Source: an uncultured bacterium (GTDB lineage Bacteria > Zixibacteria > MSB-5A5 > CAIYYT01). Taken from it: DNA of 64,000 bases. Positions 1-64,000 of the stretch are shown here, piece by piece. A program made the translations under genes and the position numbers. The stretch is taken from NCBI GenBank assembly GCA_963726455.1, contig CAVSCK010000005.1, forward strand, positions 64,973 through 128,972, given 5' to 3'. The notes under the pieces were generated by a model, which did no database searches, was not told where the DNA came from, and saw only the letters and a program-made list of their open reading frames with translations. Every line of letters starts with the position of its first letter. Positions within the stretch are counted from its first letter, which is position 1.

Positions 1-207
1 CCCCGCGTCTTTCAAGTTTTCCGGCTGCATGACCTCCAAATTTCGCTTGAGGGCGTATTCCTTGACCTCGGACATCGCCACTTGTCTTCCTCTCCCTTTG
101 GGTTTGTCCGGTGTCGTAACCACCGCTTCAACCTTATGCCGGGAGTTCAGAAGGCGTTCGAGCGCGATCTGTGCGAATTTTGGTGTACCGAAGAAGATCA
201 ACCGCAT
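1..207 (-). CDS. fmt: methionyl-tRNA formyltransferase, N-terminal part (3' end lies beyond window start)
   Basis: Minus-strand translation from ATG at 207 gives MRLIFFGTPKFAQIALERLLNSRHKVEAVVTTPDKPKGRGRQVAMSEVKEYALKRNLEVMQPENL, the typical Fmt N-terminus; lies directly downstream of def. Not in the ORF track because it runs off the window edge. Confidence 0.8.
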   Translation of the reverse strand, partial: MRLIFFGTPKFAQIALERLLNSRHKVEAVVTTPDKPKGRGRQVAMSEVKEYALKRNLEVMQPENLKDAG

Positions 208-223
208 CCAATGGTTAATATAT

Positions 224-727
224 TTATGAAACCTTTATTTTTTTCAACTTGCCGGCGATCATTTCCCGATCGGCGGCGTTAATGTAATCGATAAACAACT
301 TACCGTCCAAATGGTCGGTCTCGTGCGAGATCGCGCGAGCAATCAAACCCTCGGCCGTCACCGACCGTCTCTTACCATCGAGATCGGTGTAACGGCAGGT
401 CACTTTGTTGGGGCGCGCGATGTCCAGGTAGAGACCCGGAAACGACAGACAGCCCTCTTCGCCGGTTTGCTCGCCCGAGGTCGAGACGATCTCGGGATTG
501 ATCAGCACCAAGCTATCAAAGTCGAGCGAAGACGAGGAAAGGTCAAGAATAAAGAATCTTTCATTTCGACCGACCTGCGGCGCAGATAGTCCGAGTCCCT
601 TTGCGCGCCGGAGGGTTTTGAACATCTCCTCGATAAAAGCGCGCAGTTCGGAAGTGATCTCACCGACCGGCGTTGACACTTTTCTCAGTATCGGATCGCC
701 GTAAAGAACTATCTGCTGTTTGGGCAC
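224..727 (-). CDS. def: peptide deformylase
   Basis: 167 aa with the three deformylase motifs GLSAPQVG, EGCLSFPG and HETDHLDG. Confidence 0.95.
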   Translation of the reverse strand: MPKQQIVLYGDPILRKVSTPVGEITSELRAFIEEMFKTLRRAKGLGLSAPQVGRNERFFILDLSSSSLDFDSLVLINPEIVSTSGEQTGEEGCLSFPGLYLDIARPNKVTCRYTDLDGKRRSVTAEGLIARAISHETDHLDGKLFIDYINAADREMIAGKLKKIKVS

Positions 728-728
728 A

Positions 729-1043
729 CTAACTTACTTTCTGTGCAATCGCGGACTTAAGGAACTCCATTTTGACTTCATCGGAAATCTTCAGGATTAC
801 TTTATTTTCATCATCGCTGAAGCCAAAGACGGTGGCGTACATTCCGCCGGTGGTTAAGACCTTGTCGCCTTTCTTCAGATCGCCGAGCATTCTTTGATGT
901 TCCTTCTGCCGTTTCTGCTGAGGCCGGATCATGAAAAAGTAAACGACCAGAATAATCAGAACGAACGGGAGAAACATGCCTATCAGGCCGCTCCCGCCAC
1001 CACTCTGCGCCCCCTGCGGCGCCGCCATCAACAAGAAACCCAT
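729..1043 (-). CDS. yajC: preprotein translocase subunit YajC
   Basis: 104 aa, single TM helix followed by a YajC-like C-terminus (MIRPQQKRQKEHQRMLGDLKKGDKVLTTGGMYATV). Confidence 0.9.
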   Translation of the reverse strand: MGFLLMAAPQGAQSGGGSGLIGMFLPFVLIILVVYFFMIRPQQKRQKEHQRMLGDLKKGDKVLTTGGMYATVFGFSDDENKVILKISDEVKMEFLKSAIAQKVS

Positions 1044-2198
<1,155 letters not shown>

Positions 2199-2382
2199 TC
2201 AATATAGTCTTATCTTCTCAACAATCAAGGAGCATCGATTTCGACAGGCGCCTTCCTCAGAGACTATTAGTAAAGTGAAGGATTGCACAACGTTTGATCT
2301 ATTAGTAAGTTTCGGCACAACGACAGCGAGAACTGTCGGCGCTTGAAACTTGTGCATGCGGGGACAAAAAGAAGGGAGCAAC

Positions 2383-3030
2383 ATGAAGAGGATATTCGAG
2401 CAATTGGTGCTTGCGGGTCTTATGGCGGTGGTCATCATGGCGGGTATTACCCAGACCGCGGCTGCAGGAAAGATTCGCGCCGGCGCTAAAGCCGGGGCCG
2501 GGTTCGCAACCTTGACCAGCGGCGAATTGCAGGCATTCGACTGGCGGCTGGGATTGTCCGGCGGTGCATTTGTAAATATTCCGCTGACCCATGGCTTGTC
2601 AATTCAACCGGAGTTGACCTATGCCCAGAAGGGGGCGAAGCAAACGACCTTTTGTAACGGCACCTGGACGGAATTTACTGCCAAGCTCGATTATGTCGAG
2701 GCACCGGTTCTACTGGTGATGGCTTTGACTGACCAGGGAAACATTACGCCGCGGGTGTTCGCGGGTCCGGCGCTGGCGTTCAAGGTGTCGTTCAAGGAAG
2801 AAGCTAGCAACCAATTCGGTTCGTCGACCGTTGAATTCAAGGGGTTGCACAGCAGCGAATTCTGCCTGATCATTGGGATGGGAATGGATTTTCGGGTTGG
2901 TTTCGGAATTCTGTCTCTGGAAGGAAGGCTAACGCCGAGTTTGAGGACAATTCGGCAGGCAATCCCCGATCTCGATCAGAAAAATGTTAATGTATCTTTG
3001 CTCATAGGTTTTTCTCCCAGCAGCCGATAA
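2383..3030 (+). CDS. outer-membrane beta-barrel protein (porin-like)
   Basis: ATG at 2383 preceded by AAGGGAG; signal peptide MKRIFEQLVLAGLMAVVIMAGITQTAAA; alternating amphipathic strands and C-terminal aromatic-rich end typical of small OM barrels. Confidence 0.55.
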   Translation: MKRIFEQLVLAGLMAVVIMAGITQTAAAGKIRAGAKAGAGFATLTSGELQAFDWRLGLSGGAFVNIPLTHGLSIQPELTYAQKGAKQTTFCNGTWTEFTAKLDYVEAPVLLVMALTDQGNITPRVFAGPALAFKVSFKEEASNQFGSSTVEFKGLHSSEFCLIIGMGMDFRVGFGILSLEGRLTPSLRTIRQAIPDLDQKNVNVSLLIGFSPSSR

Positions 3031-3264
3031 TTAAGAGTGTGGTGGCAACGGCCACCTCAGATCAGTGTTCCGGCTTCGGCTGACACAATGCTCGTCGGTT
3101 TGGACGCCGGACCCCTATCGGTCTCGTCGTCGGCGGCTTGAAATGCTCCCGATACAGAGGAAAGAGGGCTATACAAAGTACCTTGCTTTTTGGTGTGTTT
3201 TTTGTATGTTTTTGGTAACGCAAACATATCTTTTTGCTGTCGTTAGTTTAACACCGGGGAGGTT

Positions 3265-5451
3265 TTGATGAAGCTTAATCGCTATTGGAATTTTGTACTG
3301 GCGGTGGTGGCAATGTCGTGTCTATCACCGGCTGCTAATTGCCTGACGTTCACTGATGGCTTTAGCAATCTCGATAACTGGACTTTGTACGGCACGCCGA
3401 CGCCGCAACGGCTGGCGTCGATTCATGGCAAAACTGGAGTTTTCGACAACAACGGTGATGGCACCGATAAGAGCGGCGCTATCTCTGTCAAGACATTCGG
3501 TTTGACGGGTGGCTTTACGATTACGTCGCAGGTGTATCTCGATTTCACCGACACTACTTTGTGCAACGGTGCTGCTTCGATCGGTATCGCCAATCCGACG
3601 CTACAGGCATGGGGCGGTTACGATCCTTATGTATACTTCAGCATCGGAGGCATGGGTGTGGCCTGCACTTCGATTGCCGAGTCACTGCGCGGTCACGCCT
3701 ACTTCTTCGGCGAGTTCCAGTCGACCACCGGCAAAGAGACTTTCGAACCGAACGAAGGCGATCCCAGTATGTTCCTGGCGGACACCTACAAGAACACCTG
3801 GGTCACTCTGAAAATTGAAGTCTCAGCGGCGTCAGTGATCAAGTTTTACGTGGACACGGTTCTTGTCTATACCGGAGCGCATAATCTTTCCAATACGATC
3901 GCTACCGGAGCCTATCCGCTGTGGATCGGTTCATCGTCTGACGGCGCCGGCGACAAGGCCTATCACGATAGTCTGACTCTGGTGGCAAGCTGCGATCCAC
4001 CGGTGGCACCGACTCTGAGTAGCCCTGCCAATGCTGCGGTGGTCTGCAACACCCTGGTTCAGTTTGTGTGGGGCGATGTAACCGGCGCGACTTACTATCA
4101 GTTGCAGGTGGACAACAACTCGAATTTTGGCAGTCCGGAATCGGATCTGCAGTTCACTCCGCCTACGCATTCGGTGTCAATCGTCAAGTCCGATGACTGC
4201 CTGCCGCAATATTGGCGGGTGCGCGCCAAAAACGGCTGTAATTGGGGCGACTGGAGTTCCACGCGAACCGTAACCGTCTGCAGCAGTCCGGCAGTGCCGA
4301 CTCTGGCAACTCCGGACAGTGGTGTGACCAATGTGACGCAGCCGATCGTTCTTGACTGGAGCGACGTTGACGGCATCACCTATTATGACCTGGAGCTGGA
4401 CACTTCGGCCAGTTTCGCAACACCTGTACATTATCAACCGACCGTGTCGATCGATACAATTTCGCAGCTCGCCGGCAGCACCGACTATTACTGGCGTGTG
4501 CGTGCCCACAACGGTTGCGCCAACAGTTTGTTTAGTGAAGTGCACGGATTTACGACCGAGGTCTGCAATTTGCCGGTGGTGGCAACATTGTTCGCACCGG
4601 GCGACGCCGACTCCGCCGTAATTCAGCCGGTCGATCTCTACTGGTCCACTACGGCAGAGGCGACCTGGTATCAGGTCCAGGTCGACACCGCCGCCAACTT
4701 TGCGACCATCATTGACAGCACTTCCCTCGCCGACACGACTCTGCAACTGTCAGGATTGGCGGGTCGCTCCGTCTACTACTGGCGGGTGCGTGGGGCCAAC
4801 GGTTGCGGGTTCGGTGATTGGAGCGATACCATTTGGTTCAAGACGTGTTATATGTCGGCGGTAGCCAACTTGACCGCGCCGGTGGACGGCGATACGATTG
4901 ATCCCAAACCGATTGCATTTGATTGGGACAATGTCGCGGGAGCCAGCAAGTATCGTTTCCAGGTGGATGACACGATCAGCTTTGCGCATCCGATAATCAG
5001 TGAACAGTTGGTGGCCTCTCAATTCGGCACCTACGATCTCGACTACGAGACCAAGTACTATTGGCGGGTTCAGGCCTATGATACCTGCGGTTGGGGTGAT
5101 TGGACTCCGGTGCGATCTTGTTCAACGATTACGTCCCTGCTCGTCGGCGTACACGATGAAACCAATTTGCCGACGGAATTCGCGTTGTCACAGAATTATC
5201 CGAATCCGTTTAATCCGACAACGGTGATCGAGTTCGCGCTGCCCAAGACCTGCCAGGTCAGTTTGGATGTTTTCGACATCATCGGCCGCAAGGTGCGGAC
5301 GCTGGTCGCCGGCACTTTGACGGCAGGCCGACGGCAGGTGATCTGGGACGGCAGCAACACTGATGGTTCGGCGATGGCGTCAGGAGTCTACTTCTACCGG
5401 ATAAAGGCGGGCGACTACAACGAGACCCGCAAAATGCTGCTGTTGAAATAG
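3265..5451 (+). CDS. secreted LamG/ConA-like domain protein with four Fn3-like repeats and T9SS C-terminal sorting domain
   Basis: Signal peptide; N-terminal jelly-roll-like region; four ~95-aa repeats each ending YYWRVRA.NGC..GDW; C-terminus NYPNPFNPTTVIEF...GVYFYRIKAGDYNETRKMLLLK matches the T9SS CTD (Por secretion tail) pattern. Confidence 0.85.
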   Translation: MMKLNRYWNFVLAVVAMSCLSPAANCLTFTDGFSNLDNWTLYGTPTPQRLASIHGKTGVFDNNGDGTDKSGAISVKTFGLTGGFTITSQVYLDFTDTTLCNGAASIGIANPTLQAWGGYDPYVYFSIGGMGVACTSIAESLRGHAYFFGEFQSTTGKETFEPNEGDPSMFLADTYKNTWVTLKIEVSAASVIKFYVDTVLVYTGAHNLSNTIATGAYPLWIGSSSDGAGDKAYHDSLTLVASCDPPVAPTLSSPANAAVVCNTLVQFVWGDVTGATYYQLQVDNNSNFGSPESDLQFTPPTHSVSIVKSDDCLPQYWRVRAKNGCNWGDWSSTRTVTVCSSPAVPTLATPDSGVTNVTQPIVLDWSDVDGITYYDLELDTSASFATPVHYQPTVSIDTISQLAGSTDYYWRVRAHNGCANSLFSEVHGFTTEVCNLPVVATLFAPGDADSAVIQPVDLYWSTTAEATWYQVQVDTAANFATIIDSTSLADTTLQLSGLAGRSVYYWRVRGANGCGFGDWSDTIWFKTCYMSAVANLTAPVDGDTIDPKPIAFDWDNVAGASKYRFQVDDTISFAHPIISEQLVASQFGTYDLDYETKYYWRVQAYDTCGWGDWTPVRSCSTITSLLVGVHDETNLPTEFALSQNYPNPFNPTTVIEFALPKTCQVSLDVFDIIGRKVRTLVAGTLTAGRRQVIWDGSNTDGSAMASGVYFYRIKAGDYNETRKMLLLK
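3997..5131 (+). repeat. four tandem ~285-bp coding repeats (Fn3-like modules) inside the 3265-5451 CDS
   Basis: Protein-level periodicity PxxxAPxD...YYxxQVD...YYWRVRAxNGC...DWS repeated four times; nucleotide copies are diverged. Confidence 0.7.
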
Positions 5452-5512
5452 CAGGATTGCGGCGCGTGAGCATCAGAGTCACGTGGCTTGATTCCTAGAT
5501 TAAGGTACAAAA

Positions 5513-5546
5513 GCCCCTGCCGCGTCCGCGGCAGGGGCTTATTTTT
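5513..5546 (+). terminator. rho-independent terminator
   Basis: GCCCCTGCCGCG / CGCGGCAGGGGC stem followed by TTATTTTT, about 60 nt after the stop at 5451. Confidence 0.8.
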
Positions 5547-5850
5547 GTCACCGGCAGACGCATTGACGAGGGCACCAATAAACCCCACTAAATCGCACCG
5601 AATGGCGTGGTTTTGCTCGGCCCCAGCCGGAATCCTGAGTGAGGAGGCCACGCGGTTTGCTACTAAAGGCACAAGCGTTTAAACTTATGAACTCAAACTC
5701 GGAGTCGGTAGGTGTGAGCAGAGGCGCTCGCGACCTCTCTGCCATGCCAAGTGTAAGACCATGACATACAATCTATTACGTGAATTGTTGGATTAGAATT
5801 CCGGTCTGCAAGATGGTCTGAATGTCGATAAAAAAATTCGCAAAAAAATG

Positions 5851-5878
5851 TTGACAAGCGTATAGTGTCCGATATATT
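5851..5878 (+). promoter_or_regulatory. sigma-70-like promoter (TTGACA, 16-bp spacer, TATATT)
   Basis: TTGACA at 5851-5856 and TATATT at 5873-5878; about 225 nt upstream of the ATG at 6105. Confidence 0.45.
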
Positions 5879-6031
5879 AGTCGGCTTCAAGAAGGGATTA
5901 TGCGGAGGTTGCGGCCACATACAGTTCGGTACGTGACCAAAAAGGTAAGCGAAAGGAAAGCACGGATTCAGAGAGAGTCCGTTATTGGTAAGAAAACTAA
6001 ACAGAAACACGAATTGACCTGTGCGGGATGG

Positions 6032-6067
6032 GTGTAAGCTTCGAAGCTTTCGCGTGTCCTTTTTTTT
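6032..6067 (+). promoter_or_regulatory. hairpin plus T8 run in the 5' leader (candidate attenuator or small-RNA 3' end)
   Basis: Palindrome AAGCTTCGAAGCTT inside an imperfect extended stem, then TTTTTTTT at 6060-6067, about 40 nt before the start codon. Confidence 0.3.
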
Positions 6068-6104
6068 CACCCCTCACAAGCAGGCCCAGAAAGGATGTCA
6101 CAGT

Positions 6105-6704
6105 ATGAAGAAAGCATTGTTGTTAGCCGTCATCGCCTTTGGTTTATTGGCGATTGCGGGTTGCAGCAAACCGCCGGAGGCCGAAATGGCGTCGGCGAAA
6201 ACCGCGGTGGACAATGCCAGAGCGGCCGAAGCCGAGCAGTATGTTCCGCAGGAATTCCGCGGCCTCTCAGACAGCTTGAATGCGGCTAACGCCCTGAAGA
6301 CCGAACAGGACGGCAAGTTTGCCCTGTTCCGTAGCTATGGCAAGTCGAAAGAAGCGTTCATTCGCGTCGAAGCCCAGGGTAACAAGGTAACTGAGGATGC
6401 GAAGGCCGAAAAGGAACGCGTTCGTCAGCAAGTTATGACCATGATGGCCTCCGTGAAGGGCATGATTGATTCGGCCAACGTCGCGTGGGAGAAGGCTCCC
6501 AAGGGCAAGGACAACAAGGCAGATCTTGAACTGATCAAGAACGACCTGATGGGCCTTTCGTCCGCATATGCTGAAGCTGAAGCTGATTTCAACGCCGGCA
6601 AGTTTTTGTCTGCCAAGGCGAAGTTTGAGTCGGTACAATCCAGAACTCAGAACATCATGAATGAGATCGCTGCTGCCGTCGCCAAGAAAAAAGGCGGCAA
6701 GTAG
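6105..6704 (+). CDS. lipoprotein, DUF4398-like helical Ala/Lys/Glu-rich protein
   Basis: ATG at 6105; lipoprotein signal MKKALLLAVIAFGLLAIAGC; low-complexity helical sequence; family name recalled from memory, not verified. Confidence 0.5.
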   Translation: MKKALLLAVIAFGLLAIAGCSKPPEAEMASAKTAVDNARAAEAEQYVPQEFRGLSDSLNAANALKTEQDGKFALFRSYGKSKEAFIRVEAQGNKVTEDAKAEKERVRQQVMTMMASVKGMIDSANVAWEKAPKGKDNKADLELIKNDLMGLSSAYAEAEADFNAGKFLSAKAKFESVQSRTQNIMNEIAAAVAKKKGGK

Positions 6705-6740
6705 TAGGATAACATCTCCGTAGAATTTACGGATTACCTA

Positions 6741-6781
6741 GGGGGACGTTAGTTCTAGAACCGGCGTCCCCCAGTTATTTT
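6741..6781 (+). terminator. rho-independent terminator
   Basis: GGGGGACG ... CGTCCCCC stem followed by AGTTATTTT. Confidence 0.6.
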
Positions 6782-6810
6782 GAGATACTACTTCAGGACC
6801 AGTAGTTGAT

Positions 6811-7908
6811 TTGCGGGAATCAACGTTGACATTTACACCAAAGACAATTTGCGCAGTGTTCGTGATGTTCACGGGCTTAGCTTTGTCCGGCGCCGGCTGT
6901 GAGGATGCGCCGGTGGCGCGGTTGCAGAACGCCAAGGACGCATTGGCACATGCCGCCGATGCCGGAGCATTACGCTACGCAGAGCCGACATATCGAAATG
7001 CGGAGCAATGTTTGCAGACTGGCTGGATGGAGCTGGCACGCCAGAACGGTCATCTGGCGCCGCTACGCGACTATCAACTTGCCGATTCATTGCTGAAAAT
7101 GGCAACATCGCTGGCATTACAGGCGGAAGACAAGACACGCGACAGCATTTCCACCATGCAGAGTATGTCGGGCAACGAATTAAAGGAAATGAAGACCGAA
7201 CTGGCTGAATGGCTGGACGCCTTGAACGGCTCGCTGGCCGGCTTTAATGTAAAGGATTATTGGCTCCGGGCAGATATGAACATACAGATCGCCGAGGGGC
7301 TGATCAGCAAGGGCGAGTACGAGGAATCGCGCGTAAATATGGCGAAAGCGCGTACCTTCCTGACTCAGCTCGGAAAGGTCCTTGAGGCCCATGCCGATGA
7401 TGAAGCAAAGAAACTGGGAGTATGGCGCCGTTGGGTGCAGCAGACTCTTGACCAGTCGCGATCGGCCAACGGGTACGCAGTTATTGTAGATAAAGCGGCG
7501 CACCGGACTTATCTGGTCAAAGGCGGAAGATTATTACATACATACGGTTGTGAACTGGGGTATAACTCCTCACGCCAGAAGCTGTTTGCCGGCGATGCGG
7601 CAACGCCGGAAGGGATGTACGAAGTGACCTCGGCCCGGCATCGTGGCAGCAAGTATTACAAAGCGCTCCTCTTAAACTTCCCGAACGCGGCAGACAGAAA
7701 ACGGTTTGCGGAGAACAAATCCAAAGGTATAATATCACGGAGAGCGCGTATCGGCGATTGGATTGAAATACACGGCGAGGGCGGAAAGAGCAAAGACTGG
7801 ACTCAGGGGTGCGTCGCCCTTACGAATAAAGATATGGATCACATCATGCAATATGTAACCGTCGGAACGCCGGTTACCATCGTTAGAAAGTCGGATCAGT
7901 GGCCATGA
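6811..7908 (+). CDS. L,D-transpeptidase (YkuD domain) with N-terminal helical domain
   Basis: C-terminal catalytic region HGEGGKSKDWTQGCVALTNKDMDHIM with the His...GC motif; start uncertain (TTG 6811, GTG 6862 or ATG 6865). Confidence 0.85.
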   Translation: MRESTLTFTPKTICAVFVMFTGLALSGAGCEDAPVARLQNAKDALAHAADAGALRYAEPTYRNAEQCLQTGWMELARQNGHLAPLRDYQLADSLLKMATSLALQAEDKTRDSISTMQSMSGNELKEMKTELAEWLDALNGSLAGFNVKDYWLRADMNIQIAEGLISKGEYEESRVNMAKARTFLTQLGKVLEAHADDEAKKLGVWRRWVQQTLDQSRSANGYAVIVDKAAHRTYLVKGGRLLHTYGCELGYNSSRQKLFAGDAATPEGMYEVTSARHRGSKYYKALLLNFPNAADRKRFAENKSKGIISRRARIGDWIEIHGEGGKSKDWTQGCVALTNKDMDHIMQYVTVGTPVTIVRKSDQWP

Positions 7909-8552
7909 AAAAGGTCATCATTTTCACAGTTGCACCGATTGTATTTCTGGTCGGCGTCCTGGTTGTCTTCATGACGCTCACCAAAGAGAAACCGCCCGAG
8001 GGGATCAAGCTGGCAATTGCGGACACACTGGCTACCAACTTGCCCAAAGACGAGAAGGCAGCTCGTACGCAACTGCAGAATGCCGAGAAGGCGCTGGCCA
8101 AGTTGAAACCAGCGAAGCCCTACATCGTGATCGATACTCATGCCAATCGCATTTACTATCGCACGGAAGACTCTATTTATCTGGACGCGGTTTGTTCCAC
8201 GGGTTCCGGCAGCGAGTTGATTGATTCCGTTACCGGCCGCAAATGGATTTTCAATACGCCGCGCGGCGTGTTCAAGATACAGAACAAGATCAAGGATCCC
8301 TGGTGGCGCAAGCCGGACTGGGAATTTATCGAGACCGGTGAACCGATACCTAAGAGCGAATCCGACCGCATGGACGGCAATGTCATGGGCGACTTCGCGA
8401 TGGGTTTTGGTGACGGATTTTTCATTCACGGTACCATTTACGAAAGATTGCTGGGAATCAACGTGACGCACGGCTGCGTACGTCTCGGAACCGACGATCT
8501 CAAGAAGCTGGTGGACATGACGCCCATCGGCACATCGGTGTACATATTTTGA
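7905..8552 (+). CDS. L,D-transpeptidase (YkuD domain)
   Basis: ATG at 7905 overlaps the upstream stop (ATGA); N-terminal TM/signal; catalytic HGTIYERLLGINVTHGCVRL. Confidence 0.9.
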   Translation: MKKVIIFTVAPIVFLVGVLVVFMTLTKEKPPEGIKLAIADTLATNLPKDEKAARTQLQNAEKALAKLKPAKPYIVIDTHANRIYYRTEDSIYLDAVCSTGSGSELIDSVTGRKWIFNTPRGVFKIQNKIKDPWWRKPDWEFIETGEPIPKSESDRMDGNVMGDFAMGFGDGFFIHGTIYERLLGINVTHGCVRLGTDDLKKLVDMTPIGTSVYIF

Positions 8553-9247
8553 TGATGCGGCAAGTTCTGATGACTCTGAGAGGACAAGCGATTTCCGTTA
8601 TTGGGCTACTGGCATGCTCAGTGATGCTGTCATGTTCGGGCGGAACAGATGGAACCGGCACTCCGAAACAAGAGAAGTGGAGCCCTGACCAGGCGAAGCT
8701 CAATTACCAGGTGATGCAGGCCGAGTTGAAACTGGCGCAAACCAACAAGCCCTATCTGGTGCTGGACCTGAAACATGCCCGACTTGAAATCAAGCTGCAG
8801 GGAACCACCGTCTGGAATTATAAGATGACGCTGGAAAATACTGACGGTTCGGAACTGGAGAAATTCAGCGACCGGTTCATGGGCTCGGACGAGAAAGTAG
8901 TCCGGCCGGTATTGTACAAGTATTTGTTCGCGTCATCCAGCCGCACGCCCGACTCGATTCTGGCGATTGTCAGCGAAGCGACAACTTTCCCGCCGGAACT
9001 GTTGCAGCGCACAATCCCCGAGCGCTTTCAATTGAGGTGGAGTGATGATGCCGTGCTCGACATTCGCACTGACGTTGTCGGCAAGCCTGAATCGAAATGG
9101 AAAAATACGATAGTCGATATTCGCCAGGCAATTTCGCGTCCGCTTGGCGAGGCCTTCGTGGTCGTCAGGATGCCGAAGGATAATGCCATCACGCTTTATC
9201 GCGCCGCGACAATCGGCCTGCCAACGCTGATCTATCCCGCGTCCTGA
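8552..9247 (+). CDS. lipoprotein of unknown function (no YkuD catalytic His/Cys)
   Basis: Start overlaps the preceding stop; lipoprotein-type signal ...LLACSVMLSC; no Cys after the signal peptide, so not an active L,D-transpeptidase. Confidence 0.5.
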   Translation: MMRQVLMTLRGQAISVIGLLACSVMLSCSGGTDGTGTPKQEKWSPDQAKLNYQVMQAELKLAQTNKPYLVLDLKHARLEIKLQGTTVWNYKMTLENTDGSELEKFSDRFMGSDEKVVRPVLYKYLFASSSRTPDSILAIVSEATTFPPELLQRTIPERFQLRWSDDAVLDIRTDVVGKPESKWKNTIVDIRQAISRPLGEAFVVVRMPKDNAITLYRAATIGLPTLIYPAS

Positions 9248-9363
9248 CGAACTGTTCAGAGCTTCCTCACGTAACAGCAAACCAAGCCAAGTGGATAGTA
9301 AAGCTATCGATGCAGGTCTCATATCTTGGATTTCGCAGGCAACGTCTGAGGCGCGTGCTGTGG

Positions 9364-9798
9364 CTAGACGCGATAGGTGTCGGCGCGCCAGTTCTTGATA
9401 GATTTCTTGATCGCATCCTCGGACAACTTATCATCAACAGCTCTCTTACAGAGATCGAGATACTCCGCGTCGGACGCGAAGCGCAGGCCGATGACTTGTC
9501 GAATCGTCAACCGCGAATCGAGCAGTTTGCCGGTCATCGCGAAATGCCGCAGGTTTTCCTCGGCACGAATGGCTCGGTCTTGCGCCCTGAGAGCAAAATT
9601 GCGGGCGTAGATAAACAACGAGCTCAAGACGAGAAACGTCACGACCAGCAGTGATGCCGAATAGAGTCCCGTGTGCGAGCCGAGCGATTTGATCAAGTTG
9701 ACAACGGAACCGATCAGTGACAACACGATCAACAGAAACGTGACAATGTGATACATCGGCACATACCGCCGATGATTAGCGTAGTTCTGTTCAGTCAT
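9364..9798 (-). CDS. small membrane protein of unknown function (two TM helices)
   Basis: 144 aa, two hydrophobic segments then a charged C-terminal tail; no recognisable motif. Confidence 0.4.
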   Translation of the reverse strand: MTEQNYANHRRYVPMYHIVTFLLIVLSLIGSVVNLIKSLGSHTGLYSASLLVVTFLVLSSLFIYARNFALRAQDRAIRAEENLRHFAMTGKLLDSRLTIRQVIGLRFASDAEYLDLCKRAVDDKLSEDAIKKSIKNWRADTYRV

Positions 9799-9888
9799 TC
9801 TTTACCTTCCCTCCGGTTAAGATTTTTCCGCGAGAGAAGTATATGAGCTTTCACGCAGGCGGCAAATGAGTTCTTGCCTGTGCCTACC

Positions 9889-9921
9889 AAAAGAAGAGAG
9901 GCGGACATTGGTGTCCGCCTC
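9889..9921 (-). terminator. rho-independent terminator downstream of the M6 protease gene
   Basis: GAGGCGGACA / TGTCCGCCTC stem; on the minus strand it is followed by a T-rich run (TCTTCTTTTGG). Confidence 0.6.
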
Positions 9922-9950
9922 TTACATAAGTCGAAATCAATCACCGGCTA

Positions 9951-12872
9951 TCAGGGTTTACAAGGCGCCGGTCCACCGCTGAAGATGTAGGAAATCAGAT
10001 AGACGGCATCTGAGATATCAACCGAATGATCACAGTTGGCGTCACCGGCATCCAGCGGATTCGGCGCCGCGCCACCGGAGAAGATATAGCCGATAAGAAA
10101 GACCGCATCGGAGATGTCGATCCCGCCGCTACCGTCAGCATCACCGGGCACGAACAGCGGTCCTGCCGTGTACAAGTGGGCTGCCGCCCAACGTTTGGCC
10201 TTGACCATGTTACCCTTCAAATCTGCGAGTGTGCCGTCACGCACGGTTGACAGGGCGCTGTAAATGACGATTGTATCCTGTGGCCCGATGTTCCGATTGT
10301 TGATGAAGGTCATGGTGGCAAACTGGTCGGTGGGATTTGTCTCGGGCAAATAACCCGGATTCTGCATCAAGCCGTAAATCTGCACGGCAACGAAGCCGTT
10401 GGTGCCATAGATGTACTGAGAGGAACTGGCCGTAAAGGCACCATAAGGCACTTTGCTAGTGTCAATCACGCCGTCGGCATCGCTAATGCCAAGCAGTGCC
10501 TGTCCCGCAAACCGGCGCGAGCCATCGATACAGTCGAAGCCGCCGCCCTGCTGATATATCATCTTCGTACCGGCATCGAAGCCCCCGACATTTTCCTGAG
10601 GATTGCCGCCGCAGTCCCAGTCGATGGCATCACCGATGCCGATTCCCGTGTGCACGAGGGTATCGAACGAGGTGATTTCGACTCGCTGGATGACGAAGTT
10701 GCAGCTATCGGGATGCTTGGGCGCATACCACGATTTCTTGATTGCAAGGAATTGATCGAGGGTGACGAAAGTGCCGCTCCGGAAGACCTCGTAAGCGCCT
10801 GAATCCGCAGTCGGCGCCATCGGTTCACCGTGGCGAGGCGTGCGGTAGCTATTGCCGTAATACATGTTCCAGTTCGCGGCATACCATGGGCCATTTATGT
10901 AAGTGACCAGCAGCGTGCCGTCCCAAAGATAGTTGTTGACGCAATCGCCCTGACCAAGGTAATCAAGGGCAGCTCCGTACGTGCCTGCCTTGCCGAAATT
11001 GCCCAGATTATTTACGATCAATTTGGTGCAGGATGTGGCGACGGTATCATAGACTTGCACGTTGAAGAGTGCACAGGCGTCGCCAAAGCCATCCCCGTCG
11101 GAATCGGTTTGATCGGGATTGTATACATCGGGACAGTTGTCTATCTGGCACGTTGCTGAAGGATAACCGGGATTACCGAAGCCGTCGGCGTCGGGATCAA
11201 CGCAGTTGTCGCAGGCATCGCCGATGTTGTCATGGTCTATGTCGGCCTGATCAGGATTAGCGTAACCCGGGCAGTTGTCGCAAGCATCACCGGCACCATC
11301 TGCGTCACCGTCGGCCTGGTCGGGATTGGCAACCGCGGGGCAGTTGTCGGTGGCATCGGAAAAGCCATCGCCGTCTTTGTCGAAATCGACGTAGGCGTAC
11401 AGGCGGTCGCCACGGATTGAATCAACTCTGACTGTGATGCCGGTGGGACCATAATAGCCGGCGCTGCTGGGAAATGTAGTCGGACTGAAGGTCGACTGAC
11501 CGGGAACGTTATCGGAGAAGAGCGCGCCTTTGCGGGATTCGTAGGGGTACCACCACTGGGCCGTATCGCTTACGTGTCCACCGGGATTGTTATGATAGTC
11601 ATACGCTGGGTTGTAGCCGGCATCCTCGACCGCGACCGTGTAATGAGGATATGTTGGCGTTCCGTCGTTGATGCGGAAATAATCGGCTTTGAGCGAGTCA
11701 TGGACATGCGTTATTAGCAGCCCGCGATCGAGCGGATCGCAGCCAAGCGACAGGTCGGGATAGAAGTAACAACTGAAATCCGAATCAAACTTGTCGAACT
11801 GTGCCGTCGACTGAGGATTGCGATACTCCAGCATGAAGTATTCCCCCTGCGCCATGTTGATCGGCAGAATGTAATAGGAGCTGTCCTTCGTCGTCTCGCA
11901 GTTGCGAATCATGAGTGATGGATATTCTCGCTGCTCCAACACAGTCGGTGTAATCCAACCGGCCTCTTTCTTGGTCCAGCCGCAGTGATGCGACGGGATG
12001 ATGGACTTGATCGAGAGAATCCCGTAACCGCCATAACCCATTGTGCACCAGTCATAGACCGGATGATCGTTGTCGTCGTTCGGAGTAAAGAAAGTGGAGA
12101 CGGTGAGCTTCTCATCGTAATCGTACAAGTCGGGAACTCCCACGTTGTGTGAGAGCTCATGGCAGAACACTCTGATATAGTTCAAGGTATCAACGCCGGT
12201 AAAGTCGTAGGGGCTGTATGGGTCATGCAAAGGGCAGGTTTCCGGGCAGGTATTCACGCGCGGAAAGCGTTTGCCGTCAAACGGTCCATAGCCGGTACCG
12301 GGTGAGCCGACCTGGGCATATGACCAGATGTCCATCGGATTGTGCGAGTCCTCCTGGCCTCTGCCGGCGTGAATAAATGTGACGGCATCGACATCGCCGT
12401 CGTTGTTGCCGTCAAATTGCGAATAGTCAATTACGGGATTAAGTTCCGCCAAGAGTGAACCAAAGTTGACATAGCCATTGTAGCTGCCTTCGGTGTGCCA
12501 CTCAATCACCTGACCCGTTACAGTCAATTGACCGTATGACGCCTCATGAAAGTAGTCCGCTACGGAACCCATCGGCAACACATTGCGCGAAAAATAGAGC
12601 GTATCGAAGGCGCCGCGAGTCCAGGTGTGGGGGCGGTTGGTCCAGTCGATCAGAATTACGAGTACCTTGAGCGTGTCGCCCGTGAAACGAAATTCGTCCA
12701 TCGACCTTATTTCATCCGGAGTCAGCGTGGACGGGGGCATTTTACCGAATTGCCTCTCCATCACTTCATTGGGTACGTCGAGGATTCGCACCTTCGACAT
12801 GTCGAAGGCGAAGGATGTAGTAGCGACCAATAGACAAGCCAAGGCCACCAGCCCATTAACCATAGATCTCAT
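9951..12872 (-). CDS. secreted M6-family (immune inhibitor A-like) zinc metalloprotease with thrombospondin type-3-like repeats and C-terminal dockerin-like tandem module
   Basis: Signal peptide from ATG 12872 (AGAGGT upstream); HExxH site [19 protein letters not shown]; repeated DxDGDGxxDxxDNCP calcium-binding units; C-terminus [25 protein letters not shown]...[31 protein letters not shown]. Confidence 0.8.
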
Positions 12873-12984
12873 AGGTACCTCTAATTTCAGTGTCGGCAAG
12901 AAGAATGCTGACAGATGTCGATTCTACAAACGGCTGTATAAAGCGCGATTCGGTTAGCTTAGTATACGCAATTTTGGCGAATTT

Positions 12985-13052
12985 GGTACAAAAAAAGGCG
13001 GAAAAGTGTCTTGGCAGGTGTCCTGCGCGTCGTTGGCAGACGCGCAGGACAC
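12985..13052 (-). terminator. rho-independent terminator downstream of the 13074-14303 gene
   Basis: 14-bp stem GGTGTCCTGCGCGTC / GACGCGCAGGACAC; on the minus strand followed by CTTTTCCGCCTTTTTTT. Confidence 0.75.
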
Positions 13053-13073
13053 TAAATTGAGCTCAGGTAACAG

Positions 13074-14303
13074 CTATTCCTGCACCTCGAGGATGTTGAT
13101 ATTGCGCTTCTTCAGTTCGTCGATAAAGCGATCGTAGACTTTGCCCTTGATGGCGTCCTCGGGGGGGACAATCCCCTTCTCGGTGATCAGGCCTTCCATC
13201 ATGAGCACGGCGGTAATTGCGCAGGGGAAGCCGGTGACGCGCATCATGGCGGAAATGCCGTTGGCCTTGTCGGCTTCGTCCCACATGAAATGTTCGATCT
13301 TGACCTTTTTGCCGTTCTTGACGCCCGAGGTGGTGTTGTACATGACGCAGACGTCGCCTTCGCCGTCGCGGGCGCGCAGGCGCGGGGTGATCATCGACAG
13401 CAGCAGTTCACGCGGCACGATTTTCTGGCCGTTGAAATCGTGCGGGGTGATATCAAGCAAGCCGCATTCCTTCAGCGTGTCGACACCTTCCCAGTGTCCC
13501 GGCCAGCGCACAGTCTTTTCGGCGAATTCTTTAAGTTGTGGGCGCGAGAAAATGAAGCTCGGCATACCGGGGGTGACGGCGCACACCATTTCGTGATTCT
13601 TTCCGAACTTGTTGAAGAGGAATTTTTCGCGGTCGCCGATGGCGTCGACTTCCACGATCTTGCCGTTCTTCACGACGTTCAACTTGATCATGTATTCGCG
13701 CAGCACGTGCTCGAATTGCCAGGTGATCATATAGCGCAACGGGTGGTTCCTGGCATATTCGGGAGCGGGAACGCCACCGACGCGCGCGATGGCCGTATCC
13801 GCGTTATCCATCTTGCGAATCGCTTCGCCGACAGTGACGTTGCTCAGTCCGGGGGCGAAACCCATGCCGTCGACGAAGGTTACGCCGTTGGCAATCGCCG
13901 TGTTGTGAATCCAGTCGCCGTACTCGTTAAGCGCCATCCCTTGCGGGAGCTTGAGCCCTTCGGTTTCGTAAGCATCGGGACGGCGATGGTACTCTTCGAG
14001 CATGTCGATTATGTTAAGTCCGGCTTCGACGGCGTAGTGAATGATGGTGTAGCTGGTGCGCCGATCGGGCATGGCAATGATGCCGACATCGTATTGCTTC
14101 ATCAGTTTGGTGGCGGTGTCGCGGTCGGTCACGTCGAGAACGTGCGGAACGATACAGTCACTGCCGACCCATTTCTTGACTTTTTCGAGAGCATCCAAAC
14201 GTCTACCGGTAATCCCGATCGCATCAATCCGTTTGTCCTTTGCCAGATCCCATGCCACTGCGGAACCGATCTTGCCGGACCCGCCAAAAATCAGCGCTTT
14301 CAT
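13074..14303 (-). CDS. saccharopine dehydrogenase-family NAD(P)-binding oxidoreductase
   Basis: ATG at 14303 with GGAGG upstream; Rossmann N-terminus MKALIFGGSGKIGSAV; length and layout fit the saccharopine/lysine dehydrogenase family. Confidence 0.7.
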   Translation of the reverse strand: MKALIFGGSGKIGSAVAWDLAKDKRIDAIGITGRRLDALEKVKKWVGSDCIVPHVLDVTDRDTATKLMKQYDVGIIAMPDRRTSYTIIHYAVEAGLNIIDMLEEYHRRPDAYETEGLKLPQGMALNEYGDWIHNTAIANGVTFVDGMGFAPGLSNVTVGEAIRKMDNADTAIARVGGVPAPEYARNHPLRYMITWQFEHVLREYMIKLNVVKNGKIVEVDAIGDREKFLFNKFGKNHEMVCAVTPGMPSFIFSRPQLKEFAEKTVRWPGHWEGVDTLKECGLLDITPHDFNGQKIVPRELLLSMITPRLRARDGEGDVCVMYNTTSGVKNGKKVKIEHFMWDEADKANGISAMMRVTGFPCAITAVLMMEGLITEKGIVPPEDAIKGKVYDRFIDELKKRNINILEVQE

Positions 14304-14516
14304 CTTAGTCATCCTCCGTAAGATTAACTCGTTATCAGGGTAAATCGAAGATAACCCGTATGGCAACAGAGTCAAAGGCAATTCGGAATGCAGACCAATA
14401 TGGATCGGCTCTGTACAGATATGGCAGTTGAGATTGGCGCGTCGTGATCGCGACTCCACGCTCACCCATCCCACAGGCACTCGTAATGACGATTCAGGGC
14501 CGACGCGAATGGATTC

Positions 14517-17084
<2,568 letters not shown>

Positions 17085-17218
17085 TCACCCTCGTTTGATA
17101 TCAATGGCCGCTGTGGCTAACCTCTACCATTATTACAACGGAACATTCTCTGTCGTCAATGGAAAAATACTATTCACCAGCCGACGTCAACAGTCAGGAA
17201 GTCGAGGGGAGCCAGCCG

Positions 17219-19222
17219 CTATCTCAGCGAATTCACGAAGTCACGCACGCGAGCGTCGGACGGCACTAGGGCGAGATACTTGTTCAAATACACGAGCGCG
17301 TTGTCGCGGTCGTTCAGATTCTGGGCGTAAATCAAGCCGATATTGAGGAGCAGCTTGCTGTTGGTCGAGTCGTAATTGAGTGCTTCGATATAGTTGTCGA
17401 CAGCCAGAGTGAAGTTGCCGGTTTGATGCGCCGCGTTGCCGCGATCTTTGTAAACGTTTGATATGTTGAACAACAACTCCCTTCTATGCTTCTCACGCAA
17501 TAGCGGTTTGTTCAATCCAAGGTTGTAGGCCTCCAGCGCCAAATCTCCGAAACCGAAACGACGCAACTGCGCGCCGATCATGTTCAGGCATTCGCCGCGT
17601 GGTTCATTCTTCATCCGCGCAATCGCTAACCGACAATCTGCCAGCGCACCAGTCGAGTCCGGAGGAGCAAGCTGCAACCTTTCTTCGGCACTCGCCAGAT
17701 CGAGATTCGCCAACAGCAGCCGCGACAGAAAATCGCCCGGATCAAAGTCCGCAGGAAATGACGGCAGCGACGCTTTGGTTTCCGGCGGGCGCAGCAACGA
17801 GTAGAGTATGCCGTCGGAATACAGCGAATCCCGCCCAGGAAGCCAATTGGGTTCATTCCAAACAAGATTCTTCACCAGATAGTTCGGCTGCTTGTCGTTT
17901 GCGAAAATGGCGGCACGCGCTTGATAGTAGCTGCGTCCCGCACCGGGCTGATACGATTCCGCCTGCTGCAGCATTGCGTAACCGCGTATTGACAGGCGAT
18001 CGTATGCGGTGACGTCCGGCCGATAATTCTCGGCGTAACGCAGATAGAGTGGTCCGAAGCCGTCGACATCGCAGGAGGCGAACAGCACGCCGCTGTCAGC
18101 GGTATCGAGTATCAGGCGGGAGTATTGTTCGTACAGAGTGTATTTCGATTTGTCGCAGGAGCCATAGTGGGCTATCAACATGACAGCGGCTGCAACTACG
18201 CCAACGACGGCGGGAATCAACTTACCAAATTTCTTCATCCAGACAAAATTGCTGGAGATGAACAGCAGACATGCCAGCATCGCCGGCAGAAAATAAGGGT
18301 CATAGTCGGCGGCACTCTGTGCGGCAGCAAGTGCAAACGACGTGACGGTAAACAGCAAGAGAATTATCGCCTGTGAGACATTCTGGCGAAAGGCGATCAC
18401 GGCACCCGAAATAGCCGCGACTATTCCAATCCACCACCAGGAGGAAAATGCCAGAGTCCAAAGCAGTTTGGCCGAGTCTACAACACCGCCGGAGGCGCTG
18501 AGAACGACGTTGCGATATTGGCGCAGGGTCATGTGCTTGAGTGATGCCGCAACACCGACAGGATGCCCCCAATCCGAAATCGGGTCTTGCGCTGATCGCG
18601 CCCAGAGATAGAAATAGGTAGTGCCGGCCAGAACAAATAGCGCGACATAGACTGGCAACCGCCGCCAGTTACGATACTCCCGCTCCTTGATAAACACGAA
18701 GATAATCGCGGGCGCCAGGGATAGTGATGTCGGATGCCCGTCAAGACAAAGGCCGTAAAGGAAGAAGACCAGTAGCCACTTGTATCGTGCATCACTCATA
18801 AGCGCCAGCAATGTCAGCAAGATCAAGAGCAGGTTGAGACTGAAGACATCGACACTGACGGCCTGCACCCAAAATGCGGGCGTAAATGCCCAGACCAGAC
18901 TTACGGCAACGGCGGAAACGTCGTCAACATATTTGCGGCAGATCATGAAAAGTACCGAGACACCAGCCGCCGCACACAGAGCTGCAAACAGGTTGGCGGC
19001 AACTACCGGCCTTAGTGCGAAAAAGAGTTGCACGAACACGCTGCCGGTAAATGTGAACAACGGATAGCCGGGAGGATGAGCGATGCCGAGCGTCTTGAGC
19101 GCCAGAGCGAATTCGGCGCCATCGCCGATGTTGATCGACCGGCACAGCGTCAGCAGATAGACAATCAGCGCAATGCCGCCCGGTATAACGGGGAGATATC
19201 GTGAATAGCGCGAAGTCGTCAC
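17219..19222 (-). CDS. polytopic membrane protein, DUF2723/TMEM260-like (putative glycosyltransferase) with C-terminal TPR repeats
   Basis: N-terminal motif GDGAEFALALKTLGIAHPPGYPLF; about ten hydrophobic helices; C-terminal TPR-like repeats; GTG start. Confidence 0.6.
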   Translation of the reverse strand: MTTSRYSRYLPVIPGGIALIVYLLTLCRSINIGDGAEFALALKTLGIAHPPGYPLFTFTGSVFVQLFFALRPVVAANLFAALCAAAGVSVLFMICRKYVDDVSAVAVSLVWAFTPAFWVQAVSVDVFSLNLLLILLTLLALMSDARYKWLLVFFLYGLCLDGHPTSLSLAPAIIFVFIKEREYRNWRRLPVYVALFVLAGTTYFYLWARSAQDPISDWGHPVGVAASLKHMTLRQYRNVVLSASGGVVDSAKLLWTLAFSSWWWIGIVAAISGAVIAFRQNVSQAIILLLFTVTSFALAAAQSAADYDPYFLPAMLACLLFISSNFVWMKKFGKLIPAVVGVVAAAVMLIAHYGSCDKSKYTLYEQYSRLILDTADSGVLFASCDVDGFGPLYLRYAENYRPDVTAYDRLSIRGYAMLQQAESYQPGAGRSYYQARAAIFANDKQPNYLVKNLVWNEPNWLPGRDSLYSDGILYSLLRPPETKASLPSFPADFDPGDFLSRLLLANLDLASAEERLQLAPPDSTGALADCRLAIARMKNEPRGECLNMIGAQLRRFGFGDLALEAYNLGLNKPLLREKHRRELLFNISNVYKDRGNAAHQTGNFTLAVDNYIEALNYDSTNSKLLLNIGLIYAQNLNDRDNALVYLNKYLALVPSDARVRDFVNSLR

Positions 19223-19348
19223 TGCCCGTAGTCCCGATGGCTTCCAAGTAGTCTCATGTTAGCCAAGTTTACAGCAGGTCTGCATCTGAAGCAAGCGCTA
19301 ATAGAATCCTATCACACATATGCTTTCCGGCGTGTATATTGGCTGAGT

Positions 19349-20065
19349 ATGAAGATTCTGCGCTGTGTCGTTGTGATCGCACTGTTCGCATTAGGTGCGG
19401 AGTTGAGCGCCGCCCAGGATACTCCCCAGCAGAAGCAGCCCATGAATACGACTGTGAATGAATTGCACGGCACCTTGATAATCAGGGCGGACTCCGTGGC
19501 TGCGCCCGGATCGGTGATTGTCGTGGGCGTGGCATTTGCAGATACAACAATTTCGTTTGCGGGCTTTAGTCTCAATATCGAGTACGACCGCGGCGCGCTG
19601 GTCTTCGATTCTGCGACTCTCGGATCGTTGACAACCGGCGAGTGGGAGTATTTTATGACGAACTCTGGCCTATTAGACAAAGCAGATTCAGTCGGCAGTC
19701 CGGGATTCGTTCGCCTGGTCGGCCTGGCAGATCAACAGGATGAAGCCAAGAGGACTCCCAAACCACGTTCACTGGTTGGACCGGGGGAAATCGCCAAACT
19801 CTACTTCTATGTCGGGGACAGGGCGGAATATCAGGGTAAGTCGACATGGCTGAGATTTGCCTGGGGTAAGTGCGACGACAACTCCTTCTCTGACCCGAAG
19901 GGACTGCGATTGTTCCTGTGTCGCAAAGCATACGATGTCGAAGGGAAATTGATCTCATCAGGAACAGCCAGATATAGCGGCCCGTCCAACAACTGCTTTC
20001 GGTCCAAGCGCAACCCTCCGGAACGTTGGTTTGACTTCCGCAATGCCCGGATACTGATCAAGTAG
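19349..20065 (+). CDS. secreted protein with candidate cohesin-like domain
   Basis: Signal peptide MKILRCVVVIALFALGAELSAAQD; segment GSVIVVGVAFADTTISFAGFSLNIEYDRGALVFDSATLG ... GPGEIAKLYFYVGD follows the cohesin beta-sandwich pattern; assignment by eye only. Confidence 0.5.
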   Translation: MKILRCVVVIALFALGAELSAAQDTPQQKQPMNTTVNELHGTLIIRADSVAAPGSVIVVGVAFADTTISFAGFSLNIEYDRGALVFDSATLGSLTTGEWEYFMTNSGLLDKADSVGSPGFVRLVGLADQQDEAKRTPKPRSLVGPGEIAKLYFYVGDRAEYQGKSTWLRFAWGKCDDNSFSDPKGLRLFLCRKAYDVEGKLISSGTARYSGPSNNCFRSKRNPPERWFDFRNARILIK

Positions 20066-20094
20066 CCGTCAGAAGATCACGTATGTTTCACCGG

Positions 20095-20128
20095 ACAAAA
20101 TAAAACGGGCGAGTTTGTGACTCGCCCG
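20095..20128 (-). terminator. rho-independent terminator downstream of rplY
   Basis: CGGGCGAG / CTCGCCCG stem; on the minus strand followed by TTTTATTTTGT. Confidence 0.65.
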
Positions 20129-20177
20129 CGAGAATCCACGATCAGGACCGGGATTTGAATTCAGCGAAAGACTGGGG

Positions 20178-20870
20178 CTATTTCTTCTTCCCCTTCTCCG
20201 GCTCTTCCTCTTCCTTTTCCTTCTTCTTTTCCGTGATCACTTCCGGTTCGGTCGCTTCAGCACCCTCAACAACAGCGCCTTCAACCGCCTCAGCAGCAGG
20301 AGCAACTTCTTTAATGACCGTCGGCGGCTGCACGGTGACAACCGTGTGCGACTTGTCGGTCAGAATTTCGATATTGCCGACCTGGAGATCAGCCACGTGA
20401 ATGGCTTCGTTGATCTTAAGTGCGGTCACGTCAATAGTGATGTGACTGGGGATATCCATCGGCAGGCAGCTAACTTCAAGTTCGCGGCTGACGATTTCCA
20501 ACACGCCACCACCCCTGACACCTTCGGCAGTGCCGACGACATGCACCGGAACCATGACTTCGACCTTCTTGGTCAGGTCGATGCGCAGGAAATCAACGTG
20601 CACGATGCGCTCGGTGACCGGATTGTGCTGAACTTCTTTCAACAGCACCTTCTCGGCTTTGGTCTTGCCGACCACCAGATCCACCAACACGTTTTCGCCG
20701 CTGCCTTCATGGAGCAGACGCGTCAACGAGCGACTGTTGATATTCAGCATGATCGGCTTCTTGTCCATGCCGTACAGAACGGCAGGCAATTGGCCGTCCG
20801 CTCGCAACTTGCGCGTGAAACTTTTTCCGGAACCGGTTCTAACTTCCGCTTCCAGCACTAGCTCTTTCAT
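20178..20870 (-). CDS. rplY: 50S ribosomal protein L25 / general stress protein Ctc
   Basis: ATG 20870 with AAGGAG upstream; L25 beta-barrel domain and acidic/Lys-rich C-terminal tail. Confidence 0.9.
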   Translation of the reverse strand: MKELVLEAEVRTGSGKSFTRKLRADGQLPAVLYGMDKKPIMLNINSRSLTRLLHEGSGENVLVDLVVGKTKAEKVLLKEVQHNPVTERIVHVDFLRIDLTKKVEVMVPVHVVGTAEGVRGGGVLEIVSRELEVSCLPMDIPSHITIDVTALKINEAIHVADLQVGNIEILTDKSHTVVTVQPPTVIKEVAPAAEAVEGAVVEGAEATEPEVITEKKKEKEEEEPEKGKKK

Positions 20871-20890
20871 CACTTCTCCTTTATAACAAA

Positions 20891-21829
20891 CTAATCAAAT
20901 AACTTCGAAACTGATTCCTCATGCCAGATCCGCCGAATTGCCTCTCCGAAAATATCCGCCGTTGACAATACGACGAATTTGGACGGCAAGTTGAGACAGG
21001 CGCGATCAATGGTATCGGAAATAATCATCTCGGTGATTTGCGAATTCTGGATGCGTTCGACTGCCGGGCCCGACAAGACACCGTGGGTGACGCAAACATA
21101 GATCTCGCGCGCTCCCTGTTTCTTGAGAGCATCGGCACCCAGCACGATGGTGCCGGCAGTGTCGACGATGTCGTCGCGAATGATGACGTTCTTGCCGGAG
21201 ACGTCACCGATAATATTCATGACTTCCGCTTCGTTGGCGGCTTCGCGGCGCTTGTCGATAATCGCCAACGGGCACTTCAGCTCTTTCGCAAACGCCCGTG
21301 CGATCTTAATTGAACCGACGTCAGCAGAGACCGTGACCAGGTTCGTCAAGCTTTTGGAGCGGAAATATTCGTAGAAGATCTTGCTTGCATACAAGTGGTC
21401 ATGCGGAATATCGAAATAGCCCTGCAACTGAGAGGCATGCAAATCCATGGTGATAATGCGATCGGCGCCGGCGACGGTAATCAGGTTGGCGACGAGTTTC
21501 GCGGTGATCGGAACGCGCGGTTGATCTTTGCGATCCTGGCGGGCATAGCCATAGTAGGGGATGACCGCGGTGATACGCTTGGCCGAAGCGCGGCGGGCGG
21601 CATCGATCATAATCAGCAACTCAAAGAGATTCTCAGCCGGTGGATTGGTCGGCTGAATGATGAACAAATCCGAACCACGTATATTCTGATTGATCTGGAC
21701 TTTGACTTCCCCGTCCGCAAAGCGCTTCACCTCGCAGTCGGTCAAAGGCACGCCGCAATACTGGGAAATCCTTTGTGCCAGCGGCAAATTGCTGGTGCCT
21801 GAGATGATCTTTAACGCATTCTGCATCAT
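20891..21829 (-). CDS. prs: ribose-phosphate pyrophosphokinase
   Basis: 312 aa; PRPP synthetase motifs (DLHA.Q.QGYFD, PRPP-binding loop DDIVDTAGT). Confidence 0.95.
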   Translation of the reverse strand: MMQNALKIISGTSNLPLAQRISQYCGVPLTDCEVKRFADGEVKVQINQNIRGSDLFIIQPTNPPAENLFELLIMIDAARRASAKRITAVIPYYGYARQDRKDQPRVPITAKLVANLITVAGADRIITMDLHASQLQGYFDIPHDHLYASKIFYEYFRSKSLTNLVTVSADVGSIKIARAFAKELKCPLAIIDKRREAANEAEVMNIIGDVSGKNVIIRDDIVDTAGTIVLGADALKKQGAREIYVCVTHGVLSGPAVERIQNSQITEMIISDTIDRACLNLPSKFVVLSTADIFGEAIRRIWHEESVSKLFD

Positions 21830-22077
21830 AACTCCCTGTAATTCCCTCGAACAGAAACCTTCTATAATAGTGATTCCGGCTCAGAAATCAAGGTGAAAAT
21901 GGGCGAACTCACGCTGCACACGCCAAGGCGATCGCACACTGAACCTACCTAACCTCTTAATTGCCAAATAGTTACCTGACCGGGTCAGGTGACACAGTCG
22001 ACGACGTCTTCCACCGTGTATGAGCTGCAGCGCATAGATTCGGGAACTGCTCGCTACAGGCGTCCGCGAGATCATTC

Positions 22078-23076
22078 CTAAAGAATGATTGAGAGCAACA
22101 TGTAGGATGCGACGCCGAAGATTGCCGCACCGGGAATAGTGAAGAACCAAGCCAATACGATATTGCCGATTATCTTCCAGCGGAGATTGCCGAGTCGTCC
22201 GGCGATGGCGGTACCGGCGATAGAGCCGGTGGCGACTTGAGTCGTCGACTTGGGGATGCCGAGCAGGGCTGTTACCAAAATCACTGTCCCCGCCGATGCT
22301 TCGGCAGCGCAGCCGTCCAGAGGTTCGTGCAGCCTGGTCATCTTGTGTCCCATGGTCTTGATAATTCGCCAACCGCCTACCGAAGTCCCAAGTCCAATTG
22401 TGAATGCTGAAGCGATACGAACCCACAGGGGAACATGAAAGGTACTGATCGCTCCCGCAGACAAAAGCGCAATCGTCATTATACCCATGGCATTCTGCGC
22501 GTCGTTCATGCCATGAGCAAGCGACACATAGGCCGCGGAGAGGACCTGAAAGTGCTTGAAGACTTTAGCTGTCGCACGATACGGCAACTTCCAAGCCGCC
22601 CAGGAAAAGATGACTTTCAAGAGCAGGCCGCCGAGCAAGCCGATGAATGGCGCTACAATCATAGCGATACCGATTTTGAGAATTCCGGACATTACAAGTA
22701 TTTGGAAGTCGAAGTGATTTATGAACAGCCCCACTCCGATCAACCCGCCGACAAGGGCGTGAGTCGAGGAAGACGGCAAACCGAAATACCAGGTGAAGTA
22801 CCCCCAAAGCACCGCCCCCGTGACCGCCGCCAAAAGCAAAGGCAGCGTGACGACATTGCTTTCAATCACTCCCTTACCTATCGTGTAAGCCACGGCGGTA
22901 TTGAGCAGGCCACCGACGAAATTCAGGGTGCGTGCCATAATAATCGCCTTGCGGGGCGACATGGCGCGAGTTGCGATTGTCGTGGCGATGGCATTGGCGG
23001 CGTCATGGAAACCGTTGACGAAATCATACATCAATGAAGCCGCTATGATTAGAATCAGGAGAAGCTGATCAGACAT
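22078..23076 (-). CDS. pit: inorganic phosphate transporter, PiT family
   Basis: 332 aa polytopic protein with the duplicated PiT signature GFHDAANAIAT / GMNDAQNAMG. Confidence 0.9.
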   Translation of the reverse strand: MSDQLLLILIIAASLMYDFVNGFHDAANAIATTIATRAMSPRKAIIMARTLNFVGGLLNTAVAYTIGKGVIESNVVTLPLLLAAVTGAVLWGYFTWYFGLPSSSTHALVGGLIGVGLFINHFDFQILVMSGILKIGIAMIVAPFIGLLGGLLLKVIFSWAAWKLPYRATAKVFKHFQVLSAAYVSLAHGMNDAQNAMGIMTIALLSAGAISTFHVPLWVRIASAFTIGLGTSVGGWRIIKTMGHKMTRLHEPLDGCAAEASAGTVILVTALLGIPKSTTQVATGSIAGTAIAGRLGNLRWKIIGNIVLAWFFTIPGAAIFGVASYMLLSIIL

Positions 23077-23828
23077 TCTCGGCTACCAACCGTCTGAGAG
23101 TGCCGGTCAGTTCGGTGCAGGCGTCAATCGAGCGTTCGAGTTCCTCGTAGACCTGCCGCAGAATAAAGAATACGGCTGTGTGTCGCGTGTACTCAACATT
23201 GGCTTTGATAATTGGCAACATCTCTCCGGCGCTTTCGGAAGACTCGAATTGCTTGATACGGTTTTCCAGATTCTGCCGGTCGGCCCGGATCTCCTGAAAG
23301 CGACGACGCAGTCCCTCGTGATATATTTCATCCGCCTGTGTCTCGAGGTGGTCGACGGCGCGGAAATAGGGTTCGATCTTACGATCATGCGGCAAGCGAC
23401 TTGACCGCTTTGGCAATTTCCTCGCAGGCGCGCAGAATTAACGGCGCCAATTCACGCATTTCCTTGTCGCTGGTCGGGAAAGTCGTAGATGACATAGCGG
23501 TTGGCCGCATGGTTGACATGCTTCATAATGCGAAAGGCGTCGTCGTTAAACTGGCTGATCTCGGAGCGGTCGAACGGCGGTTGCTGCGAGCGATTAAGCA
23601 GGTCTTCGATCGATTCATTGATGCGATTACAGGTAGTCAGGCAGGTTTCGATCTTCTTGCCGATGACTTGTCGATCGCTCACCGGTGCGGCACAAAAGAT
23701 TCAACCAGCATGGACTTGCGTCGATCAGGTTGTCCATGGTCTCGTCGAAGAAGCTGATAGAATTCTTTGTCCCGAGGAGGAAGCAACCGGATATTCTTTA
23801 TACTCTTTAGAACATCTAACACACTCAT
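23069..23828 (-). pseudogene. DUF47-family (PhoU-related) phosphate transport regulator, split over three reading frames
   Basis: Three consecutive minus-strand ORF pieces (23679-23906, 23452-23682, 23069-23416) each resemble successive parts of a DUF47 protein; at least two frameshifts. Confidence 0.55.
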
Positions 23829-23951
23829 AATTTCGCCTTCATATTTGATGACCAATTGCTCTGTGGGAATGTTACATCCTGACGATCCGATTTCCCTCGA
23901 TATCAATCACTGTGGTCACCCGTGTCGAGCGAAGAACACCGACCGGTGCGA

Positions 23952-24717
23952 TCAATTCAGCGCCCGAAGATAGCAAAATTGTTGGACGCCAGTCGAACTC
24001 GATTTTGGATGCCAATCCGACAAGACAATCGACGGCGATTGGCAGGCGGTCAGCATAGGACGATTTGCCCCATGGCGGACAATTTCACCGTCGACCATGT
24101 AGATCACGTCTTCGGCAATGTTGGTGGTGTGGTCGGCGATGCGCTCGAGATTGCGGGAAACAGCGAGCATCTGAATGAGCGAGTCCATCCTTTCGGGAGT
24201 CTTGCGAATCTGTCCCTGCACGCACTCGTACATGCTGCGGTTGATCTCATCGACTTCGTCGTCGGCAGCCAGCACCGAATGCGCCAGCTGCCGAATCGAG
24301 ACTTACCAGCGAGTCGAGTGCAGTGTGCAACATGGACTCGACTTTTTCGGACATCTTGGGAAAGTCATACGGATGGACGACCGGCTCCTGCAGCGCCAGT
24401 GACACGGCGCGCTCGGCGATATTGGCGGAGAGATCACCGATCCGCTCCAGATCGTTGTTGATCTTCAGCACGGCGATAATAAACCGCAGATCGATCGCGA
24501 CCGGCTGATGCAACGCCAGAATCTTGAGGCAGTCCTCTTCCACTTCGACTTCCATGTTATCAATCAAGACGTCGTCGTCGACCACGCGGCGCGCCAGTTT
24601 TTCGTCACGGCTGACAATTGATTTCACGGCGCGGTGCAAAGAATCTTCGACCATGGCTCCGAGCGAAAGAATCTTGCGCTTAAGCCGATCAATTTCTCGT
24701 TGTAAATGCTGTGCCAT
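23952..24717 (-). pseudogene. phoU: phosphate signalling complex protein PhoU, interrupted by one frameshift
   Basis: N-terminal half in ORF 24247-24864 from MAQHLQREIDRLK; C-terminal half in ORF 23952-24275 (AADDEVDEINRSMYE...RIADHTTNIAEDVIYMVDGEIVRH); junction between 24247 and 24300. Confidence 0.75.
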
Positions 24718-24766
24718 CTTTCCTTCCCGTAGTTCCTGACGTCGATTGAATGACCTCAGACGATGA

Positions 24767-25591
24767 TCATCCGAACCGGCCGGTGACGTAGTCTTCGGTC
24801 TGCTTCTTGTCCGGCTTGGTGAATATCTTCGGCGTTTCGCCGAATTCCACCATGTGGCCTTCATAGAAGAAGGCCGTATAGTCCGAAATACGCGCCGCCT
24901 GCTGCATATTGTGCGTCACGATCACAATCGTGTATTGCTTTTTCAACTCGGCGATCAGGTCTTCGATCTTGGCGGTCGATATCGGATCGAGCGCCGATGC
25001 CGGTTCGTCCATCAGCAGCACTTCCGGCCGGACAGCCAACGCCCGCGCGATGCAGAGCCGCTGCTGCTGGCCGCCGGAGAGCATGTAGGCGCTGTTCTTG
25101 AGCTTGTCCTTAACCTCTTCCCACAGAAATGCCCTCTTGAGCGTGTCCTCCACCGCTTCACTGATCATCTGCTTGTCGTTGATGCCGTTAACTCGCAGAC
25201 CGTAGGCGACATTGTCGAAGATCGATTTCGGAAATGGGTTCGACTTCTGAAAGACCATGCCGACGCGCGTGCGCACAGTGGAAACATCCCTGATGTCCTG
25301 GTAAATATCGACGCCGTCGAGCTTGACGATGCCTTTCATCCGCGTTCCGGGAATGGTTTCGTTCATCCGATTGAGCGTGCGCAGAAATGTCGACTTGCCG
25401 CAGCCCGATGGGCCGATGAACGCCGTGACGCCGTTTTCCTCGATATCGAGAGACACGTTGTGCAATGCCTGGACGTTGCTGTAGAAGAAGTCCAGCTTGC
25501 GTATTTCGAATTTCACTCTGCCCGGTTGACGCGGCGGATGGCCGCGTGACACCACCGGACGTTCGCTCATTTCCAGTTCTGATTCAACCAC
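24767..25591 (-). CDS. pstB: phosphate ABC transporter ATP-binding protein
   Basis: Walker [13 protein letters not shown] signature LSGGQQQRL, and conserved PstB C-terminus. Confidence 0.95.
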
Positions 25592-26535
25592 TGATTCGCC
25601 TCGACCTAATTTTCGATCTGATCAGTATCGCTACAAAGTTCAGCAGAAATGTCAGCACCAGCAATACCAGCACCGTGCCATAGAGAATCGGTTTGGTCTT
25701 TTCGACATCTGGTGACTGGGTTGACATGACGTAGACATGATACCCCAGTTCCATGAACTGATCGTTGAGCGCCCGGGGTAGATACGGAAGATAGTAGGCG
25801 GCGCCCGTAAACATGATCGGCGCGACTTCGCCCGCGCCACGGCTGATTGCCAAGATCGCGCCGGTGAAGATGCCGGGGAGCGCCTGCGGAATTATCACTC
25901 GAATAATCGTCTGCAGTTTGGTCGCGCCCAGCGCATAGCTGGCGTCCTTGAGTTCGCGGGGAATTGCTCGCAGCGCTTCTTCTGTCGACACAATCACGAC
26001 CGGCAGACGTCAGCAGCGCGAGTGTCAGGGCCGCCCAGATTATCGCCGGTTGTCCCCAAACCGGTTTCTCCGCTCCCAGTAGTCCAGTGTCGATTCCATG
26101 TCCGATAAATCCGATGAAGAACCCCAGACCGAACAATCCGAACACGATTGACGGCACGCCGGCGAGATTGTTGATCGCGGTGCGAATCAGCCGCGTCGTG
26201 CGCGAGGTCGGGCTGGTGTATTCCGATAGGTAGATCGCCGTCAGTACGCCGACCGGAACACCGGTTATGACCATGAGCAGAACCAGGAACACGGTGCCAA
26301 AGATCGCCGGAAAGATACCGCCCGCTTCCATGCCGTCTTTCGGCGGCTGCGTGAGGAATTCCCAACTAATGATGCCGGTTCCGTGCAGCAATACATTGAA
26401 GAGTATAATGCCCAGCATCGCGACAATGATCAGCACCGCCGCCAGTGTCAGGCCTTGCGGAATCAGTCCGCGAGTTTTGGGACGAAATTGCAGTGGAGCC
26501 AGAGTCGGGGCGGTAGCAGTTGAAGGGTTGCTCAT
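25584..26535 (-). pseudogene. pstA: phosphate ABC transporter permease PstA, interrupted by one frameshift
   Basis: First ~178 aa of ORF 25606-26535 are PstA-like up to ...AALTLALLT, then nonsense; ORF 25584-25997 continues in another frame with IVSTEEALRAIPRELKDASYALGATKLQ; junction near 25997-26010. Confidence 0.8.
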
Positions 26536-27491
26536 GACGTCCTCCCCTGCAATCTGGTTTTGAGCCGTCCCAGGATGACTTCGCCGCCCAGATTAGTCAC
26601 GAACGTGAACAAGAACAGTACCGTGCCGATGAAGAAGAGCACAGAATAATGTGTGCTGCCGAAAACAACTTCCGCGAGTTCGGCAGCGATCGTCGCCGAA
26701 AGAGTGCGCGCCGAATCAAGGAAGCTCGCGGACACAATCGCGGCATTGCCGGATGCCATCAATACGATCATCGTCTCACCAATCGCTCGGCCAAAACCGA
26801 GCACGATTCCGGCGGCAATACCGGGAAGGGCCGCAGGCAACACCATCGTAAACGAAACCTGCCAGGGATTCGCTCCCAACGCTCGCGCGGCATCACGCAA
26901 CGATTGCGGCACCGAGGTCATCGCATCTTCGGCGACAGTGAAGACGATCGGAATGATCGCCAGACCGAGAGCAATGCCGGCATTTAGCACGTTCAGGCGA
27001 TAGGTCAAACCCAGTGTCTTCTGCAAGACGGTCGCCAAGACAATCAGCGCGAAGAAGCCCAATACCACCGAGGGAATGCCGGCGAGGAGTTCGATCACCG
27101 GTTTGATGATTTCCCGCATTCGTTTGGAGGCAAATTCCGCGGAGTAGATTGCAGCGCCGACAGCAAGCGGCGTCGCGAATAACATGGCGATGATTGCGGC
27201 CTTGATCGTGCCCAGCATCAGAGGCCAGAGCGAATACTTGGGCACTTCCGAATTCGGCTGCCAGCTCCATTTCGCGGGCTTGTCCTTCTGAAACTGCTGT
27301 TTGAACGTCATCTTGTCGAGACTGGCTTCCTGCTGAGCATCGGCTGACGTGAAAATCGGAGCGGCTTCCTTGAAGATGAAAATGAAGATTAGCAGTATCG
27401 CTATCAGCGCCACGAATGCGTTTACCGCAATGAACTTCTCACCGAGAAATTCCCGCCAACGCGATTTGGGCTTGAACTGATAAGGCGTCAT
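26532..27491 (-). CDS. pstC: phosphate ABC transporter permease
   Basis: 319 aa, six TM helices, permease core EAA-like loop; position between pstS and pstA. Confidence 0.9.
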   Translation of the reverse strand: MTPYQFKPKSRWREFLGEKFIAVNAFVALIAILLIFIFIFKEAAPIFTSADAQQEASLDKMTFKQQFQKDKPAKWSWQPNSEVPKYSLWPLMLGTIKAAIIAMLFATPLAVGAAIYSAEFASKRMREIIKPVIELLAGIPSVVLGFFALIVLATVLQKTLGLTYRLNVLNAGIALGLAIIPIVFTVAEDAMTSVPQSLRDAARALGANPWQVSFTMVLPAALPGIAAGIVLGFGRAIGETMIVLMASGNAAIVSASFLDSARTLSATIAAELAEVVFGSTHYSVLFFIGTVLFLFTFVTNLGGEVILGRLKTRLQGRTS

Positions 27492-27501
27492 ATTGCGATC
27501 C

Positions 27502-28326
27502 TCATTTCACCGGCAGCGGCACAAAGCCGGCCTTCTGTGCGAGGGCCTGGCCTTCAGACGACAAAACCCAATTCACGAAATCCCTAACTTCACCAGACGG
27601 GTCGCCATTGAGAAGAAAACAGAGGTCGCGAGCAATCGGATAGACACCGAGTGTTACATTTTCAACAGTCGGCGTCACGGGCTGCGCAGTGTCATTTTCG
27701 CTTATCGCTGCATACTTGATACCACTGGCCCAGGCAATGCCGCCATACCCGATACCGTTGGGATCGTGAGCGACTGCATGAACTACTGACGCCGTACCCG
27801 GCAACGGCTCACAGCGTTCGGCGAAATCCTCGCCGCCCAGGATGCGATCCCGAAAGAAAGTAAATGTGCCCGAATTGTTTTCGCGGCCGTAGAGGATGAT
27901 CGGATTGTCCTTGCCGCCAAGTTGGTTCCAGTTGTTGATGCTGTCGGTATAGATTTCGCGAAGCTGCTCGATTGTCAGATCACGAATCGGATTTTCTTTG
28001 TTGAGATAGACAGCAACGCCATCACGAGCAACCGCAAACCGCCGGAGATCGATTCCTTTCGCCGACATCATCTGTGTTTCCTGAGCAGACAGTTCGCGCG
28101 AGGTCATACAAATCTTGGTCGAACCGTTGACCAGCGCCGCGATTCCCGATGACGATCCGCCGCCGGAGACCTGAATCACTGTTTCTTTGTGATTCTTCAT
28201 GTAGTCCTCGGCCCAGCGCTGGCAGAGGCGAACCATGGTGTCCGAACCCTTAATAGTGATTTGCCCCGCGGATGCCATCTGAGACACGAGTAGAACACAC
28301 ACAGCGACAACAAGCACCCTCTTCAT
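27502..28326 (-). CDS. pstS: phosphate-binding periplasmic protein
   Basis: Signal peptide; PstS-like motifs (GSDTM, GGGSSSG, SRELS). Confidence 0.9.
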   Translation of the reverse strand: MKRVLVVAVCVLLVSQMASAGQITIKGSDTMVRLCQRWAEDYMKNHKETVIQVSGGGSSSGIAALVNGSTKICMTSRELSAQETQMMSAKGIDLRRFAVARDGVAVYLNKENPIRDLTIEQLREIYTDSINNWNQLGGKDNPIILYGRENNSGTFTFFRDRILGGEDFAERCEPLPGTASVVHAVAHDPNGIGYGGIAWASGIKYAAISENDTAQPVTPTVENVTLGVYPIARDLCFLLNGDPSGEVRDFVNWVLSSEGQALAQKAGFVPLPVK

Positions 28327-28364
28327 CAGTGATTCCCTTGCATAAAGGAAGTAACGACTCGGAA

Positions 28365-28382
28365 TGTTAGGATTTTGTTAGG
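28365..28382 (-). promoter_or_regulatory. Pho-box-like tandem direct repeat upstream of pstS
   Basis: On the minus strand CCTAACA-AAAT-CCTAACA: two 7-mers at 11-bp periodicity, about 40 nt upstream of the pstS ATG. Confidence 0.5.
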
Positions 28383-28423
28383 AATCAGTAAGATGTCGAC
28401 AAAGCGCGAATTTGGGGCAAGGA

Positions 28424-29800
28424 TTACTTCGATGGCAGATGGATTGTGAACGTGCTTCCCTGCCCCACTTTACTGTCTACGCTCAGCGTTCCGTTGTGTG
28501 CGATCACAATATGCTTTGATATCGCCAATCCGAGCCCGGTGCCGCCTTCGGCACGGCTGCGAGATTTGTCGACGCGGTAAAATCTTTCAAACAATCGCGT
28601 CAGATGTTCCGGTGCAATGCCACAACCCTGATCGCGGACGGCGATAGTTACGGAACTCTCGCCGCGTGCAGCGGCGACATCTATCCTTTTCCCCGGCTCA
28701 CTGTATTTCACCGCGTTATCAATCAGATTAATGACCGCCTGTTCAAGCAGCGGTTGATTTGCGCGCACGCGGAGATCTTCGGGACAGGACAAGGTAACGG
28801 AAATGTGCTTAGCGCTCGTGAGTGAATCACAGGCGGTAATGGCTGCCGCCAGAATGCTCCTTAGCCCGACCGGCTGCAGTACGATCTGGCCCCGTTCGGC
28901 ATCCTGTTCGATTCGTGACAGCCTGAGTAAGTCTTCGATTATGTTCTGCAACCGTGCCGCCTGCTTGCCGATGATTTCAAGAAACCGGCGCGACTCCACA
29001 GGGTTCTCCAGCGAACTGTCAAGCAAGGTCTCAATGTAGCCCTTGATCGAAGTGATCGGGGTTTTCAATTCGTGAGACACATTAGCGACAAATTCACGCC
29101 GCAGGTTTTCGAGTTTGCGTATGCGAGTGACATCATTGAGTACGATCAGTGCGCCGAGCCGTGCGCCAGAATTACTTCGCATGGCTGTGCCCGTCACCTG
29201 CAAGTATCGCTCGTCTCTGCCTGCCAGAATTATGTCTCCTTCTGCTGCCACATCCAGCGTCAGTGCCCGGCCTACCAATTTCTGTAGTTCGGCATGACGC
29301 ACCGTATCCTGAAGAGTGCGTCCGACGGTTGCCTTGAGATCGACATCGAACATCCGCGCAGCCGACTGATTGATGCTGACGATCTTTTCATCCGCGTCGA
29401 CAACCAGAACGCCTTCGATCATGTTCGCGGTGATCGTGTGGTATTCCTGGCTCTGCTGCGACAACACTCCGGAACGCGCGGCGAGCTGCTCAGCGATGCT
29501 ACTTAGCGAGTCCGCTACTTCATCCAGTTCCGAAATGCCCGAGTGCAAAGAGTAGGTGTCGTATTCGCCGTTGGCGATGTGTTTTGTCTTCTGCTTTAGC
29601 TGCGTTAACGAGCGCGATAGCCGGCGTGACACGATGATGCCGGTTACAATCGCGGTTGCCAGAACCAGGCAGAGAATGGTGACGAGCACGCTCAGTGAGA
29701 CGGGCGCGGATACTGCGACAATTACCGTTGCCGCTATCACGACCAGTGCGATCAGCAGAAACGGCCGCATAAATCGCCAGAACGTTCGATCGTGGAGCAT
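28424..29800 (-). CDS. phoR: phosphate regulon sensor histidine kinase
   Basis: 458 aa; two N-terminal TM helices, PAS-like region, HisKA H-box (VSHELKTPITSI) and HATPase_c domain; directly downstream of phoB. Confidence 0.85.
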   Translation of the reverse strand: MLHDRTFWRFMRPFLLIALVVIAATVIVAVSAPVSLSVLVTILCLVLATAIVTGIIVSRRLSRSLTQLKQKTKHIANGEYDTYSLHSGISELDEVADSLSSIAEQLAARSGVLSQQSQEYHTITANMIEGVLVVDADEKIVSINQSAARMFDVDLKATVGRTLQDTVRHAELQKLVGRALTLDVAAEGDIILAGRDERYLQVTGTAMRSNSGARLGALIVLNDVTRIRKLENLRREFVANVSHELKTPITSIKGYIETLLDSSLENPVESRRFLEIIGKQAARLQNIIEDLLRLSRIEQDAERGQIVLQPVGLRSILAAAITACDSLTSAKHISVTLSCPEDLRVRANQPLLEQAVINLIDNAVKYSEPGKRIDVAAARGESSVTIAVRDQGCGIAPEHLTRLFERFYRVDKSRSRAEGGTGLGLAISKHIVIAHNGTLSVDSKVGQGSTFTIHLPSK

Positions 29801-29802
29801 GG

Positions 29803-30489
29803 CTATTCCTTGAGCTTGTAGCCGACACCGCGGACGGTCTCGATAACCGCGCCCTGGATTCCCAGTTTGCGGCGCAAACCCACAATCTGCACGTCGACCG
29901 CGCGGTCGGTTACGATGGTCTCTTCACCATGGATTTCGTTGACGATTTGATAGCGGCTGAATACCCAGCCGGGATGGCGAGCGAGCAAATGCAGTATCTC
30001 AAATTCGGTCAGCGTCAACTCGACCGGTCTGCCCGCCAGCGTAACCTGATGACGTCCCGGATCAATCACTATGTCGTGGACTCTCAGCGTGGCGCCGTCC
30101 TTAACGTCCTTGCCTCCCTTGCGACGCAGGGCCGCGCGCACGCGCGCAATCAGGACTTTCGGGCTGAACGGCTTGGTGATGTAATCGTCCGCGCCAACTT
30201 CCAGGCCGGTGATGACATCGCTTTCTTCGCTCTTGGCGGTCAGCATGATTATCGGTATACGCTGAGTCTTCGAATCATTCTTGAGAATCTTGCAGACATC
30301 GAGGCCGTCGATTCCCGGCAGCATCAAATCGAGAATGATGAGATCAGGCAGATTATTGCGCGCTGCCTTCAAGGCCGCCTCACCGGTCGCGGCGCCGGCC
30401 ACACGATATCCCTCCTTGCCGAGGTTGAATTTGATAAGTTCGAGAATGTCTTCTTCATCCTCGACTACCAGAATCATTTCCTTAGCCAT
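29803..30489 (-). CDS. phoB: phosphate regulon response regulator (OmpR/PhoB family)
   Basis: Receiver domain (DLIILDLMLPGIDG) plus winged-helix output domain. Confidence 0.9.
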   Translation of the reverse strand: MAKEMILVVEDEEDILELIKFNLGKEGYRVAGAATGEAALKAARNNLPDLIILDLMLPGIDGLDVCKILKNDSKTQRIPIIMLTAKSEESDVITGLEVGADDYITKPFSPKVLIARVRAALRRKGGKDVKDGATLRVHDIVIDPGRHQVTLAGRPVELTLTEFEILHLLARHPGWVFSRYQIVNEIHGEETIVTDRAVDVQIVGLRRKLGIQGAVIETVRGVGYKLKE

Positions 30490-30599
30490 ACCGATCCCTT
30501 TACGACCTCCGAACGATGCTCAATTGACAATATAGTACTGCGACGGCAACGTTCAACATTAACTCTACCTCCCTGAAGTTAGTTTTCTACCAGCAATTT

Positions 30600-30617
30600 G
30601 TTAGAGAATCGTTAGAA
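30600..30617 (-). promoter_or_regulatory. Pho-box-like tandem direct repeat upstream of phoB
   Basis: On the minus strand TTCTAAC-GATT-CTCTAAC, sharing the CTAAC core and 11-bp periodicity with the pstS site. Confidence 0.4.
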
Positions 30618-30659
30618 TGGTTGGTCGGTCGCGACTAGACTGGCTCCTACGAATTTTGC

Positions 30660-31715
30660 TTAGCAAATGCGCGGCAATTGCTCGCCGGAAAGCATATCAA
30701 CGATGCGGGTGGAACCGATCGCATTGGTCATCGTAACAAGGCCGGATTGATCCGCAGTCGTACTTCCGATGATGGCTGCGGCCGCGCTGACAGACTGAGA
30801 ACGCAGGGCCGACAGAGCGCGTTCAGCATCGCGCTCCGGCACAAACGCAACAAAGCGTCCTTCGTTGGCAACGTAGAGTGGATCGAGCCCGAGCAGCTCG
30901 CAAGCACTTCGTACCGGTTCACTGATCGTAATTGACTGCTCCTGAATGTGCACTCCGAGCTTGGCCGATTGCGCGATTTCATTCAGGGAGCTCGCCAGGC
31001 CGCCGCGGGTGAGATCGCGCAGACAGTGTACTGCAATTCCCGCAGCCAGAAGCGCCTGCACCGCATTGTGCAAAGGTGCACAATCGCTGGTGATTGTTGT
31101 CTCAAACTTCAGCCCCTCCCTCTGCGCCATGATCGCGATTCCATGCCGGCCTATGTCGCCGGAGAGAATTATGGCATCTCCCGCGCACACAGTTGCTGGA
31201 GCTATGCTCAGAGAATGTTCAATGATGCCGATTCCGGCTGTGTTGGTATAGATGCCGTCGCCTTTGCCGCGATCAACAACCTTGGTGTCACCGGTAACGA
31301 CCTGCACGTTTGACTCAGCAGCGCTGGCTTTGATGGACTGCATGACACGTTCAAGAGTCTCCACCGGCAGGCCTTCCTCTAGGATCAGCCCCAGACTCAG
31401 GTAAAGTGGTTTCGCGCCGGCCATCGCCAGATCATTGATCGTACCGTTGACCGCCAGTGTGCCGATATCACCGCCCGGGAAGAACAGCGGACTTACGACA
31501 TACGAATCCGTCGTGAATGCCAGCCGTTGCCCGCCGATTTCAAACACGCTCGCGTCATGGCACGATTGCAGCATCTTGTTGTCCAACGCGGGAAGAATGA
31601 CGTTGTCAAGCAACTGATGCATCAATCTGCCACCACCACCATGTGCCAGTAATATCTGTTCATAATTCGATAACGGCGTCGGGCACGAAAGTAATATGTT
31701 ATTATCATCCGGCAT
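30660..31715 (-). CDS. hypE: hydrogenase expression/formation protein HypE
   Basis: ATG 31715; AIR-synthase-like fold, conserved C-terminal ...PRIC. Confidence 0.9.
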
Positions 31716-31726
31716 GATGTGTCTGC

Positions 31727-32836
31727 CTAACCTTTCGTCTTGTTCTGAACCGTGATACCACGGTAACGGTAATAGGCAGCACAGGCGCCCTCGGAGGACA
31801 CCATAGTAGCACCGAGCGGATGTTCCGGCGTGCATTTGCTGCCGAACACGGGACAGTCATGCGGCTTCTTGATTCCTTGCAGGATTACGCCACTGATACA
31901 ATCTTTCGATTCCTCGACTTTGCGATCGGTCAATTTGAACCTGGTTTCGGCATCGTAGGCGCGGTATTCGCCACGCAATGCCAGGCCGCTGTTGCCGATC
32001 TCACCGATGCCCCGCCACTTGCGCGGGACGATTTCAAACACCTCTTTCAGCAACTTCTGCGCGGGAACATTGCCCTCGCGAGTCACCAAGCGACTGTATT
32101 GATTCTCCACTTCGCAACTTCCGGCTTCAAGTTGAGTGACGCACATCAGGATGCCCTGCAAGATATCGATTGGCTCGAAACCGGTGACGACAATTGGCAC
32201 GCGATACTTCATGGCAATCGGCTCGTACTCATGATAACCCATCACGGTACACACGTGCCCGGCGGCGAGAAATCCCTGCACTTGATTATTCGGCGATCCG
32301 AGTATCGCCTCGATTGCAGGCGGAACCAGAACTTGCGACACCAGAAGCGAGAAATTCTTCACGTTTCGTTGCTGCGCTTGCACGACTGTCATACCAATTG
32401 CGGGAGCGGTCGTTTCAAAACCGACGGCAAAGAAGACTACTTGTCTCTCCGGATTCTTTGTCGCTAACTCAAGCGCATCCAGCGGTGAATACACGACGCG
32501 CACGTCAGCACCCGCTGCCTTGACACTGAGCAAGTCACACCGTGATCCCGGTACGCGCAGCATATCTCCAAACGAACACAAGATCACTTCGGGCTGCGCC
32601 GCAATCTCAATCGCCTTGTCGATCAATTCAATGGGCGTCACACAGACCGGACAACCGGGTCCGTGAACAAGAGTAATCTGTGGCGGCAGTAATTCGTCAA
32701 TTCCGAAACGGACAATCGCGTGCGTCTGCCCGCCACATATTTCCATGATCGTCCAGGGTTTGGTGACGACGGCGGCGATTTGATCGGCCAATTTATGCGC
32801 TGAGGCGGCATCGCGATATTCATCAACGAATTTCAC
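31727..32836 (-). CDS. hypD: hydrogenase formation protein HypD
   Basis: 369 aa; motifs GPGCPVC and CTVMGY; C-terminal Cys cluster. Confidence 0.9.
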
Positions 32837-33087
32837 TGTGACTCCTCGCTGCGGGCGTCGGCTTCATCCATTTCTCGCAGATATTGAAACACTTTCTGCG
32901 CTTCGTCCTCGTCAATGATATTGAGCGCGAATCCGACATGGATCACCACGTAATCGCCAATCTTTACCTCCGGGACGTAACACAGATTCACATCTTTGAT
33001 CACGCCGCCGAAATCCACCCTGCCTGTCCGAAACACGGGATCATCGCCCGTAATGCTGATCACTTTTCCCGGAACTGCGAGACACAT
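32833..33087 (-). CDS. hypC: hydrogenase assembly chaperone HypC
   Basis: Starts MCLAVPGKV (conserved Cys2), ~84 aa. Confidence 0.85.
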
Positions 33088-33092
33088 TTGCG

Positions 33093-35420
33093 TTAATTCC
33101 TTCTTGTTGTTCGCGCTGCGGCCACAATCTGACCCAGTGCGATGCCGCCGTCGTTGGGTGGAATCCGCTGATGCCAATAGGGCTGGAATCCTTCGGCGCG
33201 CAGTCGTGCAATAACATGCTCAGTCAGATACCTGTTTTGAAAACTACCGCCGCTAATCACAATTCTCTGCTGCCCGAATTCTCTCGCTACCGCAATCATC
33301 ATTTCGACCAGTGCGTTGTGAAACTTCGCGGCAGGGACCGACACCGGTGTGCCGTTGTCCCTCTCGGCAAGAACGCTCTCGACGAGCGGTTGCCAGTCCA
33401 CAATGAATGTAGTCTCGTTCTTGACAATTTCAAACGGATAGGATTCATCCGTTTGCGCGTCACCGATTGCGAATTCCAGCGCCATTGCCGCCTCGCCCTC
33501 GAACGTAGCTCGTTGACAAAGTCCAAGCAAAGACGCAACGGCATCAAACAGTCGCCCGGCGCTTGATGTCAGAGGTGCGTTGAGTTGCCGGCTGAGCATA
33601 CCCCGCATTACCGAAAGTTCGGAACTGTTGAATACTATCGTCTTCAGGAGATCGCCCCTGTCGAACATCCGTTCTCCGTACAATTCAAACAACACTCCCA
33701 GCGCCGACCGGCGCGGTTCACGGATTGCGGAATCTCCGCCCGGCAATGGAAACGTTCTCAAATGTGCTACTCGCCTAAAATTCGTGTCGTTGATCTGCAG
33801 AAATTCTCCACCCCAGATTGACCCATCCGGGCCGAGACCGGTGCCATCCCAGGCGATACCCAACACCGGTGCTTCGACTTCATTGTCCGCCATGCAACTC
33901 AAGATATGTGCGTATTGATGCTGTACGGTTAGGACAGGAACCACATATTCGTGTGCCTTGCGAGTCGAGAGATAATCGGGGTGAAGATCACACGCGACAA
34001 CTTCGGGCGTGACGTCATATAAAGCAGGCAAATCTGTGAGCACATTAACGAAAGCCTCATAGGCCTCTGCCGTTTCCAAGTCTCCGATATGTTGGCTGAC
34101 GAAAACGTCCCGCCCCAGCGACAACGCCACGCTGTTCTTAAGCTGTGCTCCGACTGCGATGGCTGACGGCAAGGAATGACTCAGCGTTATCGGCAGTGGC
34201 GCGTACCCACGGGCGCGACGGGTAACCTGCTCGCGGCCTGCCACGATTCGCACGATTGAATCATCGACATGACGCCTGATCGGCCGGTCGTGCACCAGAA
34301 ACGAATCGGCAATCTCTGCAAGCCGACGCAGCGCCTCGAATTCGTCGGTGCATATTGGTTCTTCCGCCAAATTGGCGCTGGTTGCTACGACCGGAAATCC
34401 AAGCTCTTGCATCAACAAGTGGTGCAGTGGTGTGTAAGGCAGCATGACGCCCAGGTATGGATTGCCGGGTGCAACATCGGGGTCGACCAGAGCAGCGCCG
34501 CGTAGTCTGCGTAACAAAACGATCGGCGACTCAACTGAGGTCAGCGAACATTGTTCAATCGCGCTCAGTTCACATGCTTCTTCTACCGATTCCAGTGTCG
34601 GAAACATCAGGGCGAACGGTTTGGCGCTGCGATGCTTTCGTTCGCGCAGCCGCATTATCGCGTCGCGATTGCGCGCGTCGACCATCAAATGAAATCCGCC
34701 GAGGCCTTTAACCGCGACAATATCGCCCGCCTTGATAGCATCTGCGGCCGCCAGCAGTGCTTCATCCTTGCGTGCCTGAACTGCACCGCCACCGTCCCAC
34801 CATTCCAGTTGCGGGCCGCAGTCGGGACAGGCATTCGGTTGTGCATGGAAACGCCGGTCCGAAGGATTCTCGTACTCTTCCCGGCAGAGCTGACACATGA
34901 CGAACTTCTTCATCGTCGTGTTGGCCCGGTCATACGGCAGCGACTCAATAATCGTGTATCTCGGCCCGCAGTTGGTACAATTCGTGAACGGATAGCGAAA
35001 GCGGCGGTTGCTCGGATCACGAATATCGCCGAGGCAGTCGGGGCACGTGGCAATATCCGGCAAGACATAGGCCGACTTACCGCCAGTCGCCACGCTGGCG
35101 CGGATTTCGAAAACTGAATAACCAACGGGATCGAGTTGCGACACTTCGCAACTCTGCACAAAGGCGCGTGGCGGTAACTCCGATATCAGACGCTTGCGAA
35201 ACATATCCAGCGCTTCTTGTGACGCCTCGATTTCGATAATCACTCCCTGCGAAGTGTTGGTGACGTAACCCCGCAATTCCAGATCCTGCGCCAGCCGATA
35301 TACGAACGGCCGAAATCCGACGCCCTGCACGGCGCCACGAATAGCAAATCGCAGCCGCTGCTGCTCATACTTCGGTATTGACTGTGCGGATTTCGGAATC
35401 ATACTGTTCATGCGCGGCAA
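33093..35420 (-). CDS. hypF: carbamoyltransferase HypF
   Basis: 775 aa; acylphosphatase domain, two CxxC zinc fingers, YrdC and Kae1-like domains. Confidence 0.95.
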   Translation of the reverse strand: MPRMNSMIPKSAQSIPKYEQQRLRFAIRGAVQGVGFRPFVYRLAQDLELRGYVTNTSQGVIIEIEASQEALDMFRKRLISELPPRAFVQSCEVSQLDPVGYSVFEIRASVATGGKSAYVLPDIATCPDCLGDIRDPSNRRFRYPFTNCTNCGPRYTIIESLPYDRANTTMKKFVMCQLCREEYENPSDRRFHAQPNACPDCGPQLEWWDGGGAVQARKDEALLAAADAIKAGDIVAVKGLGGFHLMVDARNRDAIMRLRERKHRSAKPFALMFPTLESVEEACELSAIEQCSLTSVESPIVLLRRLRGAALVDPDVAPGNPYLGVMLPYTPLHHLLMQELGFPVVATSANLAEEPICTDEFEALRRLAEIADSFLVHDRPIRRHVDDSIVRIVAGREQVTRRARGYAPLPITLSHSLPSAIAVGAQLKNSVALSLGRDVFVSQHIGDLETAEAYEAFVNVLTDLPALYDVTPEVVACDLHPDYLSTRKAHEYVVPVLTVQHQYAHILSCMADNEVEAPVLGIAWDGTGLGPDGSIWGGEFLQINDTNFRRVAHLRTFPLPGGDSAIREPRRSALGVLFELYGERMFDRGDLLKTIVFNSSELSVMRGMLSRQLNAPLTSSAGRLFDAVASLLGLCQRATFEGEAAMALEFAIGDAQTDESYPFEIVKNETTFIVDWQPLVESVLAERDNGTPVSVPAAKFHNALVEMMIAVAREFGQQRIVISGGSFQNRYLTEHVIARLRAEGFQPYWHQRIPPNDGGIALGQIVAAARTTRRN

Positions 35421-35438
35421 TTGCGCCCGGAAAGAAGT

Positions 35439-35945
35439 TTAGACCGTCTCTGTGAACGCCATCTCGTTGAGATCGTTCATAACCCGCGCGACCACGTCGT
35501 TGACCGCACTCACCACCGATTGCGTCAGTCCGTTGCCTGCGGAAAAATCGGCCCCCTCGATACCGTAAACCACCAACCGTTCCGGCAATCGCCCGAGTGC
35601 GCGCGCCAACTCCACGGCCTCAGCGACACTGAAGGCATGCGTGGAGTAATTGAAGAAATCGCTCGGAATTGGAACCCGGGCGGCATCAAATCGATAGATG
35701 AGTCCCGGCGTTGACGACGATTGTGCTGCGTCTATGATGATAACTGTATCTGCTTCGCCAAAACGCTCCAACAGTGACACGCCCTCACCTGAATGGACGA
35801 CGGCGTTTACGCGCGGCAGTGTCAGCGCCGCGATTCGGTTCGCAACCGCAATACCGGCAGCGTCATCGTGTCGGAACTCGTTGCCGACCCCAATTACCAA
35901 AGCAGTGTTGCGCCGGACGGTCGAGTCGTCATCAGTCGCCGCCAT
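35439..35945 (-). CDS. hydrogenase maturation endopeptidase
   Basis: 168 aa; LVIGVGNEFRHDDAAG motif. Confidence 0.8.
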   Translation of the reverse strand: MAATDDDSTVRRNTALVIGVGNEFRHDDAAGIAVANRIAALTLPRVNAVVHSGEGVSLLERFGEADTVIIIDAAQSSSTPGLIYRFDAARVPIPSDFFNYSTHAFSVAEAVELARALGRLPERLVVYGIEGADFSAGNGLTQSVVSAVNDVVARVMNDLNEMAFTETV

Positions 35946-35951
35946 TTTGCA

Positions 35952-37244
35952 TCACCGCCTGTCGATCTTCAGTTTCAGGAAATGTGTCGCGCAGGAAATG
36001 CACGGATCATAGTTGCGCACCGCCTGCTCGCATTGCCAGGTCAGATTCTCGTCCGACAGATGGATATGCCGTGGCACGAATTCCGCCAGATCATTCTCGA
36101 TTGTCTTTTGGTTCTGCGATGTCGGCGGCACGATCTTGGCCTCGGTTATCTTGCCTTTTTCGTCGACACGATACCGATGATAGCAGATACCGCGGGGTGC
36201 TTCCGAGCAGCCGCATCCGACCCCGGCGCGTTTCTTAAATTCGACTGCCGGTTTCTCCGGCTTCTCATAATTTGCGATAATTCGTAATGCCTCATCACAG
36301 GCATAGACCGTCTCAATGCTGCGCACGATTATGCCTTTGAAGGGATTGCGACAGCTATTGCCCAGGCCGACCTCTCTGGCGACCTGCTGCGGCACCGGCG
36401 ACAGTCGGTCGAAATTGAGATTGAAGCGCGCCAACGGCCCCACGAAGTAAGCGCCACGCGCTCTGATTACGGAGTGTAGAGCGTGAGAATGCTTGACGTG
36501 CTCCTCCGCAAAATGCTGCTCGTACTCCTTGATCTCGATATCCAGCCCGCGATTCGACACCAGTCGTCCTTCGATGAGTGGATACTCATCCGGATGCCGC
36601 ATGGCGACGAATTCGTAGTCACGCTCAAAATCCGGAAACTTGAAGGTCGCCACCCATTTTGACGTTTCGATTGCGGCATCGCGAGCCCATTTGAGTTCCT
36701 CCGCGATCGAAGCCAATTGCGACTTTTCCGGCGCCTTGTAGAATCCGCCGACGCGCACGTTGATCGGATGAATTTCGCGTCCGCCAATCAGCGTCATAAG
36801 ATCATTCCCGCATTTCTTGAGGCGCAGACCCCGCTTGACGATGTCGGGATAATCCTTCGCCAGTTGAATGGCGTCGGGATAGCCAAGGAAATCAGGCGCG
36901 TGCAGCATGTAGATATGCAGCGCGTGGCTTTCGATCCACTCGCCGCAGTATATTAGGCGCCGCAGCGCGCGTAGTTGTCCATCGACCGTGACACCGAATA
37001 TCTGTTCCATCGCGCTCACCGCGCTCATTTGATAGGCAATCGGGCAGATTCCGCAGATGCGTGCGGCAATGTCGGGCGCTTCGGCATAATGACGGCCACG
37101 CATAAATGCCTCGAAGAAACGCGGCGGTTCGAAAATCTTCAGTTTCACGTCTTCCACGCGGTCGTCTTTGATCTTCACATAGAGCGATCCTTCGCCTTCG
37201 ACTCGCGCCAGATAATCGACCTTGATCGTTCTGCTATCTTTCAT
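35952..37244 (-). CDS. hydA: [NiFe]-hydrogenase large (alpha) subunit, group 3b-like
   Basis: N-terminal RICGICP and C-terminal DPCISCATH nickel-binding motifs; 430 aa. Confidence 0.93.
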
Positions 37245-38013
37245 GAGCTTCGCTCTCTTTCCGGAAGGTCTCCGAATAGGAGTTGTAACTCCGATACAGC
37301 CGCACGAGATAATCTTCGTTGACGCCGATTTTGCTGAATTGCTCGCTCATCGACATGGTATTCGGGGTCTCTTTCGGTCCGAAACAACCGTAGCAGCCAC
37401 GGCTGAATGACGGGCAGATGGCGCCGCAACCGGCCTGCGTCACCGGTCCCATGCAGGGTTTCCCCTGCGCCACCATCACACAAGGCGTGCCTTTCAATTT
37501 GCATTGCAGGCAGACGGAATGCGGCGGCGTGTTCGGCTTGCGGCCGTTGAGGAAAGCGCTGAGCACTTCCACCAACTGCGCTTTGTTGATCGGGCAGCCA
37601 CGCAATTCGAAATCGACCAGCACGTGGTAGCCGATCGGAGTTGACTTGTGCAGCGTCTCGATGTACTGCGGCGACGCATAGACGTAATTCGCGTAATCCA
37701 TGACGTTCGCAAAATTGCGAAGCCCCTGAATTCCTCCCGCCGTGGCACAGGCGCCAATCGTGATTAAGAGCTTTGACATCTTGCGCACTTTCTGAATGCG
37801 CTCGGCATCGTGCGAGGTCGTGATCGAGCCTTCGACCAGCGATATATCGTAGGGTCCCTTGACCAAAGCGCGCGTCGCCTCCGGGAAATTGGCGATCTCC
37901 ACCGCATCGGCGATGGCCAGTAGCTCATTTTCGCAATCGAGCAGACTCAGTTGACAGCCGTCACAAGACGCAAATTTCCAGACTGCCACTTTCGGTTTGG
38001 TTTTGGTTGCCAT
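37234..38013 (-). CDS. hydD: [NiFe]-hydrogenase small (delta) subunit
   Basis: ATG 38013; FASCDGCQ and C-terminal Cys clusters of the FeS-carrying small subunit. Confidence 0.88.
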
Positions 38014-38014
38014 A

Positions 38015-38884
38015 TCAGATTTCCCGCCTTCCCAGCAATTCAATTACCTTATCGTAACTGAACACCGGCCCGTCCTTGCAGACGAAGGTCGGCCCGAACT
38101 GGCAATGTCCACACAGCCCGACGCCACACTTCATATTTCGCTCCATCGATACGTAGATTCGTTCCAGCCCGAGGTCCTGCTTGATCAAACCCATCGCCAC
38201 GAAGCGCATCATGATTTCCGGGCCGCAAATCATCGCCGTGGTGTTTTCGGGATCGAAAGCCGCCTTCCTGAGCAGTGAGGTCACGACGCCGACATTGCCC
38301 CGCCAGCCGCTCGATGCGCGGTCGACGGTGACGTGTACTTCCAGGTCAAAGCGGGAGCGCCACTTTTCCAGTTCCGTGACATAGAGCATGTCATCCGGCG
38401 TTCTGGTGCCGTACAGCAGGAAAACCCGGTTGTATTTTTTGCGCTCGGCCAGAACCTGATAGACTACCGGCCGCAAAGGCGCCAGTCCAATACCGCCCGC
38501 GATTATCAGTACATCCCCACCGGCTGCCTGTGTCACCGGCCAGGCGGCGCCAAAGGGACCGCGCACGCCGATGGTGTCACCGGCCTTTAGCTTCGCCATC
38601 GCTTTAGTGACCGAACCGACGGCACGGATTGTATGAATCAAGGTTGCCGGCTTGGTCGGATCGCCGCTGATCGAGATTGCCGCTTCGCCAACGCCGAACT
38701 TGTATAGCATATTGAATTGCCCCGCGACGAATTTATGTTCTGCCGTTCCGTCAACGGGTTTGAGTTCCAGAGTGAACGTATCGTGTGTCTCTTTGCGATA
38801 CTTTTCGATGCGATACGTCCTCGGCAGCATCGAGTTGCTGCGGCCTGCCGGTGTTGAGGCCTTAGTTTCAAGCACGGGTTCCAT
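38015..38884 (-). CDS. hydG: hydrogenase gamma subunit (FAD/NAD-binding with C-terminal 2Fe-2S)
   Basis: Ferredoxin-reductase-like fold; C-terminal [10 protein letters not shown]. Confidence 0.8.
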
Positions 38885-39329
38885 ATATGTCCAACAATTG
38901 AAGTCTGGTTGCCGACAGGCGCTCGGCGATAATCTTCACGAAGCGCTTGAGTAACTCATATCCGAGGTCATGGTCTTCATCCAGCTTGCTGCGCAGGCAC
39001 AAGGCATCGAATCGAATTGCACGTGTGAGTTCCACCGCCCGCGCGTCGAAGTGCGCCCGATACGGAGGTAGCAGCCACGACCAGCCGGTGACGTCGCCGT
39101 CCTCCAAAGTTTCGACGGTTATCGGACCGTGCGTAGGGCTGAATAGCTCCAGCGCGACTTTGCCTTGACGAATGATGTAAAATTCGGATGCTTCCTGACC
39201 TTCGCGGGAAATAAACTCGCCGGCATCAAACTTGACATTCGAGGCGCAGCCCAGGAGCAAATGCAATTGCTCATGGGGCAAGCCCTTAAAGAACGGATGT
39301 GCCGCCAGTATCGGTTCCAATGTCTCCAT
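38868..39329 (-). CDS. cyclic nucleotide-binding domain protein (stand-alone, no HTH)
   Basis: 153 aa; cNMP-binding beta-roll (FISREGQEASEFYIIRQGKV); sits between the beta and gamma subunit genes and overlaps the gamma start. Confidence 0.75.
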   Translation of the reverse strand: METLEPILAAHPFFKGLPHEQLHLLLGCASNVKFDAGEFISREGQEASEFYIIRQGKVALELFSPTHGPITVETLEDGDVTGWSWLLPPYRAHFDARAVELTRAIRFDALCLRSKLDEDHDLGYELLKRFVKIIAERLSATRLQLLDIYGTRA

Positions 39330-39330
39330 C

Positions 39331-40530
39331 CTAATGCTCCTTTATTGCCATTGTCGCTTTTTCTCGCTTGTCGCTCGCCCGGATCGCCCGCGCTTCCTCC
39401 GTGATATCGATACCAACCGGGCACCAGGTAATACACCGACCGCAACCGACGCATCCCGACATGCCGAACTGATCCTGCCACGCCGCCAGCTTATGCGTCA
39501 TCCACTGCCGATACCGCGCCCTGGTGGAGGTCCTGATGCTGCCACCGTGTATGTAAGAGAAGTCCAGCGTGAAGCAAGAGTCCCATCGCCTGATGCGTTC
39601 TGCAGTTGTTCCAGCCAGATCGGTGATGTCATTGACCGTCATGCAGAAACAGGTCGGGCAGACCATTGTACAATTGCAGCAGGTAAGACAACGCGCCGCA
39701 ACATTGTCCCAGCGCGGATGTTCGATATTGCGATACAGCAATTCGTAGATACCGTTCGTGTCCAGTTGGCGTCCCATGTTCTCGGACGACTTCTTCATGA
39801 GTTCAAACACGGTCTGCTTTTCTTCGGCGGTAGCGATTTGATTACTGACTTTGCTGATCACCGCGGCGCCTTTGTCGCTTCCCGATTCCACCACAAAATA
39901 GTGACGGGCCTTATCGACAACTTCCGTTAGCGCCAGGTCAAATCCCGAGGAAACTCTCGGACCGGTCCTCATCGAAACGCAAAAACAGGTTCCCCGCGTC
40001 ACGGTGCAGTTGACGGCCACGATGAATACTTTCTCACGGCGGGCTCGGTAAACCGGATCGGCGTGTTCTCCCTGCATAAAGATCTTGTCCTGCGTCGCGA
40101 TGGCATTTAACTCGCATGAACGCACGCCGATAAAGGCGTACTTGGGAGTTTCCTCTTTCTCTTCAATGATGGTCACTTGCCGATTTTCCAGATTCGCCTT
40201 CCACAAACGCAGAGTCGGTGGAAACAGGAACTTCTTCCATGATTGCGGACCGACTACATAGCCAAAGAATGCCGAATCCTTACGCTGAATCAGACGATAG
40301 TATCCGCCGTCCTGCTCGTCAGTCCACCCGATCGGAAGGTCGTCGGTTGAGTTCAACTCGTCATACACGATCGCTTCATCGCGAACGGTCGGCCCCATCA
40401 ACCGGTAGCCCTGCTCCTGCAGCACTGTGAACAGCGTTTGCAGTTGTTCACGTTGCAACGTAACTTGCTGATCAGTCTCTACTGCCGATTCCAACATTTG
40501 ATTATCTTCCTTCGTGAAGTTAGTCCCCAA
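39331..40530 (-). CDS. hydB: hydrogenase beta subunit (4Fe-4S protein, AsrA-like)
   Basis: 399 aa; Cys clusters [16 protein letters not shown] and [12 protein letters not shown]. Confidence 0.8.
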
Positions 40531-40735
40531 TGATTTCCCCCGCAGCGTTCATCAATTCTGAATTCAGCCGACTAATGATAACGACTGGACTTCCTAATAT
40601 CACTGAATTGCAGACAGCGATCATCAACTATTCACCACTTGTCCGATCCGCGCCGTTCCTGCCAACCATTCTGGCCGGCAGGCGGATCGTCGCGAATCAC
40701 TTTTCCGCATTGAAAATAGCTTAGTTTGGGCCAAA

Positions 40736-40775
40736 TGTCACGGGGAAAAAGTGACAGATTGTGAAAAAAATCGCA
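40736..40775 (-). promoter_or_regulatory. paired inverted repeats upstream of the hydrogenase operon (candidate CRP/FNR-type operator)
   Basis: TGTCAC-N9-GTGACA at 40736-40756 followed immediately by TGTGA-N6-TCGCA at 40760-40775 (one mismatch to TGTGA-N6-TCACA); about 200-240 nt upstream of the first hydrogenase gene. Confidence 0.4.
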
Positions 40776-40911
40776 ATCTCTGCACGCAATGCGTTGCGCC
40801 ACAACATATTCTGCATTAAAGAAATAACTATAATGTGGCAAACCGAGGAAGGCAAGTGAGACTTCCAAAGCCATAATGTCTATCGGGAGGAATTTAGTTG
40901 TCCAGTGTTAA

Positions 40912-40954
40912 TGCTGCAAATGAAAACGGACGAACATTGCTTGTCCGTCCGTTT
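40912..40954 (-). terminator. rho-independent terminator downstream of the cytochrome gene
   Basis: AACGGACGAACA / TGTCCGTCCGTT stem (one mismatch); on the minus strand followed by TTTTCATTTG. Confidence 0.55.
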
Positions 40955-40998
40955 AGAAATCTAATCTACGCACCACCAAGCGCTTCGTTAAGCCGTCG

Positions 40999-42546
40999 TC
41001 ACGGCTGCACGCCCGTGTGACACTCGGAGCAATTCATTTCCTTCCAGGCATCGCTGATGTCAACCGGATGCGAAAACTCCAGACCGGCCTCGGTAGTTGC
41101 GACCTGCAAACTGTCGGGCCTTCCCTGCAGCAAGATGGCATGACACGAATTGCATTCACGCGTCACGATCAAACCATCCGAGCTTTTGTGCTTGCCGTCG
41201 TGGCAACGGAAACATCCCTTGTTAATGAAATGCCCAATGTTGTTCGGATACACTGCCCAGCGAGCTTTCATCGTCGGGAAAATATTCTTCGAATACGCTT
41301 CCTGTGCGGCCGCAATCGCCTTATCGATGTTTGCTTCATTCGCCGAGAAGTATGCCGCATCCCGCGCTTTATAGAAATCGTTGATCGTGCTGGCGATTCC
41401 GGCATAAGCGTCATCCTTGGTGTCGTATTCCTTCGCAATCGCTTCGACCGCAATTTTCTTGATCTCCGGCAGCTTCCGATCGATTCGTTCTTCCAGCAGC
41501 ATTTCGTCGATGGCATAATCCGGGGAATTAAAGATATGGCTCGGGCGGTTGTGGCAATCTACGCAGTCCATTCTCCGCTTGACGGCTTTGTTGATTTCAT
41601 CCTCAGTGAGCGGAGTCTCGGTATCCTGATAGACTGTCACTCGCTTGGTCCGCTTGTCGGTGATTCTCACCCAGGGAATATCCTGCCGCTTTTCGTCGCG
41701 CGGGATGTACTCGATGTCGACGCCGACATTCATATGCCAGTGAATTCCTGCGGTGTATCCCGGTTTGGGATCGCTGCCGCCGACCTTGACCAGCATATTG
41801 ATCGTCCAGGGCGTGCTCGTTTCGTCGTATTGGTACTGTTTGAATTCACGCTGCTGGGAACCGAATCTTTTCTCGGGCCAATGGCAGCGCTCGCACGTTT
41901 CCTGGGCCGGGCGCAGGTTGGTGATCGGCGTCGGAATCGGCCGCGGATATTTGTTCGCGACAACGGCGTAAACCTGATAAGCGCCCGACAATTTCGATTT
42001 GGCGTACCAACTGGCGCCATACCCGACATGGCACTCGGCGCACGACACCCGCGCATGCGGCGACTGCTGATAGGCCGTGTGTTCCGGTTCCATGACGGAG
42101 TGACAGGTCAGCCCGCAGAAGGCCACCGACTCCGTGTAATGATAGGCCTGATAACTTCCCACCGCGCTGATAACCAGAATCAACACTGTTCCCGACAAAA
42201 AGATGATCGTAGCGTTGCGGTGTCCGGTGCGGTTAAGATCCACCAGCGGCCACTTGGGAATCTCCTGCTCGCCGGTCTTCCGCCAACGCCGCCATTGCCG
42301 GTACATTCCTACCGGAATCAAAAACAATCCAAACACAAACCCGGCGGGTAATACCATGTAAACGAATATTCCGAGGTAGGTGTTCGGCTCCTCGGCGCCG
42401 GCGCTGATAATGAGCAGTACGACAATCGCCAGACCCACGATAACTGCGATGGTAGCGCCCAGGGCGCTCGTCCAGTTCTGAGTGAGGCGCGGTAGTTTAG
42501 GTCTTTCCATAGCTAATTCATTCTCTCCAAAAAATGCACCGACCAT
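40999..42546 (-). CDS. membrane-anchored multihaem c-type cytochrome (seven CxxCH motifs)
   Basis: Two N-terminal TM helices; haem sites CGLTCH, CAECH, CERCH, CVDCH, CFRCH, CNSCH, CSECH; alternative ATG at 42510. Confidence 0.85.
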   Translation of the reverse strand: MVGAFFGENELAMERPKLPRLTQNWTSALGATIAVIVGLAIVVLLIISAGAEEPNTYLGIFVYMVLPAGFVFGLFLIPVGMYRQWRRWRKTGEQEIPKWPLVDLNRTGHRNATIIFLSGTVLILVISAVGSYQAYHYTESVAFCGLTCHSVMEPEHTAYQQSPHARVSCAECHVGYGASWYAKSKLSGAYQVYAVVANKYPRPIPTPITNLRPAQETCERCHWPEKRFGSQQREFKQYQYDETSTPWTINMLVKVGGSDPKPGYTAGIHWHMNVGVDIEYIPRDEKRQDIPWVRITDKRTKRVTVYQDTETPLTEDEINKAVKRRMDCVDCHNRPSHIFNSPDYAIDEMLLEERIDRKLPEIKKIAVEAIAKEYDTKDDAYAGIASTINDFYKARDAAYFSANEANIDKAIAAAQEAYSKNIFPTMKARWAVYPNNIGHFINKGCFRCHDGKHKSSDGLIVTRECNSCHAILLQGRPDSLQVATTEAGLEFSHPVDISDAWKEMNCSECHTGVQP

Positions 42547-42733
42547 TCTGGTCGATGCTCGCGCCAGAATACTATTCTAAGCGGACAAAATCAAGGGATT
42601 TTTCCCGGCCTGCGAGCGACACAATGCCCGCGAACATTCTCCTGAAGAAAGCACTTGCCAAAGCAGACAAGAACTACTATGTTATGTCGTCGCGAGTCAT
42701 TGACCAGATACAATACCCTGCCGGGAGGACAAT

Positions 42734-43723
42734 ATGAGAAGAGCTGTATTGATCGCGCTTGCCATCGTTTCGTTGTCGTTCATCTCATTTCTGACATCGC
42801 CGCAACCCGCCACTGCCGCCGCGATTGTCGCCGATCACACGACGGTCGCGAAGTTCGCGCAGATTCCGCAGGAATATTTCGACCAGATTCGCGCCAATTA
42901 CCGGTTCTTCTATGGCCACACATCTCACGGCAGCCAGATATTGACCGGAATCGGCATGTTGGCGTACGAGTATCCGCTGCAATGCGGCTCGCCGTCATTC
43001 TTCGAGTACGGCGACGATCTTGGCGCCGCCGGAGACATTACCTGGGTGCAGCCGACGCGCGATTTTCTCAATTCCAACCCGGATTACAATGTCGTGATGT
43101 GGTCATGGTGCGGCGGCGTATCCGACAATACTGAGGCCGGTATTAACAGTTATCTCAACGCGATGGAGCAACTCGAAAACGAATTTCCGAATGTCCGATT
43201 CGTATACATGACCGGCCATCTCGACGGCACCGGCGCCGCAGGAAACCTGTATGCGCGGAACAATCAGATTCGCCAGTGGTGTGCCGCAAACGGGAAAGTG
43301 CTTTTCGATTTTGCCGACATCGAGAGCTACGATCCGGATGGCGCGTATTACCCCGACGGCAGCGACGCCTGCGAATGGTGCTATACTTGGTGCGCTACCC
43401 ACACCTGCACTGACTGCGGAGGAAGTTGCGCGCATTCGCATTGTTTCAATTGCTATCAGAAGGCCAAGGCGTGGTGGTGGATTATGGCGCGTGTCGCCGG
43501 CTGGAACACGGATCCGGTTGGCTGCGGAGACGCCAACTCGGACGGTGGCATTGATATCAGTGACGCGGTATTCCTGATTGCCTACATCTTTTCAGGCGGC
43601 CCGGCGCCAAATCCGCTCAATTATGGCGATGCCAACTGCGACGCAGCCATTGACATCTCCGACGCGGTCTACCTGATAAGCTACATCTTCGCCGGCGGCC
43701 CTGCCCCTTGTGCAAGTTGCTAG
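42734..43723 (+). CDS. secreted protein with Cys-rich N-terminal domain of unknown function and C-terminal dockerin-like tandem module
   Basis: Signal peptide; Cys-rich stretch CEWCYTWCATHTCTDCGGSCAHSHCFNCY; C-terminus [27 protein letters not shown]...[32 protein letters not shown]. Confidence 0.6.
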   Translation: MRRAVLIALAIVSLSFISFLTSPQPATAAAIVADHTTVAKFAQIPQEYFDQIRANYRFFYGHTSHGSQILTGIGMLAYEYPLQCGSPSFFEYGDDLGAAGDITWVQPTRDFLNSNPDYNVVMWSWCGGVSDNTEAGINSYLNAMEQLENEFPNVRFVYMTGHLDGTGAAGNLYARNNQIRQWCAANGKVLFDFADIESYDPDGAYYPDGSDACEWCYTWCATHTCTDCGGSCAHSHCFNCYQKAKAWWWIMARVAGWNTDPVGCGDANSDGGIDISDAVFLIAYIFSGGPAPNPLNYGDANCDAAIDISDAVYLISYIFAGGPAPCASC

Positions 43724-43816
43724 CGCACGCAACCCGTCATTGCGAGGCGTGCCCTTGAAGGTGGGAACGAGCGGGGACACGATAAGGCAATCTCTGTTCT
43801 CATTGGTGACGGAAAA

Positions 43817-44251
43817 TCATTTCGCCGTCTGCAACCGGCAGTAGGCAAAGAGCGCGTCGTATACAATCGATTCCTCCGCCAGCACTTCATGGTCGTCATT
43901 TAGTCCCAGATGCCGGAAACCCTCAGCTATCGCACCCAGTCCGGCGGCCTCGGCACGGCCATAGAGATCATTTTCGCAATCGGCGCCATGAACTATCTGT
44001 GCCAGCAATTTGATCGCCGGATCTTCTATCCCGTATTTGCTCACAATGGCTTCGAAACTGCACTTACCGTCGTGATGTCCCAGCTCGGCGCCGGCAACAT
44101 CAAACGGGATAGCGTGCTCTCGCGCCGCTGTTTCCTGAACCATGTCTTTCGGCACGAATAGAAATTCTGCATGCGGATCGACGAATTTCCTGATCAACCA
44201 CGGGCATGCCACACGGTCAACCTTTACGTGTTCACGGGTCACCCATTTCAT
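43817..44251 (-). CDS. small cytoplasmic protein, possibly chromate-resistance (ChrB-domain) family
   Basis: N-terminus MKWVTREHVKVDRVACPWLIRKFVDP resembles the Chrome_Resist family; recalled from memory, low certainty. Confidence 0.35.
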   Translation of the reverse strand: MKWVTREHVKVDRVACPWLIRKFVDPHAEFLFVPKDMVQETAAREHAIPFDVAGAELGHHDGKCSFEAIVSKYGIEDPAIKLLAQIVHGADCENDLYGRAEAAGLGAIAEGFRHLGLNDDHEVLAEESIVYDALFAYCRLQTAK

Positions 44252-44294
44252 ACAACACCTCCGACCAATGACGGTCGCCTATTTGATGATGCTA

Positions 44295-45503
44295 TTACGA
44301 AGCGACTTCTTTGCCGCGTAACGCAAACCAGATCGTGCCTATGATTCCGAAGGCAAATGCGGTCAGCAAGTTTGTTTTCGGGCTGATCATCCAGAGTGCC
44401 GCCCCACCGAATGCCGCCAGCGCCACAATCGTATCGCGAATCAGATAATATAGCCCGAACATCCCGGCCTCGCGTCCGGCCGGGGCCAGATCCATAATCA
44501 TCGCCTTGCGCGTCGGTTCGCCAAATTCCTTGAGGCCGCGCAATATGAACGCGATTACCAATGGCCAGAACGAATGGCAGAAGAGCAGCACCAACGGGAA
44601 CAGCGTAAAGTTCACGAAGGTAATGACGACAAAGGGCTTCTTCTGAGTCTTGTCCGCAAAGTAGGCAACCGGAATGTAGACGAGCACCGCGGTGACCATT
44701 TCCACAGTGGTGAGAATTCCAAATTGCACGCCGTCAACCGGAGCTGCAATTACCTTCATGCACCACACAACCACAAAGGCATAAGGAATCTGCTCGCAAA
44801 AACGAATTAGAATATCGGACACCAGCAGGTTTCGCAGCGGCTGGCTCATTTCCTTGAACAACTTCAAAGGATTGGCAATTGCCTTCTTCTGACTTTCGAC
44901 AACATGCTGCCGATCGTCATCGATCATGAACTGTTGAACGATCGCGGCAATTATCGCCATCGCCAGCGCCGTCAGAAACGCCAACCGCACGCCGGTGCGC
45001 ACACCCCACTGATCGATGAAGAACCCACCGCACAACGGCCCCAGCGCCATTGGAATTCGCCGAATGAGGGAGTGCATCGTCACTCCCATCGTGCGTTTGG
45101 CTTTCGGCAAGACTCGCGCTACGAGACCCATGGTGGCTGGCAGTGATATCGCCGACCAGGTCAGAAAGAAAAATGCGCCGGCGATTACTGCCCATACCGT
45201 GGGAACCAGTATCACCAGCACGTAGCCGGCCATTGCCAGAAGATTGAAGGCCAGCAGCGACCGTTTGACGCCAAACCGATCCGAGAGATAGCCCCCGCCG
45301 AAAGAATAGACAGCTCCAACCTGGTTCTGCAACCAGCCAAGCAGTCCGATGGCAAGATCGCCTCCACCCAGGGCCAGCAAATAGATGGGCAGAAATCGTT
45401 CTGCCATCCGCTCGCCCATCCCGACGAGAATCACCATACCCATTAAGGCGACGATACTTCGCCTTAACCCAAAGAACTCGATGAACCGCCGGAAGAAGGT
45501 CAT
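44295..45503 (-). CDS. MFS transporter
   Basis: 402 aa, about 12 TM helices, MFS-type loop motif between TM2 and TM3. Confidence 0.85.
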   Translation of the reverse strand: MTFFRRFIEFFGLRRSIVALMGMVILVGMGERMAERFLPIYLLALGGGDLAIGLLGWLQNQVGAVYSFGGGYLSDRFGVKRSLLAFNLLAMAGYVLVILVPTVWAVIAGAFFFLTWSAISLPATMGLVARVLPKAKRTMGVTMHSLIRRIPMALGPLCGGFFIDQWGVRTGVRLAFLTALAMAIIAAIVQQFMIDDDRQHVVESQKKAIANPLKLFKEMSQPLRNLLVSDILIRFCEQIPYAFVVVWCMKVIAAPVDGVQFGILTTVEMVTAVLVYIPVAYFADKTQKKPFVVITFVNFTLFPLVLLFCHSFWPLVIAFILRGLKEFGEPTRKAMIMDLAPAGREAGMFGLYYLIRDTIVALAAFGGAALWMISPKTNLLTAFAFGIIGTIWFALRGKEVAS

Positions 45504-45620
45504 GTCTCTGCTATCCCGATTCGTACGAGAACGTACCAGTAACGTCTCTCTTCAACGCGAGAGGCAACCAACTTACCGAATTGGGGAATACTGCACAAGG
45601 AATTGGTCGGGAGAATATAC

Positions 45621-45653
45621 ATACAAAGAGAAAGGGCACGCATAGCGTGCCCT
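45621..45653 (-). terminator. rho-independent terminator downstream of rpmG
   Basis: GGGCACGC / GCGTGCCC stem; on the minus strand followed by TTTCTCTTTGTAT. Confidence 0.6.
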
Positions 45654-45708
45654 GCAATAGCTCTTCCAAGGCCGTTCGGCAGCCACGCCGGTCAAGCCCA
45701 TGGCCGCC

Positions 45709-45894
45709 TTAGCGGACTTCTTTATGAATTGTATGCCGGCGCAGATAAGGATTGTACTTCTTGATCTCCATTCTGTCCGGGGTATTGCGCTTGTTCTTGG
45801 TCGTCGTGTACCGTGAAGCTGTCTTGCCCTCTTTGGCCGCCTCAGTACACTCGATGGTGATCATCCCACGCGCATCCGTTTTCTTCTTAGCCAT
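45709..45894 (-). CDS. rpmG: 50S ribosomal protein L33
   Basis: 61 aa with the L33 core [21 protein letters not shown]; lacks the paired Cys of zinc-ribbon L33 forms. Confidence 0.9.
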
Positions 45895-46026
45895 TATCTA
45901 TCTCCTCAATCTCACATTCTATCTGTGTCAACCTGACGGATGGCATCCCACCGCAGGAAGCATATCAATATATATCGAAAGCTCCGGAGCGCAAGTCATT
46001 TCCATAACAAACTAATTAATAACAGG

Positions 46027-47856
46027 TTACACCGGCGGGCAGGCAGCGCATGGCACCGGTCCCCCGCCAAATATGTATTGAATAAGGTACACCGCGTCCG
46101 CGATGTCGATCGACTTGTCACAGTTGGGATCCCCGGCTGTGGCTGTGACCGGCGCCGGTCCCCCCGCAAAAATGTAATTTATGAGGTAGACCACGTCGGC
46201 GATATCGACTCCACCGTCACCGTTGGCGTCGCCGCAAGTGAATTCAACCAGAGTAGTCCCCCACCAAGTGCCCCAGCGCGTGTCAGCAGGGTTCGGTCCA
46301 ACCGGTGTCGCCGCATATTCCTGAATCGTCCAGAAGCTGGTGCTATCCTTGGGGTCTACGACTGTGGCACTAAAATCCCCCCAGCGAACCTCAGTTCCGC
46401 CGAAGGTCTTGGTATAGATGCCCTCGCCGGCCTTGATCGTTGCCACGGTGCTCGTCGTCCCGATTGGATCGGTTGACCTGCGGCCGGTGTAAGCCGCTTC
46501 GACAAAGATGTTGGGATTCGAATGCGAGAACCCGAGAAAGACATCATTCCCGGAATTGACTGCAATACTGGGAAAGAACAGAAAGTCATTCGTGCCCATA
46601 TCAACCACGCCCGATTGCACAATCGGATTCGGTAGCGTCGCCGGATCGAGTTCATACCAGAAGACGGAAACGTGGTTGGGAGAATTCACCGGCAGGCCTG
46701 CACTGTGCGTGCACCAAATCCTGCCGTTACGGAAGACGGCATTGAGCATACGCGAATCGTTGGTTGACACCAGTGTGGCTGTGCCCTGTTGCTTGGCGTC
46801 TGGCTGATTATTCGAGAAATTATGTGCTACCGAGAATAACCCCGAGCCGCCAATCGTCGAACCAGGCACAGCGGCCCAAACCGGCGCCGGTCCCGTACCG
46901 GTGATTTGTGTCAATCTGAGGAGAGCTACTCCTCCCGAGGTGAATCCGGCATTATCGACCAGATATAGTGTCGGCTCATTACCGAATGTCTGACAGACGC
47001 GAAGCGCGAAACCTGAACCGACATTGCCGAAATTGTCTGATCCCACCGGAAAACTCGTGAAGGTCAACGGTCCCCCGGCAAGCGCCGTCGATTTTTCAAT
47101 TACCCACATCGACGTTCCGGAGAAAGTATTCCCCGTCACTTTGAACATGTTGGCCGTAATGGCAATCCAGGTTCCATTATACCCGATGTCCGGATAATCA
47201 GCCCAGCTAATGTGCGAGGTGTCCGCAGGTATGCGGTAGAATTTCCAGGTCCCCATCGGATTGGCGCTGTCGCTGACCGCCATCACCACAGCGGAATTCA
47301 CGGTTTGGAAGTCCGCGATGGACGACGCATACCAACGGTTGACGCTCGGGTCGTACAGAACGTGGGGATCACTAACATTGGTCGAACCCGTTGGCGACCA
47401 GAATGTCGGATAGGAGATTGTACTCAGGATATTCCCAAACTTGTCCTGCACCCTGATTTGTGAATTCAGCATCGTCATCACCCGGTTCAGACTTACGGCG
47501 CCGTGCGAATCCGGAGGGATCACGTGAAGGTTATCGGGCAAGGCCTGGAAATTTCTGACTACCGGCGGCACCTGCATCGGCGAAAGAAATTGCTCTGTCC
47601 CCAGACTCCCTGCACTACCCAACTTACCCAGTGGCCCACCAACCTCTCTCGGCGCCGGCATCAGCAATAGCGGTTTTACTTCCTGCACCTCCGCGGTCTT
47701 TGCCAGCGGTGCCCTCGCCTCCATGTTCTCCAAGTCCTGCCAGCTCACCTGAGCTACCGGATCAATCTGCATTTGTTGTCCGGAGACGCCAAAACTTGCC
47801 GCAGTCAGCAACAGTATTAGAACGAGCGTCGCCCGCGACGTTTGCCATATCGACAT
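46027..47856 (-). CDS. secreted protein of unknown function (paralog of 48164-50620) with C-terminal dockerin-like tandem module
   Basis: ATG 47856 with AAGGAG upstream; signal peptide; ~500-aa N-terminal domain shared with the next gene (...RWGDFSATVVDP...WGTWWGTT); C-terminus CGDANGDGGVDIADVVYLINYIFAGG...[32 protein letters not shown]. Confidence 0.6.
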   Translation of the reverse strand: MSIWQTSRATLVLILLLTAASFGVSGQQMQIDPVAQVSWQDLENMEARAPLAKTAEVQEVKPLLLMPAPREVGGPLGKLGSAGSLGTEQFLSPMQVPPVVRNFQALPDNLHVIPPDSHGAVSLNRVMTMLNSQIRVQDKFGNILSTISYPTFWSPTGSTNVSDPHVLYDPSVNRWYASSIADFQTVNSAVVMAVSDSANPMGTWKFYRIPADTSHISWADYPDIGYNGTWIAITANMFKVTGNTFSGTSMWVIEKSTALAGGPLTFTSFPVGSDNFGNVGSGFALRVCQTFGNEPTLYLVDNAGFTSGGVALLRLTQITGTGPAPVWAAVPGSTIGGSGLFSVAHNFSNNQPDAKQQGTATLVSTNDSRMLNAVFRNGRIWCTHSAGLPVNSPNHVSVFWYELDPATLPNPIVQSGVVDMGTNDFLFFPSIAVNSGNDVFLGFSHSNPNIFVEAAYTGRRSTDPIGTTSTVATIKAGEGIYTKTFGGTEVRWGDFSATVVDPKDSTSFWTIQEYAATPVGPNPADTRWGTWWGTTLVEFTCGDANGDGGVDIADVVYLINYIFAGGPAPVTATAGDPNCDKSIDIADAVYLIQYIFGGGPVPCAACPPV

Positions 47857-48086
47857 AAGCTTGTCTCCTTTCATCCCTTTGGACACTTCTCTTGTTATAA
47901 AGAAACCGATTCGCTCCCTCACAGTTCCCTGTGATCGGTTGTCATGAGTCTTTCTGGCTCTACGATTAAGGTACGCGGCACCCTGCCCCATTTGTGGCGT
48001 CTAATTGACCTCCATAAACACAAGTTCCTGGCGGAGTAAGCGGGCTGATTTCTGGGGGCAAGAGGCGATTCTTAAGGGTCTGCGCT

Positions 48087-48123
48087 CAAAAAGAATGCCG
48101 TCCGGAGAGACTCTCCGGACGGC
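48087..48123 (-). terminator. rho-independent terminator downstream of the 48164-50620 gene
   Basis: 13-bp palindromic stem GCCGTCCGGAGAG / CTCTCCGGACGGC; on the minus strand followed by ATTCTTTTTGA. Confidence 0.8.
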
Positions 48124-48163
48124 ATTACAGTCAATGCAGATGTAGGTTATCTAGTATCGTACC

Positions 48164-49020
48164 TCAACAGCCGGCACACGGAGCCGGACCGCCGGAGAAG
48201 ATGTACGCGATCAAGTAGACGGCGTCCGAGATGTCAATTGAATGATCACAGTTGGCATCTCCCGCCTCCACCGGATTTGGTGCCGGACCGCCAGAGAAAA
48301 TGTAGGCGATCAAATAGACAGCATCCGAAATGTCAACGCTGCCACTGCGATCGGCATCACCGCAAACGTAAGGCGGATCGACGACTCTAAGGTTGACCGC
48401 TACTGTGTCTGTCAACGCCGGAGCGCTGCCGTCCTGCAAAGCGATCGAGAAATAGAAGGTAGATTTATAGGTTGGAGTACCTGTGATCGTCCCGACCAGG
48501 CCATCATTAAACGTGAGGCCGTACGGCAAGTCTCCACCGACGAATGACCAGGTGTAGGGTGGAATGCCGCCCGAGTGCAGGAACTGGAATTCGTATGGCT
48601 TGTGATAATAGGCATCGGGCAGAGCTGGGTTCACATGCAGCAGTGGCTCGATGTGCAGGAATCCGTCGCATGCGTCGCCGACGCCGTCCGTATCCGAATC
48701 CCATTGATCATTGTTGCTCACCAGAGGACAATTGTCGCAGGCATCACCAAACAAGTCACCATCAGCGTTCACTTGCGACAAATTGGGCGTATATGGGCAA
48801 TTGTCGACTGCATTCAGAATGCCATCATTATCAATATCGGGATCGCAAACATCACCCAGACCGTCACCGTCAGTATCCTTTTGATTCGCGTTGGCCACTG
48901 TCGGACAGTTGTCGCAGACATCACCGATGCCGTCGTGGTCGGTGTCAAGCTGATTGGCATTTGCCGTCATCGGGCAGTTGTCCACGGTGTCTGCAACTCC
49001 GTCTCGATCCATATCTACCA
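48164..49020. repeat. copy A of a ~850-bp near-identical 3' coding module (TSP3 + Ig-like + dockerin-like)
   Basis: Long runs nearly identical to 51059-51920 when aligned by eye; encoded peptides differ only at scattered positions. Confidence 0.8.
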
Positions 49021-50620
49021 TAGTCGTTCCCCACCACGTGCCCCAACGGCTGTCATCGACGCCCGGACCGACTTTCATCCCCGCATATTCCTGAATGGTC
49101 CAGAAGCTCAGACTATCCATCGGATCTACCACGGTAGCGCTGTAGTCTCCCCAGCGCACGCGTGTGCCACCGAAATTCTTGGTGTAGGTCGACTCACCTA
49201 ATTTGAGCACCTTAATCGGCGCCATGGTGCCCAGCGGGTCGGATGCCTGGCGGCTGGTGTATGCCGCCTGCGCGTAGATCGTCGGATTGGAACGCGAAAA
49301 CCCAATCATCGCATCATCATTGGCATTGGCATTTATGCTCGGGTAGAACAGATATGTATTCGCGCCCTCATCCAGTACGCCCGATTGCACGATCGGATTC
49401 GGCATTGCCGTCGGGTCGAGTTGATACCAGAATACGGCATCGCGATTGGCTGAAGATACCGGCAAACCTGCGGCATGCGTGCACCAAATCTTGCCGTTGC
49501 GGAAGACTGCATTAATGATTCGCGAATCATTGGTTGTGATCTTGGTCGTGGTACCAAGCTGGGACGCATTGAGCATTGAGCCGTTGAAATTATTGGCAAC
49601 CGCGAACAGCCCGGATTCGGCAATAGTGGATCCCGCTGTCGCGTTCCAGACCGGCGCCGGTCCGGTGCCGGTTATCTCAGTTATGCGCAGTTGATGGATA
49701 CTGGAGATCGTGATATTGTTATTGTCAACCACATACAACTTCGGCTCTGAACCGTAGGTCTGACATACGCGCAGAGTCCAACCGTTGAATCCACCGAAGA
49801 TTCCTGATCCCACCGGAAAATAAGTGACTGTCAGTGGGCCGCCCGAAAGCGCTGTGGATTTGTCGACCACCCACATCGCTGGTCCCGCCTGAGATCCGCC
49901 GGCAACCGGAAACATATTTGCAGTCAGCGCGATCCAGGTGTCGTTATAGCCAATGTCCGGATAGTCCGCCCAGTTGATGTTGCTCATGTCTGCCTTGATC
50001 GTGAAGTACTTCCAGACGCCCATTGGATTACCATTGTCCGTCACCGCCAACAGCACTTCTGAACTCGCCGACTCGTAATTGGCGATGGAGGTGGCGTAAA
50101 ACCGCCCTGTGCCCGGATCGAACAGTACGCGCGGATCGCTTAGCGTTGAGGCCCCGACCGGCGCCCAGAATGCTCCGTACGAAATCGTCGAGAGAACCGT
50201 GCCCATGCGATTTTGCACCCGCACTTCGGAATTCAGGAATGTCATGATGTATGAAACACCGACGCCGCCGTCGGTATCGGGAGGAATAACAGCGCCGTTA
50301 TCCGGAATCGCCTGGAAACTTCTCACCACCGTGGGCGCTTGCACATTCTGGCTTACACCTGCGACACTAAGCGCATCCAGAATGTTGTTTTGACCGGTCG
50401 GTTTTGCTATCTCTGTTTCTGCAGGCATCAGCATCAGCGGCGGCACTCTGTGAACCTGCTTTTGCGCCGGCGTCATATTCTGGTCTATGGCCATCAGGTC
50501 ATTCCAGCTCACCGATGCAGCAGGTGACAGAGTCACTCTCTGACCGGTCACAGCCAATAGTGATGTGATTGAGGTCAACGAAAGAAACAGAAATACAACG
50601 AACATTCGCTTTGCACTCAT
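48164..50620 (-). CDS. secreted protein: unknown N-terminal domain (paralog of 46027-47856), thrombospondin type-3-like repeats, Ig-like domain, dockerin-like tandem module
   Basis: Signal peptide [23 protein letters not shown]; TSP3-like DxDxDGxGDxCDNCP units; Ig-like region [21 protein letters not shown]; C-terminus ...[32 protein letters not shown]. Confidence 0.65.
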
Positions 50621-50689
50621 GGCAAAGACTCCTTTCCTGGCACTAGCACCCTAGTTCCGTAATTGCAGTAGATTTCCTTCCGGTCCGTT

Positions 50690-50850
50690 GGCTGCCGGAA
50701 TGGTTTGCGGGCAGACATTGGCGCACGGTAATACTACGCTTGCCAATCAATTATGAAGAACGACATCGTAGGCCTATTCTTGTAAGTAACTAGCACTTAA
50801 GATATACATTTTGTCTTGTTTGTCAAGCCGGATGTCAGCGAAGTGCAGGA
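50690..50850 (-). promoter_or_regulatory. conserved upstream element, copy 1 (shared with 53545-53705)
   Basis: About 150 nt of non-coding sequence upstream of the 50620 start is largely conserved with the region upstream of the 53452 start; contains TTGACA on the sense strand and an inverted repeat ATTGGC-N19-GCCAAT (50716-50746). Confidence 0.5.
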
Positions 50851-50971
50851 CTTGGGAAGCCCTGTGCAAAGCCGCTAAACCCGCAGCGATGGCGCGGAAT
50901 ACTTGTGCGGCATGCCTTCCCCCCGGTGCGCGGAAGACATAGTTACGAGGTGTATGCGATCGAACACCACA

Positions 50972-51005
50972 CTAAAAAAGCACCGTCAGGAACTCTTCCT
51001 GACGG
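50972..51005 (-). terminator. rho-independent terminator downstream of the 51059-53452 gene
   Basis: CCGTCAGGAA / TTCCTGACGG stem; on the minus strand followed by a T-run. Confidence 0.7.
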
Positions 51006-51058
51006 CACAAATTGCGAAAGCCGCGCACAAGCGTGCGCCGCATGCTGGCTCTATCTTA

Positions 51059-51920
51059 TCAGCACCCCGCACATGGCGCCGCGCCACCACTGAAGATGTA
51101 TTGGATCAAGTACACCGCATCCGAGATGTCGGCTGTATGATCGCAGTTGGCGTCTCCCGCCTCTGCCGGGTTGGGCGCCGGACCACCGGCGAAGATGTAA
51201 GCTATCAAATAGACAGCGTCCGAGATGTCGACGCTGCCGCTGTGGTCGGCATCCCCGCAAACGTAAGGCGGATCGACGACTGAAAGAGTGAGTGAGACCG
51301 TGTCTGTCAACGCCGGGACGCTGCCGTCCTGCAGAGCAATCGAGAAATAGAAAGTAGATTTATAGGTCGGTGTACCGGTGATCGTACCGGTCAAACCATC
51401 ATTAAACGTGAGGCCGTATGGCAAATCCCCGCCTACAAAAGTCCAGTTATATGGGGGCGTGCCGCCGGCGTGCAGAAACTGGTAGGTATATGGCTTGTGG
51501 TAGTAGGCATTGGATAATATAGGATGCAGGTTCAGTTCGGGCTCGATGTGTACTGAGTCGTCGCACCAGTCGCCGAGTCCGTCCGCATTTGAGTCCCACT
51601 GATCGTTGTTCGCCAAAAGCGGGCAATTATCGCAGGCGTCGCCGAGGCTATCGGCATCGCTGTTCTCCTGACCCGGATTGACGGCGTACTTGCAATTGTC
51701 GGCGGCGTTAGGCAATCCGTCGTTGTCAATATCGGGATCGCATGCATCGCCCAGGCCGTCGCCGTCGACGTCGTTCTGAGTCGCATTGACCACAGTCGGG
51801 CAGTTGTCACAGGCATCGCCGATACCGTCATTATCGGTATCGAGCTGGTTGCTGTTGGCCAGACTCGGGCAATTGTCAACCGTATCAATAACCCCGTCGG
51901 CATCGAAATCGCCCACAACG
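51059..51920. repeat. copy B of the ~850-bp near-identical 3' coding module
   Basis: See copy A at 48164-49020. Confidence 0.8.
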
Positions 51921-53452
51921 CCGACCTTCAAATTGGCAATCATTGTTGAGGCGCATGACGACGAGAGGACTTTAACTTCCACCAAAGTTGGCGAACCGGT
52001 GTAGGAATTGCTGTTCGGAGCACTGGCCCCGTTAAATGTCTTGTTAATCCATAGATCGCCGGCTTGCGTGGGCGGATTGTTGTCCGCACACTCGATATCG
52101 ACCCAGCGGTGAGTATCGTTCGAGTTATTGTTCTGGGTGTCATCGATATGCCAGATCGCGATTCCGCATCCGGGAAGGTAGGCATCAAAGCCAACTTGTT
52201 GCCGATTCTCTACGAGAAAGTATTGAGTACTGGGCAATACGCTGCTTCTGAGCTTAAAGCATGACTGATTGGTTTCCGCTTGATCGAGATGAACGCCGTA
52301 GGCATTGACTGACGGCTGAGTCACCGGAAGCCAACCTTTCCGGATCTTACACCAGGCACTCATGTGCGCCGGAGATGCACCGTTCTGGCCCGGACCATTC
52401 CAACTTCCTCCCGCCATCAAACACCAGTTGCCGATTCCATCGCTGCTGTAATCAGTGTCATAAAGATCGGGAAGTCCGATGGCATGCCCGTATTCGTGCG
52501 CGAAGACGCCGATCGTTGAACGTACGCCCGACCAGACCATTTCCGGTTCCATGGTGTAACCACTGACCGTCTTGCCGCTCGCCGAGATGGAGGGGGAAAG
52601 ATGACCGGAATGTGACCAGGGATAATTGGTATAACCAGCTTCGGCGCCCGGCCCGACGTGTACGATAAACAGACCGTCTACGATGCCGTCATTGTTGTTA
52701 TCGAATGGCGCAAAATCGACTCCCGCGTCGCGGGCTGCGGTCACGGCCTCGGCGGCCAATATGGCGGCCCGCCCCATCCCGGAGGCATAGCCATAGTAGT
52801 TTCGATTCTGGCTCGCGGTGTAAAATCCTACGACCGTGCCCGTCACCGTGAAGGCATCGTATGATGTCTCCAGATAGAATTTGTGCAAGGAACCCAAATC
52901 GAAATTCGCGCCGTTGAATAACGAGTCGAAATCGCTTGGCGGGTAAGTATTGCCTTCATCCGGATACTTGATGAGAATCACCAGCACGTTGTTTGTCGTC
53001 GTTCTGGTCGCGCGCTGAGTCAGAGTCGGATCATCCGGGAACGAATAAAAGGACGGATCAGGTCTTCCGACCGTACTGGTGGCTGCCAGACTAAGCGGCA
53101 TCTGGGCCAAAAAACTTCTCTCGGCGCCGGATCGCCTGTCCGCCGCGGTGGCTCTGAAATTCGATGCCTTGAGGTTTCCGTCTGCATCCAGAACGGCATA
53201 GCAATACCAGCCGTCAGTATCCCGGGCGACAGTGTATCCGTCCTCGGTAATCATACGTCCGTTTCTTTCATCACCAATGACCCTAAGAGTGAGCTTTGAT
53301 ACTCCGTCCGGCTGGGTCACTTCAAACGCCCGATCGGGATTTGCCGGGACAGACAGCGCAGGTTGAGCAATCAAGACCACGCAAAAGGCCATCATCGTCA
53401 GCAAGTGCCCGAGCATCGGCCAGGCGTGAGCAATAGCGCTTCTCTGCTTCAT
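51059..53452 (-). CDS. secreted M6-family zinc metalloprotease with TSP3-like repeats, Ig-like domain and dockerin-like tandem module
   Basis: Signal peptide; HExxH site [19 protein letters not shown]; C-terminal ~280 aa almost identical to those of 48164-50620; ends ...[32 protein letters not shown]. Confidence 0.8.
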
Positions 53453-53544
53453 CGATTTTTCTCCATTAATATGAAATCATCGTTATTCACCGGGGATAAT
53501 TCTTTCCGAGACATCGAGATGACTGGGTACATCTGCCAAAACAG

Positions 53545-53705
53545 CTCCCGGAATGGCTTGGTCGGACGGACATTGGCGACCAATTATGCTATGCCTGCCA
53601 ATCAATTATGAGGAACGACACAGTAGGTACATTCTCGCAAGTATCTGGTACTTAAGATATACATTTTGCTCCATTTGTCAAGGCAGATGTAAGCGAAACG
53701 CCCGT
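53545..53705 (-). promoter_or_regulatory. conserved upstream element, copy 2
   Basis: Aligns by eye with 50690-50850, including ATTGGC-N19-GCCAAT at 53572-53602 and the TTGACA-containing block. Confidence 0.5.
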
Positions 53706-53810
53706 TTTGCGGTTACAAAGAGAGACCGTCAGACGTGCTCAAGCCACCTGCAACGCGGATAAACCCCGTAGTCATTCACGATCGCGAAAGTGGCGTATGA
53801 ATTTGCCTGC

Positions 53811-56800
53811 CTAACACCCTGCACACGGCGCCGGTCCACCGGCGAAGATGTACTGTATCAGATAGACCACGTCTGAGATGTCCACCGCCTGATCGCAATT
53901 GGCATCACCGGCCGCAATCGGATTCGGCGCTTGCCCGCCGGCGAAAATATACTGAATGAGAAAGACAGCATCCGAGATATCAATTGCCCCGTCACCGTTG
54001 GCATCACCGCAAAGGTAAGTCGGCACAGTTTCGTAGATGGTCAGGAACGTATCAGCAGGAATCGACGTAAATACCCGAACGGTATCAGAAGGCCAGCGAG
54101 CAATCAGAGAGTCGATCATCGTGTTCGACCCCAGTCCGAATGCGGCTATCGGCGGGCTCTGATTCCATCCCCCGGAAACCGTCGTGATTTCGCGAATCTG
54201 CTGCTTGCCTCCAGCAACGATGCGGACTCGCGCTCCGATGCTATTCTTGTTGGATGTCGTGCCGACAAGTTTCGCCTGCAGCCAATGATTATTGTCGCCA
54301 ATCTCGTTTCGAAGGAGCCGACTGCGGCAATTGTATCCGTACATATTCGACAGGTAAATGTCCAGATCGCCGTCGCGATCATAATCGGCCCAGACGCCAC
54401 CCCGACCGGTGCAACCCAAATCGGTAAGAGGATTGATCAGGTTTCCGGTATAGGCCACGGCAAAGTTACCGCTCCCGTCGTTGCGGAAGAGCTTGTTGGC
54501 TTCATTGGAACCGTTCGTTACGAAAAGATCCAAATCACCATCATTGTCGTAATCGCCCCACGCACAGCCCTGCGTGTAATCCCAAGCAGTCATCACGGCG
54601 GGCGTCACGTCCGTGAAGACTCCGTTCCCATCGTTACGAAACAACTTGTCGCTCAGCCCCGACCAGTAGACGGCAACAAACAGGTCGAGATCTCCGTCGT
54701 TGTCATAGTCGCCCCAATCCGCTGCGAAACTATGGGAGGCAATCGCCAGAGCTGGAGGTGTGACGTCGGTAAAGGAGCCGCCGTCATTGCGCAACAGTCT
54801 GTTCGGACCGTTGAAGTTTACGATGAATACGTCGGGGTCATTGTCGTTATCATAGTCGGCCCAAGTCGACATATGAGTACTAAACGTATCTCCCAGGGGG
54901 CCGCTAGTAGCGTCAACGAATGTTCCAGCGCCGTCGTTACGAAACAGCTTATTCGCTGAAGTCAGTTGCGATAGATACAGATCGAGGTCACCGTCCGTGT
55001 CGTAGTCGACCCAGGCGGCACCACTGCCATTGTTAGCATCATTTAGAGGCGCGCTGGAAACATCTGTAAAGGCGCCTCCGCCATCGTTGCGATAAAGCTT
55101 GTTAGCTCGGCTATCGTTGCGGGAGACATAGATGTCGACATCTCCGTCGTTGTCGTAGTCGCCCCAGACTCCGACTATTCCAGTCGCCGCAGCGCCCATG
55201 CTATTTGGAGTAACCTCCACGAAAGAGCCGGCATCATTCCTGAACAGATGGCTGGAGTCCGGGTCGTACATCTGCGTCAGTAGAAGATCGAAATCGTTAT
55301 CATTATCGTAATCCGCCCATGCTGCCGACGAGATTGAGCCGTATCGTGACAAAACTCTGGGAGTGACGTCGTTCCATTCTGGCGGTGCTGAAATGAATGG
55401 AAACGCGGCCAGCAAATTCGGTCTGCCGCCGATGTTCCCAGCCGGAGGCGTGACTTGTGCCGTAGCGGTATTTTTGAGAACCGTGCGCAGAATCGCTGGA
55501 GTGAGGGTCCCGCCCAGTCCGCCGACTCCCTTCCAGCGGCCCACACAGCACGCCACTGCGCCGGCAACAATTGGAGATGCGCTTGACGTGCCCGCGAAGA
55601 CGCTGGTGTATGCGTAATCAGTGCCATCGGCATTGTACAGATCTCCATAACCCGTGGTCACGACGTTCTCGCCCCAACCTTGAAGATCATAGCGAGTGCC
55701 GTAGCTGGCAAACGACAGTCGCTGCAGGTCGCCTTCCACATACGTGCCACCCGGATAAACACCACTTGCTCCGACAACAATTGCTCCCGATCCATTTGGA
55801 TGCCAGTTGAGCATGTCAGTATCATAGGCGCCATTTCCGCCGGCTTCGACCACATGAATCCCGTTTGTTACCGCGTTTACAATGGCGGTGAAGACGGGAT
55901 TCCATGACTGATTGTTCACGTCGCCCCACCATTCTATGGGGATATAAGACCCTCCGCCGTAGTCCCATTGCTGTTCGAGCAGGATAATATCGCCGGCATT
56001 CAGGCTGGCAGTCGCCAGCGCAATGGCGCCAGCAACATTCCAGCTCGGCGTGGGACTTCCATAGTAAGTGCCGCATGTCTTGAGATTCGCACCGTAGCAG
56101 ATTCCGGTAGTGCCCCAGCCGTTATTGTCCGCGACCATAACTCCGATGACGGCAGTCCCATGATCGTCGTCGCTGAAAGGATCGACGACATTGCTGTTTA
56201 TCTGCGACCCCACTACCTTACTGATGTCTGCATGATTGTAGTTCCAGCTATATTCCAGGTCACAGACCGTGACCCCGGAACCGTTACCCCCTGTTTGCGT
56301 CCACGCGTATTGCGCATCAATCCCCACCGGAGCTGAACTCGCCGGACGCATGTATCGCTGGCCGGTGTCATAAGGGGGCGGTATCATCGGCAGCATCATT
56401 GGTTTGGGAACCGGACGCGCCCACATGATTTCGGGTAGAAACTCGAGATCGCGGCAGAGCCCCCAAAGATCATGGCCTTTGCCAAGGCGTAATCGGTAGA
56501 TGTTGTTGAGATTGTACACCGGCTGTCCCGAGTTCTGCTCGCCTACGGCTTGCATCTCATCGAGCTTCTCCTCCGAAACATTGCACGTGCGCTGCCATTC
56601 GACCGGCCCCACCGCGGCAAGCGTGCTCAACACGGAACTCAGGGACCTACCAGTAATATCCACCGGCACTCCCAGTCGTAATCTTACAGTCAGGTATGGC
56701 TCGAAGATCACCTCGATAAGGTCATCTTCATGTCCATATTCTCCGACGGCCTGCCTGCTCACCGACTGCGGCCCGACCGCCAGTGCCTCCGGATCCACGG

Positions 56801-56909
56801 CGATACTATTTCCGAAAGTCGGGGTGATAATCACGAGCCCTACCAGGAACGCCGCCACCAGTGAGCAGACGTGCGGAACTGTTGACCTGCAATTCACAAT
56901 AACCTCCAT
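53811..56909 (-). CDS. secreted S8 subtilisin-like serine protease with FG-GAP/VCBS repeats, ASPIC/UnbV-like domain and dockerin-like tandem module
   Basis: Signal peptide from ATG 56909 (alternative start 57035); S8 triad regions (VTVCDLEYSW, DDDHGTAVIG, GTSSASPIVAG); multiple WGDYDNDGDLDLFV repeats; C-terminus [26 protein letters not shown]...[32 protein letters not shown]. Confidence 0.85.
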   Translation of the reverse strand: MEVIVNCRSTVPHVCSLVAAFLVGLVIITPTFGNSIAVDPEALAVGPQSVSRQAVGEYGHEDDLIEVIFEPYLTVRLRLGVPVDITGRSLSSVLSTLAAVGPVEWQRTCNVSEEKLDEMQAVGEQNSGQPVYNLNNIYRLRLGKGHDLWGLCRDLEFLPEIMWARPVPKPMMLPMIPPPYDTGQRYMRPASSAPVGIDAQYAWTQTGGNGSGVTVCDLEYSWNYNHADISKVVGSQINSNVVDPFSDDDHGTAVIGVMVADNNGWGTTGICYGANLKTCGTYYGSPTPSWNVAGAIALATASLNAGDIILLEQQWDYGGGSYIPIEWWGDVNNQSWNPVFTAIVNAVTNGIHVVEAGGNGAYDTDMLNWHPNGSGAIVVGASGVYPGGTYVEGDLQRLSFASYGTRYDLQGWGENVVTTGYGDLYNADGTDYAYTSVFAGTSSASPIVAGAVACCVGRWKGVGGLGGTLTPAILRTVLKNTATAQVTPPAGNIGGRPNLLAAFPFISAPPEWNDVTPRVLSRYGSISSAAWADYDNDNDFDLLLTQMYDPDSSHLFRNDAGSFVEVTPNSMGAAATGIVGVWGDYDNDGDVDIYVSRNDSRANKLYRNDGGGAFTDVSSAPLNDANNGSGAAWVDYDTDGDLDLYLSQLTSANKLFRNDGAGTFVDATSGPLGDTFSTHMSTWADYDNDNDPDVFIVNFNGPNRLLRNDGGSFTDVTPPALAIASHSFAADWGDYDNDGDLDLFVAVYWSGLSDKLFRNDGNGVFTDVTPAVMTAWDYTQGCAWGDYDNDGDLDLFVTNGSNEANKLFRNDGSGNFAVAYTGNLINPLTDLGCTGRGGVWADYDRDGDLDIYLSNMYGYNCRSRLLRNEIGDNNHWLQAKLVGTTSNKNSIGARVRIVAGGKQQIREITTVSGGWNQSPPIAAFGLGSNTMIDSLIARWPSDTVRVFTSIPADTFLTIYETVPTYLCGDANGDGAIDISDAVFLIQYIFAGGQAPNPIAAGDANCDQAVDISDVVYLIQYIFAGGPAPCAGC

Positions 56910-57113
56910 GCAAATAGACAGTATCACGGTCAATCCGTCCGGCAGACGGCTCGATCGCGTGCCCCTGTAGTAGTTGTTGTCAGCAGAGATGTCGTTGTCT
57001 ATGTTAAAGATACTGCCCTTACGGAGAAATGTCAATTGGAAAAGTGGAGTCGCGGGTACTGATTGCCGGTTCTTCTAACCGTTGATTGGGCATTCGGTTG
57101 CGCTCATAGGCAC

Positions 57114-57143
57114 TAAAAAAAGAGGCGACACCGCGTCGCCTCT
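57114..57143 (-). terminator. rho-independent terminator downstream of the sigma factor gene
   Basis: AGAGGCGAC / GTCGCCTCT stem; on the minus strand followed by TTTTTTT. Confidence 0.8.
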
Positions 57144-57170
57144 TCTAATACTAAACTCTTTAGCTGTGGG

Positions 57171-58025
57171 TCAGGTCAGATACGCCCGCAAACTTCGTGA
57201 GCGCGAGGCGTGCCGCAACCTCCTTATGGCTTTTTCTTTTATTTGTCTTACTCGTTCGCGAGTTAAGTTAAAGCGGGCGCCAATCTCTTCCAATGTTAGT
57301 GCCTTCTCATGATTCAGGCCAAAGTATAGATTGATCACCTCCGCCTCGCGGGGAGTAAGAGTGTCAAGCGCTTTTTCGATCTCCACTCTCAACGATTGAT
57401 CGAGTAAAGCTTCATCGGGAGCCGGTTGGAATTCATCCTCGAGCACATCGATCAGGCTGTTGTCCTCGGACACCGAAAACGGCGCGTCCAAAGACAGATG
57501 CGAATTGGAAATCTTCAGAGTGTCGGATACTTCCGCTTCCGAGAGTTCCAGTTCGTGCGCGATTTCCTCCGGCGATGGTTCACGTCCGTATTCCTGCTCC
57601 AACGACGACGACACCTTGCCAATCTTGTGCAACGTGCCGACGCGATTGAGCGGAAGACGAACAATGCGCGACTGCTCGGCCAACGCCTGCAGAATCGCTT
57701 GCCGGATCCACCAGACCGCGTACGATATGAACTTGAATCCGCGCGTCCAGTCGAAACGCTTTGCCGCCTTGATCAGTCCGATGTTCCCCTCGTTGATCAA
57801 ATCCGCCAGCGACAGACCCTGGTTCTGATACTGCTTGGCGACGCTCACCACGAAACGCAAATTGGCCTTGGTTAGTGCTTCCAACGCCGATTGATCGCCT
57901 TCATGGATTCGCTTCGCCAGGCGTACTTCCTCCTCTGCGTCGATCAACGGCGTTTCGCCGATTTCGCGCAAATAGAGGTCCAGCGACCTGTCTTCATCCC
58001 GATACTTTTTGGACTGTCTCGCCAA
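57171..58025 (-). CDS. rpoD: RNA polymerase sigma-70 family factor, short Bacteroidetes-type primary sigma (no region 1.1)
   Basis: 284 aa with regions 1.2, 2, 3 and 4 ([14 protein letters not shown]; [13 protein letters not shown]; C-terminal HTH). Whether it is the primary sigma cannot be proven from this window. Confidence 0.7.
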
Positions 58026-58112
58026 GTCTACTCCGTCCTCATGTTAAAGTTAGACAAAATGCCACCTGTCTCCTCCTCTGAACAGGTCGGACCAAAGATC
58101 ATTGCTCTATCA

Positions 58113-59637
58113 CTAATTGGGCTTAATCGCAAAATACTTCACATTGCCTTTGTAATCGTAACCGATCATCGCTATCGCCTTCGTCCGCCCCTGCAACTGC
58201 GACTTGATACGGTCGAAATCACCGGCCGTCTTAATCGTTTCGTGATTGATCTCGAACAGGATCGTGCCGGGCGTAATGCCTTCGATATCTGCCGGACTCC
58301 CCTGATCAACACCAACCACCATTACACCATCGTGGAAGTCAACGCCGTACTGGTCGGCCAAGTTCTGACTGGCAGTCTGTATCGACATTCCCAGCCAACC
58401 GGCATCGACCGACTGTTGATCGTTACGGGTTGGGCGCTGCGGCATCGTTCGCTGGGCCTCTGCCATTCCGGCGTCCCGGTCACCGATCGTGACCTTCACG
58501 TCCGTCGGCCTGCCCTTGCGATATACTTCCAAATCTATCACACTTCCCGAATGTTCACTGGCAACGAGGTAACGGAAATGGTTCTGGTCTTCGACATTGA
58601 CGCTATTGAATTTCGTGACGATGTCGCCGTCATGCAATCCGGCTTGCTGCGCCGGCGAATCCGACCTTACCTGCTCGATCAGCACGCCGCGCGGACTCGG
58701 CAATCCGTTCGCCTCGGCCATGTTGTTGTCGATATCTTTCAGCGTCACGCCCAGCCAGCCACGTTCGACTTTGCCCTTGGTCATCAGGTCGGTCACCACC
58801 GATTTGACGAAGTTAGACGGAATCGCAAAGCCGATCCCCGCCGATTGCCCGGAGGAGGACGCGATAGCCGCATTAATGCCGATCACATAGCCGTCAAGAT
58901 TGACCAGCGGCCCTCCTGAGTTACCAGGGTTGATCGCTGCGTCGGTTTGTATATAGTCCTGAAAATCAGGTGTGTCTTCACCGAAGTTTAGACCCCTGCG
59001 ACCCTTCGCCGATACCACACCCACTGTCACCGTGCGGTCGAGTCCCTGTGATGGGAACGGATTACCTATCGCCATCACCCATTCGCCTACTTTGATCGAG
59101 TCGGAGTCTCCCAACTCAATGTATGGATAACCGCTGCCGGGTATCTTCAGAGACCGCCAGGTCGCTCGCAGCATCCTCGCCCACTATCTTCGCTTTGACA
59201 TCGGAACGATCCGCCAGCGTAATGGTCACATCCCGAGCACCTGCAATTACATGGTGGTTGGTCAGAACATAGCCGTCTTCCCTAAAGAAGAAACCGGTGC
59301 CCATCGACACCTCGCGTGGATTATCACCTTGCCAACCCCAAAACTGCATCCACCGACGCTGCGACGGGGTAAGCTGTTCGACCCGTTCGGCGCGGATGTT
59401 AAGCACGGCATCGCGTACTTTCTCCACCACTCCGACGAACGGTGATTTGCCTTCCTGGGTAATCGGATAGATTGATTTGGGAGCAGGCGTAGCGCGGGCG
59501 AACTGCGTTTGGCTGGCCGCGGTGTTGACCCAACCGGTGTTGCTGGAGATAACAAAGCCGATTACGACACCAACCAATACAAATGACAAGATTACACCCC
59601 AACGTCTAAGCGAGGAATAAACGGACACACCCTTCAC
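58113..59637 (-). pseudogene. htrA: HtrA/DegP serine protease (two PDZ domains), interrupted by one frameshift
   Basis: ORF 59116-59637 has the N-terminal protease half with His (TNHHV); ORF 58113-59174 has Asp, catalytic GNSGGPL and two PDZ domains; frames meet at ...SDLAV / [10 protein letters not shown] near 59150-59165. Confidence 0.8.
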
Positions 59638-59980
59638 TACGACCTCCTAAGCGATAGACCAGTATTATAGCCAAATTGGGACCGAAAGTCAAGCGAATTA
59701 TCACATGTTCTCATCGTCTGCGCAGACTATCCTAGCAAGTCTGAAATCCCAAATAGCGCCAATTTCCGTCTAAGCGGAAATCCCAAGACTATCATTAGTA
59801 CGCTCTTACACCCTTGGCGTTGCAAGTTTCTGCCTATTTGACAGTCTCTTTCTGCAAACAGGTCTTGCTTGCGGTCTGGCTGTACAGGAGCTCCGGCAGA
59901 CCGAAAGCGACCGTAAACGTCCGCCCAGAAGGAGTGACTCAGGATATCTAAAGGGGATTAAGAACCGCCCGACGGCGGAA

Positions 59981-62152
59981 TTACGATTTTACCGTAAAGT
60001 GGTAGGCGCGGGAGTCAAGATTCCCCAGCGAGAAATACAGCCCCTCACGAAGTTCCTCTGTGGTCGTGATGATTTCCTCATCCGTAAAAACATCAACCAT
60101 ATTTACTTTTGTCCCACGGTAGCCGTATGCCTTAAGGTCAACCTGCACAACTACTTTAGTAGCACCGGATCGTGTGCGCCGGAATGGCTGTGACGGCGAG
60201 GAATTAAGCAGGTAGAACATCCCACTCTTCTCCCCCTTGTGGATGACAGCCCGTACACTCGGGTGGGAAGTCTTGATTCTGAACGATACGCCGAGATCAG
60301 AAAGTATGCTCTTCAGGAAACTGATCTTGGCATGGTTGCCCTGGGACGAGCAATCGAATGACAACAAAATGATAGTTCCCTTGAAACGATTTATCCGTAT
60401 TCCCACGGTCTTGCCGGAATAGGTCGCCAGCTTCTTGCTCTTCTTCTCGGTCGAAACAATCGAACCGTAGACATAGCCCGGGAATTCTTCTTCGCCGGCG
60501 ACGACATTGCCAATCTTGCCGAGCGGTTGCGTCTTGCAGTGAATGGCGCTGGCCAGAACCTGGCAGTTATCCAAGTTGGAGTCGTACTTCGGCAGCAATC
60601 CGACTAGAATCAAATTCGTGCCTTCTCTTGCCTTCTCCAGCAGGAACTCTTGCTTGTCGGCATCCATGATCTCGCTTACGGGGACGACAACATTTTTGAG
60701 TTTGTCGAACGAAAGCGGATTATCGAGGTCGGGAATCACAAAGTCCTGCTTGATCCGGTCGAGGTCTCTTCCCAGTTCCGGCATGGTGAAATCGTTCAGC
60801 GTCTGCACGTAGCCGAATGGGCCGGCGTCCTCCAACAATGAAACCCAATTGTGCACCTTGTAGCAGGCCATGCCCAGCGAGGTTTGCGGCTCATAGGCGC
60901 CGATATCGGTTTGTGTCGTGAAGGTCATCAACTTGCGCACGATTTCGTAAGATTCCTGGATAGCGCCGTCCGCTCCCAGAGGCGAATCATACCAGTTTTC
61001 GGACTCCACGAACTTGTACTGATTGAATCCCTTGATCCCACCGGCCAGTCCCAGAGTGAGCAGATATTTGGTCGCATCACCGGATATATGGAAATGCTTT
61101 TTCGATGTCGTCGAGTCAGAGGTGCTATTGCCGACCGACACGGATGATCCCCACGGGAACTCCGAATTGGCACGCAGATAGCGAATCTTTTGCAAAGTAG
61201 CCGCCGAGGTGCGGTCCCAACCGATACTCACCGTCGGGAAGATTTCGCCATCGGAATCGATTATCGGCGTCATTGGCGCCTGGAACGATTTGTGAAACGC
61301 CAACGTCTGATAGAACAACGGCTCACAGGAATAGCTCTTATACTGCTCGATGAGATGTGCCGCGTACTCTTTAATCAGATGTTCTTTGAAACGGAACCAG
61401 TCCAGAAGCTTCGTCAACGGCCGATCTTTGGAAATGATAAAATCACGCGGCGGCTGCACCGACGCAAAATCAGCTGCGCTTTCACCGTAGGCAAGATTAA
61501 GCTTCTTGATAGTCTCGTACCGCTTCTCCAAGAACTGCGGATAAAGAGTGGTGACAACATAGGGGTTGTAGTCGGACTTCCATGGATAGGGATCGCCGCC
61601 GAAGTAGTTGCCCGCGTCCAACTCCACCAGGAACAACGGACCGCGCGGGTAGATGTAATTTTTCACGATTTCCGTCAGCCCGTTGAAATAATGCTTAACG
61701 AAATTCTCCATGCGAGGATGCATATTCGAGGGGTACGAAAATTCGGGCAGGCCGTTCTGCAGATCCGTCAAGGTGAGGGCGCCTTCGGAATCGAGCGAAA
61801 AGATCTCCGGATACTTGGATAAGAAAATCGGCAGTCCGCCATTTTCCACTTCGGCCAGAACCATCGGCCCGGGGCGCAAGATGATCTTAAACCCGAATTC
61901 ACGAGCCAGTTCGATAAACACTATCAAATCCTTGGCAGGATCAGTGTAACCTGAGAAATCAAACTCGCGGCGAATATCTTCGTGGATCGACCAGGGAACG
62001 GCAGTCGAAATGACCTTGAAGCCGGCGCGACGGATGCGCTCAAAACAAATCGACCAATAACGCTTACTTACCCTAAAGTATTGCATCTCAACGCAATAGG
62101 GCAAGTATTCCTCTTTGCCGATTGTAAATTTATGTCCCGTTACTGCTATCAT
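59981..62152 (-). CDS. glycoside hydrolase family 35-like beta-galactosidase (cytoplasmic, no signal peptide)
   Basis: N-terminal TIM-barrel region VPWSIHEDIRREFDFSG...ILRPGPMVLAEVENGGLP follows the GH35 pattern; the region looks more AT-rich than its surroundings. Confidence 0.7.
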   Translation of the reverse strand: MIAVTGHKFTIGKEEYLPYCVEMQYFRVSKRYWSICFERIRRAGFKVISTAVPWSIHEDIRREFDFSGYTDPAKDLIVFIELAREFGFKIILRPGPMVLAEVENGGLPIFLSKYPEIFSLDSEGALTLTDLQNGLPEFSYPSNMHPRMENFVKHYFNGLTEIVKNYIYPRGPLFLVELDAGNYFGGDPYPWKSDYNPYVVTTLYPQFLEKRYETIKKLNLAYGESAADFASVQPPRDFIISKDRPLTKLLDWFRFKEHLIKEYAAHLIEQYKSYSCEPLFYQTLAFHKSFQAPMTPIIDSDGEIFPTVSIGWDRTSAATLQKIRYLRANSEFPWGSSVSVGNSTSDSTTSKKHFHISGDATKYLLTLGLAGGIKGFNQYKFVESENWYDSPLGADGAIQESYEIVRKLMTFTTQTDIGAYEPQTSLGMACYKVHNWVSLLEDAGPFGYVQTLNDFTMPELGRDLDRIKQDFVIPDLDNPLSFDKLKNVVVPVSEIMDADKQEFLLEKAREGTNLILVGLLPKYDSNLDNCQVLASAIHCKTQPLGKIGNVVAGEEEFPGYVYGSIVSTEKKSKKLATYSGKTVGIRINRFKGTIILLSFDCSSQGNHAKISFLKSILSDLGVSFRIKTSHPSVRAVIHKGEKSGMFYLLNSSPSQPFRRTRSGATKVVVQVDLKAYGYRGTKVNMVDVFTDEEIITTTEELREGLYFSLGNLDSRAYHFTVKS

Positions 62153-62285
62153 AATAAAAACAGGCGTACAATTTATGCAAAATGGACAATAAGTCAACCA
62201 AATAAATGTATATTGCCGACAATTCCCTCCAATTCGATATACGGCAATACATTAGAGACTTCGCACCATGGCTGCCATTTTGGCA

Positions 62286-62321
62286 TAAAAAAAGCTCCTC
62301 GTGACAGATCACGAAGAGCTT
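62286..62321 (-). terminator. rho-independent terminator downstream of the 62341-63330 gene
   Basis: Imperfect stem AGCTCCTCGTGA / TCACGAAGAGCT; on the minus strand followed by TTTTTTTT. Confidence 0.7.
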
Positions 62322-62340
62322 AATTTAGAATTTCTGCTAA

Positions 62341-63330
62341 TTACTTCAACAGTAACATCTTCTTAGTTTCGGTGAAGTCTCCTGATGACATGCGATAGAG
62401 GTAGACACCGGAGGCCACCGAAGAACCATTCTGGTCGTTGCCGTCCCATTCGACGCGTTTGTAGCCGGCTTTCTCGTAATCGTCAAGCAAAGTCCTGACC
62501 TTCTGGCCAAGCATGTTGAACACTTCAACTTTCACATTGCCGGATTTGGGAATCGCAAACTGAATTGTGGTCGAAGGGTTGAACGGATTGGGCACATTCT
62601 GGCTCAACTCATACTTCGTCGGAAGATTCAAATCAGCATTGCCTTCCACCGGTAACGCGATGTCGCATGGAGGAGTGAACTGCTTGCACATGGCGAATTT
62701 CGGGGTAGACTTCTTTGTCACTGTGTTGGACGCGGAGACGCCCGGTACTGGGGGCAAAGTCCAGGGAAAGATATTGGTCTCAATGAACGGGCCGGCAGGC
62801 GGATACAAAGAGACTGAGTCCAGCCGTACCACTTGCCGAACGGTGTCAATCATCTTGATGATTATACTGCCAAGATATTGTCCGGTATCACCGGTACAGG
62901 CCGGAATAGGGGATTCACCCGAAAAGTCAGCCCAACCGAACAAGAGTGAGTCTCCCGCCGCCGACACCTTTAATTGCATGGAGCCGCCGAACAGGATGGC
63001 ATTATTCTTTTTGAAGTTCTTGCTGAACTTGAGTTGTTGACCGTTCTGCCTCACTCCGAAATTGAACCCGCCAACGGGGTAATCGTTAAACAGATAGACC
63101 GGTACGTAGAAAGAATCGCCCTTGGAAGTCGGCGAAAACGTTATACAGACGGGGCATCCAATTCGAAGCGTATCGCAAATACCCAGATCCAACTCCTTCA
63201 AGTTGGTGCTGTCGGCGTCCGCGATGCCTCCGTGTACCACATAGCACGTGTCGACCGCGTAGACGCTGGCGCCCGGCACCACCGCCGCAACCGATAGCAC
63301 GAATAGCACTAGCAAAACCTTCAACTTCAT
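62341..63330 (-). CDS. secreted protein with candidate cohesin-like domain and T9SS C-terminal sorting domain
   Basis: ATG 63330 with GGAGG upstream; signal peptide; cohesin-like segments GDSFYVPVYLFNDYPVGGFNFGV and LFGWADFSGESPIPACTGDTGQYLGSIIIKM; C-terminus NVPNPFNPSTTIQFAIP...GVYLYRMSSGDFTETKKMLLLK. Confidence 0.55.
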   Translation of the reverse strand: MKLKVLLVLFVLSVAAVVPGASVYAVDTCYVVHGGIADADSTNLKELDLGICDTLRIGCPVCITFSPTSKGDSFYVPVYLFNDYPVGGFNFGVRQNGQQLKFSKNFKKNNAILFGGSMQLKVSAAGDSLLFGWADFSGESPIPACTGDTGQYLGSIIIKMIDTVRQVVRLDSVSLYPPAGPFIETNIFPWTLPPVPGVSASNTVTKKSTPKFAMCKQFTPPCDIALPVEGNADLNLPTKYELSQNVPNPFNPSTTIQFAIPKSGNVKVEVFNMLGQKVRTLLDDYEKAGYKRVEWDGNDQNGSSVASGVYLYRMSSGDFTETKKMLLLK

Positions 63331-63518
63331 TTTACCTCCTATGTAGGGAAACATATTCCATTCACTGCCTGACCTTCGCATTCCAATCTCTCCTTCCTAC
63401 CGCGTCAAGGATAACAGCGTTATACCTTAACTTTCTCCACTACCCACGAACGCAAAGTATTCCGAATATATATCCGTTTCCGAAACTCCAGTCAACAATT
63501 TTTTCAAAAATAATTGCC

Positions 63519-64000
63519 TCAGCAACCCGCGCATGGCGCCGGACCGCCGGAGAAAATGTACGATATCAGATAAACAGCATCGGAAATATCAATCGAGCCG
63601 TCGCAGTTCACCTCTCCAGTGCTATATGGCGAAGGCGCCGGGCCGCCGGAGAAGATATAGGCGATCAAATAGACGGCGTCGGAAATATCAACCCCGCCAT
63701 CTCCGTTAGCGTCGCCGCAGACTGCGGGACTGCCGACGGTGACGCACGCACCCTGAAACGCCCCCTGATAAGTAAATAAACCGTGCGTGAGCGACTGCGT
63801 GAAGCTGGAATAAACCGTGTCGCGAATGCAGATTTTCTGGTTTTTCAACGCATTAGTAACCTGGAATCTGACTTTGCAAATCACGCCGCTGCCTGCCGCC
63901 AGAGGCGCGTGTCCCCCGCCCATGTTCGCTCTCAGGTCAAGGGTGGCTACCTTGCCGCCGTTGTAGATGTTGCTGAAGATCGCCTGCTCAAAGCCGGCGC
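63519..64000 (-). CDS. C-terminal part of a protein with cohesin-like segment followed by dockerin-like tandem module (5' end beyond window)
   Basis: Frame stays open to the window end (...FEQAIFSNIYNGGKVATLDLRANMGGGHAPLAAGSGVICKVRFQVTNALKNQKICIRDTV...); ends [26 protein letters not shown]...[32 protein letters not shown]. Confidence 0.5.
   Translation of the reverse strand, partial: AGFEQAIFSNIYNGGKVATLDLRANMGGGHAPLAAGSGVICKVRFQVTNALKNQKICIRDTVYSSFTQSLTHGLFTYQGAFQGACVTVGSPAVCGDANGDGGVDISDAVYLIAYIFSGGPAPSPYSTGEVNCDGSIDISDAVYLISYIFSGGPAPCAGC

Follow-up and report, generated by a model that had tools for sequence, protein, structure and literature searches.

The M6 metalloproteases (MEROPS family M6) include immune inhibitor A (InhA1 and InhA2) of Bacillus thuringiensis/anthracis, InhA2 being represented by PDB entries 4yu5 and 4yu6. 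Cellulosomes are assembled with dockerins and also include dockerin-bearing peptidases. Zixibacteria are widespread, uncultured bacteria of sediments and aquifers and are thought to be active in the turnover of detrital protein. Some of the ORFs for exported peptidases in sediments come from them (PMC6365825).

One of the closest described systems is that of Ca. Stygibacter in the Cloacimonadota, for which a cellulosome-like complex built from dockerins, cohesins and T9SS anchoring was proposed (PMC8542988). Its enzymes with signal peptides, S8 and C25 peptidases among them, end in dockerins. Its scaffoldin is 3,755 aa long and combines cohesins in tandem with CBMs and a T9SS CTD. The authors propose that polypeptides and polysaccharides are degraded at the cell surface (PMC8542988).

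Here we describe two M6-type proteases with C-terminal dockerins. They are encoded in a 64,000-nucleotide stretch of DNA, the whole of which was analysed and is called the window. The host is a Zixibacteria-like, T9SS-bearing diderm, an uncultured sediment bacterium.

Protease genes and their domains

Both ORFs lie on the minus strand, with the boundaries that an earlier note on this DNA had drawn (Table 1). Protein 1 contains 973 aa plus a stop and starts with the ATG at 12872. Protein 2 contains 797 aa plus a stop. Exact copies of both are present in public data (P0121 for protein 1 and P0001 for protein 2), on the same 667,840-bp contig. Both have a predicted signal peptide, and an N-terminal hydrophobic leader was seen in nearly all of the listed full-length homologues of protein 1. 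The two proteases themselves are ordinary, since automatic annotation of public data already recognises related proteins as M6, dockerin or TSP3 proteins.

Thrombospondin type-3 repeats had been read from the sequence in both proteins, and Pfam TSP_3 (PF02412) passes in both. The repeats of protein 1 (aa 496-600) matched COMP (3fby; E = 5e-35, phmmer), and those of protein 2 matched thrombospondin-2 (2rhp; E = 1.3e-65, phmmer). The MtsC model NF047638 scored 88-137 bits, far under its equivalog cut-off of 350, so the window proteins are not MtsC orthologues. The repeats had been placed before the dockerin-like end. This order stands, but the two modules are not adjacent: they are separated by an approximately 300-aa domain in protein 1, and in protein 2 by an He_PIG domain of Ig-like type.

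The intervening domain of protein 1 had no Pfam match. It was modeled as a beta-supersandwich with a pLDDT of 93.7 (AlphaFold2). Foldseek matched it to the N-terminal beta-sandwich domains of GH94, GH65, GH116 and GH63 and to the periplasmic domain of YidC (E about 2e-7, TM about 0.5). From the model, it is probably glycan-binding. A cohesin-like identity for this 300-aa insert was ruled out because it resembles domains found at the N-terminus of glycoside hydrolases and phosphorylases.

Seven ORFs of the window carry the dockerin tail. The product of the gene at 48164-50620 shares its C-terminal 283 aa with protein 2 at 78% identity. The gene at 42734-43723 has syntenic relatives in other loci. 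P0242, the best relative of the ORF cut by the window end, is an S8/PKD/dockerin protease. The region in front of this ORF's tail was considered as a cohesin, an assignment without Pfam or BLAST support; it is an Ig-like repeat module. Two further genes of the window (3265-5451 and 62341-63381) matched the T9SS CTD. Proteins 1 and 2 had no match to this domain (Por_Secre_tail) in Pfam or NCBIfam.

Table 1. Positions of the two proteases, their domains and the other tail-bearing ORFs in the window
Feature	Positions	Strand	Basis
Protein 1, divergent M6-like metalloprotease with TSP3 repeats, beta-supersandwich and dockerin tail	9951..12872	-	ORF list
Protein 1, signal peptide, 22 aa, then cleavage before FD	12807..12872	-	Predicted, read from sequence
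Protein 1, conserved catalytic core, aa 23-495	11388..12806	-	TIGR03296, hhalign, Foldseek
Protein 1, zinc site HExxHxxGxxD	12129..12161	-	Translation
Protein 1, thrombospondin type-3 calcium-binding repeats, ~4	11073..11387	-	Pfam TSP_3, phmmer, motif positions
Protein 1, beta-supersandwich domain, no Pfam family	10173..11057	-	AlphaFold2, Foldseek
Protein 1, type I dockerin tail, two Ca-loop/helix segments, 2 Cys	9954..10154	-	Pfam Dockerin_1, translation
Protein 2, M6 metalloprotease with TSP3 repeats, He_PIG and dockerin tail	51059..53452	-	ORF list
Protein 2, signal peptide (…VLIAQPALS, cleavage, VPANPD)	53351..53452	-	Predicted, read from sequence
Protein 2, M6 catalytic domain, aa 158-435	52148..52981	-	TIGR03296, Pfam PF05547, phmmer
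Protein 2, zinc site	52466..52498	-	Translation
Protein 2, thrombospondin type-3 repeats, ~4-5	51551..51916	-	Pfam TSP_3 (63.9 bits), phmmer
Protein 2, He_PIG Ig-like domain	51281..51514	-	Pfam PF05345, 30.7 bits against 24
Protein 2, type I dockerin tail, 4 Cys, ends …PCAGC	51062..51265	-	Pfam Dockerin_1, translation, alignment
Neighbour, S8 subtilase with FG-GAP/ASPIC repeats and dockerin	53811..57035	-	Pfam
Neighbour, N-terminal 530 aa without assignment, then the TSP3/He_PIG/dockerin cassette of protein 2	48164..50620	-	Pfam
Tail-bearing protein, 585-aa cargo, only Dockerin_1 matched	46027..47991	-	Pfam
Tail-bearing protein, 329 aa, cargo without assignment	42734..43723	+	Pfam Dockerin_1
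Probable S8/PKD/Ig-like/dockerin protease, tail-bearing ORF truncated at the window end	63519..63998	-	Pfam Dockerin_1

Dockerin tail

The C-terminal ends of both proteins had been called dockerin-like, and Pfam Dockerin_1 (PF00404) bears this out. The tail of protein 1 scored 25.5 bits against a cut-off of 22.9, and all 7 tail copies of the window scored above it. A profile of the tail matched >20 solved type I dockerins (best E = 3.7e-6), covering both Ca-loop/helix segments. The duplicated GDA[DN]xxxx[VI]… segments are visible in the alignment as two tandem ~22-residue Ca2+-loop/helix units. The tail very probably has a true dockerin fold.

The seven tails of the window are joined to unrelated cargo. 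They are 80% identical per column, and the residues kept include helix faces beyond the Ca-binding loops. Such identity across unrelated cargo points to one specific macromolecular partner rather than to generic stabilisation. The tail lies no more than 12 aa from the C-terminus in 148 of 154 cases.

At least 518 copies of the tail are present in Zixibacteria-like genomes, and one related genome has up to 26 tail ORFs in just 10 sampled loci. The earlier note had suggested looking for the tail in homologues, and related genomes do keep it. Homologous M6 proteases end in either the dockerin tail or the T9SS sorting domain, the two alternating.

The tail contains 2 or 4 cysteines in 224 of the 251 unique tails. 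The first tail cysteine co-occurs with the second terminal one (Fisher p = 8e-36, same 251 tails). Because the 2 or 4 cysteines co-vary, they behave as if they form one or two disulfide staples.

The cargo of 65 tail-bearing proteins includes S8, C25, M4, M1 and M12B-like peptidases (Pfam). It also includes beta-propellers, lectin-like domains and beta-helices, so the tail is not specific to proteases. As in cellulosome-like systems, multiple enzymes (S8, C25, M4, M1 and M6 peptidases) carry dockerins that are uniform within the species.

Search for a docking partner

No cohesin was found among the 21 secreted or unassigned ORFs scanned in the window. None occurred as tail cargo among the 25 most frequent of the 44 Pfam families matched by the 65 tail-bearing proteins, roughly half of the set, and none was found in 25 of the 26 families of 17 T9SS-tagged proteins from related genomes. 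A cohesin HMM that does detect FCB-type cohesins had no match in a six-frame scan of 1.31 Mb. The related loci sampled amount to about 1.25 Mb from roughly 10 genomes. All-against-all ORF clustering of 79 loci retrieved no untagged scaffoldin-like giant protein. The homologue neighbourhoods on long contigs contained housekeeping genes and no conserved partner. A literature search for Zixibacteria with dockerin or cohesin retrieved nothing.

One lipoprotein family near tail genes (L013/L024/L051), the sole candidate partner, had sub-threshold matches to Pfam Cohesin (E = 0.012 and 0.073). Three tests did not confirm it as a cohesin. A PDB profile search saw only a CarboxypepD_reg domain, hhalign against cohesin seeds gave a probability of 12.7%, and in a metagenome scan the stretch taken for a cohesin lacked conservation elsewhere.

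Proteins that combine a cohesin with a T9SS CTD were present in other FCB-type organisms (P0080 and L107).

Alternative readings of the tail

The earlier note took the coupling of M6 enzymes to a docking module as a sign of an organised extracellular apparatus for protein degradation. This reading stays plausible because there is a published precedent in the Cloacimonadota (PMC8542988). It is unproven because neither the window nor 1.25 Mb of related loci yielded a cohesin partner. That the tail docks to a shared protein partner is a putative assignment, which we regard as finely balanced.

The enzymes may instead be freely released, with the tail and the TSP3 repeats as orphan Ca2+-binding modules and no scaffolded complex. 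We consider this possible but rather unlikely. A cohesin turned up in none of the sampled sequences, many cargoes are not enzymes (for example, beta-propellers and lectin-like domains), and protein 1 has a probable glycan-binding domain of its own, all of which would suit free release. Dockerin-like modules in genomes without cohesins were reportedly described by Peer et al. in 2009 (cited in PMC8542988), which would suit it as well. The approximately 80% identity of tails on unrelated cargo within one genome speaks against it, as does the conservation of helix faces in addition to the Ca-binding loops. Moreover, the sample was about 1.25 Mb from roughly 10 genomes, so a scaffoldin may lie elsewhere in the genome. 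Orphan modules of this kind could make the proteins more stable once they are outside the cell. Alternatively, their ligand could be something other than a cohesin, for example glycans of the envelope or of the substrate, or organic matter bound to minerals.

A further reading is that the disulfide-stapled dockerin is a lineage-wide tag. It would gather M6, S8, C25, M4 and M1 peptidases and binding proteins at the cell surface through a receptor that current cohesin profiles miss. We consider this unlikely. If it were true, a diderm would have an equivalent of the cellulosome that digests protein and not cellulose and that works in parallel with T9SS sorting. A candidate receptor under a lineage-wide tag would be a divergent cohesin-like lipoprotein, for example of the L013/L024/L051 family.

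The strictly C-terminal position of the tail would also suit a sorting signal. The tail might then serve mainly in outer-membrane translocation or surface attachment, parallel to the T9SS CTD, and be read by a machine and not by a scaffoldin. M6, SBBP/DUF7948, C25 and S8 cargo end in either the tail or the T9SS CTD, and both tag types are present in the window, which would fit this role. We nevertheless consider it improbable. By profile and by solved structures the tail is a bona fide dockerin, a fold known for docking and not for secretion. P0080 and L107 each combine an internal dockerin with a T9SS CTD, so these are not equivalent signals. In the neighbourhoods that were sampled, the tail genes had no dedicated machinery linked to them.

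Catalytic domains

The earlier note had recognised an M6 active site in both proteins, and the translations contain an intact HExxHxxGxxD in each. This is the Asp-type zincin motif, in which two His and one Asp would bind zinc and the Glu would act as general base; the meaning of the extended motif follows PMC3890501. The HMM classification that the note had proposed agrees. TIGR03296 (M6 domain; NCBIfam cut-off, 110.8 bits) scored 117.1 bits for protein 1 and 207.8 bits for protein 2. Pfam Peptidase_M6 (PF05547; cut-off, 22 bits) passes for protein 2 with 83.5 bits and fails for protein 1 with 16.6 bits.

Protein 2 is a clear member of M6. It matched InhA (4yu5) with E = 1.5e-14 (phmmer). HE[YF]GHxxGLPD is nearly invariant in its homologues (~118/120).

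Protein 1 falls in a divergent M6-like subfamily with members across Zixibacteria. Its orthologue P0191 is encoded in a complete Zixibacteria genome (GCA_900498245.1 / LS998015.1). Its TIGR03296 match covers aa 72-357 (11802-12659). Neither protein 1 nor its family profile matched InhA in direct sequence searches. The families of proteins 1 and 2 aligned to each other by hhalign with a probability of 100% (E = 8.7e-58, 363 columns). The only Foldseek PDB matches of the protein 1 core with >0.9 probability were to InhA2 (4yu5/4yu6). This fold-level match is only suggestive because the AlphaFold model of the core is poor (pLDDT 53.9). Downstream of the zinc site, Met278 in the protein 1 family and Met346 in the protein 2 family are both invariant and are candidates for the Met-turn of subclan MA(M). 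The subfamily of protein 1 carries a lesson for annotation, as its M6-like enzymes are missed by Pfam and barely caught by NCBIfam.

Protein 1 is very improbable as an inactive M6-derived binding or adhesion protein like those of the 'T9SS-dependent M6-like inactivated metalloprotease' family (NF052323): its Pfam M6 score under threshold, the lack of an InhA match to its family profile by sequence, the large insertions after the zinc motif in its family (hhalign) and a weak NF052323 match would fit that role, whereas the full HExxHxxGxxD, catalytic Glu included, is kept in protein 1 and in 120/120 members of its family, the downstream Met is invariant, TIGR03296 is above cut-off and NF052323 scored 21 bits against a cut-off of 600. 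Judged from their sequences, both proteins are very likely secreted, active zinc endopeptidases of the M6 (InhA) lineage that are exported by Sec.

Proposed function

The best explanation, which we hold with modest confidence, is that the tail docks a protease-rich secretome, including the Sec-exported M6 proteases, on a common surface receptor. The proteases would be exported via Sec and would cleave their substrates at the predicted zinc site. After the catalytic domain, the disulfide-bonded, Ca2+-binding TSP3 stretch may act as a rigid spacer. A putative targeting domain would come next, either the beta-supersandwich of protein 1, probably glycan-binding, or the Ig-like He_PIG domain of protein 2. 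The C-terminal type I dockerin is a genome-wide tag: each genome has tens of secreted proteins that carry it, and many of these are peptidases. Its most likely role would be the Ca2+-dependent docking of this secretome onto the common surface receptor. Docking may keep the hydrolases at the cell surface to scavenge detrital protein, as proposed for Ca. Stygibacter.

If dozens of secreted hydrolases share the docking tail, this suggests that a diderm which is not one of the classical cellulosome producers digests extracellular material with enzymes retained at its surface. The shared tail also gives the search for the missing receptor a concrete form.

Comparison with known systems

InhA and the window proteins share a secreted zinc endopeptidase domain with HExxHxxGxxD, the activity of the latter being predicted from sequence. 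The host of the window proteins differs, being a diderm of an uncultured phylum. Their C-termini contain TSP3 repeats, He_PIG or the beta-supersandwich, and a dockerin, whereas InhA has C-terminal domains of its own. Protein 1 is tied to M6 by profile-profile comparison. Nothing points to a virulence role for the window proteins.

The T9SS-sorted M6 proteases of FCB bacteria have homologous catalytic domains and belong to the same superphylum. Many homologues of protein 2 end in Por_Secre_tail/FlgD_ig, whereas the window proteins end in a dockerin.

Thrombospondin, COMP and MtsC of Myxococcus (NF047638) share the DxDxDGxxDxxDNCPxxxNxxQxDxD pattern and its paired cysteines with the window proteins. 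There are only ~4 repeats here, and they form an internal module of a hydrolase.

The type I dockerins of clostridia and ruminococci (PDB 4dh2, 3ul4, 1daq and 5m2s) also have two tandem Ca-loop/helix segments and a C-terminal position. They are likewise highly similar among paralogues of one genome, and the tail profile matches these structures. Here the host is of the Gram-negative type, and the tails contain 2 or 4 co-varying cysteines. The cargo consists mostly of peptidases, propellers and lectins rather than of glycoside hydrolases.

Ca. Stygibacter is likewise an FCB-group host with dockerin-tailed S8 and C25 peptidases, and the idea proposed for it is the one the earlier note put forward for this locus. 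It differs in having a scaffoldin; the Zixibacteria-like sequence sampled here yielded neither a scaffoldin nor a cohesin. The M6 cargo, the TSP3 spacers and the Cys-stapled tail of the window proteins are not described in PMC8542988 and set this locus apart.

Two M6 metalloproteases

Proteins 1 and 2 lie on the minus strand where the earlier note had placed them, and the active-site strings are present in both translations. Both have a typical N-terminal signal peptide by inspection. The M6, thrombospondin type 3 (TSP3) and dockerin-like domains claimed for them were confirmed in both by HMM searches. Protein 1 (117.1 bits) and protein 2 (207.8 bits) exceed the curated cut-off of 110.8 bits of TIGR03296, the NCBIfam M6 domain model, and both exceed the gathering thresholds of Pfam TSP_3 and Dockerin_1. 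The TSP3 repeats match COMP in protein 1 (E = 5e-35) and thrombospondin-2 in protein 2 (E = 1.3e-65). The repeats do precede the dockerin but do not abut it: a He_PIG Ig-like domain (Pfam) intervenes in protein 2, and ~300 residues without a Pfam family in protein 1. What the earlier note observed holds up and lies well above chance; its domain interpretation is correct too.

Many homologues in related genomes have the same M6/TSP3/dockerin architecture and retain the C-terminal tag. Relatives that bear names are Zixibacteria or GN15. Public labels of the homologues are "M6 family metalloprotease domain-containing", "dockerin type I domain-containing" and "thrombospondin type 3 repeat-containing". 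Both proteins add to known kinds that automatic annotation already covers.

Features in the window and in three retrieved loci
Feature	Positions	Strand	Remarks
Protein 1	9951-12872	-	973 aa, ATG at 12872
Protein 1 zinc site	12129-12161	-	11 residues, translation
Protein 1 beta-supersandwich	10173-11057	-	residues ~606-900, ~300 aa, no Pfam family
Protein 2 (tail gene)	51059-53452	-	797 aa
Protein 2 zinc site	52466-52498	-	11 residues, translation
Tail gene	42734-43723	+	
Tail gene	46027-47991	-	
Tail gene	48164-50620	-	N-terminal domain without Pfam family
Tail gene	53811-57035	-	
T9SS-tagged protein	3265-5451	+	Por_Secre_tail/FlgD_ig/CHU_C end
T9SS-tagged protein	62341-63381	-	Por_Secre_tail/FlgD_ig/CHU_C end
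Maturation factor HypF	33093-35420		
[NiFe]-hydrogenase large subunit	35952-37244		
[NiFe]-hydrogenase small subunit	37234-38043		
Fe-S protein	39331-40530		
Multihaem NapC/NirT-type cytochrome	40999-42546		
Lipoprotein family	L013:2302-3831, L024:2221-3771, L051:2062-3624	-	~515 aa, lipobox GCS

Protein 2, at 83.5 bits, is likewise above the Pfam Peptidase_M6 threshold, and it can be aligned to InhA in the solved structure 4yu5 (E = 1.5e-14). Protein 1 scores 16.6 bits against Peptidase_M6, below the threshold of 22. A PDB search with a profile of 14 members of its family missed InhA and touched only snapalysin (M7), at the zinc motif. MEROPS subclan MA(M) holds both M6 and M7 (PMC3890501). 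Profile-profile comparison of the protein 1 family with the protein 2 family gave a probability of 100% (E = 8.7e-58) over 363 columns, covering the entire catalytic domain. The HExxHxxGxxD motif, which supplies the His/His/Asp zinc ligands and the catalytic Glu (PMC3890501), is kept in 120/120 retrieved relatives of protein 1, and an invariant Met follows it in the family. The AlphaFold model of the protein 1 core is poor (pLDDT 53.9), and its only PDB matches with probability >0.9 are four InhA2 chains. Protein 1 is a divergent M6-like peptidase and probably active. The rival reading, an inactivated M6 derivative, is unlikely; with NF052323 ("inactivated M6-like"), whose cut-off is 600 bits, protein 1 scores 21.

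The region between repeats and dockerin in protein 1 is confidently predicted as a beta-supersandwich (pLDDT 93.7). Its fold is similar to that of the N-terminal domains of GH94, GH65, GH116 and GH63 enzymes and of the YidC periplasmic domain (E about 2e-7, TM about 0.5), a similarity on which a cohesin identity was rejected. From this modeled fold it may serve in glycan binding or targeting. It is limited to long (~900-1000 aa) subfamily members and is missing from short ones (~570-750 aa).

The dockerin tail

A type I dockerin tail of 67-71 residues closes seven window ORFs, with 80% identity per column despite unrelated cargo. Its profile matches more than 20 solved type I dockerins over both Ca-loop/helix segments (best E = 3.7e-6). 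A scan that took one genome for each species confirmed at least 518 copies, many per genome. In 79 retrieved loci, 148/154 tail ORFs carry it 12 residues or fewer from the C-terminus, at up to 7 tail ORFs per 20 kb. One MAG has up to 26 in just ten sampled loci. Families listed for 65 tail proteins include TSP_3 (19), SBBP propellers (10), FG-GAP, beta-helix, LVIVD and Laminin_G_3 domains, and S8, C25, M4, M1 and M12B-like peptidases.

Tail-bearing MAGs carry the labels Zixibacteria, "Ignavibacteria" and Calditrichaeota. Several tail-rich MAGs are labeled "uncultured Ignavibacteria", and a contig labeled "Nanoarchaeota archaeon" (L073, JBBSXA010000011.1) has the tail at 74% identity. The Nanoarchaeota and Ignavibacteria labels may be binning or taxonomy errors.

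Exactly 2 or 4 cysteines occur in 224/251 unique tails. The first Cys and the second terminal Cys co-occur or are both absent (146/1 versus 8/46; Fisher p = 8e-36, tail phylogeny ignored). This joint presence or absence implies that two putative disulfide staples hold the tail. The protein 1 tail contains neither of these cysteines.

Five tail genes lie inside 14 kb (42734-57035). The sole interruption is a gene for an MFS transporter (44295-45503); in 6 other loci too, relatives of this transporter lie close to tail genes. Protein 2 and the adjacent 48164-50620 product have a common C-terminal TSP3/He_PIG/dockerin cassette (283 aa, 78% identity) behind unrelated N-terminal regions of ~510-530 aa. 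This shows cassette shuffling.

The window also encodes T9SS-sorted proteins, so the host is a diderm of the FCB group. Two window proteins end in T9SS domains, so that two different kinds of C-terminal tag are in use in this genome.

Other genes in the window

A [NiFe]-hydrogenase gene cluster lies within 33093-42546, together with genes for HypF, an Fe-S protein and a multihaem cytochrome. An HtrA/DegP-like protease (Trypsin_2 and PDZ; 58113-59637, minus strand) appears as two overlapping ORFs (59116-59637 and 58113-59174), perhaps through a frameshift or a misassigned start. It adjoins a sigma-70 family factor (57171-58025) just downstream of the tail-gene cluster. Envelope or secreted proteins may be glycosylated, to judge by a PMT_2/TMEM260-like protein O-mannosyltransferase homologue (17219-19222, minus strand). 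Tandem YkuD L,D-transpeptidase genes (6811-7908 and 7899-8552) are followed by an uncharacterized lipoprotein-like ORF without a Pfam family (8549-9247), all on the plus strand (6811-9247).

Possible docking and its alternatives

In the proposed mechanism, the M6 proteins would be exported by Sec, their Cys-rich TSP3 and dockerin modules would fold oxidatively, and they would then pass across the outer membrane. Ca2+-loaded TSP3 repeats may act as a spacer. The dockerin would dock onto a common putative receptor, a step suggested by tail conservation across paralogues, and the M6 domain, which has the zinc motif, would cleave extracellular protein by zinc-dependent proteolysis. The proposal is consistent with published work in which Zixibacteria are a source of exported peptidases in sediments (PMC6365825).

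The earlier note had proposed an organized extracellular degradation apparatus. Ca. Stygibacter offers a direct precedent for this, but no cohesin, the expected dockerin partner, was found in sampled Zixibacteria-like sequence. None turned up in 21 window ORFs with secreted or unknown products, among the families listed for the 65 tail-bearing proteins (the 25 most frequent of 44 Pfam families) or 17 T9SS-tagged proteins (25 of 26), or in the surroundings of homologues on long contigs. A small cohesin HMM that picks up the L107 cohesins described below found none in six-frame translations of 1.31 Mb of Zixibacteria-like sequence either. As these searches reached just a few per cent of each genome, failure to find a cohesin does not prove that there is none. 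A cohesin-looking stretch of a window-edge ORF was rejected as an Ig-like repeat of a probable S8/PKD/dockerin protease. The only receptor candidate seen was a lipoprotein family encoded about 3 kb from tail-bearing genes in three genomes. Two members have sub-threshold Pfam Cohesin matches in the same region (E = 0.012, spanning profile positions 14-126 of 139, and 0.073), which follow-up tests did not bear out.

The proteins may instead be free enzymes, with dockerin and TSP3 as orphan Ca-binding modules. Alternatively, the tail may be a sorting signal; M6 homologues and SBBP/DUF7948, C25 and S8 cargo carry either the tail or a T9SS sorting domain at the C-terminus. A docking apparatus for the tail-bearing proteins is plausible but unproven. 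Only the wider pattern, in which a Cys-stapled dockerin tags a secretome rich in proteases and no cohesin is visible, is moderately interesting.

Comparison with known systems

Disulfide staples, implied for this tail, are not typical of clostridial dockerins. Two retrieved proteins from other T9SS-bearing organisms combine dockerin, bona fide cohesin and T9SS C-terminal domain, and look like surface-anchored docking platforms. P0080 (L082:9565-12750) is an M6 protease whose cohesin scores 49 bits; the other (L107:3283-12258; 2,992 aa) has two cohesins (50.4 bits). Whereas the sampled Zixibacteria-like material has dockerins and no cohesin found, Ca. Stygibacter (Cloacimonadota) has both partners. 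There, dockerin tags on S8, C25, GH18 and GH57 enzymes were matched with a 3,755-aa scaffoldin that has cohesins in tandem plus a T9SS C-terminal domain (PMC8542988).

Follow-up and report, generated by a model that had tools for sequence, protein, structure and literature searches.

Frameshifts in pstA, phoU and a PitR-type gene of a Zixibacteria-like genome: probable sequencing or assembly errors

Three genes within one phosphate-uptake block of an uncultured, Zixibacteria-like organism are broken by frameshifts, and the question is whether this locus records the loss of a transport system or a fault in its sequence. The earlier note had offered two alternatives, namely that the high-affinity Pst system and PhoU are decaying with Pit being kept, or that the stretch carries indel errors. 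The second is the better supported of the two. We infer a technical cause and put the probability that the frameshifts are sequencing or assembly errors, and not decay of the genes, at roughly 0.68.

The window, i.e., the whole 64-kb stretch of DNA that was analysed, contains an ordinary Pho regulon comprising phoB-phoR and pstSCAB-phoU, followed by a DUF47/PitR-type gene and pit (Table 1). Gene order and content are identical to those of the canonical phoBR-pstSCAB-phoU locus of the E. coli type, and the synteny matches that of the intact Zixibacteria relatives L082 and L083. PstB, PstC and PstS, as well as PstA and PhoU after repair, pass the TIGR models listed in Table 1; along with the Pfam assignment of the repaired DUF47 gene, these matches bear out the gene identities given in the earlier note. 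The neighbouring genes described there as intact (pstS, pstC, pstB, phoR, phoB and pit) are indeed uninterrupted, and each of them, as well as prs and hypC/D/E, aligned as a single full-length segment with the syntenic locus of L082. Unlike the canonical locus, the window has a +1 insertion in each of pstA and phoU, and its phoU runs ~36 aa beyond the normal end.

Table 1. Genes of the phosphate block, the HtrA-like gene, and the lesions found in them (positions counted from the first letter of the window; inserted bases in brackets)
Feature	Position	Strand	Description
pit, PHO4-family phosphate transporter	22078..23076	-	intact, 332 aa; PF01384, E = 7e-84
DUF47 / PhoU_div (PitR-type) gene	23069..23828	-	five breaks; PF01865
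DUF47 lesion 5, +1 (T to TT)	23394..23395	-	window TCGCT[T]GCCGCA
DUF47 lesion 4, +1 (G)	23475..23475	-	window TTTCCC[G]ACCAGC
DUF47 lesion 3, +2	23689..23697	-	at or beside T4 run (TCTTTTGTGCC)
DUF47 lesion 2, -1 (TT to T)	23713..23714	-	window AGT-CCATG vs AGTTCCATG in relatives
DUF47 lesion 1, +1 (T to TT)	23751..23752	-	window AGCT[T]CTTCG
phoU, phosphate signalling complex protein	23952..24717	-	frameshifted; TIGR02135
possible further phoU 3' lesion	24045..24063	-	TGAC stop context common to relatives, one base out of frame here
phoU lesion, +1	24291..24291	-	GATTCG[G]CAGCTG
pstB	24767..25591	-	intact, 274 aa; TIGR00972, 403 bits
pstA, phosphate ABC transporter permease	25584..26535	-	frameshifted; TIGR00974
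pstA lesion, +1	26007..26008	-	GCTGAC[G]TCTGCC vs GCTGAC-TCTGCC in relatives
pstC	26532..27491	-	intact, 319 aa; TIGR02138
pstS	27502..28326	-	intact, 274 aa; TIGR02136
phoR	28424-29800	-	intact
phoB	29803-30489	-	intact
HtrA/DegQ-like serine protease	58113..59637	-	split by +1 insertion ~59151 (GCGGTC[T]CTGAAG)

Seven lesions in pstA, phoU and the DUF47 gene

All three genes that the earlier note had reported as broken are broken at or near the positions it gave, although it had undercounted the lesions, of which there are seven. Compared with intact relatives, each is a clean indel of 1-2 nt, and no other length change was found. The break in pstA, reported near 25997-26010, is due to an extra base at 26008 that leaves the two halves in different frames. 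As given, the gene forms two ORFs (26535-25606 and 25997-25584); homologue residues 1-176 are encoded by 26535-26008 and residues 177-315 by 26006-25590 in the next frame, with zero residues lost. In a nucleotide alignment with three intact relatives, the extra G was the sole gap column among 951. It falls within an invariant motif, between ALLT and LPVVIV, and the residues at the junction are conserved in 116-119 of 119 homologues. Removal of this one base yielded a PstA of 316 aa, the length of its homologues, which scored 261.7 bits against TIGR00974 (cut-off 193.45) over profile positions 7-271 of 272.

The phoU break, placed earlier near 24247-24300, is likewise explained by a single base left over at 24291, with homologue residues 1-142 encoded by 24717-24292 and residues 143-218 by 24290-24063 in the next frame. 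The repaired PhoU scored 212.6 bits against TIGR02135 (cut-off 130.25), with the profile ending at residue 213, and matched PF01895 in two stretches (E = 1.4e-45). The phoU ORF overshoots its normal end near 24060, giving the C-terminal read-through mentioned above; after an 'RH' motif, the PhoU proteins of 12 relatives end within 2-15 residues and that of the window continues for 40. Judging from the sequence context at this point, the read-through may hide a ninth lesion.

For the DUF47 gene, the reported spread over three frames held, but the gene contains five lesions and not two. It measures 760 nt as given, versus 756 nt in four intact relatives, and in several of its lesions a short homopolymer has gained or lost a base. 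Repair of lesion 3 as +2 restored a protein of 251 aa, equal to the homologue length, that consists of a single PF01865 domain (28.9 bits versus a gathering cut-off of 24.4) and has no NCBIfam match. Most of 93 DUF47 homologues carry a precomputed PF01865 assignment. The gene lies directly upstream of pit and overlaps its start by 8 nt, an arrangement common to L081, L082, L085, L086 and others, with the DUF47-pit pairing also present in L095, L098 and L106; translation of the regulator would be coupled to that of pit. PitR regulates phosphate homeostasis together with Pit, as shown for S. aureus only (PMC13170248), and the window protein resembles the S. aureus PitR-PitA case in being a single PF01865 domain directly upstream of a PHO4-family transporter. 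It differs in belonging to a 251-aa Zixibacteria-type variant with a weak Pfam score and in its five indels. By analogy, the DUF47 protein may have a regulatory role with Pit.

Placement of the lesions in the window

An eighth lesion lies 33 kb from the phosphate block in the gene for an HtrA-like protease, where a +1 insertion divides the protein into two fragments, one matching positions 1-56 of the Trypsin_2 profile and the other positions 57-144; after repair, the match covers positions 1-144. The function of this protease is unrelated to phosphate uptake. The other seven lesions fall within 2.6 kb of the 64-kb window, five of them within 360 bp, and by a hand estimate the probability of such clustering under uniform placement is of the order of 1e-7. 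In a frame-model scan of the entire window, phoU, pstA and htrA were the only places with same-strand frame switches, apart from a DUF47 stretch that lacked any consistently scoring frame. As the rest of the window looks clean, errors throughout the assembly are excluded and the artefact reading has to assume a local cause, a point against it. Other suspected splits, comprising overlapping same-strand ORF pairs at 5.7-9.7, 37.2-40.5 and 0.2-1.1 kb and gaps near 45.6, 50.8 and 53.6 kb, turned out to be normal adjacent genes; YajC/Def, L33 and hydrogenase subunits are examples.

The lesions show no relation to gene function: pstS, pstC and pstB are unbroken, although loss of pstA would make them just as dispensable, the block lesions are tightly grouped, and the HtrA-like protease shares the same +1 defect. 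We propose that the frameshifts are residual small-indel errors of the assembly, concentrated in a low-quality patch of ~0.9 kb (24291-23394, covering the 3' half of phoU and the DUF47 gene), with sporadic single errors beyond it at 26008 in pstA and 59151 in htrA. Low coverage or poor polishing of a long-read stretch could produce such a patch, as could the closing of a gap with error-prone reads. Five indels in a 756-nt gene without substitution decay fit a local patch of this kind. The window also shares with known errors of long-read, hybrid or low-coverage assemblies the small size of its lesions, the location of some of them at homopolymers, their clustering, their occurrence in unrelated genes and an otherwise perfect protein. 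Minimal edits of 1-2 nt restore homologue length and full conservation, and the HtrA-like gene shows that lesions extend beyond functionally related or dispensable genes. Compared with such residual assembly errors, those proposed here would have to be patchy, given the clean remainder of the window. A search for repeats or compositional breaks marking an assembly joint near the patch returned only chance-level short matches, which counts against an artefact.

Deliberate decoding of the shifted frames, by programmed ribosomal frameshifting or transcriptional slippage, would leave downstream frames open and conserved, as they are here, and nothing more speaks for it. This mechanism would have to operate at eight sites with differing contexts and mixed directions (+1, -1 and +2). 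Inspection of the eight sites by eye revealed no common motif (methylation or slippery), and no stimulatory stop codon was seen. Programmed sites are conserved, whereas roughly 200 relatives contain zero frameshifts at these positions. The lack of conservation and the mixed shift directions effectively refute this explanation.

Constraint in the repaired proteins and a possible recent inactivation

A decaying pseudogene combines a disrupted reading frame with relaxed constraint, and the window shows the first of these traits without the second. In the repaired DUF47 protein, all 64 columns that are at least 95% conserved among 89 homologues were kept (0/64 changed), as were 98 of the 101 columns conserved at 80% or more, which is above the average for an intact homologue. 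The repaired PstA kept all of its highly conserved columns (0/153 changed). No stop codons occur in the restored frames, and the neighbour-joining terminal branches, 0.063 for DUF47 and 0.069 for PstA, are inside the range of intact relatives and not lengthened. Roughly 3-10 substitutions accompany each small indel in mutation-accumulation and pseudogene studies. Simulations that added 15, 25 or 50 neutral substitutions to the five DUF47 indels left all 64 columns unchanged with P = 0.04, 0.006 and <1e-4, respectively. A lone, very recent frameshift, such as that in pstA, phoU or htrA, needs no substitutions, so this test is strong only for DUF47. Nucleotide identity to L082 and L081 is 72-80%, and synonymous sites are therefore saturated for dN/dS against these relatives. 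The proposal that Pst and PhoU are decaying with Pit retained is thus not upheld, because the repaired genes are without substitution-level decay, three pst genes are lesion-free and htrA is hit as well.

The lesions could instead reflect a real and very recent inactivation in which PhoU was lost with PstA compensating, or the reverse, the PitR-type regulator was lost too, and uptake was left to an unregulated Pit, with the mutations too young for substitutions to have accrued. We consider this account unlikely, while giving it appreciable weight. Three phosphate genes with linked functions do account for seven of the eight lesions, an observation that favours real loss and counts against an artefact. 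In E. coli, loss of phoU favours compensatory mutations in pst or phoBR (PMC13170248), and since phoU and pst loss form a known compensatory pair, a biological account of the single lesions in phoU and pstA is coherent. The window shares its disrupted ORFs in linked genes with frameshift pseudogenes, including those in pst that compensate for phoU loss. Short-homopolymer length changes are also the commonest type of natural indel, and pit is intact. The pit gene of L082 is itself frameshifted, indicating that phosphate-gene lesions occur in this lineage, real or not; this too lends some support to inactivation and speaks against an artefact.

The DUF47 gene speaks against this account. Once the first frameshift had occurred, four more would have been needed before any detectable substitution, and five independent indels in 756 nt, with the 64 conserved columns unchanged, no stops and a normal branch length, would be very unlikely under neutrality. 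Insertions outnumber deletions 7 to 1 among the eight events, opposite to the deletion bias known from bacterial pseudogenes (~0.76 insertions per deletion, PMC6054270; hand-computed binomial P ~0.014 when set against this ratio). Unlike frameshift pseudogenes, then, the window lacks substitution decay, deletion bias and lesions in the other pst genes, and recent inactivation also has to accommodate the hit in the unrelated htrA-like gene. In its fullest form, this account would have a Zixibacterium in which PhoU, PstA and the PitR-type regulator were all lost very recently, so that phosphate import depends on an unregulated Pit alone, through a natural phoU/pst compensatory pair and an unusual burst of insertions in one 400-bp stretch, for example by localised error-prone repair; we regard this scenario as doubtful.

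Related genomes and consequences for annotation

Comparison with related genomes, suggested in the earlier note as a check, found intact genes in all relatives retrieved (~90 for DUF47 and 119 for PstA), with uninterrupted syntenic loci in L082, L083, a JGI 3300075153 contig, L085 and L086. No same-species copy was found in the searchable collections. The best identities were 77% for PstC in a scan of GTDB species representatives, 84% for DUF47 and 89% for PstA in protein searches, and 91% in a Pit-based metagenome scan. Exact-protein look-ups gave no match for the frameshifted PstA product or for PstC, PhoB or PstB, and a 24-mer of the insertion-bearing pstA had 0 matches in JGI metagenomes; the absence of this pstA sequence from the assemblies searched is a further point against real inactivation. 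The exact Pit protein, in turn, was present on an independent 1288-bp Logan contig assembled from another run (ERR12037368), probably of the same population, in keeping with an intact Pit. Retrieved MAGs of the phylum are riddled with split genes, including hypD, hypE, lon and purA in L081 and others in L078, so that errors of this type are common in the source material. These two MAGs display the same indel phenomenon as the window at a higher density.

Collapse of reads from co-occurring strains, with the assembler or polisher producing a mosaic consensus that contains spurious indels, would be a subtype of artefact triggered by microdiversity. Tight localisation of the lesions agrees with strain mixing. 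So does the variable context of the DUF47-pit pair in close relatives, where it adjoins pst-phoU (L082, the JGI 3300075153 contig) or hypE (L081) or lies elsewhere (L083, L085 and L086), which marks this junction as rearrangement-prone. The Logan contig with the exact Pit also agrees with strain mixing, as it extends only 19 bp upstream from the pit start before breaking off within the 3' end of DUF47, but this break may simply reflect low coverage. The repaired genes show neither a mosaic substitution pattern nor unusual divergence, and we view strain mixing as very improbable.

With sequencing or assembly errors as the preferred reading, the main importance of the locus is as a quality flag for this genome. 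A local error patch together with a sporadic error in htrA would call for the affected genes to be repaired or masked, and for more indel errors to be expected in the assembly. Were the lesions true, they would represent a modest natural case of joint loss of phosphate-transport regulators, of a known kind. Taken at face value, the annotation would lack high-affinity phosphate uptake, PhoU and the PitR-type regulator, leading to a wrong metabolic inference for the lineage.

Lesions in the phosphate block

The window derives from a Zixibacteria-like organism, the closest PstC proteins being those of Candidatus Zixiibacteriota MAGs (70-77% amino-acid identity). Its phosphate block lies on the minus strand and holds an ordinary gene set (see table), with hypF/C/D/E upstream and prs and L25 downstream. 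An identical gene order was found on a 13.8-kb contig of JGI 3300075153, where all genes are intact, and in the closest syntenic relative, L082 (JGI 3300028916), where pstA, phoU and DUF47 are intact and pit carries a frameshift in the region of the conserved HGMNDAQNAMG motif (Ga0310376_1001503, 10749-11747; residues 1-190 in one frame, 194-322 in another). The region directly upstream of the block is a large [NiFe]-hydrogenase cluster whose genes all appear intact: hypE, hypD, hypC, hypF, a putative maturation protease, the large and small subunits, a FAD/NAD-binding subunit, a cNMP-binding protein and an Fe-S subunit.

Features of the window
Feature	Position	Strand	Remark
phoB	30489-29803	-	phosphate block
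phoR	29800-28424	-	phosphate block
pstS	28326-27502	-	phosphate block
pstC	27491-26532	-	phosphate block
pstA	26535-25584	-	phosphate block, broken
pstB	25591-24767	-	phosphate block
phoU	from 24717	-	phosphate block, broken
DUF47/PhoU_div gene	23828-23069	-	phosphate block, broken
pit	23076-22078	-	phosphate block
DUF47 lesion	23751/2	-	+1 (T to TT)
DUF47 lesion	between 23714 and 23713	-	-1 (TT to T)
DUF47 lesion	within 23689-23697	-	+2
DUF47 lesion	23475	-	+1 (G)
DUF47 lesion	23394/5	-	+1 (T to TT)
[NiFe]-hydrogenase cluster	30660-40530	-
HtrA/DegQ-like protease	58113-59637	-	Trypsin_2 + PDZ
~60-aa C-terminal domain	9957-10145; 46048-46233; ~51059-51120; 53823-54008; 63528-63716	-	shared motif

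Searches with tblastn and nucleotide alignments against intact relatives bore out the earlier note's claim that pstA, phoU and DUF47 are all broken and their immediate neighbours intact, each neighbour aligning with L082 as a single full-length segment. The note had set the damage to DUF47 too low; alignment with four intact relatives revealed five frame-shifting lesions in a gene otherwise of the same length (760 versus 756 nt). In pstA, homologue residue 176 ends at 26008 and the contiguous residue 177 starts at 26006, and the extra G (GCTGAC[G]TCTGCC) is the lone gap column among 951 in an alignment with three intact relatives. Residues 1-142 of PhoU run to 24292 and residue 143 begins at 24290, leaving one extra base at 24291. 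The phoU frame also overruns (23952-24063, minus strand), by ∼36 aa, the point where all 12 of 12 relatives stop and where the TIGR02135 profile ends; the TGAC stop context common to the relatives is present one base out of frame, consistent with a possible ninth lesion.

Frame scan of the entire window

Apart from the DUF47 stretch, where no frame scored consistently, a codon-usage scan of the entire window placed its only same-strand frame switches in phoU, in pstA and at 59138/59161. The 59138/59161 switch, missing from the earlier note, splits a serine protease: fragment 59637-59116 matches Trypsin_2 positions 1-56, and fragment 59174-58113 matches positions 57-144 plus the PDZ domains. 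Deletion of one T (GCGGTC[T]CTGAAG, ∼59151) restores a match to positions 1-144 in one stretch. Other suspect ORF overlaps and gaps were rejected as lesions, being normal gene boundaries or small genes. The total for the window is thus eight small indels, or perhaps nine, with seven confined to 2.6 kb and five to 360 bp.

A ∼60-aa C-terminal domain with the motif D(A/V) followed by 15 letters not printed here is common to at least five large proteins of the window that appear to be secreted. A related protein in genome L083 has a weak Dockerin_1 match, and the domain may have a sorting or anchoring function specific to the lineage.

Decay or indel error

No same-species sequence was found in any collection searched, and evolutionary signatures were therefore used to judge between the two alternatives of the earlier note, decay of Pst and PhoU with Pit kept, or indel errors. 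Conservation, branch length, simulation and lesion pattern argue against decay and favor errors. From these sequence signatures, the best-supported reading (probability roughly two in three) is a local low-quality patch at ∼24.3-23.4 kb, with sporadic single errors elsewhere.

After repair, DUF47 (251/252 aa) keeps 64 of 64 columns conserved in at least 95% of 89 homologues and 98 of 101 at the 80% level, where intact homologues lose on average 0.8 and 5.7, respectively. Repaired PstA has the length of its closest relatives (316 aa), keeps 153 of 153 conserved columns and reads ALLTLPVVIV across the junction, identical to 116-119 of 119 homologues; the restored frames contain no stop codons. 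Neighbor-joining terminal branches are unremarkable for both DUF47 (0.063 versus 0.005-0.075 for its nine closest homologues) and PstA (0.069). Mutation-accumulation and pseudogene studies give ∼3-10 substitutions per small indel, so five neutrally accumulated DUF47 indels should be accompanied by several-fold more substitutions. In simulations, the 64 conserved columns stayed untouched with P = 0.04, 0.006 and <1e-4 for 15, 25 and 50 random substitutions.

Real, very recent inactivation, chiefly where pstA and phoU carry one lesion each, is unlikely but has several points in its favor. The lesions cluster strikingly in three functionally linked genes, and in E. coli the loss of phoU is known to pair with a pst mutation in a compensatory manner (PMC13170248). 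Pit is intact, and the exact 332-aa protein was recovered from an independent public Logan run (ERR12037368), on a 1288-bp contig that begins within the 3' end of DUF47, just 19 bp upstream of where pit starts; pit itself is frameshifted in L082. The conservation test is of little power for the lone lesions of pstA, phoU and htrA, since a single mutation of very recent date need not be accompanied by substitutions. The remainder of the window is clean, so a technical cause has to be local, and a search for a repeat or compositional mark of the patch found none. Against inactivation, the lesions do not follow function: with pstA dead, pstS, pstC and pstB would be equally free to decay, yet they are lesion-free; DUF47 by itself has five lesions, and an unrelated protease is also broken. 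A hand estimate gives a chance of ∼2e-3 that, in the 5.3-kb pst-DUF47 block, five of seven lesions fall inside 360 bp. Insertions make up 7 of the 8 events, versus 0.76 insertions per deletion, by count, in bacterial pseudogenes (PMC6054270; hand-computed binomial P ∼0.014 for at least 7 of 8).

Assemblies of the phylum are commonly riddled with indels, given the many genes broken into two or three fragments (hypD, hypE, lon, purA, pstA/pstB) in the related L081 (ENA ERZ25039554 contig_34094) and L078 (MFD00905 MAG), a pattern typical of indel-rich long-read assemblies. A consensus artefact of strain mixing, a variant of the error reading, is very improbable. Programmed frameshifting is effectively excluded, as none of ∼200 relatives shares any site, the directions are mixed and a common motif is absent.

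The DUF47-pit pair

The DUF47 gene and the start of pit share 8 nt, and the two genes stay paired in L081, L085 and L086 although the pair sits elsewhere in those genomes. Across the window and relatives L081, L082, L083, L085 and L086 the pair behaves like a movable module of two genes. It comes after pst-phoU in the window, L082 and JGI 3300075153 and directly after hypE in L081, and L083 lacks it downstream of phoU. The stretches retrieved around the pair in L085 and L086 yielded no pst or phoU genes. The arrangement resembles S. aureus PitR-Pit, in which a single-domain PF01865 protein works with its cognate Pit (PMC13170248). Neither reading of the frameshifts, error or real inactivation, makes them novel. 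On the error reading, the Pho regulon and the PitR-Pit pair would be normal and functional beneath the sequencing or assembly indels.

What the first reader, a model, noticed from the sequence alone, without database searches (positions are those of the whole stretch)
28365..28382. Pho-box-like direct repeats with a CTAAC core upstream of pstS and phoB
Upstream of pstS the minus strand reads CCTAACA-AAAT-CCTAACA; upstream of phoB (30600-30617) it reads TTCTAAC-GATT-CTCTAAC. Both are two 7-mers at 11-bp periodicity, the architecture of PhoB binding sites, but the repeat unit differs from the enteric CTGTCAT consensus. This suggests a lineage-specific Pho box.
Basis: partly seen in the sequence, partly recalled or inferred. 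Interest (0 to 1): 0.45.

Follow-up and report, generated by a model that had tools for sequence, protein, structure and literature searches.

The report
Variant Pho box (CTAAC repeats)
The repeated CTAAC words in front of the phosphate-uptake gene pstS and the regulator gene phoB are very likely real docking sites for the phosphate-starvation regulator PhoB, and this variant of a well-known switch is shared by many poorly studied bacterial phyla.

Summary
CTAAC-N6-CTAAC occurs exactly twice in 64 kb (0.01 expected by chance). Both copies are on the coding strand, upstream of pstS and of phoB, within a phoB-phoR-pstSCAB-phoU cluster. Each site has a further repeat in 11-bp phase.

Among 80 distantly related phoR loci, CTAAC at period 11 is the top-ranked direct repeat upstream of phoB and pstS. 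It also precedes phosphate-selective porins, phoU and a Na/Pi cotransporter. A TANNNT hexamer sits exactly 10 nt downstream in 10 of 28 sites, which is the classical Pho-box/-10 arrangement.

A blind metagenome scan with the DNA pattern alone found core Pho genes downstream in 12 of 46 cases.

The associated PhoB proteins have lost Arg200/Arg201 and Thr194 of the E. coli recognition helix, including the arginine that reads the guanine of TGTCA.

So this is a genuine Pho box. It is not specific to one narrow lineage. It spans about ten phyla and differs by one base per half-site from the experimentally mapped Desulfovibrio vulgaris PhoB box (yGTAAC). I rate it a new variant of a known kind, of modest interest. 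No binding experiment exists.

The parts
28366..28392 (-). pstS Pho box. Three direct repeats in 11-bp phase: CTTAC (28392-28388), CTAAC (28381-28377) and CTAAC (28370-28366). The proximal repeat ends 39 nt before the pstS ATG.
   Evidence: The same position and orientation are seen in pstS orthologs.
28349..28354 (-). Candidate -10 hexamer of the pstS promoter, TTACTT, 11 nt after the proximal repeat. It is a weak match and this assignment is inferred.
   Evidence: Sequence. Assigned by analogy with the N10-TANNNT rule seen in orthologous sites.
30578..30615 (-). phoB Pho box array. Four 11-bp phased positions: CTAAC (30615-30611), CTAAC (30604-30600), degenerate ctggt (30593-30589) and CTAAC (30582-30578).
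   Evidence: Boxes upstream of phoB orthologs are shown.
30584..30589 (-). Candidate -10 hexamer TAGAAA, exactly 10 nt after the second repeat.
30562..30567 (-). Alternative -10 hexamer TAGAGT, exactly 10 nt after the fourth-position CTAAC. This would be the -10 box if two PhoB dimers occupy the whole array.
30529..30556 (-). Sigma-70-like promoter TTGAAC-16-TATATT downstream of the Pho box. It may be a basal phoBR promoter. It is a consensus match only.
29803..30489 (-). phoB, an OmpR/PhoB-family response regulator. Its recognition helix is DRAVDVQIVGLRRKL, compared with DRTVDVHIRRLRKAL in E. coli.
   Evidence: TIGR02154, 253 bits, full length.
28424..29800 (-). phoR, the sensor histidine kinase.
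   Evidence: PnpS, 393 bits; phoR_proteo, 330 bits; both full length.
27502..28326 (-). pstS, the phosphate-binding protein and first gene of the pst operon.
   Evidence: TIGR02136, 221 bits, above the curated cutoff.
23952..27491 (-). pstC (26532-27491), pstA (25584-26535, frameshift near 26007), pstB (24767-25591) and phoU (23952-24717, frameshift near 24290). These are presumably transcribed from the pstS promoter.

Best explanation
The CTAAC repeats are Pho boxes, meaning tandem head-to-tail binding sites for phosphorylated PhoB.

The inferred mechanism runs as follows. Under phosphate limitation, PhoR phosphorylates PhoB. PhoB dimers then bind the 11-bp-spaced CTAAC half-sites, which lie where a -35 element would be, 10-11 nt upstream of a TAnnnT-type -10 box. 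From there PhoB recruits the sigma-70 RNA polymerase holoenzyme. This switches on pstSCAB-phoU and positively autoregulates phoBR.

The half-site differs from the enteric CTGTCAT because this PhoB belongs to a multi-phylum clade with an altered recognition helix. That clade has lost Arg201 (the residue that hydrogen-bonds the guanine of TGTCA in E. coli), Arg200 and Thr194. It keeps Val197 and the wing residue Arg219, so the tandem binding geometry is preserved.

Shown here: the non-random occurrence, the conservation across phyla, the association with Pho genes, the fixed spacing to a -10-like hexamer, and the altered helix. Inferred: actual binding by PhoB, activation rather than repression, induction by phosphate starvation, and which residue reads which base.
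For: - Two exact dyads against 0.01 expected, both on the coding strand upstream of pstS and phoB.
- Extra in-phase repeats at both sites.
- In an unbiased dyad enumeration, CTAAC at period 11 ranks first upstream of phoB and pstS orthologs, about 56-fold over background.
- Boxes with at most one mismatch occur at 0.71 per kb in non-ORF DNA against 0.03 per kb in ORF DNA, and in 34 of 62 loci. They are upstream of 12 of 17 pstS and 18 of 51 phoB orthologs.
- Genes downstream of the box in other phyla are PhoB, PstS, Porin_O_P, Porin_5, PhoU and a Na/Pi cotransporter.
- TANNNT starts exactly 10 nt after the proximal repeat in 10 of 28 sites, against 0.56 per offset on average. This matches the E. 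coli rule quoted in PMC1906773.
- In the blind metagenome pattern scan, 12 of 46 downstream ORFs are core Pho genes, against 2 of 40 divergent control ORFs.
- The PhoB helix is altered at the base-contacting residues, with contacts taken from PMC3973317.
- The experimentally determined D. vulgaris PhoB sites are yGTAAC at the same period.
Against: - There is no experimental binding or expression data for this organism or for any CTAAC-box organism.
- The pstS -10 candidate is weak (TTACTT, at a gap of 11).
- Only 35% of phoB orthologs in the clade show a box with at most one mismatch, so autoregulation is not universal or the motif is more degenerate than modelled.
- TAACA-type half-sites are also used by other OmpR-family regulators, for example the ArcA-like motif of Riemerella PhoP. 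Sequence alone therefore does not prove which regulator binds.
- pstA and phoU are frameshifted in this sequence, so the operon the box controls may not be fully functional, or the sequence may contain errors.
Confidence: 0.85

Rival explanations
1. The repeats are bound by a different OmpR-family response regulator (ArcA-, ResD- or RpaB-like) that happens to control phosphate genes. PhoB would then recognise some other sequence.
For: TAACA or TGTTA direct repeats at 11 bp are also the half-site type of other family members. The Riemerella 'PhoP' DAP-seq motif TTTAACA is described as ArcA-like.
Against: The box travels with phoBR itself and with pstS, phoU, phosphate porins and a Na/Pi transporter across about ten phyla. 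It is found where PhoB has the altered helix and is nearly absent from loci with the classical helix. The experimentally mapped D. vulgaris PhoB site is the near-identical yGTAAC.
Confidence: 0.07
2. The repeats are PhoB sites but act mainly as operators for repression or negative feedback, not for activation.
For: In the phoB region the array overlaps one -10 candidate (TAGAAA), and a third CTAAC lies downstream of it. A separate sigma-70-like promoter lies further downstream. E. coli phoB is reported to combine positive and negative autoregulation (title and abstract of PMC6194859, seen).
Against: The sharply peaked 10-nt distance to a -10-like hexamer, with no -35 element, is the class II activation geometry. 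Under this model pstS, the archetypal induced gene, would have to be repressed by the starvation regulator.
Confidence: 0.06
3. The two dyads are a chance or compositional coincidence with no function.
For: None beyond the short length of the core (10 specified bases).
Against: The shuffle expectation is 0.01 against 2 observed. There are extra in-phase repeats, conservation across phyla at orthologous positions, and recovery of Pho genes in the blind scan.
Confidence: 0.01

Closest known systems
Escherichia coli Pho box (CTGTCAT-N4-CTGTCAT; PhoB-DNA structure 1GXP)
   Same: Both have tandem direct repeats at 11-bp periodicity in the -35 position, 10 bp upstream of a TAN3T/A -10 box. Both lie upstream of pstS and of phoB itself. 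Both are read by an orthologous PhoB/PhoR pair (44% identity). Val197 and the wing residue Arg219 are conserved.
   Different: The half-site is CTAAC(A), not TGTCA(T). The guanine contacted by Arg201 is replaced by C, and the C at position 5 by A. The regulator carries T194A, H198Q, R200V and R201G. The window's PhoB scores below the curated TIGR02154 cutoff (253 against 296 bits).
Desulfovibrio vulgaris Hildenborough PhoB (DVU1083) box, (c/t)GT(n)AC repeats, mapped by DAP-chip and EMSA (PMC3333781)
   Same: The periodicity is the same and the half-site nearly so: CCGTAACA against CCCTAACA. The sites lie upstream of phoB, pstS (DVU2477) and a PhoU-family gene. GTAAC also appears as the weaker third repeat in several loci here.
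   Different: The first core base is G in Desulfovibrio and C here. The Desulfovibrio motif also tolerates C or G at the third core base (GTCAC, GTGAC), which makes it intermediate towards the E. coli box. I could not determine whether DVU1083 has the altered or the classical recognition helix.
Synechocystis SphR Pho box (CTTAACCT, at least three 8-bp repeats with 3-bp linkers; PMC1906773)
   Same: It has 11-bp tandem repeats with a TAAC core and often three repeats, as at the window's pstS site.
   Different: It reads CTTAAC, not C-CTAAC. According to that paper, the E. coli DNA-contact residues are highly conserved in SphR, unlike here.
Bacillus subtilis PhoP box, TT(A/T/C)ACA repeats (from my own knowledge, not verified in a paper here)
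   Same: TAAC(A) core and about 11-bp spacing. The Clostridium loci in my set carry TTTAAC-N5-TTTAACA repeats.
   Different: The first core base is T, not C. It belongs to a Gram-positive regulator with a different helix (RTVDVHIRHLR in the Clostridium loci).

Membership tests
Pho box (PhoB/PhoP operator) | Two or more direct repeats with 11-bp (one helical turn) periodicity | tested here: met
   There are three in-phase repeats at pstS, and three of four phased positions at phoB. Period 11 is the only enriched spacing in orthologs.
Pho box (PhoB/PhoP operator) | Located upstream of Pho-regulon genes, in the coding orientation | tested here: met
   In the window it lies upstream of pstS and phoB. 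In orthologs and blind-scan hits it lies upstream of pstS, phoB, phoU, Porin_O_P, Porin_5, a Na/Pi cotransporter and pstC.
Pho box (PhoB/PhoP operator) | Occupies the -35 position, about 10 bp upstream of a -10 hexamer (TAN3T/A) | tested here: met
   TANNNT lies at a gap of exactly 10 in 10 of 28 sites, against 0.56 expected per offset. Window phoB has CTAAC-N10-TAGAAA and CTAAC-N10-TAGAGT. Window pstS has only a weak TTACTT at a gap of 11.
Pho box (PhoB/PhoP operator) | A cognate PhoB/PhoR two-component system is encoded | tested here: met
   Full-length PhoB and PhoR lie immediately adjacent.
Pho box (PhoB/PhoP operator) | Bound by phosphorylated PhoB, and the target genes are induced by phosphate starvation | not testable with these tools
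   This needs EMSA, footprinting, DAP-seq or expression data.
Enteric-type Pho box (CTGTCAT consensus) | The half-site matches CTGTCAT, including the guanine read by Arg201 | tested here: not met
   The half-site is (C)CTAAC(A). PhoB has Gly at the Arg201 position.
Desulfovibrio-type PhoB box (yGTnAC) | The half-site matches yGTnAC at an 11-bp period | tested here: inconclusive
   Four of five core bases match (xTAAC). The leading G is C in both window sites and in the cross-phylum consensus, although GTAAC occurs as an auxiliary repeat in some loci.

The most novel reading that the evidence does not exclude
A large, multi-phylum PhoB subfamily has swapped the Arg200-Arg201 pair and Thr194 of the recognition helix for small or hydrophobic residues, and has co-evolved a CTAAC half-site in which the Arg201-contacted guanine is replaced. 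It includes Planctomycetota, Verrucomicrobiota, Desulfobacterota, Myxococcota, Spirochaetota, Hydrogenedentota, Latescibacterota and others. On this reading the CTAAC box is the previously undescribed, dominant Pho operator of much of uncultured Gram-negative diversity. It would also be a natural example of co-evolution between a transcription factor and its operator, and it would allow Pho regulons to be predicted directly from metagenomes.
Probability: 0.45. Interest if true: 0.5.

Novelty: new variant of a known kind. Interest (0 to 1): 0.33.

Why it matters
Pho boxes are the handle by which phosphate-starvation regulons are predicted. Using the enteric consensus in these phyla would find nothing. 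A validated CTAAC-N6-CTAAC(A)-N9/10-TAnnnT model would allow Pho regulons to be read from MAGs of planctomycetes, verrucomicrobia, sulfate reducers and candidate phyla that matter for environmental phosphorus cycling. The matching change in the PhoB helix (loss of Arg201 alongside loss of the contacted guanine) gives a simple, testable specificity-switch hypothesis. Conceptually, though, it is one more lineage variant of a well-understood mechanism.

Tried and rejected
- A codon-usage frame-plot to count frameshifts across the window gave no usable signal and was dropped. Integrity was judged from profile coverage instead.
- Looking up the window's source by exact PhoR sequence found nothing on record. 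The best GTDB relative is only 51% identical, so the organism remains unidentified. A T9SS sorting-tail protein hints at the FCB group.
- Full-text searches for 'Pho box' with CTAAC or GTTAG, and with the names of the relevant phyla and genera, found no description of this box. The library is limited to open-access papers.
- The EMBO J paper on the PhoB-sigma4 complex was not held. Residue contacts were taken from PMC3973317 instead.
- A within-phylum contrast (classical-helix Chthoniobacterales against altered-helix Verrucomicrobiota) gave no exact dyads in the classical group and is uninformative.
- The one-mismatch hit at 47372-47387 lies inside an ORF on the opposite strand. I treat it as chance, since 1.4 such hits are expected.
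- No box precedes the pit/DUF47 genes.
- The position matrix was trained on exact dyads, so its core columns are fixed by construction. Only the flanks and spacer are informative.

Full report
**1. The observation**

On the minus strand, 28382-28365 reads CCTAACAAAATCCTAACA and 30617-30600 reads TTCTAACGATTCTCTAAC.

NCBIfam identifies a minus-strand cluster: phoB (29803-30489), phoR (28424-29800), pstS (27502-28326), pstC, pstA, pstB and phoU. hypE ends just upstream, at 30660. The first site therefore lies in the 97-bp phoR-pstS spacer, and its proximal repeat ends 39 nt before the pstS ATG. The second lies in the 170-bp hypE-phoB spacer, about 110 nt before the phoB ATG.

Exact CTAAC-N6-CTAAC occurs at these two places and nowhere else in 64 kb on either strand. 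The shuffle mean was 0.01, and none of 100 shuffles reached 2. The window holds only 38 CTAAC pentamers in all.

Both sites are larger than described:
- pstS has a third in-phase repeat, CTTAC (28392-28388).
- phoB has a third perfect CTAAC (30582-30578), exactly two periods downstream of the second repeat, with a degenerate ctggt at the phased position in between.

**2. Conservation**

A scan of one genome per GTDB species with the PhoR protein returned 80 loci. The best is only 51% identical. They are mostly MAGs of Verrucomicrobiota, Planctomycetota (Pirellulales, Phycisphaerae, Sedimentisphaerales, Brocadiia), Desulfobacterota and other 'delta-proteobacteria', Myxococcales, Spirochaetota, Hydrogenedentota, Latescibacterota, Calditrichota and others.

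The exact motif recurs in many of them at the same two positions and in the same orientation.

To avoid circularity, I enumerated every 5-mer direct repeat at periods 7 to 15 in the 300 nt upstream of phoB and pstS orthologs:
- CTAAC at period 11 ranks first, with 15 hits in 28 kb against 12 in 1.26 Mb of remaining sequence. The overlapping word TAACA at period 11 ranks second.
- With at most one mismatch allowed, the box occurs at 0.71 per kb in non-ORF DNA against 0.03 per kb in ORF DNA. It is present in 34 of 62 loci.
- It lies upstream of 12 of 17 pstS and 18 of 51 phoB orthologs in the coding orientation, against about 0.02 expected per region.

**3. Regulon content**

I took the first ORF downstream of every exact hit in the related loci, whatever it was. 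Apart from PhoB and PstS, these ORFs are phosphate-selective porins (Porin_O_P twice, Porin_5 twice), PhoU (twice), a Na/Pi cotransporter with a PhoU domain, and a second PstS-like binding protein.

As a reverse test, I scanned public metagenome contigs for the DNA pattern alone (CTAAC-N6-CTAACA-N9-TANNNT, 14 specified bases). I then looked at the longest ORF starting within 250 nt downstream:
- Of 46 sites with an ORF of at least 60 aa, 11 encode PstS (4), PhoB (4), PhoU, PstC or a Na/Pi cotransporter.
- Pfam adds one Porin_O_P, making 12 of 46 (26%).
- Divergent control ORFs gave 2 of 40, one of which is a generic ABC-ATPase hit.
- The remaining downstream ORFs are a scatter of unrelated families, as expected for chance matches to a short pattern.

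**4. Promoter anatomy**

In 28 non-redundant exact sites, a TANNNT hexamer starts exactly 10 nt after the proximal CTAAC in 10 cases. The mean over all offsets is 0.56. This matches the rule quoted for E. coli, where the Pho box lies 10 bp upstream of the -10 consensus TAN3T/A (PMC1906773).

| Window site | Arrangement |
|---|---|
| phoB, option 1 | CTAAC-N10-TAGAAA (30589-30584) |
| phoB, option 2 | last CTAAC-N10-TAGAGT (30567-30562) |
| phoB, further downstream | sigma-70-like TTGAAC-16-TATATT (30556-30529), possibly a basal promoter |
| pstS | only a weak TTACTT, at a gap of 11 |

At phoB, either one or two PhoB dimers may be used.

**5. The regulator**

The window's PhoB aligns over its full length with E. 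coli PhoB at 44% identity. The E. coli DNA-binding domain I used was checked against PDB entry 1GXP.

According to PMC3973317, which summarises the 1GXP structure:
- Arg201 makes the base-specific hydrogen bond to guanine.
- Thr194 and Val197 contact thymines.
- Arg219 reads the spacer between half-sites.

Here the helix is DRAVDVQIVGLRRKL, which means T194A, H198Q, R200V and R201G. Val197 and Arg219 are kept.

The 60-odd closest orthologs share [DE]R[SA][VI]DV[QH][IVM][VALT][GSAN]LR[KR]K. More distant hits (Clostridia, Actinomycetota, Chthoniobacterales) have the classical xRTVDVHI[RSK][RH]LR and almost no CTAAC boxes. The four PhoB proteins recovered by the blind DNA scan also lack the Arg-Arg pair.

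Aligning half-sites gives E. coli C-T-G-T-C-A-T, D. vulgaris C-C-G-T-A-A-C-A, and this window C-C-C-T-A-A-C-A. The guanine that Arg201 reads is the base that has changed. That residue-to-base link is my inference and has not been shown.

**6. Comparison with what is known**

It is well established that Pho-box consensus sequences differ between lineages, for example E. coli CTGTCAT and Streptomyces GTTCACC (review PMC4415409).

The nearest described boxes are:
- **D. vulgaris PhoB (DVU1083).** Sites mapped by DAP-chip and EMSA include CTGTAACAGCCCCGTAAC, CCGTAACCATTCCGTAAC and, at pstS, CCGCAACCGTTCCGTAAC (PMC3333781 and its Table S7). These share the period and four of the five core bases.
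- **Synechocystis SphR.** CTTAACCT.
- **Bacillus-type TTAACA** (from my own knowledge). It is mirrored by TTTAAC repeats in my Clostridium loci.

I found no paper describing a CTAAC box, or any Pho box for planctomycetes, verrucomicrobia or related phyla. The searchable library is limited to open-access texts.

**7. Verdict**

The feature is real and is best explained as a PhoB operator that drives phosphate-starvation induction of pstSCAB-phoU and autoregulation of phoBR. My confidence is about 0.85, and what remains uncertain is the lack of any binding or expression experiment.

It is a new sequence variant of a well-known kind, paired with a distinct PhoB helix type, and it is widespread, not confined to one lineage. 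Interest is modest. It is useful for regulon prediction in uncultured phyla and as a tidy specificity-switch hypothesis, but it is not mechanistically surprising.

**8. Caveats**

- Ortholog start codons were estimated from tblastn offsets.
- The ORF mask is crude.
- The position matrix was trained on exact dyads.
- The organism is unidentified.
- pstA, phoU and the DUF47 gene upstream of pit carry frameshifts in this sequence, while neighbouring genes are intact. Whether this is local sequence error or gene decay is unknown.

Noticed in passing
window 23072-26535 (minus strand): There is a cluster of frameshifts confined to phosphate genes. pstA is broken near 26007 by an extra T in a non-homopolymer context. 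phoU is broken near 24290, with its two PhoU domains in different frames. The DUF47/PhoU_div gene upstream of pit (23072-23832) is broken at least four times. The flanking genes pit, pstB, pstC, pstS, phoR, phoB, hypDEF, clpB, tgt and prs are intact. This could be local assembly error or pseudogenisation.
   Followed up: partly
window 30529-30615 (minus strand): The phoB leader holds a third perfect CTAAC in exact helical phase, downstream of one -10 candidate. It has two alternative N10-TAnnnT arrangements and a separate sigma-70-like TTGAAC-16-TATATT promoter. This layout could combine positive and negative autoregulation with basal expression.
   Followed up: partly
window 30660-37244 (minus strand): A [NiFe]-hydrogenase maturation cluster lies immediately upstream of phoB: hypE, hypD, a probable hypC, hypF, a HycI-type protease and a partial match to the NiFeSe large subunit. 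The last hyp gene ends only 45 nt from the distal Pho-box repeat.
   Followed up: no
window 3265-5451 (+): A 728-aa protein has fn3/Ig-like domains and a Por_Secre_tail (type IX secretion) sorting domain. This suggests an FCB-group organism, although the nearest PhoR relatives are PVC and candidate-phylum MAGs at no more than 51% identity. The source lineage is unidentified.
   Followed up: no
L015:2727-2742 and L016:313-328 (minus strand of the loci): In two Phycisphaerae loci, an exact CTAAC dyad with flanking TTAAC/TTAAT repeats points away from phoB, towards a divergent ORF. In L015 this ORF is 335 aa with no Pfam match, so it is a candidate uncharacterised Pho-regulon gene. More generally, 9 of 51 phoB upstream regions carry a box in the reverse orientation.
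   Followed up: no
L063:1117-1132, L064:1066-1081, L065:881-896, and about 1905-2007 in the same loci: Three Clostridium species conserve a CTAAC-N6-CTAAC dyad overlapping a TTAGC/GCTAA palindrome-like stretch. About 900 bp away they also conserve TTTAAC-N5-TTTAACA repeats (Bacillus-type PhoP box). Neither was assigned to a downstream gene.
   Followed up: no
window 47372-47387 (+): A one-mismatch dyad, CTAACATTGGTCGAAC, lies inside a 654-aa ORF on the opposite strand. It is consistent with chance, since 1.4 such hits are expected.
   Followed up: yes

Follow-up and report, generated by a model that had tools for sequence, protein, structure and literature searches.

The window (the whole 64-kb stretch of DNA that was analysed) carries on its minus strand an operon predicted from sequence to encode a cytosolic NAD(P)-linked group 3b [NiFe] hydrogenase, with a gene for a small protein of the cyclic-nucleotide-binding (CNB) fold placed between the beta and gamma subunit genes. 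The order beta-CNB-gamma-delta-alpha is no oddity of the window, being the one that most of the sampled bacterial relatives have, and the operon is an ordinary bacterial example with nothing unusual about the window itself. As a whole explanation we favour, with reasonable though not strong confidence, a five-gene group 3b operon in which a conserved accessory CNB component, not a canonical receptor of cyclic nucleotides (cNMP), would sit on the beta-gamma module.

Few hydrogenases of soil and sediment bacteria are as widespread as those of group 3b, which are thought to shed excess reductant as H2 under hypoxia and are usually described with four subunits, after the archaeal model. Nearly all of the related bacterial operons in the sample carried the fifth gene, which evolves as slowly as beta and gamma. 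Should the CNB protein prove to be a true subunit, studies of the structure and kinetics of bacterial group 3b enzymes that omit it would overlook a regulatory or stabilising component, and the same omission would touch heterologous expression for H2-driven NADPH regeneration.

Operon layout and enzyme class

Minus-strand positions 40530-35439 encode a HydB-like beta subunit, the CNB protein, gamma, delta, the [NiFe] large subunit and a maturation protease, with hypF, hypC, hypD and hypE next. The features, all on the minus strand, were as follows:

40531..40998, minus: upstream intergenic, presumed operon promoter region (putative function)
40530..39331, minus: beta, HydB/AsrA-like Fe-S subunit; longest ORF 399 aa with TTG start; PF17179 (Fer4_22)
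39329..38868, minus: CNB-fold protein, 153 aa, putative accessory subunit; PF00027
38884..38015, minus: gamma, AsrB/HydG-like, with FAD, NAD(P) and [2Fe-2S] domains; PF00175, PF10418
38043..37234, minus: delta, [NiFe] small subunit; PF01058 at 80 bits; likely ATG 38013 from the junction sequence
37244..35952, minus: alpha, [NiFe] large subunit, 430 aa; PF00374
35945..35439, minus: hydrogenase maturation endopeptidase; PF01750; TIGR00072 at 111 bits against a cutoff of 47
35420..33093, minus: hypF; acylphosphatase, zf-HYPF, Sua5 and Kae1-like domains
33177..32833, minus: hypC; PF01455 at 89.6 bits, the match beginning at ORF residue 31
32836..31727, minus: hypD; PF01924 at 523.8 bits
31835..30660, minus: hypE; PF00586, PF02769; likely ATG 31715

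Every gene identity proposed in the initial annotation, all on one strand, was confirmed by Pfam and NCBIfam. The likely start of beta is ATG 40497 (388 aa), which has a Shine-Dalgarno-like AAGGAAG ahead of it, and that of hypC is ATG 33087 (MCLAVPGK...), while the overlap of hypE with hypD arises only from upstream extension of the hypE ORF. A gap of 468 nt separates the beta gene from a NapC/NirT-like cytochrome gene. Sigma-70-like matches (9/12) at 40855-40827, 40741-40713 and 40603-40575 were no more than were found in shuffled sequence, and an Rfam search of the intergenic region 40531..40998 returned no match. A tblastn search of the 64-kb window with three HypA and two HypB queries gave nothing better than E = 0.1; at that sensitivity, therefore, the window contains neither hypA nor hypB, in agreement with their earlier placement outside it.

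The assignment to group 3b, also made in the initial annotation, was upheld as the four subunits best matched the sulfhydrogenase proteins HydB/G/D/A or ShyB/C/D/A. Against solved large subunits in the PDB, alpha scored 240-241 bits with group 3b compared to 192 and 168 with 3c, 147 with 3d and 143 with 3a, and the NCBIfam scores followed the order ShyA (297 bits), HydA (261), FrhA (151) and VhuA (146). Alpha aligned end to end with 5yxy and 9nez and its metal-centre motifs RICGIC and DPCISCATH lined up with those of both structures, with both cysteine pairs present and a C-terminal extension of nine residues after the histidine. Beta matched PF17179 (115.7 bits), NCBIfam sulfhyd_HydB (168), ShyB (152) and AsrA (131), and the sulfhydrogenase 1 beta chain 9nez_B at E 1.5e-41. 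The best NCBIfam matches were PRK08345 (226 bits), ShyC (186) and AsrB (184) for gamma, and ShyD (167.5) and HydD (157) for delta. An AsrA-like Fe-S beta subunit and an AsrB-like FAD/NAD(P) gamma subunit are thus encoded together with small and large subunits. All scores were far below the NCBIfam equivalog cutoffs, so the enzyme would be a distant bacterial relative of the archaeal ones.

Conservation and coupling of the CNB gene

A scan seeded with the CNB protein, over contigs from one genome per species, turned up a relative at no fewer than 596 loci, and the order beta, CNB, gamma was present in 74 of the 80 loci that were kept. These span Acidobacteriota, Ignavibacteriota, Bacteroidota, Zixibacteria, Chloroflexota and Planctomycetota, as well as Nitrospina, Alphaproteobacteria, Verrucomicrobiia and others. 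In a beta-seeded metagenome scan the CNB gene was present in 71/73 informative loci, and the same order occurred on Burkholderia and Rhodococcus plasmids. This recurrence is far beyond chance. The gene was missing from two metagenome loci (L115 and L163) and from a Streptomyces operon (L085), and some operons without an embedded CNB gene keep a copy 10-18 kb away. Rhodococcus operons carrying the gene have been reported (PMC13332983). The arrangement is noted in passing in two papers, and no study testing it was found.

The junctions of the CNB gene are tight on both sides. In the window the beta stop codon TAG is followed by one base and the CNB ATG, with AAGGAG upstream, and the CNB frame overlaps the gamma ATG (38884), a start supported by homologues that align from residue 1, by 17 nt. 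Further along, one base lies between the gamma stop and the delta ATG, and delta and alpha overlap by 11 nt. Among the relatives the beta stop and CNB start overlapped by 14 nt in 25 loci, 1 nt in six and 29 nt in four, and the CNB stop overlapped the first candidate gamma start by 4 nt in 19 loci and by 17 nt, the form carried by the window, in 14. The earlier proposal that the CNB gene overlaps the gamma start and is probably co-translated was therefore borne out by the overlap itself and by its being usual in relatives. The gene thus reads as a conserved and, judged by its junctions, translationally coupled part of the operon.

In a rate comparison of the window and 45 complete operons, the CNB protein and beta each had a mean pairwise divergence of 0.42, whilst gamma had 0.43 and the protease 0.57. 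The CNB distances followed those of gamma (r 0.73; partial r 0.44 given alpha). Two proteins (P0168 and P0271) are beta-CNB fusions, and one lineage joins the CNB protein to the beta C-terminus while retaining a second, free copy. The P0271 fusion was present in two records, one ENA metagenome and one NCBI assembly, and is followed downstream by a free second CNB gene and then gamma. A predicted structure of the fusion (pLDDT 44.6) was too poor to display docking. The hints to a partner diverge, with the mirror-tree signal pointing to gamma and the fusion to beta.

Orphan copies, about 60% identical, were located away from hydrogenase genes in Mycobacterium, other Actinomycetota and a Chloroflexota MAG, and the actinobacterial ones neighbour USP, CBS and GAF-kinase genes.

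Fold and possible role of the CNB protein

The initial annotation described a small cNMP-binding-type protein with no DNA-binding domain, and PF00027 (44.2 bits against a cutoff of 27.5) was indeed the sole Pfam domain, with no other domain or helix-turn-helix found by Pfam. The best 120 of 4839 homologues were all about 153 aa. An AF2 model (pLDDT 77) has a beta-barrel fold, matched by Foldseek at probability 1.0 to the CNB domains of CRP, PKG and HCN and best, at a TM-score of about 0.7, to the effector domain and C-helix of M. tuberculosis CRP and GlxR. It terminates in a 30-residue helix resembling the CRP C-helix. The phosphate-binding cassette is degenerate, GWSWLLPPY at residues 82-90, and in its family-wide form, GWSWLxPPY, it is more strongly conserved across 119 cluster representatives than any other part of these proteins.

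The CNB protein is probably a dimeric accessory or regulatory subunit. A CRP-type effector domain with a dimerisation helix but without a DNA-binding domain, it would be produced in step with the hydrogenase and attach as a dimer to the module formed by beta and gamma for electron transfer and NAD(P)H, where it may act as a stabiliser or adjust the activity of the module in response to a non-cNMP ligand, with a pyridine nucleotide as the leading guess. That the protein is part of the complex, that it is present there as a dimer, where it docks and what it binds are inferences. Hints of a dimer are the fusion with its second free copy, tandem CNB-CNB proteins that occur among the relatives, and the CRP-like C-helix. 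Counted against a subunit role were the operons without a CNB gene, the orphan copies, the motif in orphans and the four-subunit relatives, together with a similarity to HoxI that is no greater than that to E. coli CRP.

A broader proposal, which we regard as doubtful, is that GWSWLxPPY proteins are widespread CNB-fold sensors of a redox or energy ligand (NADPH/NADP+, flavin or haem) that would control fermentative H2 release by the group 3b enzymes of over a dozen phyla, the orphans acting likewise in trans in hypoxia or stress clusters. The orphans retain GWSWLxPPY, which argues that the motif is not a hydrogenase-specific interface.

It is unlikely that the protein is instead a transient assembly or maturation factor for the Fe-S/flavin module of beta and gamma, absent from the mature enzyme. 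The distant copies kept by operons without an embedded gene suggest that it can act in trans, and both the existence of orphans and an archaeal enzyme that works without it would fit such a factor. However, it diverges at the slow pace of the structural subunits, well below that of the dedicated protease, its gene lies between two structural genes and not beside the hyp genes, a permanent beta fusion is known, and Pfam and NCBIfam gave no chaperone-like family match.

The initial annotation also raised a coupling of hydrogenase activity or assembly to a cyclic-nucleotide signal. A true cAMP or cGMP sensor is suggested by the significant PF00027 match, by a CNB fold whose best structural matches are the cAMP-binding CRP and GlxR, and by the N-terminal two thirds, which align well with PKG CNB domains. 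In a profile alignment to E. coli CRP, however, an invariant Trp replaces the conserved, ribose-binding Glu72 after the cassette glycine, and a four-residue deletion that shortens the cassette takes out the phosphate-binding Arg82-Ser83. No invariant Arg was present in the cassette loop across the 119 representatives, and the loop is the lowest-confidence stretch of the AF2 model. The protein thus lacks the Gly-Glu pair and the Arg-Ser/Thr pair that contact the ribose-phosphate in a cNMP receptor, and many CRP-family domains bind ligands other than cNMP. Since the cassette has been rebuilt as an aromatic GWSWLxPPY loop, the protein would not be a canonical cAMP or cGMP receptor; we consider a cNMP sensor very unlikely and the "cyclic-nucleotide-binding" name of the fifth gene probably misleading. 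Of the two features by which the initial annotation proposed to judge this gene, synteny and nucleotide-binding residues, the gene order was conserved, which does not count against the proposal, while the contacts are gone, which does. A truncated CRP/FNR-type transcription factor regulating the operon at the DNA level is highly improbable: JGI homologues are named 'CRP/FNR family transcriptional regulator' and the fold equals the CRP N-terminal domain, but there is no helix-turn-helix, the protein stops at the C-helix with its stop codon within the gamma gene, its length is constant in thousands of homologues and its junctions overlap structural genes on both sides.

Comparison with known systems

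The archaeal group 3b sulfhydrogenases I and II (P. furiosus HydBGDA and ShyBCDA) and the cytosolic [NiFe] hydrogenase of T. kodakarensis share the order beta, gamma, delta, alpha and were the best match for each window subunit. The solved archaeal beta subunit aligned only from its residue 57, to residue 98 of the window beta, and in the solved P. furiosus entries only alpha and beta chains were matched. The P. furiosus enzyme has four subunits and is not known to contain a CNB protein.

M. smegmatis Hyh (Hyd3), a physiologically studied bacterial group 3b enzyme, is of the same class and shares the order beta, gamma, delta, alpha, protease (PMC2799521). Its annotated operon MSMEG_3931-3927 has four subunits and no CNB gene, whereas Rhodococcus operons have one. 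Hyh is induced by hypoxia and DosR (10.1101/2023.09.11.557286).

The effector domains of CRP/FNR proteins (M. tuberculosis CRP, GlxR and DNR) have the same beta-barrel and C-helix fold. Unlike these proteins, the CNB protein has no DNA-binding domain and a shortened cassette without the Glu and Arg-Ser contacts.

HoxI of the C. necator soluble hydrogenase (group 3d, HoxFUYHI2) is, like the CNB protein, a stand-alone CNB fold encoded within the operon of a cytosolic pyridine-nucleotide-linked [NiFe] hydrogenase, and is of similar length (167 aa compared to 153 aa). Binding to the enzyme in two copies that confer activation by NADPH is taken as a mark of HoxI. HoxI has been described as a regulatory dimer, loosely bound to the diaphorase module, that leaves HoxFU at high ionic strength (PMC3189943, PMC12809855). 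NADPH binding has been proposed for it (Burgdorf 2005, as cited in PMC12319191), and a gene of a group 3b cluster has already been labelled 'HoxI' (PMC12319191). The two proteins were 28% identical over 97 residues by BLASTP, and hhalign of the CNB family scored 38.4 with HoxI (probability 81%) compared to 40.0 with E. coli CRP (probability 83%). An orthologue of HoxI was rejected on this similarity, which is no better than that to E. coli CRP. Moreover, HoxI retains the cassette Gly-Glu and a Ser (GELGF...PHSLS) while the GWSWLxPPY family does not, hoxI is placed after the protease gene and not between beta and gamma, and the enzyme class and partner subunits differ. The reports of a HoxI dimer match the dimer hints and the gamma co-variation of the CNB protein, whose proposed role would be that reported for the loosely bound HoxI dimer. 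We read the CNB protein as one that may resemble HoxI in role without being its orthologue.

Gene content and class of the hydrogenase operon

Ten co-directional genes were identified with Pfam and NCBIfam on the minus strand between 40530 and 30660, and these matches together with the junction sequence confirmed in every detail the gene content, order and tight or overlapping boundaries given in the initial annotation. The gene between beta and gamma encodes a stand-alone cyclic-nucleotide-binding-fold (CNB) protein.

Genes of the hydrogenase operon, identified with Pfam and NCBIfam
39331-40530, minus: beta, HydB/AsrA-like Fe-S protein
38868-39329, minus: CNB protein, 153 aa, sole domain PF00027
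38015-38884, minus: gamma, AsrB/HydG-like FAD/NAD(P)/[2Fe-2S] protein
37234-38043, minus: delta, [NiFe] small subunit
35952-37244, minus: alpha, [NiFe] large subunit, 430 aa
35439-35945, minus: maturation endopeptidase
within 40530-30660, minus: hypF, hypC, hypD and hypE

Between the beta stop and the CNB start, which is preceded by AAGGAG, there is a 1-base gap, and the gamma ATG lies inside the CNB frame with a 17-nt overlap. A gap of the same size lies between the gamma stop and the likely delta ATG, and the delta and alpha frames share 11 nt. Upstream TTG codons open some of the longest reading frames, and the likely starts are the ATG codons at 40497 (beta), 38013 (delta), 33087 (hypC) and 31715 (hypE). 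HypA and HypB, which had been reported as absent, were not found in the 64-kb window by tblastn with Cupriavidus necator and Burkholderia thailandensis queries. Within and upstream of the operon no RNA element was matched by Rfam, and promoter-like and terminator-like sites occurred at no higher rate than in shuffled sequences.

All four structural subunits fitted sulfhydrogenase models best, including HydB for beta (168 bits), PRK08345 (226 bits) and ShyC (186) for gamma, ShyD for delta (167 bits) and ShyA for alpha (297 bits). These sulfhydrogenase-model scores fell well short of the equivalog cutoffs, which is what a distant bacterial relative should give. The alpha subunit scored 240-241 bits against the solved group 3b large subunits of T. 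kodakarensis and P. furiosus, with lower scores for solved subunits of groups 3c (192 bits), 3d (147) and 3a (143). Its alignment to the solved 3b subunits runs end to end, both RICGIC and DPCISCATH are retained, and it has a short C-terminal extension for the protease; beta matched its solved P. furiosus counterpart. Literature searches for a structure publication on that enzyme found none. The group 3b class first proposed is therefore well supported by profile-model and solved-structure scores.

Several neighbouring genes were also recorded. A NapC/NirT-like multihaem cytochrome of 515 aa (40999-42546, minus) is located directly upstream of the operon on the same strand, and a hairpin followed by a T-rich stretch was seen by eye at about 40950-40916 but was not among the calls of the terminator scan. 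At the other end of the operon, immediately after hypE and likewise on its strand (25606-30489, minus), are genes which look like a phosphate-uptake and regulation cluster, including an OmpR/PhoB-type response regulator, a sensor histidine kinase and a PstS-like periplasmic binding protein (all by eye) and an ABC transporter permease (Pfam BPD_transp_1). A run of genes at 42734-43723 (plus) and at 46027-47991, 48164-50620, 53811-57035 and also 51059-53452 (all minus) encodes large proteins whose C-termini carry dockerin type I domains, in combination with thrombospondin type 3 and FG-GAP repeats, Ig-like domains and peptidase domains of the M6 or S8 families. At 43817-45503 (minus), a protein with a ChrB C-terminal domain adjoins an MFS transporter.

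Conservation and orphan copies of the CNB gene

Homologues of the CNB protein numbered 4839 at E <= 1e-5. The best 120 of these were almost all 151-155 aa in length, with a few up to 169 aa, shared 64-100% identity and came from several phyla among the sources giving names. The exact record of the window protein was not found in the contig index. A pattern scan seeded with the CNB alignment and restricted to one genome per species gave at least 596 confirmed loci, 80 of which were kept and examined by tblastn with the window proteins. The order beta, CNB, gamma occurred in 74 of the 80, while the remaining six were orphan copies with no hydrogenase gene within 7 kb. Since such a scan is blind to operons without the gene, a beta-seeded metagenome scan was added, in which beta was followed by the CNB gene at 71 of 80 loci and directly by gamma at two, with seven loci ending right after beta. 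The embedded position of the gene is thus conserved in related operons. Its junctions with both beta and gamma overlap in most loci, most commonly by 14 nt for beta and by 4 or 17 nt for gamma, and plasmids of Burkholderia thailandensis and Rhodococcus qingshengii carry the same gene order in their annotation.

Fifteen plasmid or chromid records carried a close alpha, and in three of these, all Streptomyces, a CNB homologue was located outside the operon, 10-18 kb from alpha; one of the three was inspected in detail. One Streptomyces replicon (L085:3778-4176 and 12860-17539) has an operon from which the CNB gene is missing, with an orphan copy located 12 kb off, and a second (L086:4234-8839 and 19140-19577) has the gene in the operon and an orphan copy 10 kb downstream. 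A full bacterial-type operon, with an alpha 73% identical to that of the window, was also present in a MAG labelled Candidatus Bathyarchaeia (contig CAZLHM010000029.1), which could be due to mis-binning or lateral transfer.

Orphan copies were about 60% identical, occurred in unrelated neighbourhoods and retained the GWSWLxPPY motif. Neighbours included USP, phytochrome-GGDEF and patatin genes in Mycobacterium and aquaporin, aldolase and 2-oxoacid:ferredoxin oxidoreductase genes in a Chloroflexota MAG. Actinomycetota orphans (L003:5862-13480 and L068:2779-7459) were located among universal stress protein, CBS-domain, GAF sensor kinase, response regulator, phytochrome-GGDEF and patatin genes in what looks like a hypoxia or stress cluster. 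Retention of the motif by orphans indicates a family property and weakens the idea of a hydrogenase-specific interface, and the CNB protein could work in trans or with other partners.

Conserved motif, fold and possible partners of the CNB protein

The most conserved stretch among 119 cluster representatives of the family was GWSWLxPPYxWxFDA, with G82 in 98%, W85 in 95% and P89 in 98%. The Trp after the glycine occupies the conserved Glu position in an alignment to PKG. In a profile alignment to E. coli CRP, W83 falls opposite Glu72, and Gln-Glu-Arg82-Ser83 are covered by a deletion of 4 residues; no conserved Arg was found in the motif loop across the 119 representatives. The CNB protein therefore probably does not bind cyclic nucleotides in the known way, judging from these alignments, and the cyclic-nucleotide coupling suggested at first is not supported. 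An AF2 model (pLDDT 77) consisted of the CNB barrel followed by a C-terminal helix of 30 residues and matched the effector domain and C-helix of M. tuberculosis CRP and GlxR with a TM of about 0.7, the motif loop being its least confident part. A Cys2His2 or Fe-S site (H11, C28, C111, C116, H120) was considered and rejected as no consistent site emerged: C28 was present in 76% and C111 in 55% of the 119 representatives, and the C-x4-C-x3-H pattern (CLRxKCEEDH, residues 111-120) at the start of the C-helix, found in most close homologues, has Leu in place of the second Cys (C116) in the window protein.

Physical placement of the domain was suggested by a 542-aa protein in which a complete beta is joined to a CNB domain, occurring as two variants (P0168 and P0271) that are 97% identical. 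The P0271 fusion occurs in an ENA metagenome record and in an NCBI assembly record, and in both it precedes another CNB gene, free and diverged, which gamma follows (L088:2924-5393 and L089:1739-4199); the motif of this free gene reads GYCWLIPPYQCRF in place of GWSWLxPPY. The arrangement argues that the CNB domain is near the beta C-terminus and that there are two such domains per enzyme. A structure prediction of the P0168 fusion, in which CNB docking was sought, had a mean pLDDT of 44.6, the beta part being left unfolded by an alignment limited to three beta sequences. Tandem CNB-CNB proteins of 300-350 aa (P0121-P0124) are present in the wider family. One of their genes (P0124, on a JGI contig) adjoins genes for Cus-like RND metal efflux and for a heavy-metal P-type ATPase rather than a hydrogenase.

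Mean pairwise divergence across the window and 45 complete operons was 0.42 for both CNB and beta, 0.43 for gamma, 0.35 for alpha and 0.30 for delta, against 0.57 for the protease. The CNB protein thus diverges at the pace of a structural subunit. Its distance matrix correlated with the gamma and alpha matrices at r 0.73, to the extent that known subunits correlate with each other. With alpha controlled for, the strongest residual link was to gamma (0.44), a weak pointer to be read as a hint only since genes of one operon share a history that inflates all correlations.

Proposed role and comparison with HoxI

Our best reading is that the CNB protein would be a putative accessory subunit on the beta-gamma module, probably dimeric, with a non-cNMP ligand or a purely structural role. 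Set against this, a few operons have lost the gene and orphan copies in unrelated neighbourhoods keep the motif. The archaeal group 3b enzyme is not known to contain a CNB subunit. The annotated M. smegmatis operon is also without the gene (PMC2799521). It is unlikely that the CNB protein is an assembly factor; its divergence is at the level of beta and gamma and below that of the maturation protease.

In full-text literature searches the CNB gene of group 3b clusters was named in two papers only, both in passing, one calling it HoxI and the other merely listing it, and a functional study was not found. The window operon is a typical example of a common, little-studied arrangement, and its modest interest lies with the CNB protein family at large, not with this locus.

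HoxI is an operon-encoded CNB-fold protein of the C. necator soluble hydrogenase, group 3d (PMC3189943, PMC12809855, PMC12319191), described as a regulatory dimer that is lost from the diaphorase module at high ionic strength (PMC3189943, PMC12809855). NADPH binding by HoxI has been proposed (Burgdorf 2005, as cited in PMC12319191). The window protein shares 28% identity with HoxI over 97 residues, the CNB-family profile scores HoxI the same as E. coli CRP, and cassette and operon position differ between the two. Orthology to HoxI was therefore rejected, the similarity being no greater than to E. coli CRP, while by analogy HoxI provides a precedent for a CNB-fold accessory protein in a hydrogenase.

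Follow-up and report, generated by a model that had tools for sequence, protein, structure and literature searches.

What does a large secreted domain do that stands at the head of two adjacent genes and matches no named family? This question is raised by four consecutive minus-strand genes, called A to D here, in a 64,000-nucleotide stretch of DNA from an uncultured Zixibacteria bacterium (the whole stretch is referred to as the window). A first-pass annotation had described the genes as a tandem array of dockerin-tagged secreted proteins and had drawn attention to the N-terminal domain shared by the products of A and B.

An array of dockerin-tagged exoproteins

The four annotated open reading frames are present. 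The features of the array and its surroundings are:

42734 to 43723, plus strand: dockerin-tagged secreted protein, 329 aa, SGNH/GDSL-hydrolase-like head; nearby fifth member
46027 to 47856, minus strand: gene A, 609 aa; signal peptide, variable N-terminal segment, predicted propeller head, dockerin
46039 to 46233, minus strand: gene A type I dockerin, residues 542-606; PF00404, two DxNxDGxxDxxD loops
46246 to 47559, minus strand: gene A predicted propeller head, about residues 100-537; 54% identity to B over 554 aa
48094 to 48126, minus strand: intrinsic-terminator-like hairpin (15 bp stem) with T-run after B
48164 to 50620, minus strand: gene B, 818 aa; signal peptide, predicted propeller head, three TSP3 repeats, He_PIG Ig domain, dockerin
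48167 to 49015, minus strand: gene B tail (TSP3, He_PIG, dockerin; Pfam matches), residues 536-818
49022 to 50323, minus strand: gene B head, predicted seven-bladed beta-propeller, residues 100-533
50708 to 50842, minus strand: promoter-like site (TTGACA-N16-TATCTT) and leader upstream of B, cassette copy 1
50980 to 51008, minus strand: intrinsic-terminator-like hairpin (13 bp stem) with T-run after C
51059 to 53452, minus strand: gene C, 797 aa; M6 (immune inhibitor A type) metalloprotease head, TSP3/He_PIG/dockerin tail as in B
53563 to 53697, minus strand: promoter/leader cassette copy 2, upstream of C, duplicate of the copy at B
53811 to 56909, minus strand: gene D, 1032 aa; S8 subtilase, seven FG-GAP repeats, UnbV_ASPIC, dockerin

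The proposed dockerin tags and secretion are borne out for all four genes. Pfam Dockerin_1 (PF00404) scores above its gathering cut-off of 22.9 bits at the extreme C-terminus of each product (A 32.3, B 28.1, C 24.1 and D 37.3 bits), and each is predicted to be secreted, having a hydrophobic N-terminal segment typical of signal peptides. Two tandem segments of calcium loop and helix (DxNxDGxxDxxD) are visible in every tail, along with conserved cysteines at the start, at an NCD motif and in a terminal PCxGC. Gene A has an AAAGGAG motif 8 nt upstream of its ATG at 47856. At least seven genes within the window bear a dockerin and thus the tag is not peculiar to A-D. The 329-aa protein has a dockerin tail of the same type, and a predicted model of it fits the solved dockerins 2ccl_B and 5m2o_B with deviations of 1.3-1.6 A. 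A dockerin protein of 982 aa was considered as a relative of the propeller and rejected, the match being confined to the dockerin.

The A-D region may be regarded as a small island of exoprotein genes, whose products would be exported via the N-terminal signal peptide. In cellulosome systems the type I dockerin docks its protein onto an extracellular partner that carries a cohesin, and by analogy the C-terminal type I dockerin would anchor the A-D products in this way. The likeness to the cellulosomal type I dockerin enzymes of Firmicutes lies in the C-terminal position of the dockerin, its length of about 65 aa and its two calcium-loop repeats. The heads, in contrast, are proteases, SGNH-like and unannotated domains here and not plant-cell-wall enzymes. 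In itself the array is ordinary, consisting of secreted proteases and other exoproteins with a common anchoring tag. For A-D as a whole, we favour, with somewhat better than even confidence, an exoprotein island in which the A/B propeller serves as a surface-displayed head.

Profile scores and catalytic motifs show C and D to be regular representatives of the M6 (immune inhibitor A) and S8 families, respectively, an identity that the first-pass annotation had passed over. C matches PF05547 (2e-23; 83.5 bits against a cut-off of 22) and TIGR03296 (3e-61; 207.8 bits against 110.8), and its translation contains HEYGH, an HExxH zinc motif. D matches PF00082 with 49.6 bits against 21.8, covering 276 of the 288 profile positions; its translation contains DDHGT and GTSSASP, the Asp motif being assigned by eye only. 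Compared with ordinary members of these families, C is extended by TSP3, He_PIG and dockerin modules and D by FG-GAP, ASPIC and dockerin modules. An ortholog of D with the same architecture is encoded on a related contig.

B and C share more than the dockerin. Their tails (283 aa) are 78% identical in amino acid sequence and 82% identical over 300 nt, and the two copies of the promoter/leader cassette are 79% identical across 135 nt and about 85% identical in an alignment of roughly 150 columns. Neither the cassette nor the common tail was remarked upon in the first-pass annotation. Since promoter/leader and tail are of identical types and the heads are unrelated, the B/C chassis is a small, clear case of exoprotein assembly by head swapping. 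With promoter/leader and tail in common with the M6 protease, the propeller fills the slot that the catalytic domain occupies in C.

Fold and family of the A/B head

The claimed domain of about 500 aa shared by A and B is real. Both proteins align over 554 aa with 54% identity and 72% positives (E=0), the shared head comprising about 540 aa with 61% identity in its core, and all motifs quoted in the first-pass annotation are found in both. The similarity extends to the DNA, in which blocks with 71-74% identity recur at a fixed distance of 2770 nt and the aligned columns have a mean identity of 72%. A tandem duplication is plausible in view of a close relative whose corresponding rpmG-MFS site holds just one gene, but it is not recent. 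Despite their adjacency, A and B branch apart from each other, and the closest relatives of B in other genomes reach 71-73% core identity, above the 61% between A and B, hence the duplication must be old. The head of gene A retains nearly all of the family-invariant residues.

In the predicted model, the A/B head (about 440 residues) is a seven-bladed beta-propeller: seven four-stranded antiparallel sheets are arranged round a central axis and closed by an N-terminal strand. The earlier remark that the domain contains no nameable motif holds for the libraries searched, and the head has no match in Pfam (to E=10), NCBIfam, PHROGs or the PDB, by phmmer and by profile. Pfam Lactonase, YVTN and WD40 are likewise without a match, and when the Pfam matches of 46 family members are ranked by frequency, none of the top 25 is a family covering the propeller region. 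From E. coli YncE (3vgz), the virginiamycin B lyase Vgb (2z2n), CylK (7ron) and WD40 propellers the head differs by an identity of 7-11% without common motifs, and its blades are larger and irregular, generic seven-bladed propellers having about 300 residues.

The family to which the head belongs is very large, secreted and unannotated, and its members are named in genomes after their tails only. We found 355 matches at 43-71% identity, 6,191 cluster representatives at E<=1e-30 and at least 566 loci in species genomes of more than 15 phyla. Among named homologs, the closest are encoded in metagenome-assembled genomes (MAGs) of Zixibacteria, and the Streptomyces, alphaproteobacterial and haloarchaeal homologs are recovered with an hhalign probability of 99.8%. 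Thousands strong at the level of 50%-identity clusters, the family reaches from Zixibacteria, Bacteroidota, Planctomycetota and Acidobacteriota to Streptomyces and haloarchaea, and no profile library among those searched recognises it. The propeller invariably occupies the N-terminus, and the modules behind it are all of the Ig-like, spacer or anchor kind. In Bacteroidota and Ignavibacteria, the homologs bear the Por_Secre_tail of type IX secretion cargo (PF18962) where A and B bear the dockerin, and the head family of the 329-aa protein shows the same alternation, including within Zixibacteria; A-D differ from such cargo in being without a T9SS domain. The invariant polar core and the constant outermost position make the head a concrete target for biochemical screening, and for uncultured bacteria of soils and sediments the assignment of one activity would annotate a large part of the extracellular proteome.

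Possible functions of the propeller

Over 81 sequences of 31-55% identity, 21 polar residues are conserved to at least 97%. They lie at the ends of inner strands, their placement on the top or bottom face resting on strand order only, and most of them are kept in a Streptomyces protein of 24% identity. Invariant aspartates (Asp115, Asp162, Asp219, Asp365 and Asp492) open the inner strands of blades 1, 2, 3, 5 and 7, Arg367, Arg489, Tyr479, Gln354 and Asn130 are invariant as well, and blades 3 and 7 carry paired W-A/G-D-Y motifs. A further set of invariant residues, Asp168, Arg173, Asn226, Arg374, Asn432 and Asp499, is assigned to a ring on the bottom face. We tentatively read the propeller as the working head, most probably a hydrolase or lyase whose substrate would be a polymer outside the cell, although our confidence in this stays below even. 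The active centre would then be formed by the invariant residues round the mouth of the central channel of the model, and catalytic carboxylates or metal ligands would be sought first in the W-A/G-D-Y motifs of blades 3 and 7. The conserved polar residues and the slot that the head fills in the B/C chassis argue for an enzyme, as does the company of the head, the other identifiable dockerin-tagged heads in the window all being hydrolases (M6, S8, SGNH-like). Against it, the gene neighbourhoods at 83 loci carry no functional hint. All-against-all BLAST of the ORFs at these loci revealed no recurrent neighbour gene, a Pfam scan of 116 nearest neighbours returned 142 different families, none of them recurrent, and three individually inspected gene contexts were mutually unrelated. 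Guilt by fusion was equally uninformative, with a catalytic domain in none of the 41 long members. A ring of aspartates at the starts of inner strands can also be purely structural and hold a channel ion, as in hemopexin-type propellers, and this counts against the enzyme reading, too. His124, which lies in the family motif IPPDTxGAVGPNH, was rejected as a firm catalytic residue; the position is taken by Tyr in B, by Arg in A, and by one or the other of these in their closest relatives and in the Streptomyces homolog.

More speculatively, and with doubt prevailing, the A/B head could be the catalytic domain of an unrecognised and extremely widespread enzyme family with the five-Asp ring as its centre and a common environmental polymer as its substrate. 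If so, a new enzyme family of thousands of members, for example of glycoside hydrolases, polysaccharide lyases or phosphoesterases, would be hidden behind labels that refer to accessory domains only, in more than 15 bacterial phyla, Streptomyces and haloarchaea.

The propeller might instead be a non-catalytic, lectin- or adhesin-like head at the tip of a surface stalk, capturing a polymer, a particle or a cell, which is possible, if rather doubtful. Fused modules of the adhesin type speak for such a binder, since the modules of the 41 long members are confined to the Ig, HYR, PKD, cadherin, Calx(-beta), FG-GAP, P_proprotein, TSP3, dockerin and T9SS types, and so do the missing tie to catabolic gene clusters and the tandem propeller paralogs seen in about 10 of the 83 loci. 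Conservation is very strong for a binder, however, with 43-55% identity across phyla and 21 invariant polar residues, and the head lacks the blade-to-blade sequence repeat of multivalent lectin propellers. In the chassis common to B and C, it also sits in the slot of a catalytic domain.

GH33 enzymes have a six-bladed catalytic propeller, in which an Arg triad is combined with a nucleophile pair of Tyr and Glu and with an Asp as acid/base. A divergent Asp-box propeller of the sialidase/BNR type (GH33/GH74-like), acting as a glycosidase on acidic sugars, would explain why Foldseek returns many sialidases and neuraminidases (E about 1e-6 to 1e-5), and several invariant Arg, Tyr and Asp residues would suit it. 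Both the head and the Asp-box propellers (GH33, GH74, Vps10) are irregular extracellular propellers, and one Asp-box-like hairpin, T-S-D-P-T-G-x-W, lies in the equivalent loop, which in blade 2 joins the two outer strands. Genuine Asp-boxes have the form S-x-D-x-G-x-T-W and are repeated in outer-strand hairpins (Quistgaard and Thirup, 2009, PMC2716378). The strict motif is absent from A, B and the family consensus, which offer a single loose one, neither BNR nor BNR_2 of Pfam matches even at E=10, the head has seven blades where GH33 has six, and TM-scores to sialidases are 0.28-0.38. We have therefore rejected Asp-box membership for want of a strict motif and a BNR profile match, and consider a sialidase-like function improbable.

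Highly improbable is a cooperation of the propeller with the neighbouring proteases, be it by substrate feeding, by gating or as a new peptidase, which would make a single proteolytic unit of the four genes. A and B do adjoin the genes for the M6 and S8 proteases, the promoter/leader cassette is common to B and C, an S8 gene lies beside a propeller gene on the related contig and a few family members contain a P_proprotein domain. Yet no protease recurs as neighbour in the 83 loci, and the closest relative of B, located between Fpg and rpmG, has no protease nearby. We know of no peptidase family with a propeller as catalytic domain, which also counts against a proteolytic unit. The new hydrolase fold that the first-pass annotation had held possible for the A/B head can practically be dismissed, because the missing sequence family would fit it but the model-based assignment to the known seven-bladed propeller refutes it at fold level; hydrolase activity is no more than a candidate function of the head.

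Leader and terminators

The leader of B and C matches no known RNA element in Rfam, and its core has no exact match among metagenome contigs. The promoter core gave nine matches, which we discarded as chance-like, all of them being in unrelated AT-rich contigs. Each of the four genes had been credited with its own terminator. Downstream of A and D, RNA folding is no better than that of shuffled sequence and no terminator was found, but for B and C the claim stands, both genes being followed by a strong hairpin with a T-run.

The head shared by genes A and B

Four consecutive minus-strand genes encode dockerin-tagged exoproteins, and their positions in the ORF list agree exactly with those proposed in the first-pass annotation:

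46027-47856, minus, gene A, 609 aa
48164-50620, minus, gene B, 818 aa
51059-53452, minus, gene C, 797 aa
53811-56909, minus, gene D, 1032 aa from the ATG at 56909, within a longer TTG-started ORF

A and B have an N-terminal domain (the head) in common. BLASTP aligns the two proteins across 554 residues at 54% identity (61% in the propeller core), and their nucleotide sequences are 71-74% identical in blocks at a constant offset of 2770 nt; the proposed homology of the heads is thereby confirmed, and the motifs listed for it all occur in both genes. That the head belongs to no nameable family also held: Pfam, searched with A, B and the propeller region of 46 relatives, gave nothing up to E=10, NCBIfam and PHROGs gave no match, and single-sequence and profile searches of PDB sequences returned chance matches only. 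An alignment of the 46 relatives was used as AlphaFold2 input for residues 1-540 of B, yielding a confident model (mean pLDDT 90.6, pTM 0.90). It arranges residues 100-532 as seven groups of four strands, 28 in all, with the last blade completed by the N-terminal strand 100-106. As modelled, the head is a standard seven-bladed beta-propeller and not the new fold that had been suspected, and no specific relative was found among solved structures.

Distribution and conserved core of the family

A word-indexed search turned up 355 relatives, 43-71% identical, of which the named ones are labelled only 'hypothetical' or by a tail domain (T9SS sorting, TSP3, HYR). An exhaustive profile search of 1.84 billion cluster representatives returned 20,719 at E≤1e-3, a count inflated at its weak end by some tail columns in the profile, and 6,191 at E≤1e-30. 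Scanning one genome per species gave at least 566 confirmed loci, in Ignavibacteria, Bacteroidota, Planctomycetota, Chloroflexota, Acidobacteriota, Verrucomicrobiota, Myxococcota, Elusimicrobia, Armatimonadota, Zixibacteria and others. One 44%-identical propeller homolog (L027, CAMBZJ010000032.1) comes from a MAG under the name Klebsiella pneumoniae that is probably mislabelled or wrongly binned. With tblastn, plasmids of cultured organisms yielded homologs that span the full length at 24-27% identity (Streptomyces, Polymorphobacter, Bradyrhizobium and, among haloarchaea, Halalkalicoccus and Halocatena). Deinococcus and Hymenobacter have partial matches that cover 30-35% of the query. None of these proteins has a name other than one taken from accessory domains. 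For the Streptomyces protein, the match to the family profile spans the whole domain and has a probability of 99.8%.

The propeller is N-terminal in nearly all listed relatives, a giant protein (P0201) having it near residue 1040, and the segment preceding residue 100 is unconserved. The modules in 41 long members are exclusively Ig-like, cadherin, Calx-beta, HYR, PKD, FG-GAP, DUF11, P_proprotein, TSP3, dockerin and T9SS; in none of the 41 is a catalytic domain fused to the propeller. Across 83 loci no neighbour family recurs (the 116 nearest neighbours carry 142 different Pfam families, the top one, a T9SS tail, in five), and about 10 of the 83 hold tandem paralogs.

In 81 aligned sequences of 31-55% identity, 21 polar residues reach 97% conservation or more (D107, D115, N130, D162, D168, R173, D219, N226, Q354, R374, Q412, N432, Y479, K481, R489, D492, S494, T496, D499, Q510 and Y512). 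When the alignment is read on the strand map, the inner strands of blades 1, 2, 3, 5 and 7 each start with Asp, in the motifs PPDT, SDPR, WADY, NDxR and WGDY, and each end in D, N or R, so that both mouths of the central channel are conserved. Most of this polar core is retained even by the 24%-identical Streptomyces protein. The head family is unannotated, very widespread and strongly constrained. The head contains one Asp-box-like hairpin, TSDPTGxW, joining the outer strands of blade 2, and no strict Asp-box.

His124, in the family motif IPPDTxGAVGPNH, is shared by 90% of members or more and does not vary within a divergent set. It is unlikely to be an essential catalytic base, since B has Tyr (window about 50249-50251) and A has Arg at this position, and one or the other also replaces it in Streptomyces and in the nearest relatives of the two genes. 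The rest of the invariant set is retained by A and B. The A/B subclade also differs at the neighbouring Pro122, at Phe161 and, in the Asp-box-like hairpin, at Asp198.

Origin of the pair and likely function of the head

In a neighbour-joining tree A is sister to a clade of B and three metagenomic proteins, 71-73% identical to B. One of these (P0002) stands alone between Fpg and rpmG-MFS, the same site as A/B, and the pair therefore probably arose by duplication there. The tandem duplication that had been proposed is plausible, but the pair is old or fast-evolving. A more distant relative has the gene order GH35-like, HtrA, sigma-70, S8/FG-GAP/ASPIC/dockerin, propeller, and the M6 gene is absent.

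B and C have unrelated heads, a propeller and an M6 protease, on common flanking parts:

48167-49015, minus, TSP3/He_PIG/dockerin tail of B
51062-51940, minus, TSP3/He_PIG/dockerin tail of C
50708-50842, minus, promoter/leader cassette of B
53563-53697, minus, promoter/leader cassette of C

The tails share 283 aa at 78% amino-acid and 82% nucleotide identity, and the cassette of about 150 nt (the promoter-like site TTGACA-N16-TATCTT and a leader of about 115 nt) is 79-85% identical. Within the window there are only two copies of it; Rfam returned nothing, and metagenome contigs yielded no copy. The arrangement looks like an exchange of heads on a shared promoter-plus-tail chassis, later than the A/B duplication.

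We infer that the propeller is a working head displayed outside the cell. Tentatively, we favour an enzyme, a hydrolase or lyase, because the invariant polar core is dense and because on the B/C chassis the propeller stands where C has its M6 catalytic domain. The main rival, a non-catalytic binding head, seems somewhat less likely to us; it would agree with the adhesin-like tails, with the generic nature of the structural matches and with the absence of a catabolic context. The Asp ring may also be purely structural, binding ions. The evidence points to no new principle. The propeller fold is known but the family is unannotated, and its well-defined head is a good target for biochemical work.

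The surrounding array and its dockerin tags

The array around the head is ordinary. We show that the products of A-D are secreted, and all four have a signal-peptide-typical N-terminus (basic, then hydrophobic). A GGAG-type ribosome-binding site precedes A, B and C. In Pfam and NCBIfam, the sole match of A is a C-terminal Dockerin_1. In B, Dockerin_1 comes after three TSP3 repeats and a He_PIG Ig-like domain. C has TSP3, He_PIG and Dockerin_1 behind an M6 metalloprotease of the immune-inhibitor-A type (TIGR03296 at 207.8 bits, with a HEYGH motif), and D combines an S8 subtilase with seven FG-GAP repeats, UnbV_ASPIC and a terminal Dockerin_1. The earlier observation is real as a whole except for a terminator at each gene: strong terminator-like hairpins lie 3' of B and C only, and downstream of D and A the sequence does not fold better than shuffled controls. 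The L33 gene rpmG begins about 130 nt beyond A. TTGACA/TATCTT promoter-like pairs precede D, C and B (57007-57035, 53654-53681 and 50799-50826, minus); immediately before them lies a sigma-70-family gene (57171-58025). In total, the region has no more promoter-like sites than shuffling predicts. A protease of HtrA/DegP type, with a trypsin domain and two PDZ domains, is divided between two overlapping ORFs (58113-59174 and 59116-59637, minus), which suggests a frameshift, from sequencing error or in a pseudogene.

A motif scan found the dockerin tag in seven genes of the window, and it is common in the source genome. Outside the array these are:

9951-12899, minus, 982-aa protein with TSP3 and dockerin
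42734-43723, plus, 329-aa protein with SGNH-like head
63519-64000, minus, gene truncated by the window end, last 159 aa visible

For the N-terminal part (about 500 aa) of the 982-aa protein, Pfam and PDB sequences gave no match, and it is not related to the propeller family. The tail of the 329-aa protein, of the same type as in A-D, can be superposed at 1.3-1.6 A on type I dockerins of known structure. CGDA opens five of the six complete tails (VPGDAD in the 982-aa protein), NCD occurs in the second repeat of all six, and four end in PCAGC or PCASC (A in PCAACPPV, the 982-aa protein in PCKP). This conserved Cys pattern, to our knowledge untypical for clostridial dockerins, suggests disulfides. 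Among relatives of the propeller and SGNH-like heads, some end in a dockerin, others in a T9SS sorting domain (often along with FlgD_ig) and others again without a recognised tail, and for the SGNH-like head both tags occur inside Zixibacteria; from such comparisons, dockerin and T9SS tags appear to be interchangeable anchoring modules.
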